Shown here one piece after another: positions 1 to 37,559 of a stretch of DNA of 37,559 nucleotides; the first letter of the stretch is position 1; each line of letters starts with the position of its first letter. The notes under the pieces are model-generated. The model did not search any database and was not told where the DNA came from. It worked only from the letters and a program-made list of their open reading frames with translations. This DNA is from Candidatus Aenigmatarchaeota archaeon. Lineage in GTDB: Archaea > Aenigmatarchaeota > Aenigmatarchaeia > QMZP01. The stretch spans positions 1 to 37,559 of the forward strand of contig JAFCEM010000001.1 of the NCBI GenBank assembly GCA_017609145.1, given 5' to 3'. The translations under genes were made by a program, and so were the position numbers.

Positions 1-750
1 TTCGCTGCCATTTTGCTCTATAACCAGCTTAACAGGACCATATGTAAAGCTGGCGTTATTCCTAAAATCAAATCCTGTTCCGATGCTGCCGTTATAGTAT
101 TTCACATACTCAGTTGGTTTTGAGGTTGCGAGCCTGTTGAATATCAAAGTGCCAGAGTCTGCTCTTTTGGCATAGTAAATACCTGATGTATATTCGCTTC
201 TGTTGGTATCTATCCTTATTTCCAAGTAGGTGTTGTTCACAAGAATTTCTTCCCCATCCCAAGTGTAATTTAAGGTCGCAGAGTAGTTTGCCGCAGATTT
301 GGGGTTGTCTGTTGTGTCAAAATAGATAAAATAGTATCTCATGGTATCTGTTTCAGTGCTACCGTTCATAATATAGCTTACGTTCCCTATGGCATTTTCT
401 GAGGCGTTATATGCCTGAGCCTCGTCGAATTGCGACTTAACTTCATGCAAAACAGAACCTGATGAATTATATTCTATGACTCTGACAGAATCATTGTCAA
501 AGGTTGCTGATATGCCCAGGCTGCTAAGCTCCGAGGTAAAATTTATCTCAAAATCTATTGGAGTATTATCTCTCTCGTAGTAGGAGGCGTTTATATTGAT
601 GGATGTTCTGTAATGCCATGTTGAATTCCACCATTCATAGCTTTGTGCCCGGGCATCTGGTGAAAAAAACATGATAAATAAAAACAAAAAGACAGAAACA
701 GTAATTATCCTTTTTGCATGGCTGCCGCCTAAATACCCAGCTTTTTTCAT
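1..750 (-). CDS. Secreted or surface protein, N-terminal part only (C-terminus lies beyond the window edge); signal peptide and DUF2341-like WWNSTWxYR start
   Basis: Absent from the ORF track because it has no stop in the window. A reverse-strand ATG at 748-750 opens a stop-free frame running to base 1 (250 codons): MKKAGYLGGSHAKRIITVSVFLFLFIMFFSPDARAQSYEWWNSTWHYRTSININ... It has a hydrophobic h-region, an ARA-Q cleavage-like site and more than a dozen N-x-S/T sequons. Confidence 0.6.
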   Translation of the reverse strand, partial: MKKAGYLGGSHAKRIITVSVFLFLFIMFFSPDARAQSYEWWNSTWHYRTSININASYYERDNTPIDFEINFTSELSSLGISATFDNDSVRVIEYNSSGSVLHEVKSQFDEAQAYNASENAIGNVSYIMNGSTETDTMRYYFIYFDTTDNPKSAANYSATLNYTWDGEEILVNNTYLEIRIDTNRSEYTSGIYYAKRADSGTLIFNRLATSKPTEYVKYYNGSIGTGFDFRNNASFTYGPVKLVIEQNGSE

Positions 751-883
751 AATTATCCAAAACCCTCTTAATTCGGGGTTATCTGCTCCCCTCTGATAAT
801 TAATTATTATCTTATCTAATATTATATGTTATCTCCGGTTCCATAAGACAAAACGATTTATTCACATATCCCCAATTTTAAGT

Positions 884-1825
884 ATGGATATGAAAAACCT
901 TATTAAGAAGATCAAGAAGACCGGTGCAAAAAGAATTCTCCTTCAAGTTCCAGAAGGCCTTAAAACATATGCCCTTGATATGCTAGTGGCAACGATTGAA
1001 AAATATGGCATTTCTGTAATGCTCTCAGCAGAGCCATGCTACGGTGCCTGTGACCTGCGAGACAGGGAAGCGAAGCTGCTTGGCTGCGAGCTGCTTGTAC
1101 ATTTAGGGCACAGTGACATGGGTCTGAAAACAAGGGTTCCCACAATTTATGATGAATACAGGATGAAATTCAATCCTGTGCCCGTGCTAAGGAAAAACAT
1201 CACTGCTCTGAAGCCATACAAAAAGATTTGCCTCGTCACAACACTCCAATTTATAGATTCGCTCAAGTCGGCAAAGAAGTTTCTTGAGTCCGCAGCCGGC
1301 GGAAGGAAGAAGATATTCATAGGCAATCCTCTTAAGGCAAAATATCCTGGCCAGGTGCTTGGTTGTGATTTCTCCGCTGCAGAACCGTTCAGTAACATGG
1401 CTGAATGCTTTCTTTTTATGGGCTCCGGTAGCTTCCATCCCATAGGGCTTGCAATGAAGGTTGAGAAGCCGGTAATGTTTCTGGACATCGAAGCCAGAAA
1501 AATAAGAAGCATGGCAGAAGACAAAAGAAAGCAGGAGATAATAAGGGCGGCTAACATACACAAAGCACGGGAGTGCCGGGGCTTTGGTGTACTGGTCTCA
1601 ACCAAACAGGGCCAGATGCAGATAAGAACAGCGGAGGCAGTTAGGGATAAGCTCAGAAAAAAGGGAAAAAATGTATGGATAATCGTCATGGATGAAATAA
1701 GCCCAGGGAAGCTGATGGGACTGAAGCTTGATTGCCTTGTCAACTGCGCATGCCCCCGGCTCACCGACGATGTCGGGCAGTTCAAAAAACCAATTCTGAA
1801 TCCCGAAGACGTTGAAAAGTTGTGA
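884..1825 (+). CDS. dph2: Diphthamide biosynthesis enzyme Dph2 (2-(3-amino-3-carboxypropyl)histidine synthase)
   Basis: 313 aa. The N-terminus KRILLQVPEGLK...EPCYGACD...LVHLGHSDMG and the later conserved Cys residues (GQVLGCD, NCACPR) match the archaeal Dph2 pattern from memory. Confidence 0.85.
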   Translation: MDMKNLIKKIKKTGAKRILLQVPEGLKTYALDMLVATIEKYGISVMLSAEPCYGACDLRDREAKLLGCELLVHLGHSDMGLKTRVPTIYDEYRMKFNPVPVLRKNITALKPYKKICLVTTLQFIDSLKSAKKFLESAAGGRKKIFIGNPLKAKYPGQVLGCDFSAAEPFSNMAECFLFMGSGSFHPIGLAMKVEKPVMFLDIEARKIRSMAEDKRKQEIIRAANIHKARECRGFGVLVSTKQGQMQIRTAEAVRDKLRKKGKNVWIIVMDEISPGKLMGLKLDCLVNCACPRLTDDVGQFKKPILNPEDVEKL

Positions 1826-2710
1826 CTATCTTTTCGCCTCTTCGGCTATGTAATTTACAATACCCTGTGCTACATTGATGTTCGTTGCCTTCTCTATACC
1901 CGTTATGCCCGGATTTATGTTTGCTTCTATAACCTTGACCCCGTCCTTGCCCTGAATCATGTCAATAGCGCATATCTTCGCCTTGATGGCTTCTGCGCAT
2001 TTTAGTGTTATTTCCTGCATCTCATCACCCATCTTGAATGCCACACCCCTACCTCCTATTGATATGTTTGCCCTTTTCTCGTCGCCTGAAGCTATTCTTT
2101 TGAATGAGGCCAGAACTTCGTCACCTACAACAATGCCCCTTATGTCTTCACCTGGGTTTGGGATATACTCCTCGAGCAACACATCCTGCTCGAGGGTTTT
2201 CATGGTATCTATTGCGCTCTTTGCTGCACTTTTATCATCCATGAACATCACACCCTTGCCCCCGAACCCCGAAAGCAGCTTAATTATAACAGGCATCTTC
2301 TGCTTCTCCAGAATCTCCATGGCGCTTTCTTTGGACCCTGTCAGATAGGTTTTCGGGACAACTATTCCTTTGCTGGCAAAGACCTCCATGCTGATGAACT
2401 TGTTGTGTGCTATGAGTATGGTCTCTGCTGGATAGGGCTTCTTCACCCCCATATCATCAAGAAACCTGAGGATAAGGTAGCCAATCTGGGCCCGCTTGGA
2501 ATCAATCCTTGGCAGTACGTAATCAAAGTCAGCAAGACTCTTCCCCTCAAAAACAGCTTCAAGGCCATTGTCTATTCCGAGCTTGGTCTTTATGGCAGAA
2601 ACGGTTTCAACATACCTGAATTTCTTCTTCGCTTCTTCAATAAGCCTTTTCGTTGTATAGCTTATCTTCTTCGGGCCCGGGCAAAGAATCGCGAGTTTCA
2701 TAAGAATCAA
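1826..2710 (-). CDS. RimK-family ATP-grasp ligase (alpha-L-glutamate ligase type)
   Basis: 294 aa. MKLAILCPG...KPYPAETILIAHNKF...GSKESA...PVIIKLLSGFGGKGVMF...EEYIPNPGEDIRGIVVGDEV...ANISIGG is the typical RimK/LysX-type ATP-grasp layout. The substrate cannot be assigned. Confidence 0.75.
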   Translation of the reverse strand: MILMKLAILCPGPKKISYTTKRLIEEAKKKFRYVETVSAIKTKLGIDNGLEAVFEGKSLADFDYVLPRIDSKRAQIGYLILRFLDDMGVKKPYPAETILIAHNKFISMEVFASKGIVVPKTYLTGSKESAMEILEKQKMPVIIKLLSGFGGKGVMFMDDKSAAKSAIDTMKTLEQDVLLEEYIPNPGEDIRGIVVGDEVLASFKRIASGDEKRANISIGGRGVAFKMGDEMQEITLKCAEAIKAKICAIDMIQGKDGVKVIEANINPGITGIEKATNINVAQGIVNYIAEEAKR

Positions 2711-2722
2711 TAGCAGGGTATA

Positions 2723-3040
2723 TTAAAAAGCTTGTTTTTTCGTTCTTCTTTCGCTTGCAGTATAAGACGTTATGCTCTCTGAATCACTTTTCAGCAGGAT
2801 ATTCACCTCTGCAAGAACAATCTCAATCTCTCTTGCGAATCTCTTTTTTTCATACCTGCCCATTCTTTGTTCCTCAAGCATCCTTAGATGGTTCTCGATA
2901 TCGTCAAGTTTCTTCAATATCAAACGCTTCAATGGATTCTTCTTTGTCAGGGCACGTTCCCTTGCCTTGTTCCACTCCTTTCTGAGCTTCCTTATCTTTC
3001 TGCTCCATCCGGGTATCCTTAAAATAAGCCAGTCAAACAT
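2723..3040 (-). CDS. Hypothetical small basic coiled-coil protein
   Basis: 105-aa ORF, K/R/E-rich, in a tight gap between rbcL and the ATP-grasp gene on the same strand. No recognisable domain. Confidence 0.45.
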   Translation of the reverse strand: MFDWLILRIPGWSRKIRKLRKEWNKARERALTKKNPLKRLILKKLDDIENHLRMLEEQRMGRYEKKRFAREIEIVLAEVNILLKSDSESITSYTASERRTKKQAF

Positions 3041-3059
3041 AATAACCTCTATGTAAACA

Positions 3060-4322
3060 TTATTTTGTTTTCCATTTCTTTAAAGCTTCCGCGAGTTCCC
3101 TGTGGCTCTTTGCCTGCTCCTTGAGTGTTATCCCCGCATTCACAGCCTCGACGGCCTGCCTTGCTGCAAGGGCACCAGCTTTGGTGCTCTGTGGATGTGC
3201 ATGAATCCCGCCGCCCATCTGTATGATTATGTCTTTGCCGAGCATCCTGAATAGCGCGGGCACGAGACCTGGATGAAGTCCGCCCGAACAGACAGCAAAG
3301 ACGGGTTTTATCTTTCCCCATTGCTCTCCCAGTGCATTGTTTTCCCTGTCAGGTTGTATTATATCTTTCTCTATTTGCTCCTCAATCTCTTCGACTTCGG
3401 ATTTGTTGCCCTCCATTTTTCCTATTATTGTACCGATGTGTATCTGGTCCACACCAACAAGCCTTGCCAGCTTTGCCATGACAAGCATTGATATACCGTG
3501 CCTGGGGTTTCTGGTCATTGCGGCATGCATCGCCCTGTGCGCATGGAGCACCAGCCCAAGCTCCTCATTCCTCAGTGTCTGGAGCCCTGACCAGCCGCAC
3601 GTAAGTATATCAACCATGACATACCTTCCTCCGTGCTCTTTTACGAATCCTGCTCTTTCAATCATTTCCCTGGTATCGGCGGTCACGTTTGGCAGGTAGG
3701 CCTTCTTTTCGCCGGTTTCTTTTTCGGCTCTGTCCCTCATCTTCAGCATCTGGGCTACCCTTTTCCTGAAGGGATTGAATTTCTGGTCTGTCAGGTTCTC
3801 ATCATCCTTTACAATGTCGCATCCTCCCATCCATGCGTCATATGCAACCTTTGCATGGTCTGCCGTCTTCAGCCCTATCTTCGGCTTGACTATCGTGCCA
3901 AGAAGCGGCCTTTCCCTGACGCCAAAAATCTTCCTCACGCCCGCGATGCCGAACTTCGGTCCACTGAAGGATTTCATCAAAGGCCCAGGAAAATCAATAT
4001 CCTCAAGCCTGAGGTTCCTGACAAGCTTCATCCCGAATATGTTACCTGCAACACTGCTCAGAATCTGTGGAACATTACCGGGCTCGAAAAGCCCTGATGG
4101 ATATGCAATTTTTATGTGATTTTTCCTGATTTCAAAAACCCTTGCTGCGAGCCTGCTGACATAGGGTTTGGATGTTTTGACAGCAGCCCAAGTTCCTGTC
4201 GAGCTCTCGGATGCCACAGCTTCTGCCGCCTTCCTGATCGAGATGTTTCTTTCAGGTTCAATGTAGAAATTGCAAACCAAGTCGCTTTCGGGGGGTCTGT
4301 ATTTTAAGTCAATGTATGACAT
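3060..4322 (-). CDS. rbcL: Ribulose-1,5-bisphosphate carboxylase/oxygenase large subunit, form III (archaeal type)
   Basis: 420 aa with the catalytic motifs GTIVKPKIGL, GGCDIVKDDENL (carbamylated Lys context), HAHRAMHAAM, CSGGLHPG and QMGGGIHAHP. There is no small-subunit gene nearby, and the length is typical of form III. Confidence 0.92.
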   Translation of the reverse strand: MSYIDLKYRPPESDLVCNFYIEPERNISIRKAAEAVASESSTGTWAAVKTSKPYVSRLAARVFEIRKNHIKIAYPSGLFEPGNVPQILSSVAGNIFGMKLVRNLRLEDIDFPGPLMKSFSGPKFGIAGVRKIFGVRERPLLGTIVKPKIGLKTADHAKVAYDAWMGGCDIVKDDENLTDQKFNPFRKRVAQMLKMRDRAEKETGEKKAYLPNVTADTREMIERAGFVKEHGGRYVMVDILTCGWSGLQTLRNEELGLVLHAHRAMHAAMTRNPRHGISMLVMAKLARLVGVDQIHIGTIIGKMEGNKSEVEEIEEQIEKDIIQPDRENNALGEQWGKIKPVFAVCSGGLHPGLVPALFRMLGKDIIIQMGGGIHAHPQSTKAGALAARQAVEAVNAGITLKEQAKSHRELAEALKKWKTK

Positions 4323-4397
4323 ATATAATAATTACCGATTTTAATAAAATAAGAATTTTCGGTGCAATGATGCAAAACGCTAATAAGGACTGACAGA

Positions 4398-5645
4398 ATG
4401 GTTACGGTTGAGTGTCTGGGGAGTGGAAGGGAGGTAGGAAGGTCCGCAATCTCGGTGGTGTCGGGAAATGACAAATTCATACTTGATTACGGGCTTGATG
4501 TGCAGGACATGAGTGTGCCGATGAACCCCGGTAGGGACATAAAAGGCGTGTTCCTTTCACATGCGCACCTTGACCACTCAGGGCATGCCCCGAACCTTTA
4601 CAGGCAGGGCTACGCGAACAGTATCTATGCAACACCCACAACATTCGGCCTTACCTCATTACTGCTCAGGGATTCGATAAAGGTGCAGGAAAGAAAGGGC
4701 ATTCAGCCGCTTTTCATGCTTCCGGACCTGAAAAAAATGGAGCGCATGAAGAAAATACTGGACATAGGCAGGAGCGTAAAGCTTGGCGGCACGACCATAA
4801 GCTTCTTTGATGCAGGTCACGTTCCCGGAAGCTGTATGACTTTGATTGAAATCGACGGAAAGAGGATACTCTACACAGGAGACGTGAAATTCATAGATAC
4901 ATACCTTATGAAGGCAGGCCATACGGACTTCCGTGACATAGATGTGCTGATAACAGAATCAACATATTCGTACAAAAATCACCCGGATCGGGGCATGCTG
5001 GCAGACAAGCTCAGGGAAATAGCTCAACACACTGTTTATAATAACGGCACACTGCTTCTGCCAGCGTTTGCAGTCGGCAGGACACAGGAACTTCTCATAA
5101 TGCTTTATGACCTTGGTTTTGAGATTTATCTTGATGGGATGGGCATAGCAGCGAGCAGGATAATCATGGGTTTCCCGAAAAGCGTGAGAAGCCCAAAGAA
5201 GCTGGAGAAGGCCTTTGGCACGGCGCGCAAAATAAGGAACCAAAGACAAAGAGAAAACGCAGTCAAAAAACCCTGCATAATAATAACAACATCCGGTATG
5301 CTCAATGGCGGCCCCGTTGGTTTTTACGTGCCCCAATTACACAAGAGGGAGGACTGCACAATGGTGATGAGCGGCTATCAGGTCGAGGGTACGGTCGGAA
5401 GGAAGCTTCTCGATACTGGCAGATACGTGAATGAAGGCCTTGACCTGAAGCTGAAAATGAAGACGGAATTCATGGACCTCAGCGCACACTGCGGCAGGGA
5501 CGGGATAATAAACTTCATAAAGAAAACAAAACCCAAAAAAACGGTCCTTGTTCATGGGGACAGGACAGTGGAATTCGCCAAAGAACTGAAAGGCATGGGA
5601 TTCGATGCCGTTGCCCCGAAGAACGGGGACAAGATAGCCGTTTAG
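4398..5645 (+). CDS. Metallo-beta-lactamase / beta-CASP family ribonuclease (aCPSF2 / RNase J-like)
   Basis: 415 aa. It has the MBL motif SHAHLDHSG, then DAGHVPGS, the beta-CASP region ...ESTYS... and a C-terminal VHGD. Confidence 0.8.
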   Translation: MVTVECLGSGREVGRSAISVVSGNDKFILDYGLDVQDMSVPMNPGRDIKGVFLSHAHLDHSGHAPNLYRQGYANSIYATPTTFGLTSLLLRDSIKVQERKGIQPLFMLPDLKKMERMKKILDIGRSVKLGGTTISFFDAGHVPGSCMTLIEIDGKRILYTGDVKFIDTYLMKAGHTDFRDIDVLITESTYSYKNHPDRGMLADKLREIAQHTVYNNGTLLLPAFAVGRTQELLIMLYDLGFEIYLDGMGIAASRIIMGFPKSVRSPKKLEKAFGTARKIRNQRQRENAVKKPCIIITTSGMLNGGPVGFYVPQLHKREDCTMVMSGYQVEGTVGRKLLDTGRYVNEGLDLKLKMKTEFMDLSAHCGRDGIINFIKKTKPKKTVLVHGDRTVEFAKELKGMGFDAVAPKNGDKIAV

Positions 5646-5884
5646 ACATATCCGTCTACACGTCTTACTCCATTATCAACATAAATTGATACTGGTGGAA
5701 GTCCTTTCTTTTGATGACTATCACCAGCGTGCGCAGGATGATATGAAAAAGCAAATGGCTTGGAATAAACATCCAGAGCACGGTCTGATGGTATTGGAGG
5801 GTGGATAGGGCTAACCAAATCTGGATATGTTTTCACGACTAGCCACCTGCAGTCCATTGGTGACCCTCTTTCCGTTCTTATCAT
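5642..5884 (-). CDS. Hypothetical protein (doubtful ORF)
   Basis: 80-aa ORF filling the 260-nt convergent gap between the beta-CASP gene and the DUF1624 gene. It is Pro/His-rich with no recognisable domain and could be non-coding. Confidence 0.2.
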   Translation of the reverse strand: MIRTERGSPMDCRWLVVKTYPDLVSPIHPPIPSDRALDVYSKPFAFSYHPAHAGDSHQKKGLPPVSIYVDNGVRRVDGYV

Positions 5885-5905
5885 GAAAAAACATTAATTT
5901 GATGC

Positions 5906-6664
5906 TTAAAAAGCTTGCAGTCCCATTGCGAAGAGCACTGCAATGAGTATGGGCTGGTGTATAAGGTATATTAGCAGTGAATGCCTCCCAAGGAAACAGA
6001 GCTGGCTTATCGGGGGTTTCGAGCGCTCCCATATCCTGAGCATGCGCCCGCCCGCGGGATACAATTTGTTGCCGAAGAATATCCCGATCAGCACGAGCCC
6101 GAACCATGGGAGCAGGGGGAAATAGTCAAGCGTGTAGAATGCTGCTGGCCTTAATCCGAGCCACATCAGCCACGGAAAACTGAATATGACGAGCTGCAGG
6201 CCAATACCGATGCAGATTAGCACTAATCCAAGCAAAAGATTAAGCCATGTCCTGCCCAGAAACGGCCGCGAGATTATTATGGCAATCCCTATGAAGTGCA
6301 GCACACCGAATATTATGAAACCATTCGGCAGGAAGAGCCATGTTGTCAGCGTTATTAGAAGCCCGTAGCCGAAAATCCTTAGCCCGCGAAGCAGGTATTT
6401 TCTGGTAAGCTGTTTTCCGGTCATTTTTTTTCTTGCCCTTGAATAGCTGAGTGTAAGAGAAACACCCACAAGGAAGATGAAAATTATTGCTGTTATCCTT
6501 GCAAACAGCCACCAGAAACCGGAATAGACATCAACAGAGAAGATGCCAAAATAGTTGAGGTCAAACATGAAATGAAAAACAATCATCATCAATATGGCAA
6601 TTCCGCGCAGGAAATCTATCTCCCAAAAACGTTTGTTTGGGGTTATGGCTGCTTTTTCTTCCAT
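5906..6664 (-). CDS. DUF1624 (heparan-alpha-glucosaminide N-acetyltransferase-like) integral membrane protein
   Basis: 252 aa. The N-terminus KRFWEIDFLRGIAILMMIVFHF is characteristic of DUF1624, and there are multiple predicted TM helices. Confidence 0.7.
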   Translation of the reverse strand: MEEKAAITPNKRFWEIDFLRGIAILMMIVFHFMFDLNYFGIFSVDVYSGFWWLFARITAIIFIFLVGVSLTLSYSRARKKMTGKQLTRKYLLRGLRIFGYGLLITLTTWLFLPNGFIIFGVLHFIGIAIIISRPFLGRTWLNLLLGLVLICIGIGLQLVIFSFPWLMWLGLRPAAFYTLDYFPLLPWFGLVLIGIFFGNKLYPAGGRMLRIWERSKPPISQLCFLGRHSLLIYLIHQPILIAVLFAMGLQAF

Positions 6665-6891
6665 ATGGTTTTGCCCTCCAGTCTAACCTCAACAACCCTG
6701 TGGAGAGGGATGAATGTTTCCTTTCCTTTATGCTCATATGTTAAATAGGATTTTTTGAGTTCTGTTACTTCACTACCTGTTATCGTCTTCCTGTCGTCTG
6801 GCGCTCCCTTGTGTAGAATTATAATTTCGCAGTCATTCAGTCTGTCTGTCCACTTCAGCATGGTGAGAATATTGTTTATGCCCGCAGCCAT
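6643..6891 (-). CDS. UPF0248 / DUF504 family small protein
   Basis: 82 aa. ...LKWTDRLNDCEIIILHKGAPDDRKTITGSEV...ETFIPLHRVVEVRLEGKTIWKK matches the DUF504 signature (W..., hRGAP..., IP.HRI). It overlaps the downstream gene by 22 nt. Confidence 0.75.
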   Translation of the reverse strand: MAAGINNILTMLKWTDRLNDCEIIILHKGAPDDRKTITGSEVTELKKSYLTYEHKGKETFIPLHRVVEVRLEGKTIWKKKQP

Positions 6892-7079
6892 ACTTATTTA
6901 TTCTGTTAAGTACATAATAACACGAATCAATTCTATGCAATGGTGGCTTTTGGTTTGCTTGTGGCAGTGGTCCTTGTTGCGGGTTGCACTGCACCAGCTG
7001 ACGGCGGCAACAATACCGGCGACGGAACCCCGAGTGCATTGACTTATACTATTGATTTTATTTTAAAGAGTCATGAGAA

Positions 7080-7151
7080 TGGACCAGGCGAGATTCGAAC
7101 TCGCAGCCTCCTGCATGCCGAGCAGGCGATCTACCATTGATCTACTGGCCC
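7080..7151 (-). tRNA. tRNA-Ala (anticodon GGC), no intron, no encoded CCA
   Basis: Reverse complement: GGGCCAG-TA-GATC-AATGGTA-GATC-G-CCTGC-TCGGCAT-GCAGG-AGGCT-GCGAG-TTCGAAT-CTCGC-CTGGTCC-A. This is a full cloverleaf with the G3:U70 alanine identity pair. The anticodon loop reads TC-GGC-AT, so position 33 is C, not U. Confidence 0.85.
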
Positions 7152-7152
7152 A

Positions 7153-7296
7153 TGGGCCGAGCCAGAATTGAACTGGCGATCTCCGCCTTGTAAGGGCGGC
7201 GTCATGCTTCTAGGAACCTCTTACAAGTTCTTTCCCGGGGTTTCTTGCGTAAGCCCTTGGGCTCCTGTAAGAAAGGCCTCACTAGACCACCGGCCC
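7153..7296 (-). tRNA. tRNA-Val (anticodon UAC) with an insert (intron) of about 69 nt in the D-loop
   Basis: Reverse complement starts GGGCCGG-TG-GTCT-AGTGAGGCC... and ends ...A-TGAC-G-CCGCC-CTTACAA-GGCGG-AGATC-GCCAG-TTCAATT-CTGGC-TCGGCCC-A. The acceptor, anticodon and T arms are perfect. The two D-stem halves (GTCT / TGAC) are separated by about 80 nt where 8-11 nt would be normal. Confidence 0.8.
7206..7274 (-). other. Putative non-canonical tRNA intron in the D-loop of tRNA-Val (boundaries approximate)
   Basis: Removing about 69 nt leaves the D-loop AGTGAGGCCA and a 75-nt tRNA. The insert contains a 7-bp helix TCTTACA/TGTAAGA (7266-7272 with 7219-7225), a GCCC-AA-GGGC hairpin and a CCCGGG palindrome. 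I could not place an exact bulge-helix-bulge by eye. Confidence 0.55.
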
Positions 7297-7320
7297 ATTT
7301 AAGATTTTAACTCAAAACAG

Positions 7321-7330
7321 ATTTATAAAT
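7321..7330 (-). promoter_or_regulatory. TATA-box candidate for the tRNA-Val/tRNA-Ala transcription unit
   Basis: ATTTATAAAT is centred about 29 nt upstream of the tRNA-Val 5' end (7296). tRNA-Ala follows tRNA-Val after a single nucleotide, so the two are probably one transcript. Confidence 0.45.
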
Positions 7331-7342
7331 GCGCCGACCGGG

Positions 7343-7497
7343 ATTTCCTCCCTGAGAGACTTACCCGGAATTATCATATTAACGGTTTGAACCGCTAATC
7401 TGCATGTTCTTTGGGTAAGCCTTAGCCTTTCTTCGAACACCCCTAATGCAAACGAGGATTCCCTGCTTGCGCAGGGGATGTTTTCGAAAGGCTCAGG
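7343..7497 (-). other. tRNA-Gly intron 3, 155 nt, within the T-loop/T-stem (boundary ambiguous over a few nt)
   Basis: The 5' T-stem strand and loop CCGGG-TTCGATT are separated from the matching CCCGG-TCGGCGC-A by 155 nt. The insert folds into long helices: AGCCTTTC/GAAAGGCT, CCCTGC-GCAA-GCAGGG and GGCTTACCC/GGGTAAGTC. Confidence 0.7.
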
Positions 7498-7519
7498 AAT
7501 CGAACCCGGGTCTCCACCG

Positions 7520-7537
7520 AACTGCTCGGCAACCGAA
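7520..7537 (-). other. tRNA-Gly intron 2, 18 nt, canonical 37/38 position with textbook bulge-helix-bulge
   Basis: Anticodon stem TCACC/GGTGG; 4-bp helix CTGC/GCAG; 5' bulge CA|T; intron helix TCGG/CCGA with TTG loop; 3' bulge TT|C. The intron sequence is TTCGGTTGCCGAGCAGTT. Confidence 0.85.
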
Positions 7538-7546
7538 TGGCAGGGT

Positions 7547-7561
7547 TCCGCGCGAATGCTT
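7547..7561 (-). other. tRNA-Gly intron 1, 15 nt, inside the 5' strand of the anticodon stem (about position 28/29 or 29/30)
   Basis: The 5' stem strand TCACC pairs with GGTGG only after AAGCATTCGCGCGGA is removed. The boundary can slide by 1 nt because of flanking A residues. I could not draw a clean BHB. Confidence 0.6.
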
Positions 7562-7589
7562 GACGTCCTACCGCTAGACTATCGGCGCA

Positions 7590-7718
7590 TTAGGCTTCTT
7601 CGCCTTTTTTCAGTTTCTTTACGTTAGTGCTCCTGCATTTGGGACAAAGCCTCGTCGCCGGCTCCATGAAAATGGGCTTTCCAACCCATCCGCAGTTCTC
7701 GCACTTGTATTTTGCCAT
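7590..7718 (-). CDS. Small zinc-ribbon protein (CxxC...CxxC), 42 aa
   Basis: Too short for the ORF track. Reverse-strand ATG at 7716-7718 and TAA at 7590-7592: MAKYKCENCGWVGKPIFMEPATRLCPKCRSTNVKKLKKGEEA. There are two CxxC knuckles, and the gene fits exactly between SRP54 and tRNA-Gly. Confidence 0.5.
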   Translation of the reverse strand: MAKYKCENCGWVGKPIFMEPATRLCPKCRSTNVKKLKKGEEA

Positions 7719-7736
7719 ATACTAATAAGAAAAACT

Positions 7737-7749
7737 GATATATTTAAAT
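7737..7749 (-). promoter_or_regulatory. TATA-box candidate for a leaderless zinc-ribbon mRNA
   Basis: On the reverse strand, TTTAAATATATC is centred about 26 nt upstream of the ATG at 7718 and lies immediately after the SRP54 stop. Confidence 0.4.
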
Positions 7750-9093
7750 CTAAATCCCGCTCAGGCCGAAATGCTTTGCCAATTTTGCAAGCGGCCCACG
7801 CCTGAAGCCCTTTCCGCCCTTCGTGAGCTTCATTACCTTCTGCATCTGCTTGTAGTATTTGAGCAGCTCACGCACAGCAGACTCTGACGTGCCAGAGCCT
7901 CTGGCTATTCGCTTGACCCTGCCTGCTTTTATTATCTCTGGAGTCTCCCTCTCTTTCGGTGTCATGCTATCGATTATGTACTTCCATTTCTTCATCTTGT
8001 CTTCTTGGACATCGAGGAGCCCCTTGGGTATCTTCATACCCGAAACACCCGGTATCATGTCCATAACCTTGGACAGCGAGCCCATCTTCTGCATTGAGCC
8101 AATCTGCTCCTGGAAATCAACCATTGTGAACTTGCCCTCAAGAAGCCGTTTTGCCTTGTCTTCGTCCGGCTCTATGCCAGCGCTCTTTGCCTTCTCAAGG
8201 AGCCCCTGCAGGTCGCCGTACCCTATCATCCTTGAAACGAACCTTTTCGGGTCATAGCTTTCCATATCCTCGGGCTTCTCGCCCGTTCCGATGAACTTGA
8301 CTGTTGCGCCTGAAACACTCGCTGCTGCAAGCGCGCCGCCACCTCTTGCCGTGCCGTCGAGTTTGGTAACAACGATGCCTGTTATGCCGACAAGCTTGTT
8401 GAACTCCTCTGCCTGCTTTCTGGCTGTCTGGCCTATGTCTGCCGGAATCACAAGTAGCACCTCGTCAGGCTTGATTACCTTCCCGAGATTCTTCAGCTCC
8501 CTAGCAAGCTCTTTATCCAGAGCATCTCTTCCTGCGGAATCGAAAATCAGAACCTCTTCCTTTGCATCGCGTAGCGCATTCTTTGCTATGTCCTCGGGCT
8601 TCCTGCCCTTTACGTAAACATTCACACCAACCTTCCTCCCGACCTGCTTAAGCTGTGCCTGGGCGGCTGCCCTGTGGGTGTCGCATGCCACGAGCGCTGG
8701 ATTGACACCTCTTGTCTTGAACCATTTCCCTATCTTCCCTGCACTGGTTGTCTTTCCAGAACCGAAAAGCCCTATGAGCATTACCTTCTGTGGCTTGAGC
8801 GCCACCTCACCCTTGCGGGCTCCAAGGAAACCCACCATCTCATCGTAGAGCATCTTTACGAAATATTCTTTCAGTGTAAGCCCTGCGGGTGGCTTTGCCC
8901 CAAGTATTTTCTTCTTTATCTTCTCTGACAGCTCGGCAACCATCTCCACATCCACGTCTGCCTGAAGAAGTACCCTCTGCAGGTCTTTTACTATGGTCTC
9001 GACCGCCTTCCTGTCGACCACGCTAAGACCCGCTATCTTCCTGAATGTCTGCTTTAGTGATTTTCCAAAGTCCATGTAATCTTTATGTAGCAT
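7750..9093 (-). CDS. srp54: Signal recognition particle protein SRP54
   Basis: 447 aa. It has an N domain, the G domain GLFGSGKTTSAGK...DTHRAAA...DSAGR...TKLDG, and a Met-rich M domain (SMQKMGSLSKVMDMIPG). The second Met (ATG at 9075, MDFGKSL...) gives a more canonical N-terminus and lies about 24 nt from a TTTATTTAAA box at 9094-9103. Confidence 0.93.
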   Translation of the reverse strand: MLHKDYMDFGKSLKQTFRKIAGLSVVDRKAVETIVKDLQRVLLQADVDVEMVAELSEKIKKKILGAKPPAGLTLKEYFVKMLYDEMVGFLGARKGEVALKPQKVMLIGLFGSGKTTSAGKIGKWFKTRGVNPALVACDTHRAAAQAQLKQVGRKVGVNVYVKGRKPEDIAKNALRDAKEEVLIFDSAGRDALDKELARELKNLGKVIKPDEVLLVIPADIGQTARKQAEEFNKLVGITGIVVTKLDGTARGGGALAAASVSGATVKFIGTGEKPEDMESYDPKRFVSRMIGYGDLQGLLEKAKSAGIEPDEDKAKRLLEGKFTMVDFQEQIGSMQKMGSLSKVMDMIPGVSGMKIPKGLLDVQEDKMKKWKYIIDSMTPKERETPEIIKAGRVKRIARGSGTSESAVRELLKYYKQMQKVMKLTKGGKGFRRGPLAKLAKHFGLSGI

Positions 9094-9396
9094 TTAAATA
9101 AAACATTGACACCTTGCGGAATTTGCTTAATATACAGCGAAAACAATATCATATTATGAGCATAGGCATCATATCCCAGAAACTGGGTTCTGAAAGAAAA
9201 TACATCACGAATTCTCTTGAAAAAAGAAATCATCCATACGAATATTACAGTCTCGAAATGTTTATATGAGAGATTTTAATGAACTTCTCAAGCATATGGT
9301 ATTCAACATTGTCGGCTTATCTTCCCCCCTGCAATGATGCTGAAGAGGTCGGGTTGCGCGGTTGCTGATAAGCTTGGACAAACCAGAAAAATGACC

Positions 9397-10179
9397 TCAG
9401 TTTTTTTCCAGCATCCTAAAGCTGCACTCGCCGCCATGCCTGTTTATTTTCTTGACAACTGCGCCAGCGGTTTCCTCAACCAGCATCTTAATCTGTTTGT
9501 AGTTCTTCCCCTCGCCGGACAGCATATATTTCGGTGCTGATATGTATTTTATATTCAGCCCTTCAGGGACGGTCTTTGAAATGACATCCTTTATGACTTT
9601 CACGCCATTTGGAGAGTAGCAAACAAGGCTCAGCTCGGCCTTTGCTGTGTATGTCTTTTCGGCGAACTTCTTCATGGCTGTTTCTGTTATCGGTTTTATC
9701 CATGCCTGGGGTATTCCCTTTGCCTTGAGCAATGCCGGGTTCTTTACCGCCGTCTCAAATAATTTGGTGAGCGAGCCGAAGGCATCTTCTATACTGTTCC
9801 CTATCTCATTGTAGGCCTGCTCAAGGGTCTTTTTCATTGATTTTGCGGAGAGCTCGAGCATCTTCTCCGCCTTTCCTTCCCTCTTGAATTCGTTGAGTTT
9901 CCTGCTCGCGTCCTCCCTGTAGACTCTCTTGACAGACAGCTCTATGTGGTCATCCTCGACCTTCATTACCCTGCACACGACTAGCTGGTTCTCCTTCAGG
10001 AATTCCCTTATGTTCCTTACCCATTTGGACGCAACCTCGGAAACGTGGACCATTCCCTTTTTCCCATACTCCACGAGTTGCACGGAAACTGAGTTGGGAT
10101 AAATCTTCTCCACCCTGCAGATTACAATCTCATTCCTTGAAGGAAGACCCTGCTTTCTCATAGTCGCATCTCTCAACAA
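9397..10179 (-). CDS. eif2a: Translation initiation factor aIF2 alpha subunit
   Basis: 260 aa. It has an N-terminal S1 domain (LPSRNEIVICRVEKI...GMVHVSEVASKWVRNIREFL...VCRVMKVEDDHIELSVKRV) and sits in the conserved archaeal order L44e-S27e-aIF2alpha. Confidence 0.9.
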   Translation of the reverse strand: MLRDATMRKQGLPSRNEIVICRVEKIYPNSVSVQLVEYGKKGMVHVSEVASKWVRNIREFLKENQLVVCRVMKVEDDHIELSVKRVYREDASRKLNEFKREGKAEKMLELSAKSMKKTLEQAYNEIGNSIEDAFGSLTKLFETAVKNPALLKAKGIPQAWIKPITETAMKKFAEKTYTAKAELSLVCYSPNGVKVIKDVISKTVPEGLNIKYISAPKYMLSGEGKNYKQIKMLVEETAGAVVKKINRHGGECSFRMLEKN

Positions 10180-10201
10180 TAACCGGCAAATCTGGAAGCC
10201 T

Positions 10202-10369
10202 TTATTTCACGGCACCGAGAATCTTGCACCTGAAATTGCCTTTTCCTCCGGTGGGTTCTGCAAGAATCTCGCCGCACTTCAGGCACCTGATATCGCCTGC
10301 GGGCTTCTCAAAAACCACCTGCTCATTTTTGCACTTTTCGCACTTGACGCGAAGGAATTTTCCCGGCAT
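10202..10369 (-). CDS. rps27e: 30S ribosomal protein S27e
   Basis: Too short for the ORF track. The reverse-strand translation is [55 protein letters not shown] (55 aa), with the CxxC...CxxC zinc ribbon typical of S27e. It lies directly downstream of L44e. Confidence 0.85.
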
Positions 10370-10384
10370 TTTAATCCACCTTAA

Positions 10385-10672
10385 TCATACCAACTCAAAC
10401 TTCTTAATCCTGAACCCTTTCTTTGTGTGTTTCTTTCCGCATTCGACGCATTCCAGCCGCAGGTCAACCTGTTGCGTCGGTTTTTTGGGCACAGCAGGCT
10501 TTGAATACTTCCCATGTCCGCCGTAACCGGCTTTGTGTCTCTTCTTCTGCCTGTTGCTTTTGGAGTTCGGGTGCGCCGAACCCCTAGTCTTCTGCTTCAC
10601 CGGCTTGACCTTGTGCTCCGTATGCTTCCTGCACTTGGGGCAAAAGGTTCTCGTGACCTTCGGGTATTTCAT
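10385..10672 (-). CDS. rpl44e: 50S ribosomal protein L44e
   Basis: 95 aa. MKYPKVTRTFCPKCRKHTEHKV...GYGGHGK...LECVECGKKHTKKGFRIKKFELV is the classic L44e zinc-ribbon sequence. Confidence 0.92.
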   Translation of the reverse strand: MKYPKVTRTFCPKCRKHTEHKVKPVKQKTRGSAHPNSKSNRQKKRHKAGYGGHGKYSKPAVPKKPTQQVDLRLECVECGKKHTKKGFRIKKFELV

Positions 10673-10746
10673 AGATGCTCCTGCTGGTACTATTGCTTCG
10701 TGTTATCTTTTTGAATAATTAGCTTTTATAAGTTTAAGCGTTGTTC

Positions 10747-11298
10747 CTATATTTTCATTCGCTTCGCGGCTCCCTTCTCTTCCAGAACCTTCGAAACGTC
10801 TTCCGGGAGCGTTACTATCTCGCCCTTCTTGAACGGGCCGTATTTCTTGAGATTCGTGCCCATGAATTCCGGGACGTCCTCAAGCAAGGCAATGTTCTCT
10901 GTCCTCTCCTCCCTGCCTTCAAGAACCAGCTTTCTTTTCTCCTGGAATTCTTTTATGTTGGTGGAAACCGCATTGAACAACTCCTTCTCTTCGGGTGTCA
11001 TGTTCTCCGGTTCCGTGCCCGAGCGTAGGGAATAAACCGCAAGGTTAAGAATCTTCCTTTCCCTCATGTCAAGCAGGTCCTGAAGTACGCGCTTGGCAGA
11101 GGCCAGTTCCCATGCATCCTCTTTGGTGTCTGCAATCTTTGCCTTGTGGCTAAGATATTCCTTAATCCTGTTGAAGAAATCGTCCGGGAGGGCAACGAGC
11201 TTCTGTGTGGTCCGCTCCTCACCCACTATCCTCCGTATTGCTTCATAAGTAAGCATTTCCTTCACCATCCAACCTTTAACGGGGCCTGATATATTCAA
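10747..11298 (-). CDS. GINS complex subunit (Gins51/Gins15-type)
   Basis: 183 aa. LTYEAIRRIVGEERTTQKLVALPDDFFNRIKEYL... has the A-domain pattern, and the C-terminal B domain is YGPFKKGEIVTLPEDVSKVLEEKGAAK. It lies immediately downstream of the primase gene, a conserved archaeal pairing. The true start may be the internal Met before LTYEA. Confidence 0.72.
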   Translation of the reverse strand: MNISGPVKGWMVKEMLTYEAIRRIVGEERTTQKLVALPDDFFNRIKEYLSHKAKIADTKEDAWELASAKRVLQDLLDMRERKILNLAVYSLRSGTEPENMTPEEKELFNAVSTNIKEFQEKRKLVLEGREERTENIALLEDVPEFMGTNLKKYGPFKKGEIVTLPEDVSKVLEEKGAAKRMKI

Positions 11299-11360
11299 TC
11301 AATACAGTCAGGTATTTTAATTAGAGTTTAGTTATAAGTTTTTTAAGCGGTTATTCGTTT

Positions 11361-12662
11361 TTACCTTTTCATAGATCCAGTTCCCTTTCTTCTTTTGGTG
11401 CTCTTGCCCCTGGCGGCGTCGAGCTTCCTGAGCGGGTAGTTGACAGGATTCTTGATGCCCTTGCACGTTGCATCGGGTTTGCATATACCCACGGCCTTCA
11501 TCCACGCCTGGTTTTCGCAGTTCGGCGGGAGCTTGCTCTCTGTCCTCGCCATGTGCCAGCGCAGATGGGTTCGCAGGTAATTCATGTGAAGCGGCGGCTT
11601 GTTCTTCTGATTCCATTTCGCAACCAGAGATTCTATGTTCTCCCATTTCCATTTCAATGATGACAGATAGTTGATGAGTATGAACATCGCCCTTTTCCTG
11701 CCGTCGGACAGGCCCTCGAGTATCCTCTTTATGCAGGGCGGCGCAAGGTCCAGCGGGACCGCATTCTGAATCGTTATCTTTCTTGCAATCTTCTTTGTTT
11801 CCTCTCGCTGTTTCTTTGCCCACCACTCGACCGATTCTGATATGAGGAATCCGGCCTCGCCCGGCTTTCCATGTTTCAGGTATCCGGCGAATGCCTTTAT
11901 GTTTCCTGGCTTTGCTTTTTCCCTTCTGAAGTCTTCAAGACTTTCCTCAGACAGCGGCATTGACATGAGCCCCGTGGTCCTGTGGAGCGAGTAGGGCATC
12001 CTGAACAGATGCCTTGGTGAAATCAGAACAGGATCTATATCAACAATCTGGAAGGGGTCGAAGTTCTCACCCTTCAGTATCTGGCCTAGCGGCTTTCCAG
12101 CCTGCTCGGCGAGCTGCGCAGGCATGTATTTTTTCAGCAGTTTTTTCTCAAGCTCGGCCCTCATGAAATCCTTTATGTAAAGCCCTATCTGCCTTGCGAG
12201 ATCGGGAAACATCGAAACGCTCTTTTTATAGTCAATACTTTCGGGTATGGATTCCCATGGTATTCCTATATGGAAGCCCGTGCCCCCGGTGAACTTCACC
12301 GATACTGTACTGAGCCCGTGCTTCTTAAGCACCTGCAGAAGAATCATACTCGCTATCTTCCCGTGCTCGGTGTCCTCGCAGTCGATGTCAAGAATGATGT
12401 CCCATCCTATTCTGAGTTTGTCATAGCTTTCCTCTGTTTTTATGGCCATGGGATTGGACCAGCGCTCAAGGGAGCAGTGGAATTCGACAACACCCTTCCT
12501 TACCATTGCAACGATGTCATTGGGATATATCAGGATGTTCGGCCTCGTGCCGAACGAGCCGTTCCTGAAAACCCCTGCGACTTCCCTGTCTTTCGCAGCG
12601 GCCAGTATCGCTGCCTGGACATCCTCCCTGGAGTAATAGGCCAGAATCTCCTTATAATCCAT
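11361..12662 (-). CDS. priS: DNA primase: PriS catalytic domain fused to a PriL C-terminal (Fe-S) like domain
   Basis: 433 aa. AEP motifs are WDIILDIDCED (DxD), FTGGTGFHIGIPW (sGxGxH) and DPVLISPRHLFRMPYSLH. The C-terminal ~130 aa read PPCIKRILEGLSDGRKRAMFILINYL...LPPNCEN...GICKPDATCKG, with four Cys spaced as in the PriL-CTD 4Fe-4S domain. Confidence 0.82.
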   Translation of the reverse strand: MDYKEILAYYSREDVQAAILAAAKDREVAGVFRNGSFGTRPNILIYPNDIVAMVRKGVVEFHCSLERWSNPMAIKTEESYDKLRIGWDIILDIDCEDTEHGKIASMILLQVLKKHGLSTVSVKFTGGTGFHIGIPWESIPESIDYKKSVSMFPDLARQIGLYIKDFMRAELEKKLLKKYMPAQLAEQAGKPLGQILKGENFDPFQIVDIDPVLISPRHLFRMPYSLHRTTGLMSMPLSEESLEDFRREKAKPGNIKAFAGYLKHGKPGEAGFLISESVEWWAKKQREETKKIARKITIQNAVPLDLAPPCIKRILEGLSDGRKRAMFILINYLSSLKWKWENIESLVAKWNQKNKPPLHMNYLRTHLRWHMARTESKLPPNCENQAWMKAVGICKPDATCKGIKNPVNYPLRKLDAARGKSTKRRKGTGSMKR

Positions 12663-12698
12663 GGATAAATCTTGTAGACAAAATTTAAATTACGCAGG

Positions 12699-13004
12699 TT
12701 ATTTTGAGAGCCCCAATACAAAGGAGTAAAGCCCCTTCAGCAGCATTATCACACCCATGTAAAGGAAGAAGCCGAAGACCCAGCCCGCATAGGACATGAA
12801 AAGGAATACGCACGCTATCAGGTCAATCACCCCAAGAATTGCAAAGACCGAACCGCCGGATGCGCCTATGGAATACAGGCTCTTTAACAATGCCAGTATG
12901 CCGAGTAACATTATGAAGCCGCTGGCTACCATTGGCATGCCCGGGCTCAGGGCAAGTATAATTCCGACAAGTACATCGAATATACCGAATGCTACCAGGA
13001 ACAT
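12699..13004 (-). CDS. Small integral membrane protein (3-4 TM), function unknown
   Basis: 101 aa, almost entirely hydrophobic segments (FGIFDVLVGIILAL, GFIMLLGILALL, FAILGVIDLIACVFLF, FFLYMGVIMLL). Confidence 0.55.
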   Translation of the reverse strand: MFLVAFGIFDVLVGIILALSPGMPMVASGFIMLLGILALLKSLYSIGASGGSVFAILGVIDLIACVFLFMSYAGWVFGFFLYMGVIMLLKGLYSFVLGLSK

Positions 13005-13037
13005 AAGCTTAATGAAACAAGGTGTTTTAAAAAGGTT

Positions 13038-15737
13038 CTATATCACTTCAATTCCGGGTTTTCCGGGCTCTGCCCTGCGCGCCTTGGCGCTGCCCGATTT
13101 TCCGGCGTCGATTATGTTTACCCTGCAGCCGAGCTGGGACTCGAGGAACTCCCCTGAATCGCTAAGAGCTGCGAATTCCTCACGTGAGCTGAGTATGTCC
13201 CTGAGCTTTGCTGTCTCTGTCTTGAGCATGGACTCGATGAATCCGGCTGCGTGCTTGCCTTCTTTCCTCACTTCAGGGTTCTTCATCAGCGCTGACATCA
13301 GTGTTTTCCTATCCTTTGCCCCGGATTTCTTTATTATTTCCCTGCGTACAGCGTGTTTCCATTCCGGAGCCACATAGATGTTTATTTCCTTAGGTTTCTT
13401 CCCGACCAGTTTTATTATCTCCCTAGTATCTGCAAGCGTCTGCTCCGTCAGCTTCTCTGCCATGTCAAGCTTCCTGTCTATCAGCTTCTCGTTCGCCTTT
13501 GGCCATCTCTCAACAGAGATGAAATCCTTGCCCGTTTTGTTGTAGCCAAGTCTTTCCCACATCTCTTCGGCTATGTGCGGGGTCAGCGGCGACAAAAGCA
13601 GCAATAAAGTTTTTACAGCCTCGTCAAGCGCCTTTCTGTGCGGGTTGCTCAGATATCTTTTGATTCTGCTGGCGAAACCCATGAGCTCTCCCACAGCAAG
13701 ATTGAACCTCAGGTTCTCCATGTGCTCAGTGAATGTCTTTATTGTCCTGTGGATTCTGCTTCTCATCTGCTTGTCAGCCGTCTCCAGAGTGCCCTTCCTT
13801 GCATTCTTCTTCCTGGCTTCATCAACAAGAGCGCAGACCCTGTTCAGGAACTTATGGGCACCGACAACACCCTTGTCGCTCCACTCAAGCTGGCTCTCCG
13901 GGCTTGACACGAAGAGAAGGAACAGCCTTGCCGTATCGATTCCGTACTTCTTTGATATATCCTCCTGCGTCACGATATTACCGAAGCTCTTGCTCATCTT
14001 GTGACCGTCCTTGTAGACAATGCCCTGGTTGAACAGCCTCTGGAAGGGCTCGTCAAAGTCAAGCAGACCCATATCTTTGAGCGCCATTGTGAAGAAGCGT
14101 GCATACATAAGGTGCATGACTGCATGCTCAACTCCGCCTATGTACAGGTCAACAGGCATCCAGCTTTTTACTGCTTTCCTTTCAAATCCCGCAGACTTCT
14201 CTTTTGGTGAGCAGAATCTCAGGAAGTACCAACTTGAGTCAACGAATGTGTCCATGGTGTCGGTCTCCCTTTTTGCCCTGCCACCGCATTTGGGGCATTT
14301 GGTCTCGACGAAGTTCTTCATATCATTCAGTGGGTTGCCGTGGCCGGTGAATTTCACGTTCGTGGGCAGGATTACGGGCAAATCCTTTTCGGGCACGGGT
14401 ACTATGCCGCATTTCTCACAGTAGACAACCGGTATCGGCGTGCCCCAGTACCTCTGCCTTGATATGAGCCAGTCCCTGAGCTTGTACTGAACGGTCTTTT
14501 TCCCGCAGCCCTTCTTCTCAAGGAATCTCGTTATATCGTCAATGGCGTCGATGCTACCCGAGCCGTCGAACTGCCCGGAGTTTATCATTATACCCGGCTC
14601 TGTGAACGCCCTGCTCATGGTCTTCTCGTCAATGTCATAGCTGTGTGGCTTTATGACAAGCCTTATGGGTATCTTGTACTTCTTTGCGAACATGAAGTCC
14701 CTCTGGTCGTGCGCCGGTACTGCGATTATCGCGCCCGTGCCGTATTCAAAAAGCACGAAGTTTGCTATGTATATCGGTATCCTCTCCTTCGTGACGGGAT
14801 TAACTGCATAGCGACCTATGAACATGCCCTCCTTCTCACTATTCTCGGATGTCCTTTCGAATTTCTCCTGCAGCACGACCCTGTTCACAAAGCTCTTTAC
14901 CTTTGCTTCATATTGGGTGCCCTTTATGAGTTCCATGACATCCGGATGCTCGGGCGCATAGACCAGGAATGTTATTCCGAAGAACGTATCAGGTCTCGTA
15001 GTGAAGACCTGCATCTTTTTATCAGAACCCTCAATAGGGAACTCTATTATGGTGCCCTCGCTCCTGCCAATCCAGTTCTCCTGCATGAGTTTGACGTTTT
15101 CGGGCCAGTCAATCTTCTTCAGACCTTTCAGTAGCCTCTCGGCGTACTTGGTTATCTTCAGGAACCACTGCTCAAGATTCTTTATCTCGACAGCGCTTCC
15201 GCACCTCCAGCACTTCCCCTTCTCAACCTGCTCGTTTGCGAGCACTGTCCTGCATTTTGGGCACCAGTTCACGGGCGCGAGCTTCTTGTACGCGAGCCCC
15301 TTCTTCAGCATCCGCAGGAAGAACCACTGGTTCCATCTGTAATACTCCGGATAGCACGTGGATATTTCCCTGCTCCAGTCGTAACTAAGCCCCAGCGCTT
15401 TTTGGTTCTTCTTTATACCCGCAATTGCCTTCTCGGTGTAAGCCTTTGGGTGGGTCTTGTTCTTTATTGCGGCGTTTTCCGCGGGCAACCCGAATGCATC
15501 GTAGCCCATTGGGTAGAGAACATTGAATCCCTGCATCCTCCTGAAGCGCGCGAAGCTGTCGCCCATGGCATAGTTGCGCACGTGTCCCATGTGCAGCCCG
15601 CTCGCGGAAGGGTATGGGAACATCTCGAGAACGTAGCATTTTTTCTTCTTCACACTTTCATTTGCGCGGAAGATTCCTGCCTTTTCCCACCTCTCCTGCC
15701 ATTTCTTCTCCATCTTGCCAAAATCAGTTCCTTTCAT
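13038..15737 (-). CDS. leuS: Leucyl-tRNA synthetase, bacterial-type architecture
   Basis: 899 aa with the HMGH and KMSKS class I motifs. The N-terminal ~230 aa are collinear with my memory of E. coli LeuS: FPYPS..GLHMGHVRNY, YDAFGLPAE, SYDWSREI, PEYYRWNQWFF, VNWCP...TVLANEQV, CWRC, QWFLKIT.YA, NWIGRSEG. Confidence 0.92.
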   Translation of the reverse strand: MKGTDFGKMEKKWQERWEKAGIFRANESVKKKKCYVLEMFPYPSASGLHMGHVRNYAMGDSFARFRRMQGFNVLYPMGYDAFGLPAENAAIKNKTHPKAYTEKAIAGIKKNQKALGLSYDWSREISTCYPEYYRWNQWFFLRMLKKGLAYKKLAPVNWCPKCRTVLANEQVEKGKCWRCGSAVEIKNLEQWFLKITKYAERLLKGLKKIDWPENVKLMQENWIGRSEGTIIEFPIEGSDKKMQVFTTRPDTFFGITFLVYAPEHPDVMELIKGTQYEAKVKSFVNRVVLQEKFERTSENSEKEGMFIGRYAVNPVTKERIPIYIANFVLFEYGTGAIIAVPAHDQRDFMFAKKYKIPIRLVIKPHSYDIDEKTMSRAFTEPGIMINSGQFDGSGSIDAIDDITRFLEKKGCGKKTVQYKLRDWLISRQRYWGTPIPVVYCEKCGIVPVPEKDLPVILPTNVKFTGHGNPLNDMKNFVETKCPKCGGRAKRETDTMDTFVDSSWYFLRFCSPKEKSAGFERKAVKSWMPVDLYIGGVEHAVMHLMYARFFTMALKDMGLLDFDEPFQRLFNQGIVYKDGHKMSKSFGNIVTQEDISKKYGIDTARLFLLFVSSPESQLEWSDKGVVGAHKFLNRVCALVDEARKKNARKGTLETADKQMRSRIHRTIKTFTEHMENLRFNLAVGELMGFASRIKRYLSNPHRKALDEAVKTLLLLLSPLTPHIAEEMWERLGYNKTGKDFISVERWPKANEKLIDRKLDMAEKLTEQTLADTREIIKLVGKKPKEINIYVAPEWKHAVRREIIKKSGAKDRKTLMSALMKNPEVRKEGKHAAGFIESMLKTETAKLRDILSSREEFAALSDSGEFLESQLGCRVNIIDAGKSGSAKARRAEPGKPGIEVI

Positions 15738-15774
15738 ACCTATTCATTTTTTGTTTCCATATAGTTAAATTGAT

Positions 15775-16023
15775 TCAAAACCCGTGCTTCTCTGGGGCTT
15801 CGATTGGTACGGTTATATATATCTCATCTATACATATATGCGCAAAGTACGAACCGTTTCTTGATATTATTCCAGTAATTTTTGGGTATGATCCATACTG
15901 AAAGCCTTTGTCAAACACAGGGAATACTATATCGTCCGCTCTGTTTCCGTATTTTCTTATACAATCCTCAGCATCTTCAGGGTATTTGAAAAAGTCCCAG
16001 AAGTCTGGTGTTATTCCACCCAT
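15775..16023 (-). CDS. Hypothetical small protein
   Basis: 82-aa ORF downstream of leuS on the same strand. It is acidic/aromatic with no recognisable domain. Confidence 0.4.
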   Translation of the reverse strand: MGGITPDFWDFFKYPEDAEDCIRKYGNRADDIVFPVFDKGFQYGSYPKITGIISRNGSYFAHICIDEIYITVPIEAPEKHGF

Positions 16024-16241
16024 AGTTACACCTTCTTATTTTAAGGAAACATAATCTTCTTTCAGCAGGTTCGTTAAAGCTTTTCATCTATATCATCTTG
16101 TCAGAAACAAAGCCAATGAATGCTCTCCTACAAGAGCATCATTACTACAAGAAGCAGTACACCGGTCACTACCATGTGTATGGATGACGGCTTGATTTGC
16201 ATAGAAATAGATTTGGCGAGCAATTATTTAAAGGTTAATGC

Positions 16242-16538
16242 TTACCTTATTTCGAACGGGCCCAGGTCTGTTGTGCGCTTCTCCTTTCTGACCTCAACGT
16301 TCCTGATTTCTGCGCCCGGAGGGCCCTGCCTACACAGCTCGACCATCTTCTCAACATCGTGCTCCTCGCCCTCAAAAACAGCCTCAACCTTCCCGTTCGG
16401 GATGTTCTTCACCCACCCATCAACCTCGTACATCCTTGCATTGCTTTTGAGGAACGAACGGAAGAAAACGCCCTGAACATTCCCTGATATCAGAACATGA
16501 ATTCTTACCTTCTTCATATACTGACTCCCCACAATCAA
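16242..16538 (-). CDS. acyP: Acylphosphatase
   Basis: 98 aa. VRIHVLISGNVQGVFFRSFLKSNA...VDGWVKNIPNGKVEAVFEGEE...GPPGAEI is the canonical acylphosphatase signature (V.G.VQGV.FR...G.V.N...G.V). The start is probably the internal MKKV. Confidence 0.88.
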   Translation of the reverse strand: MIVGSQYMKKVRIHVLISGNVQGVFFRSFLKSNARMYEVDGWVKNIPNGKVEAVFEGEEHDVEKMVELCRQGPPGAEIRNVEVRKEKRTTDLGPFEIR

Positions 16539-16574
16539 TGTTTAATTTATAACTGTAAGTAATTTATTCTTTTA

Positions 16575-18752
16575 ATGGACGATGTTGTTGAAAAAGTGTT
16601 GCATGCTTCTGGTTTTGGGTCACTGAACCCCGTGCAGCAGTCGGCGCTTGATTCAGGGTTGCTCAGGGGCAGAAGCCTGGTTGTTGCAGCGCCGACTGCG
16701 TCAGGCAAGACGCTCGTTGCAGAGATGGCCGCGCTGGATACTATAATGAGGCGCGGGAAAAAGGTCGTCTACATCGTCCCGCTCAAGGCCCTTGCATCGG
16801 AGAAGTATGAGGATTTCAGGGAGAAGTATGAGAAGTTTGGCCTGCGCGTGGCACTGAGCATCGGGGACCTTGATTCAACAGACCCCTGGCTTGCGAATTA
16901 TGACCTTATCATTGCTACTTCGGAAAAAATGGATTCCCTGCTCAGGCACGGAATTGTATGGGCCCATGAAATAGGTTTGGTTGTCGCCGATGAAATACAC
17001 CTGCTCAATGACCCTGGCAGGGGGCCAACGCTTGATATCGTGCTCACAAAACTCAGGCAGACCTCAAACCCGTGCATCCTCGGCCTGTCAGCAACCATAA
17101 GCAACTACAAGGAACTTGCGGAATGGCTGGATGCAGGTGTAATCAAATCCGACTACAGGCCCGTGAAGCTCTACAGGGGGCTGCATTTTGACGGGGATGT
17201 TTCCTTTGTTCCAGAGAGGAAACTGGAGCTCAGAAGCAACAACCCACTGGAGGAGCTTGTCAGCGACACACTTGAAAAGGACAAGCAGGCGCTCGTTTTT
17301 GTTTCGACTAGGAAGAGCACAGAGGTGGTTGCGGAGAATCTTGGGAAGGCAACGGAAAACATGCTTGATGCCGAAAGACTGAAAAGGCTGTCAGGTCTTT
17401 CAGAAGAGGTGCTACATGTCGTGGGCCACCCCACGAGGCAGTGCGAACAGCTTGCGAAGTGTGTAAAAAAGGGCTCTGCGTTCCATCATGCAGGGCTTGC
17501 CGCGAAGCAGAGGAAGCTTATAGAGGATTCCTTCAGGCAGGGCCTAATAAAGGTTGTCACTGCCACCCCAACCCTTGCTTTTGGCCTGAACCTCCCCGCT
17601 TACAGGGTAATTGTCAGGGACCTGAAGCGCTTCGCCTCGTTCGGCATGGAGTACATACCGGTGCTTGAGATACAGCAGATGCAGGGTAGGGCCGGCAGGC
17701 CCAGATATGACGACGAGGGCGAGGCAATACTCCTTGCAAAGAGTAAGTCAGAGGCAAAGTATGCGTGGGACAGATACATCAACGGTGATTCTGAGAAGAT
17801 AACATCAAAACTCGGGGTCGAGCCTGTGCTCAGGACTCACGTTCTTGCGCTTATAGCGTCCGGCGTGACGCCGACAAGGAAGGAGCTGCTTGACTTCTTC
17901 TCAAAGACCTTCTACGCCTTCCATTACAAAGAGATGTCAGAGCTTGATGCCATTCTCGGCAGGGTCATAGCAATGCTCAGGGACTTCGGTTTCATTTCTG
18001 TGAATGGTGAGGTATCTGAAGCGCGGGATTCGGAAAATAGTGGTTTCCAGCCGGCATCGAGCATGATTGAACATGACTTTGGTGAGCTTAGGGCAACAAA
18101 AATCGGGAAAAGGATATCCGAGCTCTACCTTGACCCTCTAACTGCAAATGAGCTGATAAAAGGCCTGCAGGAAGCTAAGAAGAAGAATTGCCTTGAAACA
18201 TTCAACCTGCTGCACATGGTTTCGAACACCGTGGAGATGAGACCCCCTGTTTCACTAAGAAAGAGGGACCATGAGCTGATAAACGAGACAATGAACCGGC
18301 ATGGCAACAGGCTCCTTGGCAGAATCCCAAACGAGTGGGACATCGAGTACGATGATTTCATAAGGTCGGTCAAGACAGCAATAGTATTTGATGCGTGGGC
18401 AATGGAGATGGGTGAGGATAGGATTCTCGAGGAATTCGGGGTAACCCCGGGCGAGCTCAGGGCACGGCTTTCCAACCTTGACTGGCTGCTCTATTCAAGC
18501 GGAGAGATTGCACTGCTGCTCGGGTTCATGGACATGCTCGGACAGATACGGAAAACCAGAATCAGGACAAAATATGGCATAAGGGAAGAGCTGCTGCCTC
18601 TTGTAAAGCTTAAGGGCATCGGACGCATCAGGGCAAGGATGCTATGGAACGCTGGATTCAGGAAAATCGCAGATCTCAGGAAGGCTTCTCTGCAGCGGGT
18701 GGAAAAGATTGTAGGCAAAAAAATAGCAGAAAGCATAAAGCAACAGCTATGA
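16575..18752 (+). CDS. hel308: Hel308 / Ski2-like ATP-dependent DNA helicase
   Basis: 725 aa. It has motif I APTASGKT, motif II DEIHLL, motif III SAT and motif VI QMQGRAGRP, plus C-terminal winged-helix/ratchet and HhH-like regions (LKGIGRIRARMLWNAG). Confidence 0.9.
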   Translation: MDDVVEKVLHASGFGSLNPVQQSALDSGLLRGRSLVVAAPTASGKTLVAEMAALDTIMRRGKKVVYIVPLKALASEKYEDFREKYEKFGLRVALSIGDLDSTDPWLANYDLIIATSEKMDSLLRHGIVWAHEIGLVVADEIHLLNDPGRGPTLDIVLTKLRQTSNPCILGLSATISNYKELAEWLDAGVIKSDYRPVKLYRGLHFDGDVSFVPERKLELRSNNPLEELVSDTLEKDKQALVFVSTRKSTEVVAENLGKATENMLDAERLKRLSGLSEEVLHVVGHPTRQCEQLAKCVKKGSAFHHAGLAAKQRKLIEDSFRQGLIKVVTATPTLAFGLNLPAYRVIVRDLKRFASFGMEYIPVLEIQQMQGRAGRPRYDDEGEAILLAKSKSEAKYAWDRYINGDSEKITSKLGVEPVLRTHVLALIASGVTPTRKELLDFFSKTFYAFHYKEMSELDAILGRVIAMLRDFGFISVNGEVSEARDSENSGFQPASSMIEHDFGELRATKIGKRISELYLDPLTANELIKGLQEAKKKNCLETFNLLHMVSNTVEMRPPVSLRKRDHELINETMNRHGNRLLGRIPNEWDIEYDDFIRSVKTAIVFDAWAMEMGEDRILEEFGVTPGELRARLSNLDWLLYSSGEIALLLGFMDMLGQIRKTRIRTKYGIREELLPLVKLKGIGRIRARMLWNAGFRKIADLRKASLQRVEKIVGKKIAESIKQQL

Positions 18753-18945
18753 TTTGGTTTCATTTTATATACTGGTTAATAACAATATAATTATATGGCG
18801 AAGGGGGGAGGGACAAAAAACCTGACAAACCAAAAAAGAAAGGCTCCCCAAAGAGTGGTGGAGCTTCTTCAAGTGCCGTGGCTGTGGTTGCACAGATGAT
18901 TTGAGTTTGTCTAAGTCTTATTAATCCCACTCTCAATTCTTTAGC

Positions 18946-19950
18946 ATGAAAGAAGCCTTGTTCTATGAGAAATCTTCTGGAAAGCGGGTAAAATGCACAC
19001 TGTGCCCGCGTCACTGTGTGATACCCGACGGTGAGCGCGGCCTCTGCAGCACGCGAGAGAACCGCGGCGGCAGGCTTTATTCGGTTTATTACGGAAAGCC
19101 ATGTTCTGTCAGCATCGACCCGATAGAGAAGAAGCCGCTTTTCCATTTTGCGCCCGGTTCGCAGGCATTGTCCATTGCAACCGCTGGATGCAACCTTGCA
19201 TGTGCTTTCTGCCAGAACTGGGAAATATCACACCCAGAGACAGAGGTTCCGACCGAAGACCTGCCGCCGGAAAGAGTTGTGGAAATCGCAAAGAATTATA
19301 GCGTGCAAGGCATATCTTACACTTATACGGAGCCCACAGTATTCTACGAGTACGCACTGGACACGATGAAACTCGCCCGAAAGGCCGGGCTCTACAATAT
19401 GTGGGTTTCCAACGGCTATACCAGCCCCAGACCCGCGCAAAAGGCAGCAAAGTACATGGATGCCATAAACATTGACCTCAAGGGTGATGTCAAATTCTAC
19501 AGGAAATTGTGTGGTGTGCCGAGCGAGGAGCCCGTATACGATGCGCTCAATGTCTACAAAAAATCTGGTGTGTTCATCGAGATAACGAATCTCATAATCC
19601 CGGGCTGCAACGACAGGCCGGAACAGATTGAGAAGCTCGTGCGCTGGGTCAGGGATAATCTGGGTCCCGACACACCGCTGCATTTCTCAAGGTTCTATCC
19701 GAACCACAGATTGACTGATGTGAAGCCGACGCCGGTCAGCACACTCGAGAAGGCATACAACATTGCCAGAAAAGCGGGAATGAAGTGGGTTTATGTCGGC
19801 AACGTACCCGGACACAGGAACGAATCCACATACTGCCCGAAGTGTGGGGAGGTTGTCATAAAGAGGGAAGGGTACAATATTGATTTAAAAGAAAGTTGCA
19901 GCAAATGTAATACAAGAATAATGCTTAAAGGGCAGAAGTGGATAAAATGA
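18946..19950 (+). CDS. AmmeMemoRadiSam system radical SAM enzyme (PflA-like activase family)
   Basis: 334 aa. It has an N-terminal VKCTLCPRHCVIPDGERGLC, the radical SAM cluster motif CNLACAFCQNW and a C-terminal CPKCG...CSKC zinc ribbon. Confidence 0.85.
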   Translation: MKEALFYEKSSGKRVKCTLCPRHCVIPDGERGLCSTRENRGGRLYSVYYGKPCSVSIDPIEKKPLFHFAPGSQALSIATAGCNLACAFCQNWEISHPETEVPTEDLPPERVVEIAKNYSVQGISYTYTEPTVFYEYALDTMKLARKAGLYNMWVSNGYTSPRPAQKAAKYMDAINIDLKGDVKFYRKLCGVPSEEPVYDALNVYKKSGVFIEITNLIIPGCNDRPEQIEKLVRWVRDNLGPDTPLHFSRFYPNHRLTDVKPTPVSTLEKAYNIARKAGMKWVYVGNVPGHRNESTYCPKCGEVVIKREGYNIDLKESCSKCNTRIMLKGQKWIK

Positions 19951-19987
19951 TAATCGGATTGATAGGTGCGTTCTTCATACTGTTCTC

Positions 19988-20200
19988 GTGGTTTTTGAGA
20001 TGATAGAAACAGTCAAGCGTCACAAGAGGCTGATTGATCTCATGTTCGCATTCCTTTACTTCGCCGGGATTATATTTCTTATATACTACAGCATCCAGAT
20101 AAATGATGTCGTTTTCTTTTACCTCAATACATCCATATTTGTTTTCGTTGCGGGTGAACTTCTGGTCAGTATGTTTTTAATAAAGAAAAGAAAAAAATAA
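19988..20200 (+). CDS. Small membrane protein, function unknown
   Basis: 70-aa ORF from a GTG start (an ATG alternative is at 20000). There are two hydrophobic helices and a KKRKK tail. Confidence 0.4.
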   Translation: MVFEMIETVKRHKRLIDLMFAFLYFAGIIFLIYYSIQINDVVFFYLNTSIFVFVAGELLVSMFLIKKRKK

Positions 20201-20231
20201 ACCTTTTAAAAACAACCCACAATCTATTCCT

Positions 20232-20666
20232 ATGGACGAGGACATTCGGGAGATTACAAAAAAGAAGCTCAGCGAGGGGTGGATAAAGTCCTGGATGATG
20301 ATAGAGGCCCTGGCAATAAACAAGGAAACCGTTGATTCCGCGCTGAACAAACACATAGAGAAGATTGAGAAGGAGGACAAGAGTATTGTCATCAAAAAGG
20401 AGTTCAAAGAGACCAAGACCGTGGAAAGCCCTTTCGAGGATGTCAAGGAAGCGCACTCGGGTATCGTGGAGCTTGAAATCCTGACAGAGACACTGGACAA
20501 ACTGTTCTTCATCGTAATAAACTACGGGCCCTCTGCAGTGGAGATACTCGAGCCGGAGAAGATAACCATAGACATGGGAGAGGCTCAGGGCATCCTGAAC
20601 TCAATGGCAGATATCATACACAAGTTCGCCGCTGCAACAATGGGCGGGCTCGGGGTCGAGACCTGA
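20232..20666 (+). CDS. Hypothetical protein
   Basis: 144 aa, K/E-rich N-terminal half and a conserved-looking C-terminal half (FFIVINYGPSAVEILEPEKITIDMGEAQGILNSMADIIHKFAAATMGG). No domain recognised. Confidence 0.5.
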   Translation: MDEDIREITKKKLSEGWIKSWMMIEALAINKETVDSALNKHIEKIEKEDKSIVIKKEFKETKTVESPFEDVKEAHSGIVELEILTETLDKLFFIVINYGPSAVEILEPEKITIDMGEAQGILNSMADIIHKFAAATMGGLGVET

Positions 20667-20792
20667 TTCGGGTTAAACCGAACAAAAAGTGCCTGATATT
20701 TAAGCAGGCCTGCTAATTGGTTGTTCATGGGCAAGGTCATGAACCTGGCTGCTGGTTAAACGGTGAAGCCAATGAGCTTATAGTAATAGTTA

Positions 20793-21029
20793 TTAAATAT
20801 TATAATTCTCTAATATTTTTTCTATTTCTTTTATCGACTCAGATTCTATGTGTGCATATACGGAATAATCGCCCGGCAACAGGATTTCTTTTTTCACAGT
20901 CTTGCCCTCTATCATGTATCTCATCAGATTATTGCGCATAGCGTAAAGTGCCCTCACAATTGCTGTTCTCTTTGGGGATATCTCTGTTGGGAGTATCTCT
21001 GATGTTTTCATGTAAAAGAATTGAATCAA
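20793..21029 (-). CDS. Hypothetical small protein (AT-rich block)
   Basis: 78-aa ORF (an internal MKTSE start is possible). No recognised domain. Confidence 0.4.
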   Translation of the reverse strand: MIQFFYMKTSEILPTEISPKRTAIVRALYAMRNNLMRYMIEGKTVKKEILLPGDYSVYAHIESESIKEIEKILENYNI

Positions 21030-21056
21030 AGTATTAAAAGTTTTACCAGTGACAAC

Positions 21057-21323
21057 TCACATGAAAAACATAAAAACAATTACCAGAATAATGATGATAA
21101 CGACCACTATTGGGATTATCTTGGTTTTGAGCGCTTTTCCTATTGATTTTTTGCGGGACGGGACGGGACCGCCTATTCTGTCCATGCTCTCGACGAAGTC
21201 CATGGCCTCATTGACCTGCTCGTTGGTCCAGCCCTTTTCCACCAGAGCCTGTCCGATCTGATCTATGGTATAGCCTTTTTTCAGGTATTCTTTCACAAAC
21301 TTGATAAGGGTCTGGTCGGGCAT
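21057..21323 (-). CDS. Hypothetical tail-anchored membrane protein
   Basis: 88 aa. It has a soluble helical N-terminus (LIKFVKEYLKKGYTIDQIGQALVEKGWTNEQVNEAMDFV) and a C-terminal TM segment IIPIVVVIIIILVIVFMFFM. Confidence 0.5.
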   Translation of the reverse strand: MPDQTLIKFVKEYLKKGYTIDQIGQALVEKGWTNEQVNEAMDFVESMDRIGGPVPSRKKSIGKALKTKIIPIVVVIIIILVIVFMFFM

Positions 21324-21356
21324 TGATTAATATTTGTCCGCACGGGCTTAAATTTC

Positions 21357-21701
21357 TTAGAATGCATTAACAACACTATCGAAAATTCTTTTTGCTTTTG
21401 TTCGCTGGAGTTTAATTCCAAACAGTTTATTCATACTTTCTATTTCGGTGTAGACTACATGTTTGCTGGGAATATAGTTCCCCTTGTAATGTGTATTGAA
21501 AAATCTTTCTACACTTCCATATATTTCTTCCGGATTCACTTCGCCCGTTGATAAAAGACTATATAGAAATTTCTCTCTGGCAACGATTTGGTAATCTATC
21601 GGGTCATCAATTGCATCTAAATTCTCACAAAGCGCTTTATAGCGCCTGTACATTGCTTCAGCCAATATTTTCTCATCTCTGGTTAATGTTATTTCTTTCA
21701 T
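21357..21701 (-). CDS. Hypothetical protein, downstream member of a coupled gene pair
   Basis: 114-aa ORF. Its ATG (21699-21701) directly abuts the TGA (21702-21704) of the upstream 87-aa ORF. Confidence 0.5.
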   Translation of the reverse strand: MKEITLTRDEKILAEAMYRRYKALCENLDAIDDPIDYQIVAREKFLYSLLSTGEVNPEEIYGSVERFFNTHYKGNYIPSKHVVYTEIESMNKLFGIKLQRTKAKRIFDSVVNAF

Positions 21702-21965
21702 TCAAAACACCCTTTTCTGAATCCCCCTATAAATCCGGTCAGCTTCTCCATAATCGCCTCTTAACATTGCCCTTAAAAAATCATTTGCAACCTCAACTCT
21801 TTTGTCTTCTGTTAAATTCGGCAGAGCAAATTCTATTCCATTTATTTTCATTGCGTTTGTTAGGTCCTCTGTTTCTCTCAATTTTTTAAAATAAAGTTTT
21901 ATCTCTCCACATGGCAACTGTTTTCCACCACTTGCATAGTCTTTTCCTAATATCATATTAATCAC
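21702..21965 (-). CDS. Hypothetical protein, upstream member of a coupled gene pair
   Basis: 87-aa ORF with no recognised domain. Its stop is immediately followed by the next start (TGAATG). Confidence 0.5.
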   Translation of the reverse strand: MINMILGKDYASGGKQLPCGEIKLYFKKLRETEDLTNAMKINGIEFALPNLTEDKRVEVANDFLRAMLRGDYGEADRIYRGIQKRVF

Positions 21966-22049
21966 TGATAAATAGTGACATTTTAGGATTTATAAAGCTT
22001 TCGGTGAGGTAAAAATGGGCGTTAACTGCTGGTTTTGTTTTTTGTAAAA

Positions 22050-22715
22050 TCAGATGAAAACCCGTATGTCCGCTGCGATGCAGTGTTTGTCGTCTATGAA
22101 AAGGGGGTTGATGTCAAGCTCCCTTATGGGCTTTTTGGTTTTCTGGAGCTTCCACATCATTCTCGATATGCTGAGCAGGCAGTTTTCAAGGGCCTTCATG
22201 TCCACTTTTTTCTGCCCCCGTGCCCCTGCAAGCAGGGGGTAACCCTTTATGCCTGAAATCATGTACCTTGCATCCTTCTTCTTTATGGGCACTATGCCGA
22301 AAGAAACGTCCTTCATGACCTCGACGAATATGCCACCGAGACCGAACATTATCACGGGCCCGAACTGCGGGTCCTGCTTGCCGCCGATTATTACCTCGCG
22401 GATTCCGGAACCCGATACCATCTCCTGTACTATAACACCCCTTATGTCCGCCTTTGGCTTGTGTTTCTTCGCATTCTTTAGTATGCGCGCAAAGGCCTTC
22501 CTCAGCTGGAAGACGTCCTCCACGCCGAGTGCAAGGACACCGGCGTCTGTCTTGTGTATTATGTCCGGGGAAGAAACCTTCATGACAACAGGGTAGCCGA
22601 TTTTCTTCGCGCAGGCGGCGGCCTCAGCTTCTGTCCTTGCCAGCATGTGCCTGGCAACGGGCACGCCAAAGCTTCCGAGGAGCTTCGCGGCCTCAAGGTC
22701 GTCCATCTTTTTCAT
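22050..22715 (-). CDS. ADP-forming acetyl-CoA synthetase beta subunit-like ATP-grasp protein
   Basis: 221 aa. EAAKLLGSFGVPVARH...AKKIGYPVVMKVSSPDIIHKTDAGVLALGV...GVIVQEMV...REVIIGGKQDPQFGPVIMFGLGGIFVEVMKDVSF...INPL matches the ACD beta / ATP-grasp_5 pattern. There is no alpha subunit in the window. Confidence 0.78.
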   Translation of the reverse strand: MKKMDDLEAAKLLGSFGVPVARHMLARTEAEAAACAKKIGYPVVMKVSSPDIIHKTDAGVLALGVEDVFQLRKAFARILKNAKKHKPKADIRGVIVQEMVSGSGIREVIIGGKQDPQFGPVIMFGLGGIFVEVMKDVSFGIVPIKKKDARYMISGIKGYPLLAGARGQKKVDMKALENCLLSISRMMWKLQKTKKPIRELDINPLFIDDKHCIAADIRVFI

Positions 22716-22772
22716 GATTAATATTATGCCTCCTGATAGTTAAATTTAAATCCGCCATGAAAAAATTTAATC

Positions 22773-23555
22773 ATGAAAACCATGAAGTCCAGGAAGATCA
22801 TAGTCTCCAGAGGCAGGAAAGGCAACATGCTTACATGGTACCTTATAACCATCAATGTTGTCGCCTTTCTTATCGTGTTTTCGATGCCCGAGGCGGCTCG
22901 CGAAGCGGTGTTCCAGAACTTCTCGTTCTCCATGGCGAGCACAGGGCAGATATGGAGATGGCTGACATCTCTGTTCCTGCATGTGAGCGCATCACACCTG
23001 TTCTTCAATATGCTGGGATTGTACTTTTTCGGTAAGATTGCCGAGAAAGAGCTCCCGAGAAGTTGGTTCCTTTCGCTTTACTTCGTGGGCGGACTGCTTG
23101 GAAATTTCATCTTCGGTGTCACTGACCCGGGGCTTGTTGCCGGGGCATCGGGTTGTGTTTTTGCGATAATGGGAGCTGCCATGCTGCTGAACCCGATAAA
23201 GAAGACGCACTTCTATGTAATACCACTGCCTATTGGCATTGTTGCCATAATATTCGTCCTGACAGAAGTCTTTGTTGCATACTTTGACGCCACACTCGGC
23301 GGCGTAGCACACATGGCGCACCTTGGCGGGCTCCTGACCGGTACCGTATTCGCATTCTTCTATGACGTGCGGCGCGCAATGAAGGGCAGCATGGTACTTG
23401 GTGTCTGCATACTGCTGCTGTTGTTCCTCGGTCCTGTATTCGGGCTGATAGCCGGGATAGGCGTAATCATACTCAACACAATAGATGCCATAATAGGTTT
23501 CTTTCTCTATGGCCTGGCCTCTCTACTTTCATTCATGTGGGTATTTCTGCTATAA
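22773..23555 (+). CDS. Rhomboid-family intramembrane serine protease
   Basis: 260 aa with multiple TM helices. It has WRWLTSLFLHVSASHLFFNM, the catalytic GASGCVFAIMGA (GxSG) and AHLGGLLTG (His). Confidence 0.85.
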   Translation: MKTMKSRKIIVSRGRKGNMLTWYLITINVVAFLIVFSMPEAAREAVFQNFSFSMASTGQIWRWLTSLFLHVSASHLFFNMLGLYFFGKIAEKELPRSWFLSLYFVGGLLGNFIFGVTDPGLVAGASGCVFAIMGAAMLLNPIKKTHFYVIPLPIGIVAIIFVLTEVFVAYFDATLGGVAHMAHLGGLLTGTVFAFFYDVRRAMKGSMVLGVCILLLLFLGPVFGLIAGIGVIILNTIDAIIGFFLYGLASLLSFMWVFLL

Positions 23556-23580
23556 AGAAAAAGAAGGGAGGTGAAAAAAA

Positions 23581-24762
23581 TCACCTTCCGACTATTGGTA
23601 CGCCCAGTTCCTGTGAGTAATCTTTTCTGACTTCCTCTTTCTGCGCGACAGGCCCCAAAATGTAGGGGGACTTTATTCCGGTCATTATTGTTATGACCCG
23701 CAGCTTGCTTCCGAATGCAGGGTCAATCCTTGCCCCCCAGATTACCTGCGCGTCAGGGTCGAGCTGCTTCGAGACGTATTCCCCTATGAGGTTTATCTCG
23801 TCCAGCTTCAGGTTGTCGCCGCCGGTTATGTGTATAAGGGCGCCTGTGCCACCTTCATAGCTCACCTCGAGAAGGGGGTTTGTCATTGCTTTCATTACAG
23901 CCTCTTCTGCCCTGTTTTTGGTGTCGGACTCGCCAAAACCAACCGATGCCACGCCGCCCGAATGCATTATCGTCTTTACGTCGGCATAGTCCAGGTTGAC
24001 CAGCGAGGGCTGTGATATCGTCTCTGTCACACCCTTTATCGTTGTCGCTATCAGGTTGTCCGCAACACCAAAGGCCTGTTGTAGCGGCAGGTCGCCGGCT
24101 ATTTTCAGCAGCTTGTCATTCTCTATGACAATCACTGTGTCGCATACCTGCCTGAGCTGGTACAGCCCGTCCTCGGCCTTGCCTATCCTTGCACCTTCTA
24201 TTTTGAACGGCATTGTGACGCATCCTATGACAATCGCGCCCATATCCTTCGCTATTTCTGCTATCAGCGGAGAAGCTCCGGTGCCCGTGCCGCCACCGAG
24301 ACCTGCTGTTATGAACAGCATATCCACGTCCTTGAGTGCGTTTCTTATTTCCCTTTCGCTTTCCTGGGTTGCCCTCCTTCCTATATCAGGATATCCTCCT
24401 GCACCGAGCCCCTTCGTAAGCTCCTTGCCTATCATTATCTTCTTGTGGCTGTTTGTCACAGACAGATGCTTTACATCAGTGTTTATTGCAATTGTCTGGG
24501 CTCCCTTTACGTTCATATCAGTCAGTCTTTTTACGCTGTTGTTTCCTGCACCCCCGCATCCCATGACGCATATCTTCGCTTCCTTGACATCCATACCGAA
24601 TTCCTTTTGTATTTCGCTGATTTCTTCATGGTGCTGGACGGGCTCCTGAACGACGGGTTGAGCCTGTGTATGGGGCGCCTGTTCAACGGTCCTTTCGCTT
24701 TCGATGGGTTCGCCGTACTCGTTGAAAGACCTGTCAAAAGCTTTCTGAACCAAAGATTCCAT
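23581..24762 (-). CDS. ftsZ: Cell division GTPase FtsZ
   Basis: 393 aa. It has GCGGAGNN, the tubulin signature GLGGGTGTGASP, NTD and a T7 loop region. About 55 aa of acidic/Q-rich sequence extend the N-terminus. Confidence 0.93.
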   Translation of the reverse strand: MESLVQKAFDRSFNEYGEPIESERTVEQAPHTQAQPVVQEPVQHHEEISEIQKEFGMDVKEAKICVMGCGGAGNNSVKRLTDMNVKGAQTIAINTDVKHLSVTNSHKKIMIGKELTKGLGAGGYPDIGRRATQESEREIRNALKDVDMLFITAGLGGGTGTGASPLIAEIAKDMGAIVIGCVTMPFKIEGARIGKAEDGLYQLRQVCDTVIVIENDKLLKIAGDLPLQQAFGVADNLIATTIKGVTETISQPSLVNLDYADVKTIMHSGGVASVGFGESDTKNRAEEAVMKAMTNPLLEVSYEGGTGALIHITGGDNLKLDEINLIGEYVSKQLDPDAQVIWGARIDPAFGSKLRVITIMTGIKSPYILGPVAQKEEVRKDYSQELGVPIVGR

Positions 24763-24985
24763 ATATCCACCTCCCTTTTAACGCCACTCCAAAACATATA
24801 TCGGAGCAGCGAAATCTTTTTTAAACTCCTTTTTGTATTATATTCATCAGAATAAGCAAAACCACTTCAATTAATCACTTTCCCCAAAGTGACACAAAGC
24901 AAACTTCAATCCCTCAATTGAATTTGCTCTAGTTCTGTACGCCTGATTGAGTATAATGTATTTGTATTCATGATATATAAATCTA

Positions 24986-26035
24986 TCAGCCAAGAATGTT
25001 TTTTGCCGTTTGTTTTATGTCATTGAACTCATGGAATATCAAATCTTCAGCCTCTTTCTTGATAAACTCAGGCAGGCCGCACTTTGGTATATATCCAATG
25101 AGCTCAAGGAAGCCCCTACCTTTTACCTTTTTGTTTCCTATCCTGCCCTGCACTGCAAGGGGACCCTCCCAGTAGTTGACCACACCAAACAACATTTCCT
25201 GTTCCCTTACAAGCGGCTCGACATCCAGGCTTATTCCTTTGCCCGGAATCTCAATATGCCATGACAGGGGATAAGTGGCTTTTGTTCGAGGGCTTGTCCA
25301 CGTTGTTCCAGTCGGTATGAGCACGAGCCTGGAAACATTCTCTTGTTTCTCCTTTTTGTTCATTATGCACGCCATCCTGTACTTCTTTCTCCTACCGTAC
25401 TCAAAACAGAGTATGTCCGTGCCGTTGTCAAGTTGTATGGAAAACCATGTCCATTTATCCCTTTTGTATGCTACGTTTGCCCATTGGTGATCCATCCACG
25501 ACTTGCCGCTCACTTTTATATTCCTCCCGTTTATGTTTATGGTACCGTTCGTCCTGAGGTCTGTCAGGGAATAATAGTAAGTGTACCTTGGCCCGGGCAG
25601 CCTGAAAAAACCCCTGCCTCCAGTAAGCAGTGGCCTTTTCATTGATTTCATCCTGAGGTTGAGTGTACTGCTCTTCAGCCGATATTCCGAATCACCCATC
25701 TTTTCCATTACACAGTCACCGTATTTGGCAAACAGCATGGGTTTCTTGAAGTTGTTGGTGTCCGGTTTTAAGACATAGCTTATATTCGGATAACATTTCA
25801 TTCTCTTTATGTCCGAAACCATGGAATGGGTAAAAAATAAATTCCTGACCGGGAGCGGGAATTCACTTATGACAGGCAGCTTAATCCGTTTTATGTCAGC
25901 CTTGAACATTGTATTCATGAAAGCATAGCTGTTTCCTCTGTTGTCCTCAAGGTTACCGTTGAAGTACCACCACTCCACTATGTGGTTATGTTCTGATTCA
26001 TCCTGGGGGAATACAACCATTTTTAGTTCTTTCAT
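24986..26035 (-). CDS. CrtC/AttH-like (hydroxyneurosporene synthase family, lipocalin-like) protein
   Basis: 349 aa. FPQDESEHNHIVEWWYFNGNLEDNRGNSYAF... together with WMDHQWANV and VNYWEGPLAV is the AttH/CrtC N-terminal signature as I recall it. Confidence 0.65.
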   Translation of the reverse strand: MKELKMVVFPQDESEHNHIVEWWYFNGNLEDNRGNSYAFMNTMFKADIKRIKLPVISEFPLPVRNLFFTHSMVSDIKRMKCYPNISYVLKPDTNNFKKPMLFAKYGDCVMEKMGDSEYRLKSSTLNLRMKSMKRPLLTGGRGFFRLPGPRYTYYYSLTDLRTNGTININGRNIKVSGKSWMDHQWANVAYKRDKWTWFSIQLDNGTDILCFEYGRRKKYRMACIMNKKEKQENVSRLVLIPTGTTWTSPRTKATYPLSWHIEIPGKGISLDVEPLVREQEMLFGVVNYWEGPLAVQGRIGNKKVKGRGFLELIGYIPKCGLPEFIKKEAEDLIFHEFNDIKQTAKNILG

Positions 26036-26074
26036 ATATCTATATTGTCTCCGCGAAATAAAAAAATTACAAAA

Positions 26075-26084
26075 TTATTTATAG
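26075..26084 (+). promoter_or_regulatory. TATA-box candidate for leaderless aIF2-beta mRNA
   Basis: TTATTTATAG is preceded by an A-rich tract and centred about 25 nt upstream of the ATG at 26105. Confidence 0.45.
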
Positions 26085-26104
26085 ATTACCTCTCAGTATT
26101 GTTT

Positions 26105-26509
26105 ATGCAGGAATACAAAAAGCTTCTGGAAGCCGGAATGAAGAAGATAATGAAAACCGGGTCTACTGGAAGGTTTGAAGTACCCGGAGCCAGGGTTATG
26201 ATATCCGGAAGCAGGACCATATTCAACAATTTCTACGAAATAGCAAATACCCTCAGGAGGAACCCGCAGCACCTACTCAAGTTCCTGCTCAAGGAGCTGG
26301 CGACGTCCGTGGACATGCGCGAAAAGAATGTCATATTCGTAGGCAATTTCTCACAGGCACATATCGACAGGAAAATCGAGCTCTACGTGAAGAGCTATGT
26401 CCTGTGCCCGGAGTGCGGCAAGCCCGATACAAAACTGGTGAAGGAAGACAGGAACACGTTCCTCGTATGTGAGGCCTGCGGTGCGAGGCACATAGTCGCA
26501 AGGGTCTAG
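26105..26509 (+). CDS. eif2b: Translation initiation factor aIF2 beta subunit
   Basis: 134 aa from the ATG at 26105. The longer track ORF starts at a TTG at 26045 and would include the TATA box. The sequence has RFEVPGA..., NPQHLLKFLLKELAT and the C-terminal zinc ribbon CPECGKPDTKL...LVCEACGA. Confidence 0.9.
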   Translation: MQEYKKLLEAGMKKIMKTGSTGRFEVPGARVMISGSRTIFNNFYEIANTLRRNPQHLLKFLLKELATSVDMREKNVIFVGNFSQAHIDRKIELYVKSYVLCPECGKPDTKLVKEDRNTFLVCEACGARHIVARV

Positions 26510-26582
26510 TGCAGGACCAGCAGTTTTATAAAACGAAGGGTGCAATAAGAGAATAGCATATCAGGAAATAACTATTTCTTAT

Positions 26583-26780
26583 ATGTTAGATAGAAGGAGA
26601 AGAACACAAATGGGAGATTTCAGGCATGAAAGAAAACCGTTCAGAAGGGACTCCGGCCCCCACCAGATGCACAAGGCAATATGCTCCGAGTGTGGGAAGG
26701 AATGTGAGGTTCCATTCAAGCCGACAGAAGGCAGGCCGGTTTACTGCAGAGATTGCTTCATGAAGAAGCACAAGCGTTAG
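26583..26780 (+). CDS. CxxC-x17-CxxC zinc-finger domain protein
   Basis: 65 aa (or 56 aa from the internal MGDF). It has a basic N-terminus followed by CSECGKECEVPFKPTEGRPVYCRDC, which is exactly CxxC, 17 residues, CxxC. Confidence 0.7.
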   Translation: MLDRRRRTQMGDFRHERKPFRRDSGPHQMHKAICSECGKECEVPFKPTEGRPVYCRDCFMKKHKR

Positions 26781-26926
26781 TTGCATACTAATTCTTTAGT
26801 TGCAAAGGTGGATTGTTTTTTAGTTTTAATTATATCAAACCCCGGGCGGGTCGCTAATGAGCATGTAGAATCAATGTATATCACTTTTTCGGTATCTGTA
26901 TATAATTGGATTTGCAGGCTTAAATA

Positions 26927-28570
26927 TCAGTAATCATTCATCCCGCCTCCGGGGGGAGGCGTCGGGCCGCTTTCTTCCGCCTTGCCCGCGGATATCACGT
27001 CGTCTATCCTCAGTATCATCTCAGCTGCCTCTTCGGCAGACTTAATAGCCTGGAGCTTTATCTTGAGAGGCTCGATAACTCCTGACTTCAGCATGTCCTT
27101 GGTATCGCCAGATACCACGTCCAGGCCGAACGATTTGCCACCTTTTTCGTGCTCTGATATGAGAGCAGTAAGCTTGTCAATCGGATCAAGCCCAGCATTC
27201 TCGGCAAGGCTTCTCGGGATGGATTCTATGGCATCGGCGAACGCGTTTATTGCAAGCTGCTCCTTTCCACTGAAGGTCTCGGCAAACTTCCTCACATTCT
27301 TTGAGACCTCGATTTCGGGAGCCCCGCCTCCAGGGACGAATTTCCCAAGTTCCAGAGTAGCCGAAACGTCCTTGATAGCATCCTGTAAAGCGCGCTCCAC
27401 CTCGTCGACGACGTGCTCTGTGCCACCCCTGACAAGTATGGTCACTGCCTTGGGCTTTTTGCATTTCTCCACGAAAACCATCTCGTCACCTGCGATCTTC
27501 TTTTCATAGACAAGCCCCGCATACCCGAGGTCTTCCTTTGACAACTCCTTGATGTTACTGACTATTTTGGCTCCAGTGGATTTTGAGAGGGCCTTCATGT
27601 CAGATTCACTGGCTCTCCTGATAGCGAGTATCCCGGCCTTCGCGAGATAGTGTTGTGGGAGGTCGTCTATGCCCTTCTGGCAGAAAAGCACATTTGCGCC
27701 GGAGTCTATAACTTTCTGGGCCATGTCCTTAAGGGACCTCTCCTCCGCGTCCAGGAAAGACTGCAACTTCTCCGGTGTGTCAATGTCAATCTTGGAATCT
27801 ATCTCTGTCTTCTTGATCTCGAACTCAGAATTAACCAGAGCAATCCTTGCGTTCTCCACCCTCTTCGGCATGGCGGAGTGCACAACCTCCTTATCAATGA
27901 CCACACCCTCCACGAGTTCGGTGTCGCTTATGGAACCTCCCTGTTTCTTCTTTATCCTTATGTCCAATGCGTCAACCGAAACCTTGCCATCCTTTGCTTC
28001 GGCGACCATTTTTACGGCTTTCACAGCGACTGCGGCAAGCTCCTTGGACGCCTTCTCAGCAGACTTCCCTGTCATGGCAGTCCCCGCAATCTGCTCAAGC
28101 TTTTCATCATCATCGACAGAAACATCAATCCCCATTTCCTGGAGAATCTGAATGGATTTCTCTTTCGCCGCCCTGTAACCCTTGGTTATTACAGTCGGGT
28201 GTATGTTCTGGGCAATGAGTTCTCCGGCATTCTTAAGTAGCTCCCCGGCTATTACGACGGCTGTGGTTGTCCCGTCGCCAACCTCCTCGTCCTGGGTCTT
28301 GGCGACCTCGACCATCATCTTCGCCGCCGGATGCTCAATCTGCATCTGGTCAAGTATGGTGGCCCCGTCGTTTGTTATGACTATGTCGCCAATGGAATCG
28401 ATAAGCATCTTGTCCATGCCTTTCGGGCCAAGCGTTGTCCTGACGGCATCGGCGACCGCCTTTGCCGCTGCTATATTGTTTCCCTGCGCATCCCTTCCCC
28501 TGCTGCGCATGGCACTCTCCGACAATATGAATATTGGCTGTGCTCCCAGCTGAGCAACCTTGTTCGACAT
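26927..28570 (-). CDS. ths: Thermosome subunit (group II chaperonin)
   Basis: 547 aa. It has [31 protein letters not shown] and VPGGGAPE, with a G/P-rich C-terminus. A GGAGGTG Shine-Dalgarno at 28576-28582 overlaps the stop codon of the upstream regulator gene. Confidence 0.95.
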
Positions 28571-28581
28571 GAAACCACCTC

Positions 28582-28998
28582 CTAAATAATATCTCTTTTT
28601 TCCCTTACAGGAAGCATGAATTCCCTGTCAATATCTTCCGCTATCTCCCTAATGGACTTCATCACCCTTTCCAGATCAAGTTCAATCTCGTCCACAACCT
28701 TCCGGAGACTCCTCATCCTGAGTTCGAACATTCCATCTTCCTTTATAATAAGACCTGAGTTTATCATTGTCTTGATATGGTGTATGACTGCGGTCCTGCT
28801 GACGTTTACCTTCTCTGAAAGATCTTCTGCGCTTATGCCGCTGTTCTTTGCCTTTAGTATGCTCTTGAATATTTTCAGGCCTGTCTTTTCTTTATCCCTT
28901 TTACCCAAAAGGCCCAAAGAGCTGCAGAACCATTCAATATCGTTTTCCATATCTTTTTCAACGGGCTGTCTCAAAGAACGTACTGTTATCTGTTTCAT
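28582..28998 (-). CDS. Winged helix-turn-helix transcriptional regulator (candidate heat-shock regulator)
   Basis: 138 aa. [36 protein letters not shown] is an ArsR/MarR-like wHTH. It lies 11 nt upstream of the thermosome gene and divergent from hsp20. Confidence 0.65.
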
Positions 28999-29266
28999 GA
29001 TAATATATTGGAGCGTAATCTTTAAATATTTTAACTATTAATATAATATCTGAAATAGTCAGTAAATATCCAAAATGTGCATGTGAGTAGTGCATTATGT
29101 ATGAATGTCGACTGTAATAACACTCCTAGGGCGTTCGTACATAAACAAATACCCGTAGATGCTGCAGGAAAGGAGGCCAAACCCCTCTGGAGGTTATCCA
29201 GCTTAAGATGTTGGTCTTGGCGGCCTGTAGTACGTTTCTCAGGAATGTAAAACAGGAGGATTGCTT

Positions 29267-29290
29267 TCAGGTGTTTGGTTATTCACCTGA
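29267..29290 (+). promoter_or_regulatory. Perfect 7-bp hairpin or inverted repeat upstream of hsp20
   Basis: TCAGGTG-tttggttatt-CACCTGA lies about 50 nt upstream of the hsp20 ATG and just upstream of its GGAGGTG SD (29326-29332). A second partner, TCTCAGG (29237-29243), can pair with CCTGAGA (29286-29292). Confidence 0.3.
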
Positions 29291-29339
29291 GACAGCTTTG
29301 GCGTCGCGGGTATGATTTAAAATATGGAGGTGGATTGAA

Positions 29340-29816
29340 ATGGCAAAAAAATGGAGCATTTGGAACGAGATGAGAGAGATACAGAACCAGATGGATAATC
29401 TGTTCGGCAGGTTCTTCGGTCAGCAGCCTCTGACAACAGGCCTTTTGCCTGGACCAGAAACCTCTTTGGCTGATAAGGATTTCAGGCAACCACTCGCCGA
29501 CGTGATTGACAAGAAAGATGAAATCGTAGCAAAGATAGAGATGCCCGGCATTGACAAGAAAGACATCGAGATAAACCTAACCGAGGATGGCATCGAGATA
29601 AAGGCCGAAAAAAAAGAGGAGTACAAAGAAGAGGATAAGAAGACCGGAAGGCACAGGTTCGAGAGAAGCTATGCCGGCTTTTACAGGTATTTCGGCCTCC
29701 CGAAAGGCGTGGACATAGATAAAGTAGAGGCGACATGCAGGAACGGCATCCTTGAGCTGAGGATCCCGAAAAAAGAGGGCCATAAGGAGAAAGTGAAGAA
29801 GATAGAGGTCAGGTAA
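29340..29816 (+). CDS. hsp20: Small heat-shock protein, Hsp20/alpha-crystallin family
   Basis: 158 aa. It has the alpha-crystallin domain PLADVIDKKDEIVAKIEMPGIDKKDIEINLTEDGIEIKAE...ERSYAGFYRYFGLPKGVDIDKVEATCRNGILELRIPK. Confidence 0.92.
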   Translation: MAKKWSIWNEMREIQNQMDNLFGRFFGQQPLTTGLLPGPETSLADKDFRQPLADVIDKKDEIVAKIEMPGIDKKDIEINLTEDGIEIKAEKKEEYKEEDKKTGRHRFERSYAGFYRYFGLPKGVDIDKVEATCRNGILELRIPKKEGHKEKVKKIEVR

Positions 29817-29858
29817 TCACGTTGGTAGTATATCTACCAATTATTGTTATGTGGTCAG

Positions 29859-30377
29859 ATGAAAAGGAAGCAGAAAACAGGAAAAGAAAACTATCGCATA
29901 AAGAAGGAGCTTGAGGAGAAGTCTAAGCTTGCGGATGAAAGGCTGAGCCAGATAAGATACCTGCAGGCTGACTTTGATAATTACAAGAAGAATTTGGACA
30001 AACAGAGAGTTCAGTTCGAAACAACTGCCAACCAGAGGCTGATAACCAAATTGCTGCCTATTATAGACGACTTGGAGGCGGCTGTGGAGAAGTCAGGCAA
30101 CAAAGAGGCGCAGGAAGGCTACAGTATCATACTCAGGAAGCTATTGGATGTGCTGTTAAAAAGCGGTCTCAAACCAATAGAGTCGGTTGGGAAGAAATTC
30201 GACCCGTATTACCACGAAGCCATTATGAGCACGGAATCTGACAAGTCTGAAGGAACCGTGCTGGAGGAACTGCAGAAGGGATATATGTTCCATTCGAACG
30301 TCATAAGGCATTCGAAAGTCAAAGTGGCAAAAAATAAAAAACCTAAACATAAAAAAGGATATGATGATCATGGGTGA
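29859..30377 (+). CDS. grpE: Nucleotide exchange factor GrpE
   Basis: 172 aa from the ATG at 29859 (the track ORF starts at a TTG at 29844). It has [11 protein letters not shown], ...LLPIIDDLE... and [12 protein letters not shown]...[16 protein letters not shown]. Confidence 0.9.
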
Positions 30378-32310
30378 AGAAAAAGAAACTAAGAAAGAGA
30401 AGATAATCGGGATAGACCTCGGGACTTCAAACTCCCAGGCAGCGGTAATCATAGGAGGGAAGCCGACAATAATCCCGTCGGCTGAGGGAGCCACGGTAGC
30501 GGGAAAGATGTTCCCTTCTGTTGTGGCATTCACGAAGGACGGGCAGATACTGGTAGGAGAACCTGCGAGAAGGCAGGCCGTCTCAAACACAGAAGGCACT
30601 GTGATGGGCGCCAAGAGGAAGATGGGAAAAGATTTCAAGTACAATATCCGCGGCAAGGAGTACACCCCCCAGCAGATTTCCGCATTCATACTCCAGAAGA
30701 TAAAGAGGGACGCCGAGGACTTTATTGGAGAGAAAGTCAGCAAAGCAGTCATTACAGTCCCTGCCTATTTTGATGACAACCAGAGGACCGCAACAAAGGA
30801 TGCCGGCAGGATTGCTGGCCTGGACGTGGTGAGGCTTGTCAATGAGCCAACGGCAGCAGCCATGGCTTATGGAATAAACAAAAAGGGTGAGGAGCATAAG
30901 ATAATGGTTTTCGATTTCGGGGGCGGTACACTCGATGTAACCATAATGGAATACGGCGACGGAACTTTCACCGTGCTCTCCACATCAGGCGACACCCAGC
31001 TCGGTGGAAGGGATATGGACGAGGCCCTCATGAAATATATTATCGATGACTTTAAGTCAAGGGAAGACTTTGACATCAACAACGACGATATGGCCATGCA
31101 GAGAGTAAGGGAAGCTGCAGAAAAGGCAAAGATAGAGCTTTCCACGACATTGGACACTGACATAAACATTCCTTACATAACATCCACGGACAAGGGACCG
31201 AAACACCTCAACATGAAGATAACAAGGTCTCAGATGGAAAAGCTCGTCATGCCCATAATAGAGAAATGCAGGTACCCGATGGAGCAGGCCATAAAGGACG
31301 CTAAGCTTAGCAAAGATAAAATTGACAAGATCATAATGGTGGGCGGGCCCACGAGGATGCCTGCCGTGCGCAAATTTGTCGAGGACTTCGTTGGGAAGAA
31401 AGTCGAGGGTGGGGTCGACCCCATGGAGTGCGTCGCTTTGGGGGCTGCAATACAGGGTGGCGTGCTTGCCGGGGATGTCAAGGACATAGTCCTGCTCGAT
31501 GTTACCCCGTTGACATTGGGAATTGAGACGCTTGGCGAGGTCATGACACCGCTTATAGACAGGAATACGACCATACCTGTCAAGAAAAAGAAAACGTTCT
31601 CCACTGCAGCGGACTACCAGTCAGCGGTCACGATCCATGTCCTCCAGGGAGAGAGGAGCATGGCAAAGGACAACACAAGCCTCGGAAAATTCAACCTTGA
31701 AGGCATACCTCCGGCACCGAGGGGAATACCTCAGATAGAGGTCACGTTCGACATAGACGCGTCAGGAATACTCAATGTTTCTGCAAAAGACCTGGGAACA
31801 GGGAAGGAGCAGAAGATCACAATCACGGCCTCCACAAAGTTGTCTGACGATGAAATAGAGAAGATGGTGCAGGACGCAAAGGAACACGAGGAAGAAGACA
31901 AAAGGAATAAGGAGGAGGCAGAGGCAAGAAACAATGCTGACACGCTTGTCTACACTACCGAGAAGACACTTTCAGAGATAGGGGATAAGATATCAAAAGA
32001 GCAGAAGGAGAAAATAGAGAAATCAATGAAAGAGCTGAAAGAGGCGCTTTCCGGCAGCGACATAGAAAAAATCAAAAAGGAATCCGAGAACCTGCAGAAG
32101 GTCGTGGGGGAGGCAGGGGCATCCATCTATCAGGAAGCCATGAAAAAACAGGCCGAAGACGCTGCAAAGAGAGCTGCCGAGGGCAAAAAGGAAGAAAATA
32201 CCGAAGACGAAAAACCCGGGAAAAAAAGGTCAAGTGACGAGAAAGTGGTTGACGCCGAATACGAGGTAAAGAACGATGGGAAGAAGAAAAAGAGCAAGGG
32301 GGAGAAGTAA
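30361..32310 (+). CDS. dnaK: Molecular chaperone DnaK (Hsp70)
   Basis: 649 aa. It has [19 protein letters not shown]-like [18 protein letters not shown] and [12 protein letters not shown], with a K/E-rich tail. The start overlaps the grpE stop, and alternative ATGs are at 30364 and 30370. Confidence 0.95.
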
Positions 32311-32347
32311 TTCTTTCGGAGAAAATGAAAGGCACAGGGTTGATTAG

Positions 32348-33337
32348 ATGCATGACAGTGAAATAAAAGAACTTAACAAAAAATCCGAAGCGTATTCAAA
32401 AGAAACAGAAAAGATACTTGCAGAATTAAAAAGAGTGATAGTAGGCCAAGACTACGTCATGGAAAGGGTCCTCATGGCGTTGATTGCTGACGGCCACGTG
32501 CTTATAGAAGGGATGCCAGGCCTTGCCAAGACCCTTATGATAAGCACGCTTTCCAAGACAATGGACACCGCGTTCAGGAGAATACAGTTCACCCCCGACA
32601 TGTTGCCTGCTGATATAATAGGGACAAAGATATACAACCATAATACAGGGAACTTTACCACAAAAAGGGGGCCAGTATTCACCAACTTCATTCTTGCGGA
32701 CGAAATAAACAGGGCACCTCCCAAGGTTCAGAGCGCGCTTCTCGAGGCCATGCAGGAAAGACAGGTAACGATATCGGGCGAGACATACCCTCTTGAAAAA
32801 CCGTTCCTCGTTTTGGCCACACAAAACCCCATAGAGACCGAAGGGACTTACAGGCTTCCTGAAGCCCAGGTTGACAGGTTCATGTTCAAGCTGCTCATGG
32901 GATACCCAGAACACCACGAAGAGGTTGAAATAGTCAACAGGATGACCGAAGGCAAAAACCCGTCTGTGAGCATGGCCATTTCAAGGCGGAAGATACTGGA
33001 ACTGCAGGGCTTCTGCCCTAAGATATACGCTGACGAGAAAATCAAGAATTATGCGGCTTCGCTTGTTCATGCCACACGAAAGCCCGAGGAATACGGACTT
33101 GACCTTAATGGTCTGATCGAATACGGGGCGTCTCCCAGGGCGTCAATATGGCTGATTCTCGGAGGCAAAGCCCATGCCCTGATAAACGGAAGGGGTTATG
33201 TCAAGCCGGAGGATATCAAGGCGATAGCACCAGATGTCCTAAGACACAGGGTGATGCTGACCTACGAAGCCGAGGCAGAAGAGATGACGCCCGACAATGT
33301 GATAGAAAAGGTAGTGAAGGCTGTCAGAATTCCTTAG
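32348..33337 (+). CDS. moxR: MoxR-family AAA+ ATPase
   Basis: 329 aa. It has Walker A EGMPGLAKT, RIQFTPDMLPADIIG, Walker B ILADEINRAPPKVQSALLEAMQE and ATQNPIE.EGTY.LPEAQ.DRF. Confidence 0.92.
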   Translation: MHDSEIKELNKKSEAYSKETEKILAELKRVIVGQDYVMERVLMALIADGHVLIEGMPGLAKTLMISTLSKTMDTAFRRIQFTPDMLPADIIGTKIYNHNTGNFTTKRGPVFTNFILADEINRAPPKVQSALLEAMQERQVTISGETYPLEKPFLVLATQNPIETEGTYRLPEAQVDRFMFKLLMGYPEHHEEVEIVNRMTEGKNPSVSMAISRRKILELQGFCPKIYADEKIKNYAASLVHATRKPEEYGLDLNGLIEYGASPRASIWLILGGKAHALINGRGYVKPEDIKAIAPDVLRHRVMLTYEAEAEEMTPDNVIEKVVKAVRIP

Positions 33338-33363
33338 ATGTTTCTTCAGCGGAGACATTGAAC

Positions 33364-34254
33364 ATGACTGAGGCAAGAGATTTGCTTAGGAGAATCAGAA
33401 GGATTGAAATAAAAACAAGGGGTCTTGTCGAGGGCCTGATGCAGGGAGCGTATTACTCCATATTCAAGGGAAGGGGCATCGAATTCTCGGAGGTCAGGGA
33501 ATACCAGTACGGGGATGACATAAGGACGATAGACTGGAACGTTACAGCTCGCATGAACCACCCGTTCGTAAAGGAATTCGTTGAGGAGAGGGACCTGACT
33601 GTGATGATATTTTTTGACGTTTCAGGTTCCATAGATTTCGGCACCCAGGACATGCTGAAAAAGGAGGCCGCTGTCGAGCTGATAGCGAGCATCGCCTTCT
33701 CCGCGGTACGGAACAACGACAGAGTGGGGCTGCTTCTCGCGACAAACAGGATTGAGAAATACATAGCCCCCAGAAAAGGCAAGAGACACGCAATGAGGAT
33801 AATCAGAGAGATGCTGTACTACGAGCCAAAGGAGAGGGGAACAGACCTTGAAAAAACACTCACTCACCTCTCGAAAGTCATGAAAAGGAGGGGAGTGATA
33901 TTCATAGTATCTGATTTCATGGACAGCATGGATAAGCTGGAAAAGCCGATAAGGATACTAAGGAAAAAGCATGACATGATAGCCATAAGGATATCCGACT
34001 TGAGAGAGTCTGAAATCCCTGACGTAGGTCAAGTTGAGCTTGAGGACGGAGAAACGGGCGAGTGTATGACAATAGATACCTCTGATCCAGATTTCAGGAA
34101 TAACTTTTCCAGGCTCGTATCCGAAAGGGACGAAAAGTTCAGGAAATTCATGAAGTCCAACAGGATGGATTTCATACAGATACCGGCTTCCGGTGAATGG
34201 GGAAAAGCCGCTGTCAAGTTTTTTAGGGAAAGGGCAAGGAGGTGCGGGGTATGA
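33364..34254 (+). CDS. DUF58 domain protein (MoxR-associated, VWA-like)
   Basis: 296 aa from the ATG at 33364. It has ...FKGRGIEFSEVREYQYGDDIRTIDWNVTAR...FVKEFVEERDLTVMIFFDVSGS. The longer track ORF (from 33148) overlaps moxR out of frame and is rejected. Confidence 0.85.
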   Translation: MTEARDLLRRIRRIEIKTRGLVEGLMQGAYYSIFKGRGIEFSEVREYQYGDDIRTIDWNVTARMNHPFVKEFVEERDLTVMIFFDVSGSIDFGTQDMLKKEAAVELIASIAFSAVRNNDRVGLLLATNRIEKYIAPRKGKRHAMRIIREMLYYEPKERGTDLEKTLTHLSKVMKRRGVIFIVSDFMDSMDKLEKPIRILRKKHDMIAIRISDLRESEIPDVGQVELEDGETGECMTIDTSDPDFRNNFSRLVSERDEKFRKFMKSNRMDFIQIPASGEWGKAAVKFFRERARRCGV

Positions 34255-35198
34255 ACTTCGCAAACCCTCTTTGGTTTCTTGCCATGGCATTGGTGCCTTT
34301 GTTGGTCTATTTCTACCTGCTGGCGCAGAGGAAAAAGAAAAAACTCACTCTCAGGTTCAGTTCTCTAAACCTCCTGAAGAAGGCGGTGGGAAAGAAAAAA
34401 ACAGTGGACAGAGACAAAGTGCTTTTTGTTTTGGTTCTTGCCATATTCGCTTTGATGATAACCGCTTTAGCCGACCCTCACATACCACTCGAACAGACAA
34501 AGGAAGGCGCAAACATAGTGCTTGCCATAGACGTCTCCGGCTCCATGCAGGCGACAGACTACAAGCCGAACAGAGTGGAGGCTGCTAAACAGTCATCGGA
34601 ACTGCTCATAAACCAGCTGAATCCGGGCGACCTTGTGGGCATTGTGATATTCTCGGACGGCGCGACAACGTCATCTTACCTTACCCCGCTTAAGCAGAAG
34701 GCCATCGAAAAGCTCAAGTCGATCCAGGCCAAGGAGGGGGCGACCGCAATAGGTGACGGGCTTTCGCTTGCGATAGACATGGCGATATCCATTCCGAGCA
34801 AGAAGAATGTCGTCATACTTCTTTCGGATGGTGTGAACAACGCCGGTGTGGTATCTCCAGAAGAGGCAATACAGTTCGCTAAAACGAACAACATACAGGT
34901 ATATACAGTAGGTATGGGTTCCGAGGAGCCAGTACTGCTCGGTTATGACTTCTTCGGCAGGCCGCAGTATGCTGAACTCGACGAGGCGACCTTGAAGAAT
35001 ATAGCAGAGAGCACGGGAGGGGAATATTTCAAGTCAGTTAACGAGAAAACCCTGGCCGACATATATTCAAAGCTTCCGGAAAAGATAGAGAGGGAGCTTG
35101 AGGATACTTCCATAAAGGACTGGTTCATACTGGCGGCGATTGTGGTGTTTTCAGTATGGATATACCTCAAATACTGGAGGTTCAGGTCGCTCCCCTGA
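34251..35198 (+). CDS. batA: VWA domain membrane protein, BatA-like
   Basis: 315 aa from the ATG at 34251, which lies 6 nt after the GGAGGTG at 34238-34244. It has MNFANPLWFLAMALVPLLVYFY, the MIDAS motif AIDVSGSMQATDYKPNRVEAAK and a C-terminal TM segment. It overlaps the DUF58 stop by 4 nt. Confidence 0.88.
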   Translation: MNFANPLWFLAMALVPLLVYFYLLAQRKKKKLTLRFSSLNLLKKAVGKKKTVDRDKVLFVLVLAIFALMITALADPHIPLEQTKEGANIVLAIDVSGSMQATDYKPNRVEAAKQSSELLINQLNPGDLVGIVIFSDGATTSSYLTPLKQKAIEKLKSIQAKEGATAIGDGLSLAIDMAISIPSKKNVVILLSDGVNNAGVVSPEEAIQFAKTNNIQVYTVGMGSEEPVLLGYDFFGRPQYAELDEATLKNIAESTGGEYFKSVNEKTLADIYSKLPEKIERELEDTSIKDWFILAAIVVFSVWIYLKYWRFRSLP

Positions 35199-35208
35199 GG
35201 TGATGCTT

Positions 35209-36783
35209 ATGAATAAAAAAACATTGATTTCCCTGTTGCTCTGCATGGTATGGGTAATCGTTTTTGCGGAAAGTGCCTTTGCCGCCCAGCTGGTCGTGGA
35301 AAAGGACGTGGCTACCCGTGACATAGCAGTCGGGGACGGCATTGAGATAATGCTCAGGTTCTCAAACCCCTTCGGAAAGCCTGTTAGGATACAGATACAG
35401 GACAAGAATGTGATTGCCGGGAACGGCCTTGACATCCAGTGTTTCGAATACACATTACCAACTGATGCATCAAGCACAATTTCGTACAGCCAGAAGATAA
35501 CCGCCTTCCAGTCCGGCGACTTCACCCTCGGAAAGGCAACGATTACATATACTAACCCTGAAACTGGCAAGGAGGAGCAGGTCCAGTCAAACGACCTGAA
35601 TCTGGAAGTGAAGCAGTCCCAGACTCAGCAAAACCTCCAGCAACAGGGGATAACAACTGTTTACCAGTGCGGGGGGGTGAGCATGACTTCCACTTCGTAT
35701 TCCTCAAGCGGCTCTTCCACAAACATCCAGATAAGCAGCGGATTCAACCAGAATCCCGGTCAGCAACAGAGCCAGAGCCCCGATAACATCCAGCAGCAGA
35801 GCCAGGACATAGGCACCATAAAACAGCAGATGCAGAAGCAAATGGAGGAGGAAGAGAGGAACAGGGAACGCCTTGAAAGCATAATCAACCAGAGCGAACA
35901 GTTCCGAGAAGCCGAGGAGCAGATCCTGAAAGACGGGTATCAGCCTGATACAAAGTCCATAAACCCGGATTCGAGTTCATCGGGCTCCTTCAAATATGCA
36001 TACAAAAAAGAAAACGGTGACACAGCGGAAATAAGCGGAAAGGTAGCCGACAATGAAATAACCGAACTAAGAAAATGGAGCAGGGAGGATGCGGAGAGGC
36101 TCGCCGAACTTCTTGAGAACAGCACGGAGTTCAGGCGGCTGCACCAACAGTTAACCAGCCAGGGATACAACATAAGCTCGAAGCTGTTCACTGAGCCGGA
36201 AGAAAACATATCGGATTTTGACTACGGATACGAGAAACCGGAATCTTTGGAAAAATCCATAGCTGGTAACATCACGCTTACGGGGAACATAATCTCAATA
36301 GGCATACAAGGAGAGGACGACACGTACTCATGGTGGGTTGTGCCCGTAATCCTGCTGACAACTTTGCTGGCTTTAATGATTTACAGGAAATATTTGAGGA
36401 AGGAGAAACCTGTGGCAGGAGAGGTTAAAAATGTGGTGAACACCATTGATTTCCGCAAAGATGCATTAAAAATGATCGAAGAGGCCGAAAGCATGTTTTC
36501 CAAGGGGATGACAAATGAGGCCTATACCAAGGTTTCGGAAGGTGTGAGGCACTATTTCAAGCACGTGCTGAATTCGGGAAAGGAGGAGCTGACGAGCACG
36601 GACATACTGAAGAAGATAAAAGATAAAGCCAATTATAAAGAAGCTAGGGAATGCTTCGAACTGTGCGACCTTGTGAAATTCGCCAAATACAAACCCAACA
36701 GAAAGGATTTCATGGAAGCTGTCAAAAAAGGCAAGGGGCTGGTTATAGCTCATGACATCAAAGCAGATAAGCAAATTTATTGA
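35209..36783 (+). CDS. BatD-like / oxygen-tolerance-family membrane protein with Q/S-rich linker and DUF4381-like cytoplasmic tail
   Basis: 524 aa from the ATG at 35209, which lies 6 nt after the GAGGTG at 35197-35202. It has the signal peptide MNKKTLISLLLCMVWVIVFAESAFA, a beta-rich CARDB/DUF11-like domain, a Q/S low-complexity segment, a coiled coil, the TM segment WWVVPVILLTTLLALMIY and a helical tail (...ELTSTDILKKI...CDLVKFAKYKP). Confidence 0.6.
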   Translation: MNKKTLISLLLCMVWVIVFAESAFAAQLVVEKDVATRDIAVGDGIEIMLRFSNPFGKPVRIQIQDKNVIAGNGLDIQCFEYTLPTDASSTISYSQKITAFQSGDFTLGKATITYTNPETGKEEQVQSNDLNLEVKQSQTQQNLQQQGITTVYQCGGVSMTSTSYSSSGSSTNIQISSGFNQNPGQQQSQSPDNIQQQSQDIGTIKQQMQKQMEEEERNRERLESIINQSEQFREAEEQILKDGYQPDTKSINPDSSSSGSFKYAYKKENGDTAEISGKVADNEITELRKWSREDAERLAELLENSTEFRRLHQQLTSQGYNISSKLFTEPEENISDFDYGYEKPESLEKSIAGNITLTGNIISIGIQGEDDTYSWWVVPVILLTTLLALMIYRKYLRKEKPVAGEVKNVVNTIDFRKDALKMIEEAESMFSKGMTNEAYTKVSEGVRHYFKHVLNSGKEELTSTDILKKIKDKANYKEARECFELCDLVKFAKYKPNRKDFMEAVKKGKGLVIAHDIKADKQIY

Positions 36784-36965
36784 TGTCCTTGTTCGCTACG
36801 TGTGTATAAATTTGTGTGGTTTTCAAATCCTTATACCTGCTTTTCAATAAATTACGTGAAAAGATTCGGTACATTCCGCTTCGCTTCATTTCCAAAAAAT
36901 TTTTAAATGGGAAGTTAAATTTATGAATATTTAAACAACAAAATTTCTATCTTAGAGAGGTTAGC

Positions 36966-37559
36966 ATGGCAGAGAAAGACTATTACAAGATATTGGGAGT
37001 GAACAGGGACGCTTCTGAAGAGGAGATCAAGCGCGCATTCAGGCAACTTGCCAGGAAATGGCATCCCGACGTCAACCCAGGGAACAAGGACGCAGAGGAG
37101 AAATTCAAGGAGATAAACGAGGCGTTTGAGGTTCTGAAAGACCCTGAGAAAAGGTCTGCTTACGACCAGTTCGGTCATGCAGGGCTTGAGGGGGCGGGAT
37201 TCAAGCCCGAAGGCAGGGGATTCCCGAGCTTTGACGAGCTTTTCAGGAACTTCGGTTTCGGTGACATTTTCGATGTCTTTTCGGGCTTTGGTGAGAGGAA
37301 GAGGCGCTCATACGGACCTGAGCGGGGTGCTGACCTGAAATACGAATTCGAGATATCGCTCGAAGATGCTTATCATGGGCTTGAGACCGAGATAGACGTC
37401 CCGAGGTTCGAGAAATGCTCGGTATGCGGCGGCAGCGGGGCAAAGCCAGGCACCAAGCCGAAGAGATGCCCCAAGTGTGGCGGCACGGGAGAGATACGCG
37501 TTGTAAGGCGCAACGCTTTCATGCAGACCATGAACATATCTCCCTGCGATAGGTGTGGT
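36966..37559 (+). CDS. dnaJ: Co-chaperone DnaJ (Hsp40), N-terminal 198 aa; continues beyond the window
   Basis: Not in the ORF track because it has no stop in the window. The ATG at 36966 follows GAGAGGT: [71 protein letters not shown]... This is a J domain with HPD, followed by a G/F region and then the zinc-finger repeats CSVCGGSG and CPKCGGTG. Confidence 0.93.

Follow-up and report, generated by a model that had tools for sequence, protein, structure and literature searches.

The 37,559-nt stretch of DNA analysed here (the window) very probably carries, at positions 7296-7153 of the reverse strand, a functional tRNA-Val(UAC) gene whose single 72-nt intron splits the invariant D-loop pair G18/G19 and belongs to a multicopy intron family restricted to one order. 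Judged from its sequence, the locus is a real tRNA-Val gene of a tiny DPANN archaeon. In the pathway that we propose, the gene would be transcribed together with tRNA-Ala(GGC) from its own TATA box, and in the precursor C12-G15 would pair with a CUAG near the 3' end of the intron to form the 4-bp central helix of a relaxed bulge-helix-bulge (BHB) motif. The broad-specificity epsilon2-type endonuclease encoded in the genome would then cut after G17 (UG/A) and before G90 (AA/G), and RtcB would join the exons, giving a mature 72-nt tRNA-Val(UAC) with the D-loop AGUGGCA, to which CCA would be added later. The intron family would have spread among tRNA D-loop and T-loop sites, and a 16S rRNA gene would have acquired it in one relative.

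A tRNA-Val(UAC) gene with a large insert in its D-loop

The gene and its anticodon lie on the reverse strand as follows.

7153-7296, reverse strand: tRNA-Val(UAC) gene including the intron, 144 nt, CCA not encoded (sequence; ARAGORN on the spliced form; partial Rfam tRNA match)
7190-7192, reverse strand: anticodon UAC (sequence; ARAGORN)

The reverse complement of 7153-7296 reads, element by element, GGGCCGG UG GUCU AGUG (72 nt) GCA UGAC G CCGCC CUUACAA GGCGG AGAUC GCCAG UUCAAUU CUGGC UCGGCCC A. The acceptor, anticodon and T arms are present and intact, as the original prediction had described them: the acceptor stem has 7 bp, with G7-U66 as its last pair, the anticodon and T stems have 5 bp each, and the variable loop has 5 nt. 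Together with the anticodon UAC and the discriminator A73, these features identify the gene as tRNA-Val. The D-stem halves, predicted to lie about 80 nt apart, are GUCU at RNA nt 10-13 and UGAC at RNA nt 93-96, with 79 nt between them. The large D-loop insert that separates them is likewise as predicted, except that its size is 72 nt rather than about 69 nt.

Standard annotation does not recover this gene. When run on the window, ARAGORN reported the neighbouring tRNA-Ala and missed tRNA-Val(UAC), and the Rfam tRNA model, for which the cut-off is 29 bits, gave only a partial match of 26.3 bits to the 3' two-thirds of the gene (positions 8-63, at 7161-7212). The form spliced in silico was called tRNA-Val(tac) by ARAGORN, and the predicted fold of the precursor was more stable than those of its shuffles (z = -2.8). 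The original prediction had allowed that the locus might be a degraded tRNA remnant. Removal of the intron leaves a clean 72-nt cloverleaf that is identical at 60-66 of 72 positions (83-92%) to the intronless Val(UAC) genes of five related genera, which argues against such a remnant. No second Val(UAC) gene was found in the assembly, which is 88% complete, so that another copy could be unassembled.

A relaxed BHB motif predicts both splice sites

Splice sites were sought by an exhaustive BHB scan that required a 4-bp helix, one 3-nt bulge on each strand and a flanking helix of at least 2 bp. An intron following gene nt 17 lies between the invariant G18 and G19, and cleavage was placed after the second nucleotide of each bulge. 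A single strict register yielded a 72-nt tRNA; its exon 1 runs to nt 17, and its exon 2 begins at nt 90. The original prediction had left the exact splice sites, and the choice between one intron and two, to an enumeration of BHB motifs; that enumeration defines one relaxed motif that sets both sites, and its unique register points to one intron. The resulting features are listed below.

7280-7296, reverse strand: exon 1, RNA nt 1-17, comprising the acceptor 5' strand, U8 G9, D-stem GUCU and D-loop A14 G15 U16 G18 (BHB scan; paralogues and orthologues share the exon 1 end)
7208-7279, reverse strand: predicted intron, 72 nt, RNA nt 18-89, between D-loop G18 and G19 (unique strict BHB register; homologous intron in genome G015)
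7153-7207, reverse strand: exon 2, RNA nt 90-144, comprising G19 C20 A21, UGAC, the anticodon arm, variable loop, T arm, acceptor 3' strand and A73
7282-7285, reverse strand: 5' strand of the BHB central helix, CUAG, RNA nt 12-15, including D-stem C12 and U13 (BHB scan; partner RNA nt 84-87)
7210-7213, reverse strand: 3' strand of the BHB central helix, CUAG, RNA nt 84-87, inside the intron (BHB scan)
7279-7281, reverse strand: 5' bulge, U16 G17 / A18, predicted cut 7280/7279 (BHB scan)
7207-7209, reverse strand: 3' bulge, A88 A89 / G90, predicted cut 7208/7207 (BHB scan)

The core of the motif consists of C12-G15 paired with C84-G87 between two 3-nt bulges on opposite strands. Its inner helix has two contiguous base pairs (G19-C83 and G20-U82) and, past a 1-nt bulge, continues through C21-G80 and C22-G79 into the long intron stem. 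The in-register outer helix of a strict hBHBh' motif, which has both flanking helices, is absent: U11 faces C91, and only beyond a 2x3 internal loop is there pairing, between G7-G9 and C91-U93. We therefore regard the motif as relaxed and HBh'-like, a class that is cut by (alpha-beta)2 and epsilon2 enzymes (PMC3239211). As C12 and U13 of the D-stem are used in the central helix, the D-arm could not be folded at cleavage. The predicted mature tRNA-Val(UAC) has 72 nt and a D-loop of AGUGGCA (A14 G15 U16 G18 / G19 C20 A21). Its exon junction would join GGUCUAGUG to GCAUGACGCC, the D-arm part reading GUCUAGUG-GCAUGAC, and U8, A14, G18G19, A21, the T-loop UUCAAUU and A73 are all retained in the spliced product.

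The BHB conformer is not the minimum-energy fold. In the latter (-57.6 kcal/mol), U11-G33 are zipped into a nearly continuous helix with 1-2-nt bulges and no 3-nt bulges, and the BHB conformer lies 6.6 kcal/mol above it, so that the endonuclease would have to capture or induce the cleavable form. Since 202 of 5000 shuffled inserts (4%) also offered an acceptable BHB, the motif alone is only modestly significant. ARAGORN was tried as a judge of splice sites and discarded: it accepted 142 of 238 in-silico splices and is thus uninformative between junctions. What makes the splice assignment of Val(UAC) firm is recurrence of the motif in homologous and paralogous genes. We accordingly predict that G18 and G19 are separated by one relaxed-BHB intron of 72 nt.

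Introns at the same site in paralogues and relatives

The same architecture, with exon 1 ending at nt 17, was found in four other genes, namely Val(GAC) and Lys(CUU) of this genome and Val(CAC) and Glu(UUC) of the related genus represented by G015. Together with the BHB register, these introns support the non-canonical D-loop intron that had been predicted in tRNA-Val(UAC). In Val(GAC), at about 12596-12480 on the reverse strand of contig C28, nt 17 is followed by a D-loop intron of 62 nt, and the BHB (CUAG/CUAG) is cleaner, with an inner helix of 5 bp and an outer helix of 4 bp. This gene lies directly downstream of an intronless Val(CAC) gene (C28 12720-12647). The predicted spliced D-loop of Val(GAC), AGUUGGUUA, is identical to that of this intronless Val(CAC), which validates the cleavage rule within this genome.

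In the Val(CAC) gene of G015, a 72-nt intron at the same site is 79% identical to the Val(UAC) intron (59/75 aligned columns). Its central helix is CUAG/CUGG, the 3' strand being CUGG, so that the helix is kept through a G-U pair, and the G18-G19 pair results only from cuts at G17/A18 and AA/G. The D-loop intron of Glu(UUC) in G015 has a BHB inner helix of 13 bp. Lys(CUU), at 8237-8550 on the forward strand of contig C16, has an 81-nt D-loop intron with a strict BHB (UCAG/CUGA) in addition to a long T-loop intron. Exact and degenerate pattern scans of genome and metagenome contigs for additional introns with this 5' junction gave no organism other than that of G015.

The predicted 7-nt D-loop is 1-3 nt shorter than that of every intronless orthologue examined; its pattern, AGYGGNA, is also that of the neighbouring tRNA-Gly (AGCGGUA). 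Val(UAC) genes of other relatives appear to be interrupted elsewhere. In six related genomes (L005, L006, L011, L016, L017 and L019) the gene is preserved up to and including the T-loop (GTTCAAA/GTTCGAA) and diverges beyond it, a pattern that suggests T-loop introns at about 58/59-59/60. The Val(UAC) genes of L006 and L007 have D-loop introns of 31-34 nt at about 21/22, a site different from that used in this genome.

Genes and signals around tRNA-Val(UAC)

Three tRNA genes (Gly, Val and Ala) are packed end to end in this part of the window, the upstream tRNA-Gly having three introns. The features that adjoin tRNA-Val are the following.

7080-7151, reverse strand: tRNA-Ala(GGC) (ARAGORN; Rfam tRNA model, 66.9 bits)
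7322-7329, reverse strand: TATA-like box TTTATAAA, centred about 29 nt upstream of G1 (direct sequence reading)

The only tRNA of the window that ARAGORN and Rfam detected is tRNA-Ala(GGC), which is separated from A73 of tRNA-Val by a 1-nt spacer and is presumably co-transcribed with it. The TATA-like box begins immediately 3' of the discriminator base of tRNA-Gly and has the right spacing from the Val gene, and we infer that it is the promoter of the Val gene. Given the position of this box and the 1-nt spacer, Val and Ala look like a small transcription unit of their own. In one relative, an intronless Val(UAC) gene is likewise followed by a tRNA-Ala(GGC)-like gene. Elsewhere in the window, a leucyl-tRNA synthetase gene (LeuRS, 899 aa, 13038-15737, reverse strand) has its top archaeal match in an Aenigmatarchaeota MAG; a few DPANN MAGs aside, its many best matches, at 45-55% identity, are in bacterial MAGs.

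The genome encodes an epsilon2-type endonuclease and an RNA ligase

A tRNA splicing endonuclease, EndA, of the three-unit epsilon2 type (402 aa) is encoded at C73:3586-4794 on the forward strand (L101:853-2061). It aligned end to end with the epsilon2 EndA of ARMAN-2 (PDB 4FZ2; E=6e-103, 348 bits, query 13-402, chain 12-387), and Pfam identified tRNA_int_endo twice and tRNA_int_endo_N once. The catalytic triad Y244/H258/K289 corresponds to Y236, H251 and K282 of 4FZ2, and the lysine of the ARMAN-type specific loop (ASL), K164 (GIYKQER), corresponds to K161 (GTYKVSEH). By sequence, then, this is a single polypeptide with aligned alphaN, alpha and betaC units and conserved key residues, as in epsilon2-type EndA. 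The ASL lysine is required for cutting both strict and relaxed motifs (PMC3488258), and epsilon2-type EndA cleaves relaxed motifs at non-canonical positions in vitro (PMC3239211, PMC3488258). Orthologues of the enzyme were found at 60-69% identity in about 30 Candidatus Aenigmatarchaeota MAGs and at 43-45% identity in Micrarchaeota. The RNA ligase RtcB is encoded on contig C98 (527 bits). The gene content thus includes both an endonuclease of the relaxed-motif-cutting type and an RNA ligase, and the Val(UAC) intron would most likely be processed by these two enzymes.

In the whole genome (G000, 88% complete), only 14 Rfam tRNA matches reached the gathering score, and ARAGORN found about eight uninterrupted tRNAs. 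Most tRNA genes of this organism therefore appear to be disrupted and invisible to default annotation; if most are interrupted in a similar manner, the cell must splice such inserts. The literature reports that we found, as far as their accessible text extends, place epsilon2 enzymes only in Micrarchaeum/ARMAN-1/2 and Mancarchaeum (PMC5829648). Our literature search found no description of tRNA introns in Aenigmatarchaeota.

A multicopy intron family with a conserved structured 5' module

Two structured elements were delimited within the Val(UAC) intron.

7240-7279, reverse strand: 5' module conserved in the intron family, (UG)AGGCCUUUCUUACAGGAGCC-CAAG-GGCUUAC..., with the P2 hairpin at RNA nt 33-46 (nhmmer; covariance model R1, 47.5 bits here)
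7219-7272, reverse strand: long intron stem P1, RNA nt 25-33 with 70-78, plus the region that it encloses (minimum-energy fold; RNAalifold)

The 7-bp helix UCUUACA/UGUAAGA noticed in the original prediction (RNA nt 25-31 with 72-78) is borne out and extends to the 9 bp of P1, and homologous introns carry compensatory changes in it; across five homologous introns of the 72-nt subfamily, RNAalifold found such changes in 6 of 18 pairs of P1. Two short GC hairpins had also been proposed. The first (GGAGCC-CAAG-GGCUU) is conserved, whereas the second (CCCCGGG) is unable to fold alone. The P2 hairpin, GGAG-NN/NN-CUUC, is 96% paired over 14 copies; its covariation is modest, with distal compensatory changes and one pair changed on both sides. 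Neither the intron nor the module matched an Rfam family, either at the gathering threshold or at E<=10, and no C or D boxes were seen by eye in the Val(UAC) intron.

Thirteen copies of the 5' module were detected in this genome by nhmmer, at least 10 of them in or beside tRNA genes. Their hosts are D-loop introns (Val, Lys), T-loop introns (Gly, Lys, Asp-like and others) and sites elsewhere. In Lys(CUU) both the D-loop and the T-loop intron carry the module, the latter being 91% identical to the long T-loop intron of the window tRNA-Gly. That tRNA-Gly intron also carries the module and has near-identical copies on contigs C16, C28, C86 and C95. A covariance model found the module in 27 of the 47 genomes of this family (18 of 27 genera), with 1-16 copies each, and not in the other 20; among 121 genomes sampled across the phylum, only families of the same order contained it. 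Hosts in relatives are Val, Glu, Pro and Lys genes and 16S rRNA. The introns are thus closely similar, occur in different tRNA species and at different positions, and behave as a transposed intron family. Besides D-loops and T-loops in tRNA genes, they occupy a 16S rRNA gene and one or more mRNA leaders.

The 16S rRNA case is on contig C15 of genome G017 (L009:1333-2697, reverse strand), where 639 Rfam model positions of the 3' half of the gene are spread over 1365 nt, pointing to several inserts; one insert of about 77 nt, near the GAAUACG region, carries the module. At three further loci in the genome under study (C65, reverse strand, about 4490-4400; C60, reverse strand, about 10720-10620; C21, forward strand, about 5323-5420), a 13-14-nt copy of a tRNA 5' end, through the D-stem, is fused to the module and lies 85-110 nt upstream of a complete gene (Leu-UAA, Arg-UCG and Ile-like, respectively). 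The direct repeat of the C65 fragment is exact. Such fragments might have been left behind by intron insertion or recombination, or they might serve as alternative 5' exons. Split tRNAs joined by trans-splicing were considered for the C60, C21 and C65 fragments and rejected, as a search for the 3' acceptor strand gave only noise in coding sequence. A comparable layout of fragment, module and gene occurs at a protein-coding gene on C98 (reverse strand, about 2830-2690): a direct repeat of about 55 nt lies on either side of a 33-nt module core and includes the ribosome-binding region and the first seven codons of a zinc-ribbon ORF (MPSKCTRCGKVHPDN...). RtcB is encoded about 1 kb away on the same contig. 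We also considered whether GGUUCCUAG and exon GGUCUAG mark a target-site duplication at the Val locus, and rejected this, since only the palindrome CUAG is common to the two and GGUUC belongs to the intron-family module.

The 40-nt module, UGAG(S)CCUUUYUUACAGGAG-NN-loop-NN-CUUCC, might be a structured RNA element under selection, the defining part of a mobile BHB-intron family confined to a single Aenigmatarchaeota order, a proposal that we make tentatively. It could be what a mechanism of intron mobility recognises or needs for insertion, with 5' pieces of the target gene left duplicated in the process, or else it could function as an excised (circular) RNA.

Alternative explanations

Our reading of the locus, a functional gene with a single 72-nt intron, was weighed against three others. 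The gene could be real and spliced otherwise, either through two introns of about 62 nt and 9 nt (CCUAGAAGC) that would leave the D-loop AGUGGUUA, or through a single intron with its 5' site after G20 that would leave AGUGAGGCA. The intronless Val(UAC) genes of relatives do have AGUGGUUA, GGUU is present at RNA nt 79-82, AGUGAGGCA is also a D-loop of canonical length, and ARAGORN tolerates both splices. Neither set of junctions, however, had BHB support in the scan, and GGUUC comes from the 3' module that the intron family conserves (AAGGUUCACCC) and not from an exon; both models were rejected on these grounds. A 9-nt BHB intron would moreover be too short for a helix and bulges, and the homologous G015 intron admits only the G17/A18 and AA/G cuts. 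We consider such alternative splicing unlikely. In a further reading, a tRNA-Val gene was inactivated by a small, repeated, MITE-like insert that is never removed from the RNA. The insert does come from a multicopy repeat family, copies of which also lie beside duplicated gene fragments in this genome, as is typical of DNA-level mobile elements, and the BHB is relaxed and energetically disfavoured. Against this, the exon features show no decay, a promoter-like TATA box precedes the gene, which is in a tight operon with tRNA-Ala, and the BHB register lands exactly on a canonical D-loop here and in four other genes. This is also the sole Val(UAC) found, and if it were inactive, GUA codons would be left to wobble by another isoacceptor; most tRNA genes here are similarly interrupted, only 14 Rfam matches passing the cut-off. 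A pseudogene is thus very unlikely.

It is conceivable, if improbable, that the intron RNA itself is the selected product, as a stable circular or protein-binding RNA, with the tRNA gene as its host. A C/D-box guide RNA resides in the tRNA-Trp intron of Haloferax. In keeping with selection on the RNA, the 5' module and P2 are conserved over 18 genera and in different host genes, with compensatory changes, and intron identity between genera is about 80% where protein identity is 60-70%, which would be unexpected under neutrality. The intron has, however, neither a C nor a D box nor an Rfam match, and covariation in P2 is modest, with one pair changed on both sides. The distribution is also patchy (20 of 47 family genomes are without the module) and the copy number varies from 1 to 16, which a selfish, recently spreading element fits better than an essential RNA. 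We favour a functional tRNA-Val(UAC) gene interrupted by one member of the intron family.

Comparison with known systems

D-loop introns of this protein-spliced type are a known kind and ordinary for such archaea. As the sole Val(UAC) found, missed by both ARAGORN and the Rfam tRNA model, the gene exemplifies why DPANN genomes appear to lack tRNAs. Our analysis also adds Aenigmatarchaeota to the archaea with an epsilon2-type endonuclease and numerous non-canonical introns, which carries the proposal that broad-specificity EndA co-evolved with disrupted tRNA genes past Micrarchaeota and TACK archaea. The more interesting part is the order-restricted intron family: its conserved structured module and the duplicated gene fragments offer a way into the unsolved problem of BHB-intron mobility.

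Known D-loop BHB introns include those of Methanopyrus kandleri tRNA-Glu(UUC) at 20b/21, which has a relaxed HBh' motif, and Aeropyrum pernix tRNA-Thr(UGU) (PMC5829648). Like them, the Val(UAC) intron lies within the D-loop, has a relaxed BHB lacking one flanking helix, would be removed by a protein endonuclease rather than by self-splicing and requires the D-stem to unfold in part. Unlike them, it follows gene nt 17, separating G18 from G19, is as long as 72 nt, belongs to a repeated family and is found in a DPANN Aenigmatarchaeote with an epsilon2 rather than an (alpha-beta)2 enzyme. The closest parallel for the enzyme is ARMAN-2 (Candidatus Micrarchaeum), which has the same EndA architecture, triad and ASL lysine (PMC3239211, PMC3488258; PDB 4FZ2), together with a small genome and many tRNA genes interrupted at non-canonical sites, including the T-loop. 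ARMAN-2 belongs to Micrarchaeota, whereas the phylum here is Aenigmatarchaeota, and its published examples are T-loop (59/60, 53/54) and 37/38 introns of 13-25 nt, compared with a 72-nt D-loop intron in Val(UAC).

The gene fragments recall Caldiarchaeum subterraneum, in which a tRNA-Thr 5' fragment (tRNA-Thr-F) lies beside a mobile element (PMC3293823). At C65, C60 and C21, though not at the Val locus, a 5' fragment ending in intron sequence is similarly found upstream of a complete gene; here the gap between fragment and gene is only about 85-110 nt, with no recombinase-bearing element in between. The intron family as a whole parallels the intron transposition described for Thermoproteales, where, according to summaries of Fujishima et al. 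2010 (PMC4090602, PMC4033280), very similar introns occur in different tRNAs and at different positions. Such a distribution implies that introns spread after the tRNA genes had diverged. The lineage and the intron sequences are unrelated to ours; in the Aenigmatarchaeota family, a defined 40-nt structured 5' module is common to the copies, and one copy lies in a 16S rRNA gene.

Follow-up and report, generated by a model that had tools for sequence, protein, structure and literature searches.

Genomic Context and Structure of the tRNA Cluster

On the minus strand of the analyzed window (the whole stretch of DNA under study, 37,559 nt) lies a tRNA cluster with a tRNA-Gly(GCC) gene that is interrupted three times, a hidden tRNA-Val(UAC) gene with a predicted intron in the D-loop and an uninterrupted tRNA-Ala(GGC) gene (Table 1). 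The neighboring genes, coding for SRP54, aIF2-alpha, S27e, L44e, GINS, primase, LeuRS, thermosome and a form-III-like RuBisCO, provide an archaeal context, and the G + C content of the window is about 47%. Among 185,579 species genomes, the best SRP54 matches were all found in MAGs of Candidatus Aenigmatarchaeota and were at most 74% identical; a larger protein collection contained nearest SRP54 relatives with 84-86% identity. The host is thus an Aenigmatarchaeote (DPANN) without a close sequenced relative in the collections searched.

Table 1. Exons, introns and tRNA genes of the cluster, with positions in the window.
Feature	Position	Strand	Remarks
tRNA-Gly(GCC), whole gene	7330..7588	-	70 nt plus discriminator A; CCA not encoded
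Exon 1, tRNA positions 1-29 (acceptor 5' strand, D arm, G26, U27 C28 A29)	7561..7588	-	identical to positions 1-29 of L086/L087
Intron 1, 15 nt, AGCAUUCGCGCGGAA, site 29/30	7546..7560	-	BHB; homologs in six loci
Exon 2, positions 30-37 (CC and CUGCCA, anticodon GCC)	7538..7545	-	
Intron 2, 18 nt, UUCGGUUGCCGAGCAGUU, canonical site 37/38	7520..7537	-	strict hBHBh'; homolog in L011
Exon 3, positions 38-59 (anticodon stem 3' strand, variable loop AGAC, T stem 5' strand, T loop UUCGAU)	7499..7519	-	
Intron 3, 155 nt, T loop, site 59/60	7344..7498	-	relaxed BHB; 45-46-nt introns at the same site in L003/L004/L028
Exon 4, positions 60-73 (U60, T stem 3' strand CCCGG, acceptor 3' strand UCGGCGC, discriminator A)	7330..7343	-	
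Hidden tRNA-Val(UAC) with candidate 72-nt D-loop intron (7208-7279)	7153..7296	-	D-loop plausibility and motif
tRNA-Ala(GGC), uninterrupted	7080..7151	-	ARAGORN and Rfam

The 71 nt of the tRNA-Gly(GCC) are encoded by 259 nt, which read from 7588 to 7330, with the discriminator A at 7330, in the order GCGCCGA-UA-GUCU-AGCGGUA-GGAC-G-UCA (15 nt) CC-CUGCCA (18 nt) C-GGUGG-AGAC-CCGGG-UUCGAU (155 nt) U-CCCGG-UCGGCGC-A. An initial annotation had described a 259-nt locus for a 71-nt tRNA without giving the strand, which is minus; its coordinates are right, and the acceptor stem (GCGCCGA/TCGGCGC-A) and the D arm (GTCT/GGAC) are present as it claimed. It can also be seen in the sequence that, as had been proposed, only the removal of intron 1 brings together the TCA-CC that pairs with GGTGG.

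The automatic detection with ARAGORN (whole window) and with Rfam at the gathering threshold resulted in the tRNA-Ala(GGC) at 7079-7152 only, and both the tRNA-Gly and the tRNA-Val(UAC) gene were missed by the two tools. After in silico deletion of positions 7560-7546, 7537-7520 and 7498-7344, a 71-nt tRNA-Gly(GCC) with every stem paired was called by ARAGORN, and the cloverleaf that had been postulated on removal of three segments is thus a perfect one. When introns 1 and 3 alone were deleted, ARAGORN reported a tRNA-Gly(GCC) in which 18 nt remain as a canonical intron at 37/38. Furthermore, the locus was also picked up by an independent, crude scan of the whole window for the acceptor, D-arm and T-stem, the output of which consisted of the tRNA-Gly locus, the tRNA-Ala and one spurious match within a coding region. 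A split or permuted (trans-spliced) tRNA gene was ruled out, as the four exons follow one another in order on the same strand, in a stretch of 259 nt.

The tRNA-Val(UAC) gene is located between tRNA-Gly and tRNA-Ala, and a clean 72-nt tRNA is obtained when 72 nt are removed after nt 17. The motif at this candidate intron consists of CUAG/CUAG with the bulges UG↓A and AA↓G (arrows mark the cut here and below) and a 2-bp inner helix, but no outer helix (HBh'-like). Its boundaries were placed by D-loop plausibility and this HBh'-like motif alone, using the window sequence only. The intron would show that the same splicing system serves another gene of the cluster.

The sequence UUUAUAAA at 7322-7329 (-), about 30 nt upstream of tRNA-Val, is located where an archaeal TATA box would be expected. 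Due to the single nucleotide between tRNA-Val and tRNA-Ala (7151-7153), these two genes are probably co-transcribed. Upstream of tRNA-Gly, no convincing TATA box and no obvious own promoter could be found, and a 42-codon zinc-ribbon ORF (MAKYKCENCGWVGKPIFMEPATRLCPKCRSTNVKKLKKGEEA, 7590-7718, minus strand) ends 1 nt before the gene; its transcription is therefore probably by read-through or from a weak internal promoter. In the same slot between SRP54 and tRNA-Gly, ORFs of 40-42 codons were called in L086 and L088. A sigma-70 and terminator scan was disregarded as not applicable to an archaeon.

Splicing Motifs at the Exon-Intron Junctions

The hBHBh' motif, in which two 3-nt bulges are separated by a 4-bp helix, was scored over every candidate cut-site pair, with the cut set after the second nucleotide of each bulge. 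The motif can be seen at all three junctions of the tRNA-Gly gene, in a strict form at intron 2, a near-strict form at intron 1 and only a relaxed form at intron 3. If at least 3/4 central pairs and at least two pairs per flanking helix are required, as found at the three junctions, only 0.33% of site pairs drawn at random from this sequence qualify, and the agreement at all three junctions is therefore more than chance.

The motif of intron 2 is strict and has the form drawn in the initial annotation, in which the central helix CUGC/GCAG is fully paired (4/4), the bulges read CA↓U and UU↓C, and UCGG/CCGA makes up the inner helix. Its outer helix is the anticodon stem, which has 3 bp as long as intron 1 is present and 5 bp once intron 1 is removed. 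Intron 1 is framed by a 6-bp outer helix, in which GGUAGG from the D loop and the 3' strand of the D stem pairs with CCUGCC (positions 31-36, anticodon loop). Its central helix (A)CGU/GCG(G) has 3/4 pairs here and 4/4 in L028, and the motif is near-strict; the bulges read CA↓A and AA↓C, and a tetraloop caps the 2-bp inner helix GC/GC. When the 259-nt precursor was folded without constraints, its MFE structure (-113.5 kcal/mol, z = -6.6) already contained the outer and inner helices of intron 1, plus two central pairs in a shifted register.

The nucleotides C32-C35 are needed twice, once for the outer helix of intron 1 and once for the central helix of intron 2. The two motifs are therefore mutually exclusive, and the two introns would have to be cut in succession. 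For closely spaced introns, a motif that forms only when the other is unformed or removed has been described with tRNAscan-SE 2.0 (PMC8450103). The MFE folds were discarded as uninformative on the cut order, as RNAfold favors GGUAGG/CCUGCC even in the mature tRNA; mutual exclusivity alone is claimed here.

Intron 3 was confirmed as well, with a refinement of the junction given initially (60/61). The junction slides over four positions (U59↓U60↓C↓C), and the spliced product is unchanged whether the intron is placed at 59/60 or 60/61. Site 59/60 is preferred, since a BHB is formed in this register only and the orthologs are cut there. In this motif, the T stem serves as a 5-bp outer helix, 3/4 pairs are formed in the central helix UUC(G)/(A)GGA, the bulges read AU↓U and AA↓U, and CCU/GGG makes up a 3-bp inner helix. 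In the nearest-neighbor model, the register UUCCUG/CAGGGA competes with this arrangement and is favored by 3.5-10.6 kcal/mol, depending on the constraint. The motif of intron 3 fits the "relaxed" class only and is the weakest of the three.

Orthologous Genes, Intron Combinations and Covariation

In the relatives, the tRNA-Gly(GCC) gene is found in the same slot, just downstream of SRP54 and the small zinc-ribbon ORF. The genomes L086/L087, whose SRP54 is 84% identical, contain an unsplit tRNA-Gly(GCC) that is identical to the predicted spliced product in 70 of 71 positions, the single difference being G57 in the window and A57 in L086/L087, both purines. Disabling changes in the window copy, which according to the initial annotation would make it a pseudogene if an uninterrupted copy existed elsewhere, are absent from the exons. 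Further unsplit orthologs are present in L002, L014 and L027. In the two loci with the closest SRP54 (85-86%; L083 and L084), the synteny is broken and the tRNA is absent downstream of SRP54. A metagenome scan with the intron-1 pattern revealed two loci only, neither of them nearer to the window.

Introns at both 29/30 and 59/60, with none at 37/38, were identified in L003, L004 and L028/L081. Their 29/30 introns have 15 nt, of which 14 are identical to intron 1 of the window in the case of L003, and their 59/60 introns have a length of 45-46 nt, those of L004 and L028 forming strict BHBs. L005 and L082 contain the 29/30 intron alone, L088 combines a 16-nt intron at 29/30 with a 32-nt intron at 53/54, and L011 a 19-nt intron at 37/38 (GUCGGGGCACCGAGCAGAU), clearly related to intron 2 of the window, with a 33-nt intron at 53/54. 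In total, the four intron sites (29/30, 37/38, 53/54 and 59/60) occur in at least six combinations across the orthologs of the phylum, and among the orthologs compared, three introns together are found in the window gene only. Introns 1 and 2 have clear homologs elsewhere, and intron 3 has shorter counterparts at the same site.

For all 15 introns of the eight split genes, a BHB with 3-nt bulges is located exactly at the junction of the exon alignment, and at junctions that do not slide, the alignment junction equals the BHB cut. The BHB of intron 1, homologs of which occur in L003, L004, L005, L028, L082 and L088, is 93% paired over six distinct orthologous sequences, compared to 20-50% in slid controls. 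It contains two compensatory pairs, one changing from G-C via G.U to A-U in the central helix and one from C-G to U-A in the inner helix. A natural intron-less allele is provided by L082, which is 96% identical to L004 over 3.4 kb of flanking sequence. L004 is part of CP070801.1, a complete chromosome of Aenigmatarchaeota. The 46-nt indel between them (L004 4546-4591) is exactly the predicted T-loop intron, by which the 59/60 junction and the cut rule are confirmed.

The exons of 11 spliced or unsplit orthologs could be aligned without gaps, and the cloverleaf is paired in 99.6% of the cells. None of 500 shuffles matched this score, and slid controls reached 34-48%. Seven compensatory exon pairs were found, including 29:41 (A-U/G-C) across introns 1 and 2 and 49:65 across the T-loop intron; compensatory pairs of the acceptor stem are 250 nt apart in the DNA of the window. 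A pseudogene does not evolve in this manner. The identification as a tRNA-Gly(GCC) gene with three BHB-type introns, in the 5' strand of the anticodon stem, at 37/38 and in the T loop, is supported by the in silico splicing, the unsplit ortholog, the intron-sharing orthologs, the covariation and the natural intron-less allele.

Proposed Processing and Enzymes

From the observed exon/intron anatomy, the motifs, the conservation and the covariation, we infer that the gene is spliced as follows. Transcription of the minus strand would result in a precursor of at least 259 nt. In this precursor, pairing of the D loop and the 3' strand of the D stem with the anticodon loop would create an alternative fold that presents intron 1, a classical extended anticodon stem would present intron 2, and intron 3 would be presented on top of the T stem. 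Introns 1 and 2 would be cut one after another, with neither assigned as the first. Cuts by EndA in the six bulges should leave 2',3'-cyclic phosphate and 5'-OH ends, the four exons could then be joined to the 71-nt tRNA by an RtcB-type ligase, and the excised introns would probably be circularized, likewise by RtcB. The basis for this is homology to the archaeal EndA/RtcB pathway (PMC4090602, PMC5829648). The gene is real and had been read correctly, and a functional DPANN tRNA-Gly(GCC) gene with three protein-spliced BHB introns, cut by EndA and joined by an RtcB-type ligase, is a highly probable explanation of the locus.

Any statement on copy number or enzymes refers to the gene content of the 37.6-kb window only. 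EndA and RtcB genes were not found there (Pfam, 30 ORFs). The introns at 29/30 and 59/60, together with the predicted D-loop intron next door that has no outer helix, imply a presumably broad specificity of EndA. An endonuclease of relaxed specificity had also been deduced in the initial annotation. The heterotetrameric (alpha-beta)2 or epsilon2 type that it suggested is not required. According to Kaneta et al. (2018), alpha4 EndAs with an "L3" insert go along with disrupted tRNA genes in several DPANN lineages (PMC5829648), which makes (alpha-beta)2 or epsilon2 just one of several possible types.

A tblastn search with an approximate sequence of the M. jannaschii EndA matched only the Micrarchaeota locus L076. 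In this MAG, two adjoining stretches resembling this query are located upstream of SRP54 (1414-2244, plus strand), which may be a multi-unit EndA.

The 155-nt Intron and Alternative Explanations

Taken alone, intron 3 has an MFE of -67.5 kcal/mol and folds far better than its shuffles (z = -7.0). The predicted fold is Y-shaped, with two long hairpins on a short closing stem. The 45-nt introns of the orthologs form one hairpin only, to which, by eye, the stem of the second hairpin of intron 3 (AGGCUUACCC/GGGUAAGUCU) is similar, and the 155-nt intron has therefore probably grown by additions. With 155 nt it is longer than the 103-nt tRNA-Trp intron of Haloferax (PMC7714728); the comparison is limited to this case, as a compiled maximum length of archaeal tRNA introns could not be found in the literature searched. 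These features would fit a segment that is no plain intron, being either composed of two nested elements removed stepwise or the carrier of a small functional RNA as in the tRNA-Trp of Haloferax. They are opposed by the searches for such elements. No Rfam match was obtained for the intron at E ≤ 10 (over 7250-7650, chance hits only), and BLAST revealed no homolog in the window or the 88 loci. On reading, the box C motif RUGAUGA is absent and the only CUGA, which is found at the 5' end, lies within a helix, and a C/D-box guide was rejected for this reason, as was an H/ACA guide. Candidates for a nested BHB are weak and compete with much stronger stems. A composite or RNA-carrying segment is unlikely on this evidence. 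That the intron is more than a spacer, be it a stable and highly structured circular RNA that has its own function or a BHB intron caught growing by internal insertions, is somewhat less doubtful, but still rather improbable. A self-splicing group I or II intron was discarded, as no Rfam intron family matched at the gathering threshold or at E ≤ 10 and the largest insert has 155 nt compared to the usual >200 nt.

The weak motif of intron 3 also bears on whether the gene is still spliced. In a formerly working two-intron gene like those of the relatives, an increase of the T-loop intron to 155 nt could have degraded the BHB of this intron, so that the copy would be spliced poorly or not at all, with tRNA-Gly(GCC) being supplied by another gene. 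Such a decaying copy would account for the 3/4 central pairs and for the cost of 3.5-10.6 kcal/mol of undoing the competing register, where the 45-46-nt introns of L004 and L028 are strict BHBs, and a second, uninterrupted tRNA-Gly(GCC) could lie outside the 37.6 kb in view. However, every stem of the undamaged exons pairs and 70 of 71 positions agree with the unsplit ortholog, and 3-nt bulges are found at the right sites on all three junctions. Furthermore, DPANN genomes of about 1 Mb usually have one gene per tRNA. Relaxed motifs are also normal for non-canonical introns where EndA has a broad specificity (PMC5829648, PMC3239211). A decaying copy is therefore quite unlikely. An assembly artifact or a chimeric contig is far less probable still and would be highly surprising. 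The contig is metagenome-derived, and an exact look-up of SRP54 (447-aa and 441-aa forms) yielded no other contig and no second assembly of the same strain; but each insertion has a BHB at its exact junction, the exon order and strand are intact, and independently assembled genomes contain homologs of introns 1 and 2 and introns at the site of intron 3.

Comparison With Known Systems and Relevance for Annotation

Archaeal tRNA genes are described as containing "one to a maximum of three" introns (PMC3239211; also PMC8450103, PMC4033280), and genes with three introns occur mostly in Pyrobaculum and Thermofilum (PMC3218864). For three-intron tRNAs of Thermoproteales, Sugahara et al. (2008) are cited in PMC8450103, PMC4033280 and PMC3218864. 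In ARMAN-2, tRNA introns at 53/54 and 59/60 are known (PMC3239211). To call the gene extreme, as had been done initially, is overstated, since three introns equal the published maximum and the T-loop sites are known. The gene reaches the known maximum, in a phylum new to the list and with a non-canonical intron of unusual length, and involves no new mechanism.

The genes of Thermoproteales resemble the window gene in having up to three BHB introns at mixed canonical and non-canonical positions, close enough for mutually exclusive motifs (PMC8450103). Their hosts are hyperthermophilic crenarchaea, whereas the window belongs to a mesophile-like DPANN host with about 47% G + C and contains a 155-nt intron. 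The non-canonical introns of Thermoproteales are mostly short. ARMAN-2 shares the DPANN affiliation, the T-loop sites 59/60 (window) and 53/54 (L088 and L011) and the mix of strict and relaxed BHBs, but at most two introns per gene are given in that report and its enzyme is an epsilon2 EndA. The tRNA-Trp of Haloferax volcanii also has a long, structured intron, which is excised at a BHB and circularized (PMC7714728), as is predicted here; it is located at the canonical site 37/38 and contains a C/D-box sRNA with a defined role as a guide, in contrast to the T-loop intron of the window with neither C/D boxes nor an Rfam match. A eukaryotic tRNA gene with three ectopic introns over several arms is similar in the number and spread of introns, whereas host, endonuclease and lineage are unrelated.

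No paper describing tRNA introns in Aenigmatarchaeota was found in the literature searched, and the three-intron maximum, known so far mainly from Thermoproteales, is extended to this phylum. ARAGORN and the Rfam tRNA model miss the tRNA-Gly, the tRNA-Val and split orthologs, or mislabel them (L005 and L082, "tRNA-???"), and DPANN genomes therefore seem short of essential tRNAs. Undiscovered disrupted tRNA genes in DPANN were predicted by Kaneta et al. (2018) (PMC5829648), for which the tRNA-Gly gene is a worked example. The endonuclease of Aenigmatarchaeota would need to tolerate non-canonical sites of three kinds, located in the anticodon stem, in the D loop and in the T loop. The four patchy intron sites and the L004/L082 polymorphism within one orthologous gene provide a clean data set on the gain and loss of archaeal tRNA introns. 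Should the 155-nt intron indeed be growing or functional, the locus would be a natural series of archaeal tRNA introns gained, enlarged and lost. The locus can be used for the annotation of DPANN tRNA sets and for the study of intron gain and loss.

Further Features of the Neighborhood

In L003 (5328-5483) and L005 (5277-5410), a tRNA-Leu(CAA) with anticodon-loop introns of 50-59 nt was detected by the ARAGORN intron search about 1 kb downstream of tRNA-Gly, which is a further sign of an intron-rich clade. An ORF of 251 aa with a LAGLIDADG_3 domain is located immediately downstream of the split tRNA-Gly in L088 (4619-5374, minus strand).

Just downstream of the tRNA cluster of the window, an 82-aa ORF (6643-6891, minus strand) matches PF04457, the "MJ1316 RNA cyclic group end recognition domain" (E 7.5e-10). 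Given the 2',3'-cyclic phosphate ends left by EndA, its position near the tRNAs is suggestive, but may be coincidence. A few kb from the cluster, there are a homolog of the RuBisCO large subunit, probably form III (3060-4322, minus strand), and a beta-CASP/metallo-beta-lactamase RNase (4398-5645, plus strand).

What the first reader, a model, noticed from the sequence alone, without database searches (positions are those of the whole stretch)
7343..7497. 155-nt highly structured insert in the tRNA-Gly T-loop: possible intron-hosted ncRNA
The insert is far longer than splicing requires and is not random sequence. I can draw an 8-bp helix AGCCTTTC/GAAAGGCT, which extends with GAA/TTC and CCCC/GGGG. 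There is also a 6-bp hairpin closed by a GNRA tetraloop (CCCTGC-GCAA-GCAGGG). A second domain is closed by a 9-bp helix GGCTTACCC/GGGTAAGTC and contains a GCGGT-TCAA-ACCGT hairpin. Some archaeal tRNA introns carry functional RNAs, for example the box C/D guide in tRNA-Trp introns. This insert has a CUGA near its 5' end and UAUGAUAA near its 3' end, a permuted weak C/D-like pair that would be juxtaposed if the intron circularises. The function is unknown.
Basis: partly seen in the sequence, partly recalled or inferred. Interest (0 to 1): 0.62.

Follow-up and report, generated by a model that had tools for sequence, protein, structure and literature searches.

The report
Long mobile intron in tRNA-Gly T-loop
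The 155-base folded insert in this archaeal glycine tRNA gene is a protein-spliced intron of a known kind that is absent from the same gene in the closest relative found and recurs in other tRNA genes, so it looks like a recently spread intron, not a carrier of a guide RNA.

Summary
The insert is real. Removing it and two smaller inserts (15 nt at 29/30, 18 nt at 37/38) leaves a clean 71-nt tRNA-Gly(GCC). Its ends form a near-canonical bulge-helix-bulge motif with the T-loop, which places it at 59/60 (window 7498..7344, minus strand). It folds as a closing helix with two ~70-nt hairpin arms (-67 kcal/mol, z = -7).

The host appears to be an Aenigmatarchaeota-like DPANN archaeon from hydrothermal vents. 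In the closest relative that keeps the SRP54 / Zn-ribbon / tRNA-Gly order (SRP54 84% identical), the same tRNA gene is 70/71 identical and has no introns. Other relatives carry none, or unrelated 59/60 introns.

Short contigs from three vent studies carry 90-100% identical pieces of this intron joined to other tRNA T-loops and 3' exons. One 39-nt core is identical in a copy with different flanks. This matches the intron transposition described for Thermoproteales.

The C/D-like motif pair is at chance level, and one copy lacks the C-like box. Rfam finds nothing. No RNA data exist, so a stable or circular intron RNA is untested.

Verdict: new member of a known kind, unusually long; published range 11-129 nt.

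The parts
7330..7588 (-). tRNA-Gly(GCC) gene: 259 nt of DNA for a 71-nt tRNA, in four exons (7588..7561, 7545..7538, 7519..7499, 7343..7330)
   Evidence: Enumerating deletions gave a unique anticodon arm. ARAGORN calls the spliced 71-mer tRNA-Gly(gcc). The intron-less orthologue in L020 is 70/71 identical.
7546..7560 (-). Intron 1, 15 nt, at 29/30 (AGCAUUCGCGCGGAA), a mini bulge-helix-bulge intron
   Evidence: A homologous 15-16-nt intron sits at the same site in L014/L015 and L005. The central-helix pair G26-C in the window is A26-U in L014, a compensatory change read directly from the sequences.
7520..7537 (-). Intron 2, 18 nt, at the canonical 37/38 position
   Evidence: Read from the sequence as a clean hBHBh' motif: anticodon stem, bulge UU|C, central helix CUGC/GCAG, bulge CA|U, outer helix UCGG/CCGA. 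No relative examined has it.
7344..7498 (-).
   Evidence: The register follows from the bulge-helix-bulge rule (cut after the second base of each 3-nt bulge) and from comparison with 59/60 introns in L010, L013 and the L005 tRNA-Leu.
7492..7497 (-). 5' strand of the outer splice-motif helix, CCUGAG.
   Evidence: It pairs with CUCAGG at 7356..7351 (MFE). It is kept in all copies that reach this end.
7424..7491 (-). Arm 1: long irregular hairpin (CCUUUC/GAAAGG, AACAUCCC/GGGAUGUU, GCAAGCAGG/CCU-GUUUGC). It includes the most conserved core, 7449-7487.
   Evidence: Folds. The core is identical over 39 nt in contig X5-2, which has different flanks. It also occurs with other flanks in X2-6.
7357..7422 (-). 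Arm 2: 10-bp basal helix (AGGCUUACCC/GGGUAAGUCU), internal loops, and an apical 7-9-bp hairpin UUAGCGG-UUCAAA-CCGUUAA
   Evidence: Fold. Contigs X1-1, X2-4/5 and X3-9 keep it. X1-2 has a shortened 3' strand.
7372..7402 (-).
   Evidence: Pattern scan: 6% of shuffles show such an arrangement. It is not kept in copy X1-2. Untested.
7343..7356 (-). 3' splice region: CUCAGG (outer helix), an extra G, AGGA (pairs with T-loop U54-U55-C56-G57), and bulge AA|U, whose U becomes U60
   Evidence: Read from the sequence. Copy X1-1 has CUCAGG-AGGA-AAU without the extra G, and X1-2 has AGAA-AAU. The same layout occurs in unrelated 59/60 introns: UGGA-UAU in L010, UGAA-UGU in L013, UGGG-AAU in the L005 tRNA-Leu.

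Best explanation
The 155 nt are a protein-spliced (bulge-helix-bulge) intron at position 59/60 of tRNA-Gly(GCC) in an Aenigmatarchaeota-like DPANN archaeon. It is one copy of a lineage-restricted, modular family of structured introns that has recently spread among tRNA genes.

How it works (inferred from sequence and comparison). In the precursor the T-stem forms. The intron's 3' segment AGGA pairs with the near-universal T-loop bases U54-U55-C56-R57 to make the 4-bp central helix. The 3-nt bulges AU|U and AA|U present the two cut sites. The 6-bp helix CCUGAG/CUCAGG closes the intron.

The splicing endonuclease would cut both bulges. RtcB-type ligase would join the exons and probably circularise the intron.

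The two ~70-nt arms fold on their own and keep the splice sites together. Because the intron carries its own half of the splice motif, and that half pairs with an invariant T-loop sequence, it can work in any tRNA. This would explain copies in several tRNA genes at the same site.

I see no evidence that it hosts a guide RNA. The arms are most simply passenger or scaffold sequence of a selfish or neutral element, possibly built up by nested insertions.
For: - Splicing the three inserts in silico restores a canonical tRNA-Gly.
- Empty site: L020/L021 (SRP54 84% identical, same SRP54 / Zn-ribbon / tRNA order) carry the gene uninterrupted, 70/71 identical.
- L016 and L017/18 are also intron-less. 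L014/15 have only the 29/30 intron.
- L010/11, L012 and L013 have 59/60 introns of other lengths with no sequence similarity to this one.
- Paralogous copies: Logan contigs in runs X1, X2, X3 and X5 match 37-155 nt of the intron at about 90-100% identity. They continue into other exons: 3' exons CCCAG-CGGGAGC-G and CCCGC-CCGGG, and T-loops UUCAAAA, UUCAAAG and UUCAACA.
- A 39-nt core is identical in X5-2 despite different flanks.
- X5-2 and X2-6 start with GAGGCCUUUUUACAGGA. That matches 17 of the first 18 nt (one gap) of the D-loop intron of the window's own tRNA-Val. This points to module exchange between introns.
- The splice-motif layout is shared with unrelated 59/60 introns. Position 57 covaries with its partner: G57.A in the window, A57-U in L010 and L013.
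- Structure is preserved among copies. Five of 8 substitutions hit unpaired sites, which are 24% of positions (p = 0.02). G58A and C44U keep or extend helices.
- Published background: 59/60 is a known intron site, and intron transposition is described for Thermoproteales (PMC4090602). DPANN endonucleases with extra loops go with disrupted tRNA genes (PMC5829648).
Against: - No RNA evidence of splicing or of the fate of the intron.
- The splice motif is slightly relaxed: one extra G on the 3' strand and one G.A in the central helix.
- I never obtained a full-length paralogue. Copies are 90-520-nt low-coverage contigs, their flanks are known for at most 30 nt, and I cannot show that they lie in the same genome.
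- The strong conservation of the 39-nt core relative to its flanks, and the bias of changes to loops, would also fit a selected function of the RNA.
- The window's exact core variant (T at 7459) is seen only in X5-2. The MAG contig could therefore be a mosaic of paralogues at this spot.
Confidence: 0.72

Rival explanations
1. The intron hosts a functional structured RNA. After excision and circularisation, the two-arm RNA would persist and act in trans or bind a protein, for example L7Ae at the CAGA / hairpin / UAU-GA motif. The conserved core would reflect that function.
For: - Very stable fold (z = -6.97).
- A 39-nt core identical between copies whose flanks differ.
- Substitutions biased to unpaired sites, and helix-preserving changes.
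- Precedent: the C/D RNA in tRNA-Trp introns (PMC4090602).
Against: - Absent from the orthologous gene in every relative examined, including one with 70/71 identical exons.
- No Rfam family matches.
- The k-turn-like pattern occurs in 6% of shuffles and is lost in copy X1-2.
- Recent copying alone explains near-identity.
- No RNA data.
Confidence: 0.15
2. It is a (permuted) box C/D guide RNA, as in tRNA-Trp introns. CUGA and UAUGAUAA would come together after circularisation.
For: CUGA at nt 2-5 and AUGAUAA at nt 121-127 are present.
Against: - Both motifs together occur in 16.5% of shuffles.
- The C-like box has A in place of the G that pairs with the first base of box D.
- CUGA is base-paired in the outer splice helix.
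- There are no C'/D' boxes.
- The flanking 'guide' segments are buried in a 9-10-bp helix.
- Copy X1-2 lacks the C-like box.
- No Rfam snoRNA or sRNA hit even at E <= 10.
Confidence: 0.03
3. It is a disabling insertion (a dead tRNA gene hit by a small repeat element) or an assembly chimera, not a spliced intron.
For: The window's exact variant of the core is not found joined to these exons in the runs examined. Three inserts in one gene is extreme.
Against: - All four exons are intact and give a perfect cloverleaf.
- All three inserts have splice-motif geometry.
- An independent contig from another study spans the 3' exon and the intron (X3-9).
- Relatives carry up to four or more introns in this same gene (L013).
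Confidence: 0.05
4. The core belongs to the 'triplex-capable hairpin cassette' family that earlier notes of this scan report in DPANN tRNA introns. Here it would be CCCU / a 2-bp GC turn with a GCAA loop / AGGG / and a distant GGGA that mirrors AGGG.
For: In most copies nt 55-58 read GGGA, the mirror image of AGGG at nt 34-37. CCCU at nt 22-25 can pair with either. This resembles the description in e1-982056.
Against: - The resemblance is to a verbal description only. No sequences of that family were available.
- No three-way covariation can be tested with the few variants at hand.
- Ordinary Watson-Crick alternatives explain all variants.
- The by-sequence look-up found no look-alike in other windows.
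Confidence: 0.05

Closest known systems
Non-canonical bulge-helix-bulge tRNA introns at 59/60 (Thermoproteales, Nanoarchaeota, ARMAN/Micrarchaeota; Marck & Grosjean 2003 and Sugahara 2008, as reviewed in PMC4090602)
   Same: Same insertion site and same splice-motif logic. Several introns occur in one gene (29/30, 37/38, 59/60). Removal is by a protein endonuclease.
   Different: The host is an Aenigmatarchaeota-like DPANN archaeon. At 155 nt the intron exceeds the 11-129 nt range given in that review, where medians are 12-25 nt. It is a two-arm, three-way-junction fold rather than a short hairpin.
Transposed tRNA introns of Thermoproteales (Fujishima et al. 2010, as summarised in PMC4090602)
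   Same: Near-identical intron sequences occur in tRNA genes of different identity and at different positions (T-loop copies here, and a module shared with a D-loop intron). Presence and absence differ between close relatives.
   Different: A different phylum and much larger, modular introns. Here a precise empty site with 70/71 identical exons is documented. That the copies lie in one genome could not be shown.
Box C/D sRNA nested in the tRNA-Trp(CCA) intron of Euryarchaeota (Omer 2000, Clouet d'Orval 2001, cited in PMC4090602)
   Same: A tRNA intron much longer than splicing needs.
   Different: The tRNA-Trp intron is conserved in the orthologous gene across species and has true C, D, C' and D' boxes and guides. 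This intron is absent from orthologues, and its C/D-like motifs are at chance level.
Disrupted tRNA genes of DPANN archaea linked to endonucleases with extra loops (Kaneta et al. 2018, PMC5829648)
   Same: A DPANN host with heavily interrupted tRNA genes.
   Different: That paper does not analyse Aenigmatarchaeota tRNA sets or describe intron families. The endonuclease of this genome could not be examined.

Membership tests
Archaeal protein-spliced (BHB) tRNA intron | Removal restores a canonical, foldable tRNA | tested here: met
   The spliced 71-mer is called tRNA-Gly(gcc) by ARAGORN. An intron-less orthologue is 70/71 identical.
Archaeal protein-spliced (BHB) tRNA intron | Two 3-nt bulges separated by a 4-bp helix and flanked by helices at the exon-intron junctions | tested here: met
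   By inspection: T-stem / AA|U / UUCG:AGGA / AU|U / CCUGAG:CUCAGG. It is relaxed by one extra G and one G.A pair. Copy X1-1 lacks the extra G. Unrelated 59/60 introns in L010, L013 and L005 have the same layout.
Archaeal protein-spliced (BHB) tRNA intron | The genome encodes a splicing endonuclease able to cut non-canonical sites, plus an RtcB ligase | not testable with these tools
I did not scan the window's proteins systematically for these enzymes.
Archaeal protein-spliced (BHB) tRNA intron | Spliced junction and excised intron seen in RNA | not testable with these tools
   No RNA runs hold this sequence.
Transposed/multicopy tRNA intron family (Thermoproteales type) | Near-identical intron sequences in tRNA genes of different identity | tested here: met
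   Logan contigs at about 90-100% identity are joined to at least 3 different 3' exons and at least 4 different T-loop sequences. Only short flanks are known.
Transposed/multicopy tRNA intron family (Thermoproteales type) | Copies lie within one genome, and presence/absence differs between close relatives | tested here: inconclusive
   Presence/absence is shown. Membership of one genome could not be shown. Contig depths of 2-5.5x are similar to those of the window's own pieces.
Box C/D sRNA | Box C (RUGAUGA) and box D (CUGA) brought together by a terminal stem into a k-turn | tested here: not met
   The only near-match to box C is AUGAUAA, with one mismatch. CUGA is at the 5' end inside the splice helix. 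The pair occurs in 16.5% of shuffles.
Box C/D sRNA | Internal C'/D' boxes and single-stranded guides of 10-12 nt | tested here: not met
   No second box pair. The flanking segments are paired in the 9-10-bp basal helix of arm 2.
Box C/D sRNA | Boxes conserved among homologues | tested here: not met
   Copy X1-2 replaces the 22 nt holding UAUGAUAA with CUGUGAA.
Any Rfam 15 family | Covariance-model match | tested here: not met
   Nothing on the insert at gathering scores or at E <= 10, apart from a 14.7-bit chance hit.
H/ACA sRNA | Hairpin with a pseudouridylation pocket, an upper stem capped by a k-turn, and an ACA box 3' of the basal stem | tested here: not met
   No ACA follows either arm; ACA occurs only at nt 17 and 91. 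There is no 5-6-bp upper stem between the internal loop and the G.A pairs (fold).

The most novel reading that the evidence does not exclude
The two-arm RNA, or its conserved ~40-70-nt arm-1 core, is the active unit of a tRNA-targeting mobile element. In this reading it is excised as a stable, possibly protein-bound circle, and it re-enters other tRNAs at the invariant T-loop through its AGGA-AAU guide segment, by reverse splicing followed by copying into DNA. The family would then give a concrete, testable handle on the unknown mechanism of archaeal intron transposition.
Probability: 0.1. Interest if true: 0.75.

Novelty: new member of a known kind. Interest (0 to 1): 0.4.

Why it matters
How archaeal tRNA introns are gained is unresolved. 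The main evidence is similarity between introns in Thermoproteales.

This locus adds three things:
- A second, distant lineage (DPANN) with the same pattern.
- A precise empty site in a close relative, with exons 70/71 identical.
- An intron whose own 3' segment pairs with the invariant T-loop. That suggests a simple reason why T-loops of different tRNAs can all receive it.

At 155 nt it is longer than the range in the review I read (11-129 nt). Gene finders miss the gene entirely: ARAGORN and the Rfam tRNA model both skipped it. Such genes are therefore probably under-counted in DPANN genomes.

It does not, on present evidence, reveal a new functional RNA.

Tried and rejected
- The fetch from genomes and the genome search. 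I could not take a census of the window's own genome, type its endonuclease, or search relatives by DNA.

Searches that found nothing useful:
- Exact-pattern scan of metagenome contigs with CCTGAGCCTTTCGAAAACAT: one chance hit in an unrelated contig.
- Scan of genome contigs with the core AWTCCCTGCTTGCGCAGGGG: four chance hits in bacteria, and not the window's own genome.
- Viral contigs with the core: none.
- Translating the open frame across the intron to fish for spuriously called ORFs on other contigs: no candidates.
- Covariance model R1, built from the window plus four variants reconstructed from read laying tables: no further copy in the window or in 11 related loci. Its consensus structure lost arm 2 because two rows were partial.
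- BLAST of the intron against all fetched loci: nothing.
- RNA runs: none.

Readings considered and rejected or left weak:
- Global alignment of the Gly and Val introns: not significant (38 of 300 shuffles score as well). Only the 5' module shared through X5-2/X2-6 is convincing.
- tRNA-like origin of arm 2 (GGUUCAAACC hairpin): no tRNA-model hit even at E <= 10.
- k-turn in the arm-1 internal loop: no arrangement fits, by inspection.
- H/ACA and C/D readings: rejected.
- Triple-helix reading from earlier notes: could not be tested with the few variants available.

Full report
**What is there**

Three tRNA genes lie head to tail on the minus strand. ARAGORN and the Rfam tRNA model find only tRNA-Ala(GGC) at 7152..7079.

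Reading the strand shows two more:
- tRNA-Val(UAC) at 7296..7153, with a D-loop insert.
- A tRNA-Gly gene at 7588..7330, whose acceptor, D and T arms are obvious but lie 259 nt apart.

Enumerating deletions in the 55 nt between the D arm and the T stem gave one solution only. It has a 15-nt insert at 29/30 and an 18-nt insert at 37/38, and leaves the anticodon arm UCACC-CUGCCAC-GGUGG.

Removing these two and the 155-nt T-loop insert gives a 71-nt sequence. ARAGORN draws it as a canonical tRNA-Gly(gcc).

**The observation**

The 155 nt fold at -67 kcal/mol against -38.9 +/- 4.0 for shuffles, z = -6.97. The same fold forms inside the whole precursor.

The architecture is:
- a 6-bp closing helix, CCUGAG/CUCAGG;
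- arm 1 (7491..7424), a long irregular hairpin;
- arm 2 (7422..7357), a 10-bp basal helix with internal loops and a 7-9-bp apical hairpin with loop UUCAAA.

The GNRA hairpin CCCUGC-GCAA-GCAGGG is possible, but it competes with a longer hairpin that the energy model and one natural variant favour.

**Splice sites**

Intron 2 is a textbook motif: the anticodon stem, bulge UU|C, helix CUGC/GCAG, bulge CA|U, helix UCGG/CCGA. I applied the same rule to the T-loop, namely a cut after the second base of each 3-nt bulge.

- The T-stem is followed on the 3' strand by bulge AA|U.
- The four bases before that bulge (AGGA) pair with U54-U55-C56-G57.
- The 5' bulge is A58-U59|U.
- The outer helix is CCUGAG/CUCAGG, with one extra G.

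This puts the intron at 59/60, window 7498..7344.

The layout recurs in unrelated 59/60 introns of relatives: UGGA-UAU in L010, UGAA-UGU in L013, UGGG-AAU in the tRNA-Leu of L005. Where position 57 is A, its partner is U.

Position 59/60 is a known non-canonical site (PMC4090602).

**Who carries it**

The flanking genes are archaeal: SRP54, eIF2-alpha and a fused primase. The best named SRP54 relatives are Aenigmatarchaeota and "Nanoarchaeota" MAGs. The DNA occurs in hydrothermal-vent metagenomes.

**The same gene in relatives**

I used SRP54 and the 42-aa zinc-ribbon gene that precedes the tRNA to fetch orthologous loci.

| Locus | SRP54 identity to window | Introns in tRNA-Gly(GCC) |
|---|---|---|
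| window | - | 29/30 (15 nt), 37/38 (18 nt), 59/60 (155 nt) |
| L020/L021 | 84% | none; gene 70/71 identical to the window's spliced product |
| L016 | 71% | none |
| L017/L018 | 69% | none |
| L014/L015 | 72% | 29/30 only (15 nt), homologous to the window's intron 1 |
| L005 | 76% | 29/30 (16 nt) and 53/54 (32 nt) |
| L010/L011 | contig cut | 59/60 only (82 nt) |
| L012 | 76% | 59/60, cut by the contig end |
| L013 | contig cut | at least four introns |

In L014 the central-helix pair of intron 1 is A26-U where the window has G26-C, a compensatory change.

None of the other 59/60 introns resembles the 155-nt one by BLAST or by a covariance model. So the intron is not a conserved feature of this tRNA. 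The site is empty in the closest relative that keeps this gene order.

**Copies elsewhere**

Logan contigs of runs from three studies were laid on the window. The window's organism is present at about 3x depth: identical pieces cover tRNA-Ala, tRNA-Val and the 3' half of the intron.

Other short contigs match parts of the intron at about 90-100% identity but continue into different sequence:

| Contig | Part of the intron matched | What it continues into |
|---|---|---|
| X1-1 | 7351-7430 | 3' exon CCCAG-CGGGAGC-G |
| X1-2 | 7379-7497 | CCCGC-CCGGG, with arm 2 shortened |
| X5-1 | 7448-7496 | follows T-loop UUCAAAG |
| X5-2 | 7449-7487, identical over 39 nt | preceded by GGUUCAACA-CAUGAGGCCUUUUUACAGGAC |
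| X2-6 | 7441-7477 | different flanks on both sides |
| X3-9 | 3' flank, 3' exon and whole intron (3 substitutions, 1 insertion) | the window's own 3' exon and flank; T-loop reads UUCAAAA |

The extra 5' module of X5-2 and X2-6 (GAGGCCUUUUUACAGGA) matches 17 of the first 18 nt (one gap) of the D-loop intron of the window's own tRNA-Val. The introns therefore exchange modules.

Among the copies, 5 of 8 substitutions fall in unpaired positions, which make up 24% of the region (p = 0.02). G58A shifts the register so that U20 pairs. C44U turns a bulge into an A-U pair.

**The hosted-RNA idea**

- Rfam finds nothing.
- The CUGA is a strand of the splice helix.
- AUGAUAA is one mismatch from box C.
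- Both motifs together occur in 16.5% of shuffles.
- X1-2 lacks the C-like box.
- There are no C'/D' boxes, and the would-be guides are paired.
- H/ACA features are absent.

A different pairing gives a k-turn-like motif: CAGA, then a 7-bp hairpin, then UAU-GA. Such an arrangement occurs in 6% of shuffles and is not kept in X1-2. I record it as a weak lead.

Earlier notes of this scan describe structured, possibly triplex-forming cassettes in DPANN tRNA introns. The core here has a CCCU / AGGG / GGGA mirror arrangement that fits the verbal description. I could not test membership or three-way covariation.

**Conclusion**

The insert is a genuine, unusually long intron; the review gives a range of 11-129 nt. 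It is strongly structured, sits at 59/60 and has bulge-helix-bulge splice sites.

It belongs to a multi-copy, modular family. It was gained, or lost from relatives, within the divergence of very close relatives. This is the pattern described as intron transposition in Thermoproteales, here in a DPANN lineage.

Shown:
- the insert, its fold and its boundaries;
- the empty site;
- the copies with other flanks;
- the chance level of the C/D motifs.

Inferred:
- that the intron is spliced;
- that it is circularised;
- that the AGGA-AAU segment pairing with the invariant T-loop makes it portable;
- that the arms are passenger or scaffold sequence.

Not testable here:
- RNA species;
- endonuclease type;
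- whether the copies share one genome.

Noticed in passing
window 7153-7296 (minus strand): tRNA-Val(UAC) carries a D-loop intron of roughly 70-80 nt. Its first 18 nt (GAGGCCUUUCUUACAGGA) match the 5' module of T-loop intron copies X5-2 and X2-6 in vent metagenomes. No variant copies of the Val intron itself were found in four runs.
   Followed up: partly
window 7520-7560 (minus strand): The other two introns of tRNA-Gly. The 15-nt intron at 29/30 is shared with relatives L014 and L005 and shows a compensatory G26-C to A26-U change in its central helix. The 18-nt intron at 37/38 is seen only in the window.
   Followed up: partly
L013 1060-1550: The tRNA-Gly(GCC) of this relative has at least four introns (280 nt for a 71-nt tRNA). 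It is preceded by two tandem partial copies of its own 5' end (GCACCGG/GCGCCGGTAGTCTAA), each followed by the same ~80-nt element.
   Followed up: no
L005 5619-6374: A 251-aa LAGLIDADG_3 (homing-endonuclease-type) gene lies on the opposite strand, 10 nt beyond the 3' end of the orthologous tRNA-Gly. The window has no counterpart.
   Followed up: no
L005 7085-7300 and L014 3930-4065: tRNA-Leu(CAA) has a canonical-position intron containing AAUGAUGA / GGGAUGA followed closely by GUGAGA, which is also the splice-helix strand; this is a C/D-like or k-loop-like motif. L005 also has a ~75-nt 59/60 intron in this gene that L014 lacks.
   Followed up: no
window 7459: The window has T at this position. 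Every matching contig in runs X1, X2 and X3 has A, and only X5-2, which has other flanks, shares the T. The MAG contig may be a mosaic of paralogous intron copies around 7440-7460.
   Followed up: partly
window 7424-7429 and 7418-7423 (minus strand, intron nt 69-80): A tandem AAGGCU-AAGGCU sits exactly at the junction of arm 1 and arm 2. Without arm 2 the intron would be a simple 88-nt stem-loop, so arm 2 may be a nested insertion.
   Followed up: no
window 7079-7588: Standard tRNA finders (ARAGORN, and the Rfam tRNA model at its gathering score) detect only one of the three tRNA genes in this cluster. tRNA sets of such genomes will look incomplete.
   Followed up: yes

Follow-up and report, generated by a model that had tools for sequence, protein, structure and literature searches.

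Four genes that do not belong to the Hsp70 system lie between dnaK and dnaJ in the archaeal DNA studied here, a stretch of 37,559 nucleotides from a Candidatus Aenigmatarchaeota archaeon (JAFCEM010000001.1) that we refer to as the window. The genes encode a MoxR ATPase, a DUF58 protein, a BatA-type protein and a BatD-like membrane protein. Their position raises the question of whether this cassette works with the heat-shock chaperones, is only expressed with them, or came to rest at the locus by chance.

Gene content of the locus and its products

The chaperone cluster is encoded on one strand in the order hsp20, grpE, dnaK, moxR, DUF58, batA, BatD-like gene and dnaJ, and all reading frames from hsp20 to the BatD-like gene are intact (Table 1). 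The three genes by which an Hsp70 locus was recognized, grpE, dnaK and dnaJ, are all present on the same strand; the portion of dnaJ within the window encodes the J domain and the beginning of the Zn-finger domain. The ATG of hsp20 is preceded, at a distance of 6 nt, by the Shine-Dalgarno-like motif GGAGGTG. The gene map and the Pfam matches bore out the original prediction that a complete module is nested between dnaK and dnaJ, and the junctions it gave (26, −4 and 10 nt within the module, 37 and 182 nt at its edges) hold, given ATG starts at 34251 and 35209. The surroundings are those of an ordinary housekeeping chromosome of even GC content, the cassette being equal to its flanks. In many related loci a homologue of the winged-helix regulator stands divergently ahead of grpE/hsp20, which makes the protein a candidate regulator of the chaperone locus.

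Table 1. Features of the chaperone locus and its surroundings (positions counted from the first nucleotide of the window).
Feature	Position	Strand	Matches and remarks
Thermosome gene	26927-28570	-	Immediately downstream of the winged-helix regulator gene
Winged-helix regulator gene	28582-28998	-	HTH_24/HTH_11/TrmB matches; divergent from hsp20
Conserved 5' leader element, probably structured, non-coding	29160-29305	+	Head of the chaperone operon
hsp20	29340-29816	+	Pfam HSP20 2.6e-21; first gene of the same-strand cluster
grpE	29844-30377	+	Pfam GrpE 1.2e-38; 17-nt overlap with dnaK
dnaK (Hsp70)	30361-32310	+	Pfam HSP70 3.9e-222; DnaK of L002 89% identical
dnaK-moxR spacer	32311-32347	+	37 nt
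moxR	32348-33337	+	AAA_3 5.3e-66, AAA_lid_2 7e-20
DUF58 gene	33364-34254	+	DUF58 1.4e-78, VWA_2 2.5e-12
batA	34251-35198	+	BatA N-terminal 5.9e-13, VWA 2.2e-21
BatD-like gene	35209-36783	+	524-aa membrane protein; sub-threshold BatD/TRAP_beta/DUF4381 matches
BatD-like-dnaJ spacer	36784-36965	+	182 nt
dnaJ, 5' part only	36966-37559 (gene cut by window end)	+	DnaJ 2.9e-30, DnaJ_CXXCXGXG 4.9e-9

Judged by its motifs and gene order, the first cassette protein is an AAA+ ATPase of the MoxR-proper (MRP) subfamily. Its Walker A (GMPGLAKT) and Walker B (FILADE) motifs are intact, and the AAA_3 match covers the full model within a single AAA+ module that has a C-terminal AAA_lid_2 lid. Residues 5–328 matched PDB 2R44 (E = 1.6e-106), deposited as “Uncharacterized protein”, which we take to be the MRP-type MoxR of Cytophaga hutchinsonii. 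The gene order is also that of the MRP subfamily, with DUF58 following moxR after 26 nt and batA overlapping DUF58 by 4 nt. Membership in a MoxR-vWA-beta-propeller ternary system was considered and rejected, based on a bpMoxR score of 43.9 bits against 220.9 bits for AAA_3, no beta-propeller gene and no meaningful PADLOC matches.

The DUF58 protein is VWA-like with an intact DVSGS MIDAS-type motif; prediction of transmembrane (TM) segments found none in it, and it is predicted to be a soluble cytoplasmic partner of MoxR. The BatA-type protein has an N-terminal double-TM “BatA” domain (PF07584, 49.5 bits, cut-off 25.9; TIGR02226 two_anch, 32.3 bits, cut-off 23.05), a VWA domain (77 bits) whose MIDAS motif, DVSGS, is intact, and a TM segment at the C-terminus, the three TM segments spanning residues 4–22, 60–78 and 291–309. 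It also had below-cutoff matches to Leptospira BatA/PRK13685. Its VWA domain is predicted to face the cell exterior, based on the positive-inside rule and on analogy with BB0173, a BatA-like protein whose VWA domain is on the periplasmic side (PMC5700661).

The last protein is a bitopic membrane protein and consists, from N- to C-terminus, of a signal/TM helix, a beta-sandwich ectodomain, a Q/S-rich linker, helical and alpha/beta repeats, a TM helix and a helical cytoplasmic domain. Foldseek searches related its fold (AF2 model, pLDDT 84) to TRAP-beta and macroglobulin-type (MG-type) beta-sandwiches. We retain the name BatD-like from the original prediction for a weakly supported resemblance to BatD rather than as a family assignment: the protein has a BatD-like beta-sandwich and sub-threshold family matches, but its score to BatD (PF13584) was 17.4 bits, below the cut-off of 24.1. 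Among 37 homologues, 18 matched BatD (at E ≤ 0.1; best value 1.1e-6), 21 TRAP_beta and eight DUF4381, all below threshold. Going by the names given, nearly all of 92 homologues of this protein are archaeal.

The Bat (Bacteroides aerotolerance) operons, with relatives in Leptospira, Borrelia, Francisella and Riemerella, have the order moxR-DUF58-(DUF4381)-batA-batB-batC-batD-batE. The window resembles them in beginning with an MRP-type MoxR, followed by DUF58 and a BatA-type protein (double-TM N-terminus, VWA/MIDAS, C-terminal TM), and in having a protein with a BatD-like beta-sandwich. However, the cassette, whose four genes are the only ones in the dnaK-dnaJ gap, encodes neither a BatB (the second VWA membrane protein) nor TPR proteins (BatC/BatE), and its final gene has the appearance of a BatD-type ectodomain fused to a DUF4381-like TM segment and tail, both Pfam matches being below threshold. 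The window differs further in its archaeal host and in the nesting of the cassette within an Hsp70 locus. Bacterial Bat systems have been linked to stress tolerance, heat included: in Riemerella both heat and oxidative stress induce the bat operon, and deletion of moxR causes heat sensitivity (PMC11834572).

Nested and stand-alone cassettes in related archaea

The adjacency is conserved beyond the window contig rather than unique to it, the latter being the outcome that the original prediction had named as counting against it. The cassette is nested between dnaK and dnaJ in at least three further lineages of the Aenigmatarchaeota-labelled clade (L002/L161/L163/L176, L172 and L010), and among the nested lineages, at least four with the window, identity is as low as 78% for DnaK and 57% for the BatD-like protein. 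Because these relatives come from independent assemblies, the arrangement in the window is not an assembly accident.

In L002/L161/L163/L176 and L010 the cassette belongs to a seven-gene unit with the order 5-TM, HTH_45, moxR, Lon_C, DUF58, batA and batD-like. The additional genes encode a 228-aa 5-TM protein, an 87-aa HTH_45/Sso10a-like protein and a 257–260-aa TM-anchored Lon_C (S16) protease. A conserved spacer of 173–183 nt with a hairpin and promoter/operator-like boxes lies 3' of dnaK; L161 and L010 have a GC hairpin and conserved boxes in common in their dnaK-to-TM228 spacers. The window shares with this form the position between dnaK and dnaJ and the orthologous four genes (identities of 72–86% for moxR, 77–84% for DUF58, 78–85% for batA and 57–73% for batD-like), whereas the three extra genes and the spacer with its hairpin and boxes are features of the seven-gene form and are all missing from the window. 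The L161 unit stands in a dense chaperone cluster, in which the order groES-groEL-hsp20-grpE-dnaK precedes it. Downstream, dnaJ follows the cassette after 18 nt in L172 and follows Lon_C after about 5 nt in L005. The modules of the window, L002 and L173 formed one clade with 100% bootstrap. Since the deep nodes of the NJ trees were weak and the placement of L010 varied by marker, it is chiefly the gene order common to the seven-gene units that speaks for a single origin of the nesting.

The four-gene cassette is also a widespread stand-alone archaeal operon, conserved as a core-like unit across archaeal orders, with examples in Methanoperedens (L165–167), Nanoarchaeota (L170/171) and other archaea (L164/L174). 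These operons have the same gene order as the window, with short or overlapping junctions (identities of 64–79% for MoxR, 58–72% for BatA and 39–48% for BatD-like), but lie away from dnaK and dnaJ, their neighbours being unrelated genes (for an ABC transporter, ribosomal proteins or HtrA, or gatB). The cassette is off the dnaK locus even in very close relatives (L173, L174, L164 and L168): that of L173 adjoins an IS240-family transposase, that of L174 follows gatB, and in L168 the cassette and the dnaK locus are on separate contigs of one genome. None of 80 MoxR loci from metagenomes was adjacent to dnaK or dnaJ.

That grpE, dnaK and dnaJ usually form one uninterrupted unit, as the original prediction assumed, held only in part here. 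In 61 related loci in which dnaK is followed by dnaJ on the same strand, the gap was below 300 nt in 34 and 300 nt or more in 27. Most of the wide gaps contain at least one ORF, mostly of unrelated genes, including an HD-domain gene (11 loci), methyltransferase-like ORFs (two Altiarchaeota-labelled loci), a 5-kb multi-gene insert and others. In the near relatives L001, L003, L004 and L007, dnaK and dnaJ are directly adjacent and the locus has no cassette. The canonical locus, e.g., that of Methanosarcina, shares with the window hsp20-grpE-dnaK on one strand, a downstream dnaJ and a divergent winged-helix regulator; the window differs by 4.6 kb of non-Hsp70 genes between dnaK and dnaJ, an interruption of a kind that is common in related archaea.

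These distributions bear on the possibility, which we regard as real though doubtful, that the cassette is a neutral hitch-hiker that landed once in an insertion-tolerant gap between operons, has no Hsp70 function and is co-transcribed only through an accident of later deletions. The many wide gaps with unrelated inserts, the near relatives with adjacent dnaK and dnaJ, the close relatives with the cassette elsewhere, the hairpin, promoter-like boxes and regulator that the seven-gene form has of its own, and the metagenome loci would all suit such a history. It accounts less readily for the keeping of the order across lineages as diverged as those above, the repeated tightening toward dnaJ (L172, L005), the density of chaperone genes around the L161 unit and the heat response of the bacterial Bat operons (PMC11834572).

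Transcription signals in the spacers and the operon leader

The leader element at the head of the chaperone operon was 80% identical to L007 over 177 nt and is also present in L002, L005 and L161. In its consensus fold, which draws on four sequences only, 98% of cells were paired and five pairs had two-sided changes. An Rfam search gave no match to the element, and a covariance-model search gave no second copy ahead of moxR or dnaJ, leaving a single copy at the cluster head.

The 37-nt spacer between dnaK and moxR was inspected for a hairpin and an AT-rich TATA-like box, neither of which was found. Its 3' ~33 nt are homologous to the leader of moxR in the relative L173, but only to the moxR-proximal part of that leader. 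In L173 an AT-rich box, TTTAATTTTTAATATA, lies upstream of moxR; in the window the 3' end of dnaK takes that place. A spacer of this kind is compatible with co-transcription of moxR with the heat-shock genes, and because a mere 37 nt, in which no promoter box can be recognised, separate moxR from dnaK, the hsp20-grpE-dnaK transcript most likely extends through the four cassette genes. Co-expression of the cassette with the heat-shock genes is likewise likely in the window genome. As archaeal promoters can lie hidden inside coding sequence, read-through from dnaK into moxR is here a reading of the spacing alone. The 182-nt spacer ahead of dnaJ contains T-rich tracts and the AT-rich promoter-like boxes AAAAAATTTTTAAATG and ATATTTAAA, the former common to the window, L161 and L010, and these boxes suggest that dnaJ keeps its own promoter.

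The co-regulation with heat shock proposed in the original prediction is compatible with the spacer in the window, but the hairpin, boxes and HTH_45 gene of the ancestral-looking seven-gene form point to independent regulation there.

Origin and possible role of the nested cassette

We lean, with modest confidence, towards regarding the four genes as an intact and widespread archaeal cassette that was inserted once, was later trimmed, is likely read with the Hsp70 genes and has a role in envelope maturation or quality control under stress. The cassette would have entered the dnaK-dnaJ interval as a seven-gene unit, equipped with a terminator-like hairpin and a promoter/operator-like region of its own, in an ancestor of a narrow DPANN clade labelled Aenigmatarchaeota. 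In the window lineage, deletions would then have removed the 5-TM/HTH_45 pair and Lon_C, leaving moxR close behind dnaK and lacking a recognisable promoter box; we infer this direction of change, loss in the window line rather than gain in the others. Hexameric MoxR and the cytoplasmic VWA-like DUF58 adaptor may spend ATP on remodelling or assembling a membrane complex of BatA, its MIDAS-bearing VWA domain outward, and the BatD-like protein, with outward beta-sandwich and cytoplasmic helical tail. Under stress, such a machine would help envelope or membrane proteins to mature or keep a check on their quality. Since we know of no substrates of MRP-type MoxR systems, the mechanistic part of this proposal draws on analogy and family knowledge.

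The link to Hsp70 is most likely one of shared stress-time expression, which an insertion site tolerant of new genes made possible; that the two systems are obligatory physical partners is less likely. Because the cassette is a common stand-alone operon and the dnaK-dnaJ gap often hosts unrelated genes, a working link is plausible but unproven. We consider it improbable that the MoxR/VWA machine physically works with DnaK and DnaJ, for example in the hand-over of membrane or secreted clients, and that nesting was selected for stoichiometric co-expression: the nested order in at least four lineages, the 18-nt gap in L172 and the Lon_C protease of the fuller form, which suits a proteostasis theme, are set against the confinement of the co-occurrence to one narrow clade, the cassettes without a neighbouring dnaK in Methanoperedens, Nanoarchaeota and close relatives, and the sister genomes whose dnaK and dnaJ adjoin with no cassette at the locus. 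A MoxR-vWA conflict system integrated beside dnaK as a mobile or defence island is barely credible, since the secondary bpMoxR match, the transposase beside the L173 cassette and the weak matches of Lon_C to BrxL and CRISPR-Lon models are countered by the far higher AAA_3 score of MoxR, a PADLOC search with no matches for DUF58, BatA or BatD-like and at best DolB at 1.3e-4 for MoxR, a window with no beta-propeller, integrase or transposase gene, a cassette GC content equal to its flanks and the core-like occurrence of the operon across archaeal orders.

Returning to an inserted and trimmed cassette expressed with Hsp70, a literature search found no paper describing a MoxR/VWA cassette nested between dnaK and dnaJ, in keeping with the statement in the original prediction that no description was known. 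The arrangement is real, locally conserved and, apparently, undescribed. It is conceivable, if rather unlikely, that this DPANN clade has a heat-shock-controlled MoxR/DUF58/BatA/BatD-like machine for membrane or cell-surface protein quality control or assembly, joined in the fuller form by a surface-exposed Lon_C, that cooperates with DnaK/DnaJ. On that reading, the window would record the evolutionary step in which the cassette, having lost its own regulator and promoter, passed directly under an Hsp70 operon whose structured leader RNA would itself be new.

Few practical consequences are to be expected, since the archaea concerned have not been cultured and only a narrow clade shows the linkage; MRP-type MoxR/VWA systems as such are very widespread. 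In archaea, as the survey shows, genes are often inserted between dnaK and dnaJ, and caution is warranted in inferring function from adjacency there. A cassette drawn into an Hsp70 operon nevertheless offers a concrete and cheap hypothesis, namely that it is expressed in times of stress and contributes to envelope proteostasis. The seven-gene units that carry their own regulator, the trimmed cassette of four genes joined to dnaK and the stand-alone operons provide a comparative series for it.

Gene content of the Hsp70 locus and its nested cassette

The hsp20, grpE, dnaK, moxR, DUF58, batA, batD-like and dnaJ genes that the original prediction had placed in this order were all found on the forward strand of the window by an ORF list and a Pfam scan, and the predicted junctions of 37, 26, -4, 10 and 182 nt hold, given ATG starts at 34251 and 35209. 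The four genes between dnaK and dnaJ are here called the cassette. The window otherwise has the genes of an ordinary archaeal chromosome and even GC content, with genes for primase, LeuRS, GINS, SRP54, aIF2 alpha, aIF2 beta, diphthamide synthase, a RuBisCO-like protein, FtsZ, a thermosome and a Hel308-type helicase. The RuBisCO homologue, which lies amid housekeeping genes and is unrelated to the cassette, is presumably of form III, a type known from DPANN archaea.

Coordinates of the features discussed (L-numbers are loci of related genomes)
Feature	Locus	Position	Strand	Match or remark
hsp20	window	29340-29816	+	HSP20
grpE	window	29844-30377	+	GrpE
dnaK	window	30361-32310	+	HSP70, 3.9e-222
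moxR	window	32348-33337	+	AAA_3 5.3e-66, AAA_lid_2
DUF58	window	33364-34254	+	DUF58, 1.4e-78
batA	window	34251-35198	+	BatA N-terminal domain, VWA
batD-like	window	35209-36783	+	524-aa membrane protein
dnaJ	window	36966 to window end	+	J domain, Zn finger start
Winged-helix regulator gene	window	28582-28998	-
Thermosome gene	window	26927-28570	-	11 nt after winged-helix gene
RuBisCO large-subunit homologue	window	3060-4322	-	RuBisCO_large 1.6e-94
Conserved leader	window	29160-29305	+
Conserved leader	L007	3296-3450
Conserved leader	L002	5873-6024
Conserved leader	L005	8796-8947
Conserved leader	L161	1-83
Extra genes of fuller unit	L002	11323-14057
Extra genes of fuller unit	L161	5382-8116
Extra genes of fuller unit	L010	12089-14824
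dnaK-TM228 spacer	L161	5210-5381
dnaK-TM228 spacer	L010	11906-12088
groES-groEL	L161	94-1988		Cpn10, Cpn60
groES-groEL	L002	~6100-7884		Cpn10, Cpn60
groES-groEL	L007	~3530-5321		Cpn10, Cpn60
Transposase gene	L173	1377-1964	-	IS240-family DDE

To survey related loci, the DnaK of the window was searched against one genome per GTDB species and the best 80 of 242 loci were examined; the nearest are labelled "uncultured archaeon" or "Candidatus Aenigmatarchaeota" at NCBI, and taxon names throughout are those of the public records. Among these 80 loci, tblastn located the cassette downstream of dnaK in L002 (DnaK 89%) and L010 (78%), and in L010 dnaJ follows it. The population of L002 was assembled independently three more times, from hydrothermal and other sediments, as L161, L163 and L176. 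Locus P0096, considered as a further lineage, was ruled out, being 99.98% identical to L161 and thus of the same population. In L172, a separate lineage, the order is batA, batD-like, an 18-nt gap and dnaJ. Counting the window, the L002 group, L010 and L172, the nested state occurs in at least four lineages and the adjacency is not unique to this contig. Deep nodes of the neighbour-joining trees have weak support, and different markers place L010 differently.

The insert of L002/L161 and L010 is larger than that of the window, with seven genes between dnaK and dnaJ. The dnaK gene is followed by genes for a 228-aa protein with five TM segments (TM228; zero Pfam matches) and an 87-aa HTH_45/Sso10a-like protein, then by moxR, a gene for a protease of the Lon_C (S16) type, TM-anchored and 257-260 aa long, DUF58, batA, the batD-like gene and finally dnaJ. 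The Lon_C protein has the GPSAG serine and GGILEKAK lysine motifs and is without an ATPase domain. Genes for TM228, HTH_45 and Lon_C are absent anywhere in the window. A Lon_C gene also lies inside the cassette of L081, and in Methanoperedens (L165) and Nanoarchaeota (L170) one is found at a distance of up to 5-8 kb from the cassette; the association of Lon_C with MoxR is recurrent. In L161, groES-groEL-hsp20-grpE precede the nested cluster; the groES-groEL pair, directly upstream of hsp20-grpE-dnaK also in L002 and L007, makes a long same-strand chaperone cluster in these close relatives and is absent at the corresponding position in the window.

Cassette proteins and a possible membrane machine

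The MoxR of the window is of the MoxR-proper type (PDB 2R44 match at 1.6e-106), with intact Walker A (GMPGLAKT) and Walker B (FILADE) motifs. The metal-site motif DVSGS is intact in DUF58 and in BatA; a solved-structure relative of DUF58, sought by sequence, was not found. Neither MoxR nor DUF58 has a TM segment, and both are predicted to be cytoplasmic. The loop between TM1 and TM2 of BatA is rich in lysine and arginine, which by the positive-inside rule would place its VWA/MIDAS domain outward, an orientation that experiments have established for BB0173, a BatA-like protein from Borrelia (PMC5700661).

The label "BatD-like" for the fourth gene proved fair but weak, its Pfam BatD score being 17.4 bits against a cut-off of 24.1. 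Among 37 members of its family, matches to BatD (18/37), TRAP_beta (21/37) and DUF4381 (8/37) all had modest E-values. Hydropathy indicated a signal or TM helix at the N-terminus and a second TM segment at 374-392. In the AF2 model, which is confident (pLDDT 84), the ectodomain is a beta-sandwich; a disordered linker rich in Q and S joins it to a helical segment and two alpha/beta repeats, beyond which lie the TM helix and, at the C-terminus, a bundle of helices. With Foldseek the beta-sandwich alone was matched, to TRAP-beta and macroglobulin-type domains. We infer that the protein is a BatD-type ectodomain fused to a DUF4381-like TM segment and tail. Its family has 92 detectable members, nearly all archaeal judged by their given names, which include Aenigmatarchaeota, Methanoperedens/Methanosarcinales and Nanoarchaeota.

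A reading of the cassette as a defence island or conflict system was rejected, as PADLOC was negative and the beta-propeller partner is absent. Compared with the bacterial Bat (Bacteroides aerotolerance) operon, the cassette is a reduced archaeal relative in which BatB and the TPR proteins are absent and the BatD match is sub-threshold. Based on sequence features and family knowledge, the four proteins are likely to act at the membrane, in a remodelling or assembly step that is driven by ATP and depends on MIDAS. The BatD-like protein would have its beta-sandwich outside and its helical domain inside, and MoxR would work via DUF58 and the cytoplasmic tail, exerting its effect on extracytoplasmic partners. 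A stress connection of such a cassette may be argued by analogy, as Riemerella induces its bat operon under heat and under oxidative stress, and survives heat less well when moxR is deleted (PMC11834572).

Spacers, leader element and transcription

L161 and L010 are distant relatives, and their dnaK-TM228 spacers, of 173-183 nt, are better conserved than the flanking proteins. Directly after the dnaK stop both have a GC hairpin with compensatory differences, and they have in common the blocks ATATTTAAG, TTGTGAAAC and TTTTTTAA and a near-palindrome, GGAACATTGTTYCATA (also given as GGAACATTGTTCC). The spacer is a candidate for a terminator combined with a promoter/operator dedicated to the HTH_45 regulator, and these elements, together with the HTH_45 gene, suggest that the fuller seven-gene unit is probably regulated on its own.

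The 37-nt dnaK-moxR spacer of the window has no hairpin or inverted repeat. It aligns solely to the proximal ~33 nt of the moxR leader of L173, whose cassette is nearer to that of the window than any other relative's, and the AT-rich TTTAATTTTTAATATA box of L173 is replaced in the window by the 3' end of dnaK. As the Lon_C-less moxR-DUF58 junction is common to L173 and the window, the trimmed four-gene form appears to have arisen in their common line. The simplest implication of the fusion to dnaK would be read-through transcription of hsp20-grpE-dnaK-moxR-DUF58-batA-batD.

A scan for sigma-70 promoters and intrinsic terminators gave counts near shuffle expectation and its models are uninformative for an archaeon; AT-rich boxes were therefore compared manually. 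An AAAAA(T/C)TTAAATG box ~45-65 nt before the dnaJ ATG is common to the window, L161 and L010, and T-rich tracts follow the batD-like stop in the window, from which dnaJ probably has its own promoter in these three loci. The dnaJ gaps of 18 nt in L172 and ~5 nt after Lon_C in L005 imply that dnaJ must be co-transcribed with the upstream gene there. A search for an operator common to the hsp20 and dnaJ upstream regions returned generic TATA-like words only.

A strongly conserved non-coding element of ~130-150 nt lies immediately before hsp20 or groES, whichever opens the chaperone cluster. The window and L007 are 80% identical over 177 nt, and the flanks diverge. Long-range helices (GGCCAAAC/GUUUGGYY and UGGAGGU/GCYUUCA) and a small covarying hairpin are predicted, the covariation coming from four distinct sequences only and so being thinly supported; Rfam gave zero matches at gathering and permissive thresholds alike. 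The element is a candidate small RNA or a candidate structured 5' leader, the latter possibly thermometer-like. The winged-helix and thermosome pair (26927-28998, -) is divergent from hsp20-grpE-dnaK. Many loci labelled Methanosarcinales, Woesearchaeota or Aenigmatarchaeota have a homologue of the winged-helix gene in the same divergent position upstream of grpE/hsp20, which suggests that its product regulates the Hsp70 locus of archaea and is conserved in this role.

Cassettes away from dnaK and the dnaK-dnaJ interval

In the sister loci L001, L003, L004 and L007 (DnaK 82-88%) dnaK and dnaJ are adjacent, and a search of the 338-nt spacer of L001 found no cassette remnants. In L005 Lon_C is the sole gene between dnaK and dnaJ; another contig of the same assembly (L168; GCA_964501515.1) carries DUF58, batA and batD-like and, upstream of them at the end of the contig, an incomplete moxR. 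The module of L173 (MoxR 87% identical to the window's) falls within the clade of the window and L002 with 100% bootstrap, and its four genes adjoin an IS240-family transposase and a glycosyltransferase, not dnaK. A spacer of 309 nt, with a perfect inverted repeat, CACATTCCACTGCTTTAAAGCAGTGGAATGT, separates moxR from the transposase gene upstream; the transposase is a possible agent of the relocation of this cassette. Stand-alone cassettes also occur in L174 (79%) and L164 (75%), and the same four-gene unit is a common stand-alone archaeal operon, found more distantly in Methanoperedens and Nanoarchaeota. None of the 80 metagenome MoxR matches listed adjoined dnaK or dnaJ; these were mostly ordinary bacterial and archaeal Bat-type operons (51-66% identity).

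Within the best 80 of 242 loci, 61 have a same-strand dnaJ after dnaK, and in 27 of these the gap is at least 300 nt (sizes approximate, taken from tblastn ends). One or more ORFs lie in most of the 27 gaps, and these inserts are unrelated, among them methyltransferase-like ORFs in two Altiarchaeota-labelled loci and multi-gene inserts of 5-6 kb in L008 and L038. A gene of ~150-195 aa fills the gap in 11 Methanosarcinales- or Woesearchaeota-labelled loci (L048, L049, L054, L055, L056, L059-L062, L064 and L073); the 11 group by BLASTP, and the single member scanned, that of L073, has an HD domain (PF01966). The stretch between dnaK and dnaJ is evidently a site that tolerates insertions. The stand-alone cassettes, the adjacent dnaK and dnaJ of the sisters and the varied inserts count against a fixed link to Hsp70.

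The arrangement is apparently undescribed: we found no paper on a MoxR cassette in an Hsp70 locus, within incomplete literature coverage, and MoxR goes unmentioned in a 2026 survey of DnaK-DnaJ-GrpE in archaea. A partnership of the cassette with Hsp70 is at most a hypothesis, and the cassette lies in an interval that often accepts foreign genes. The nested arrangement is a real one, conserved locally and found in a narrow clade only, and is useful as a hypothesis generator.
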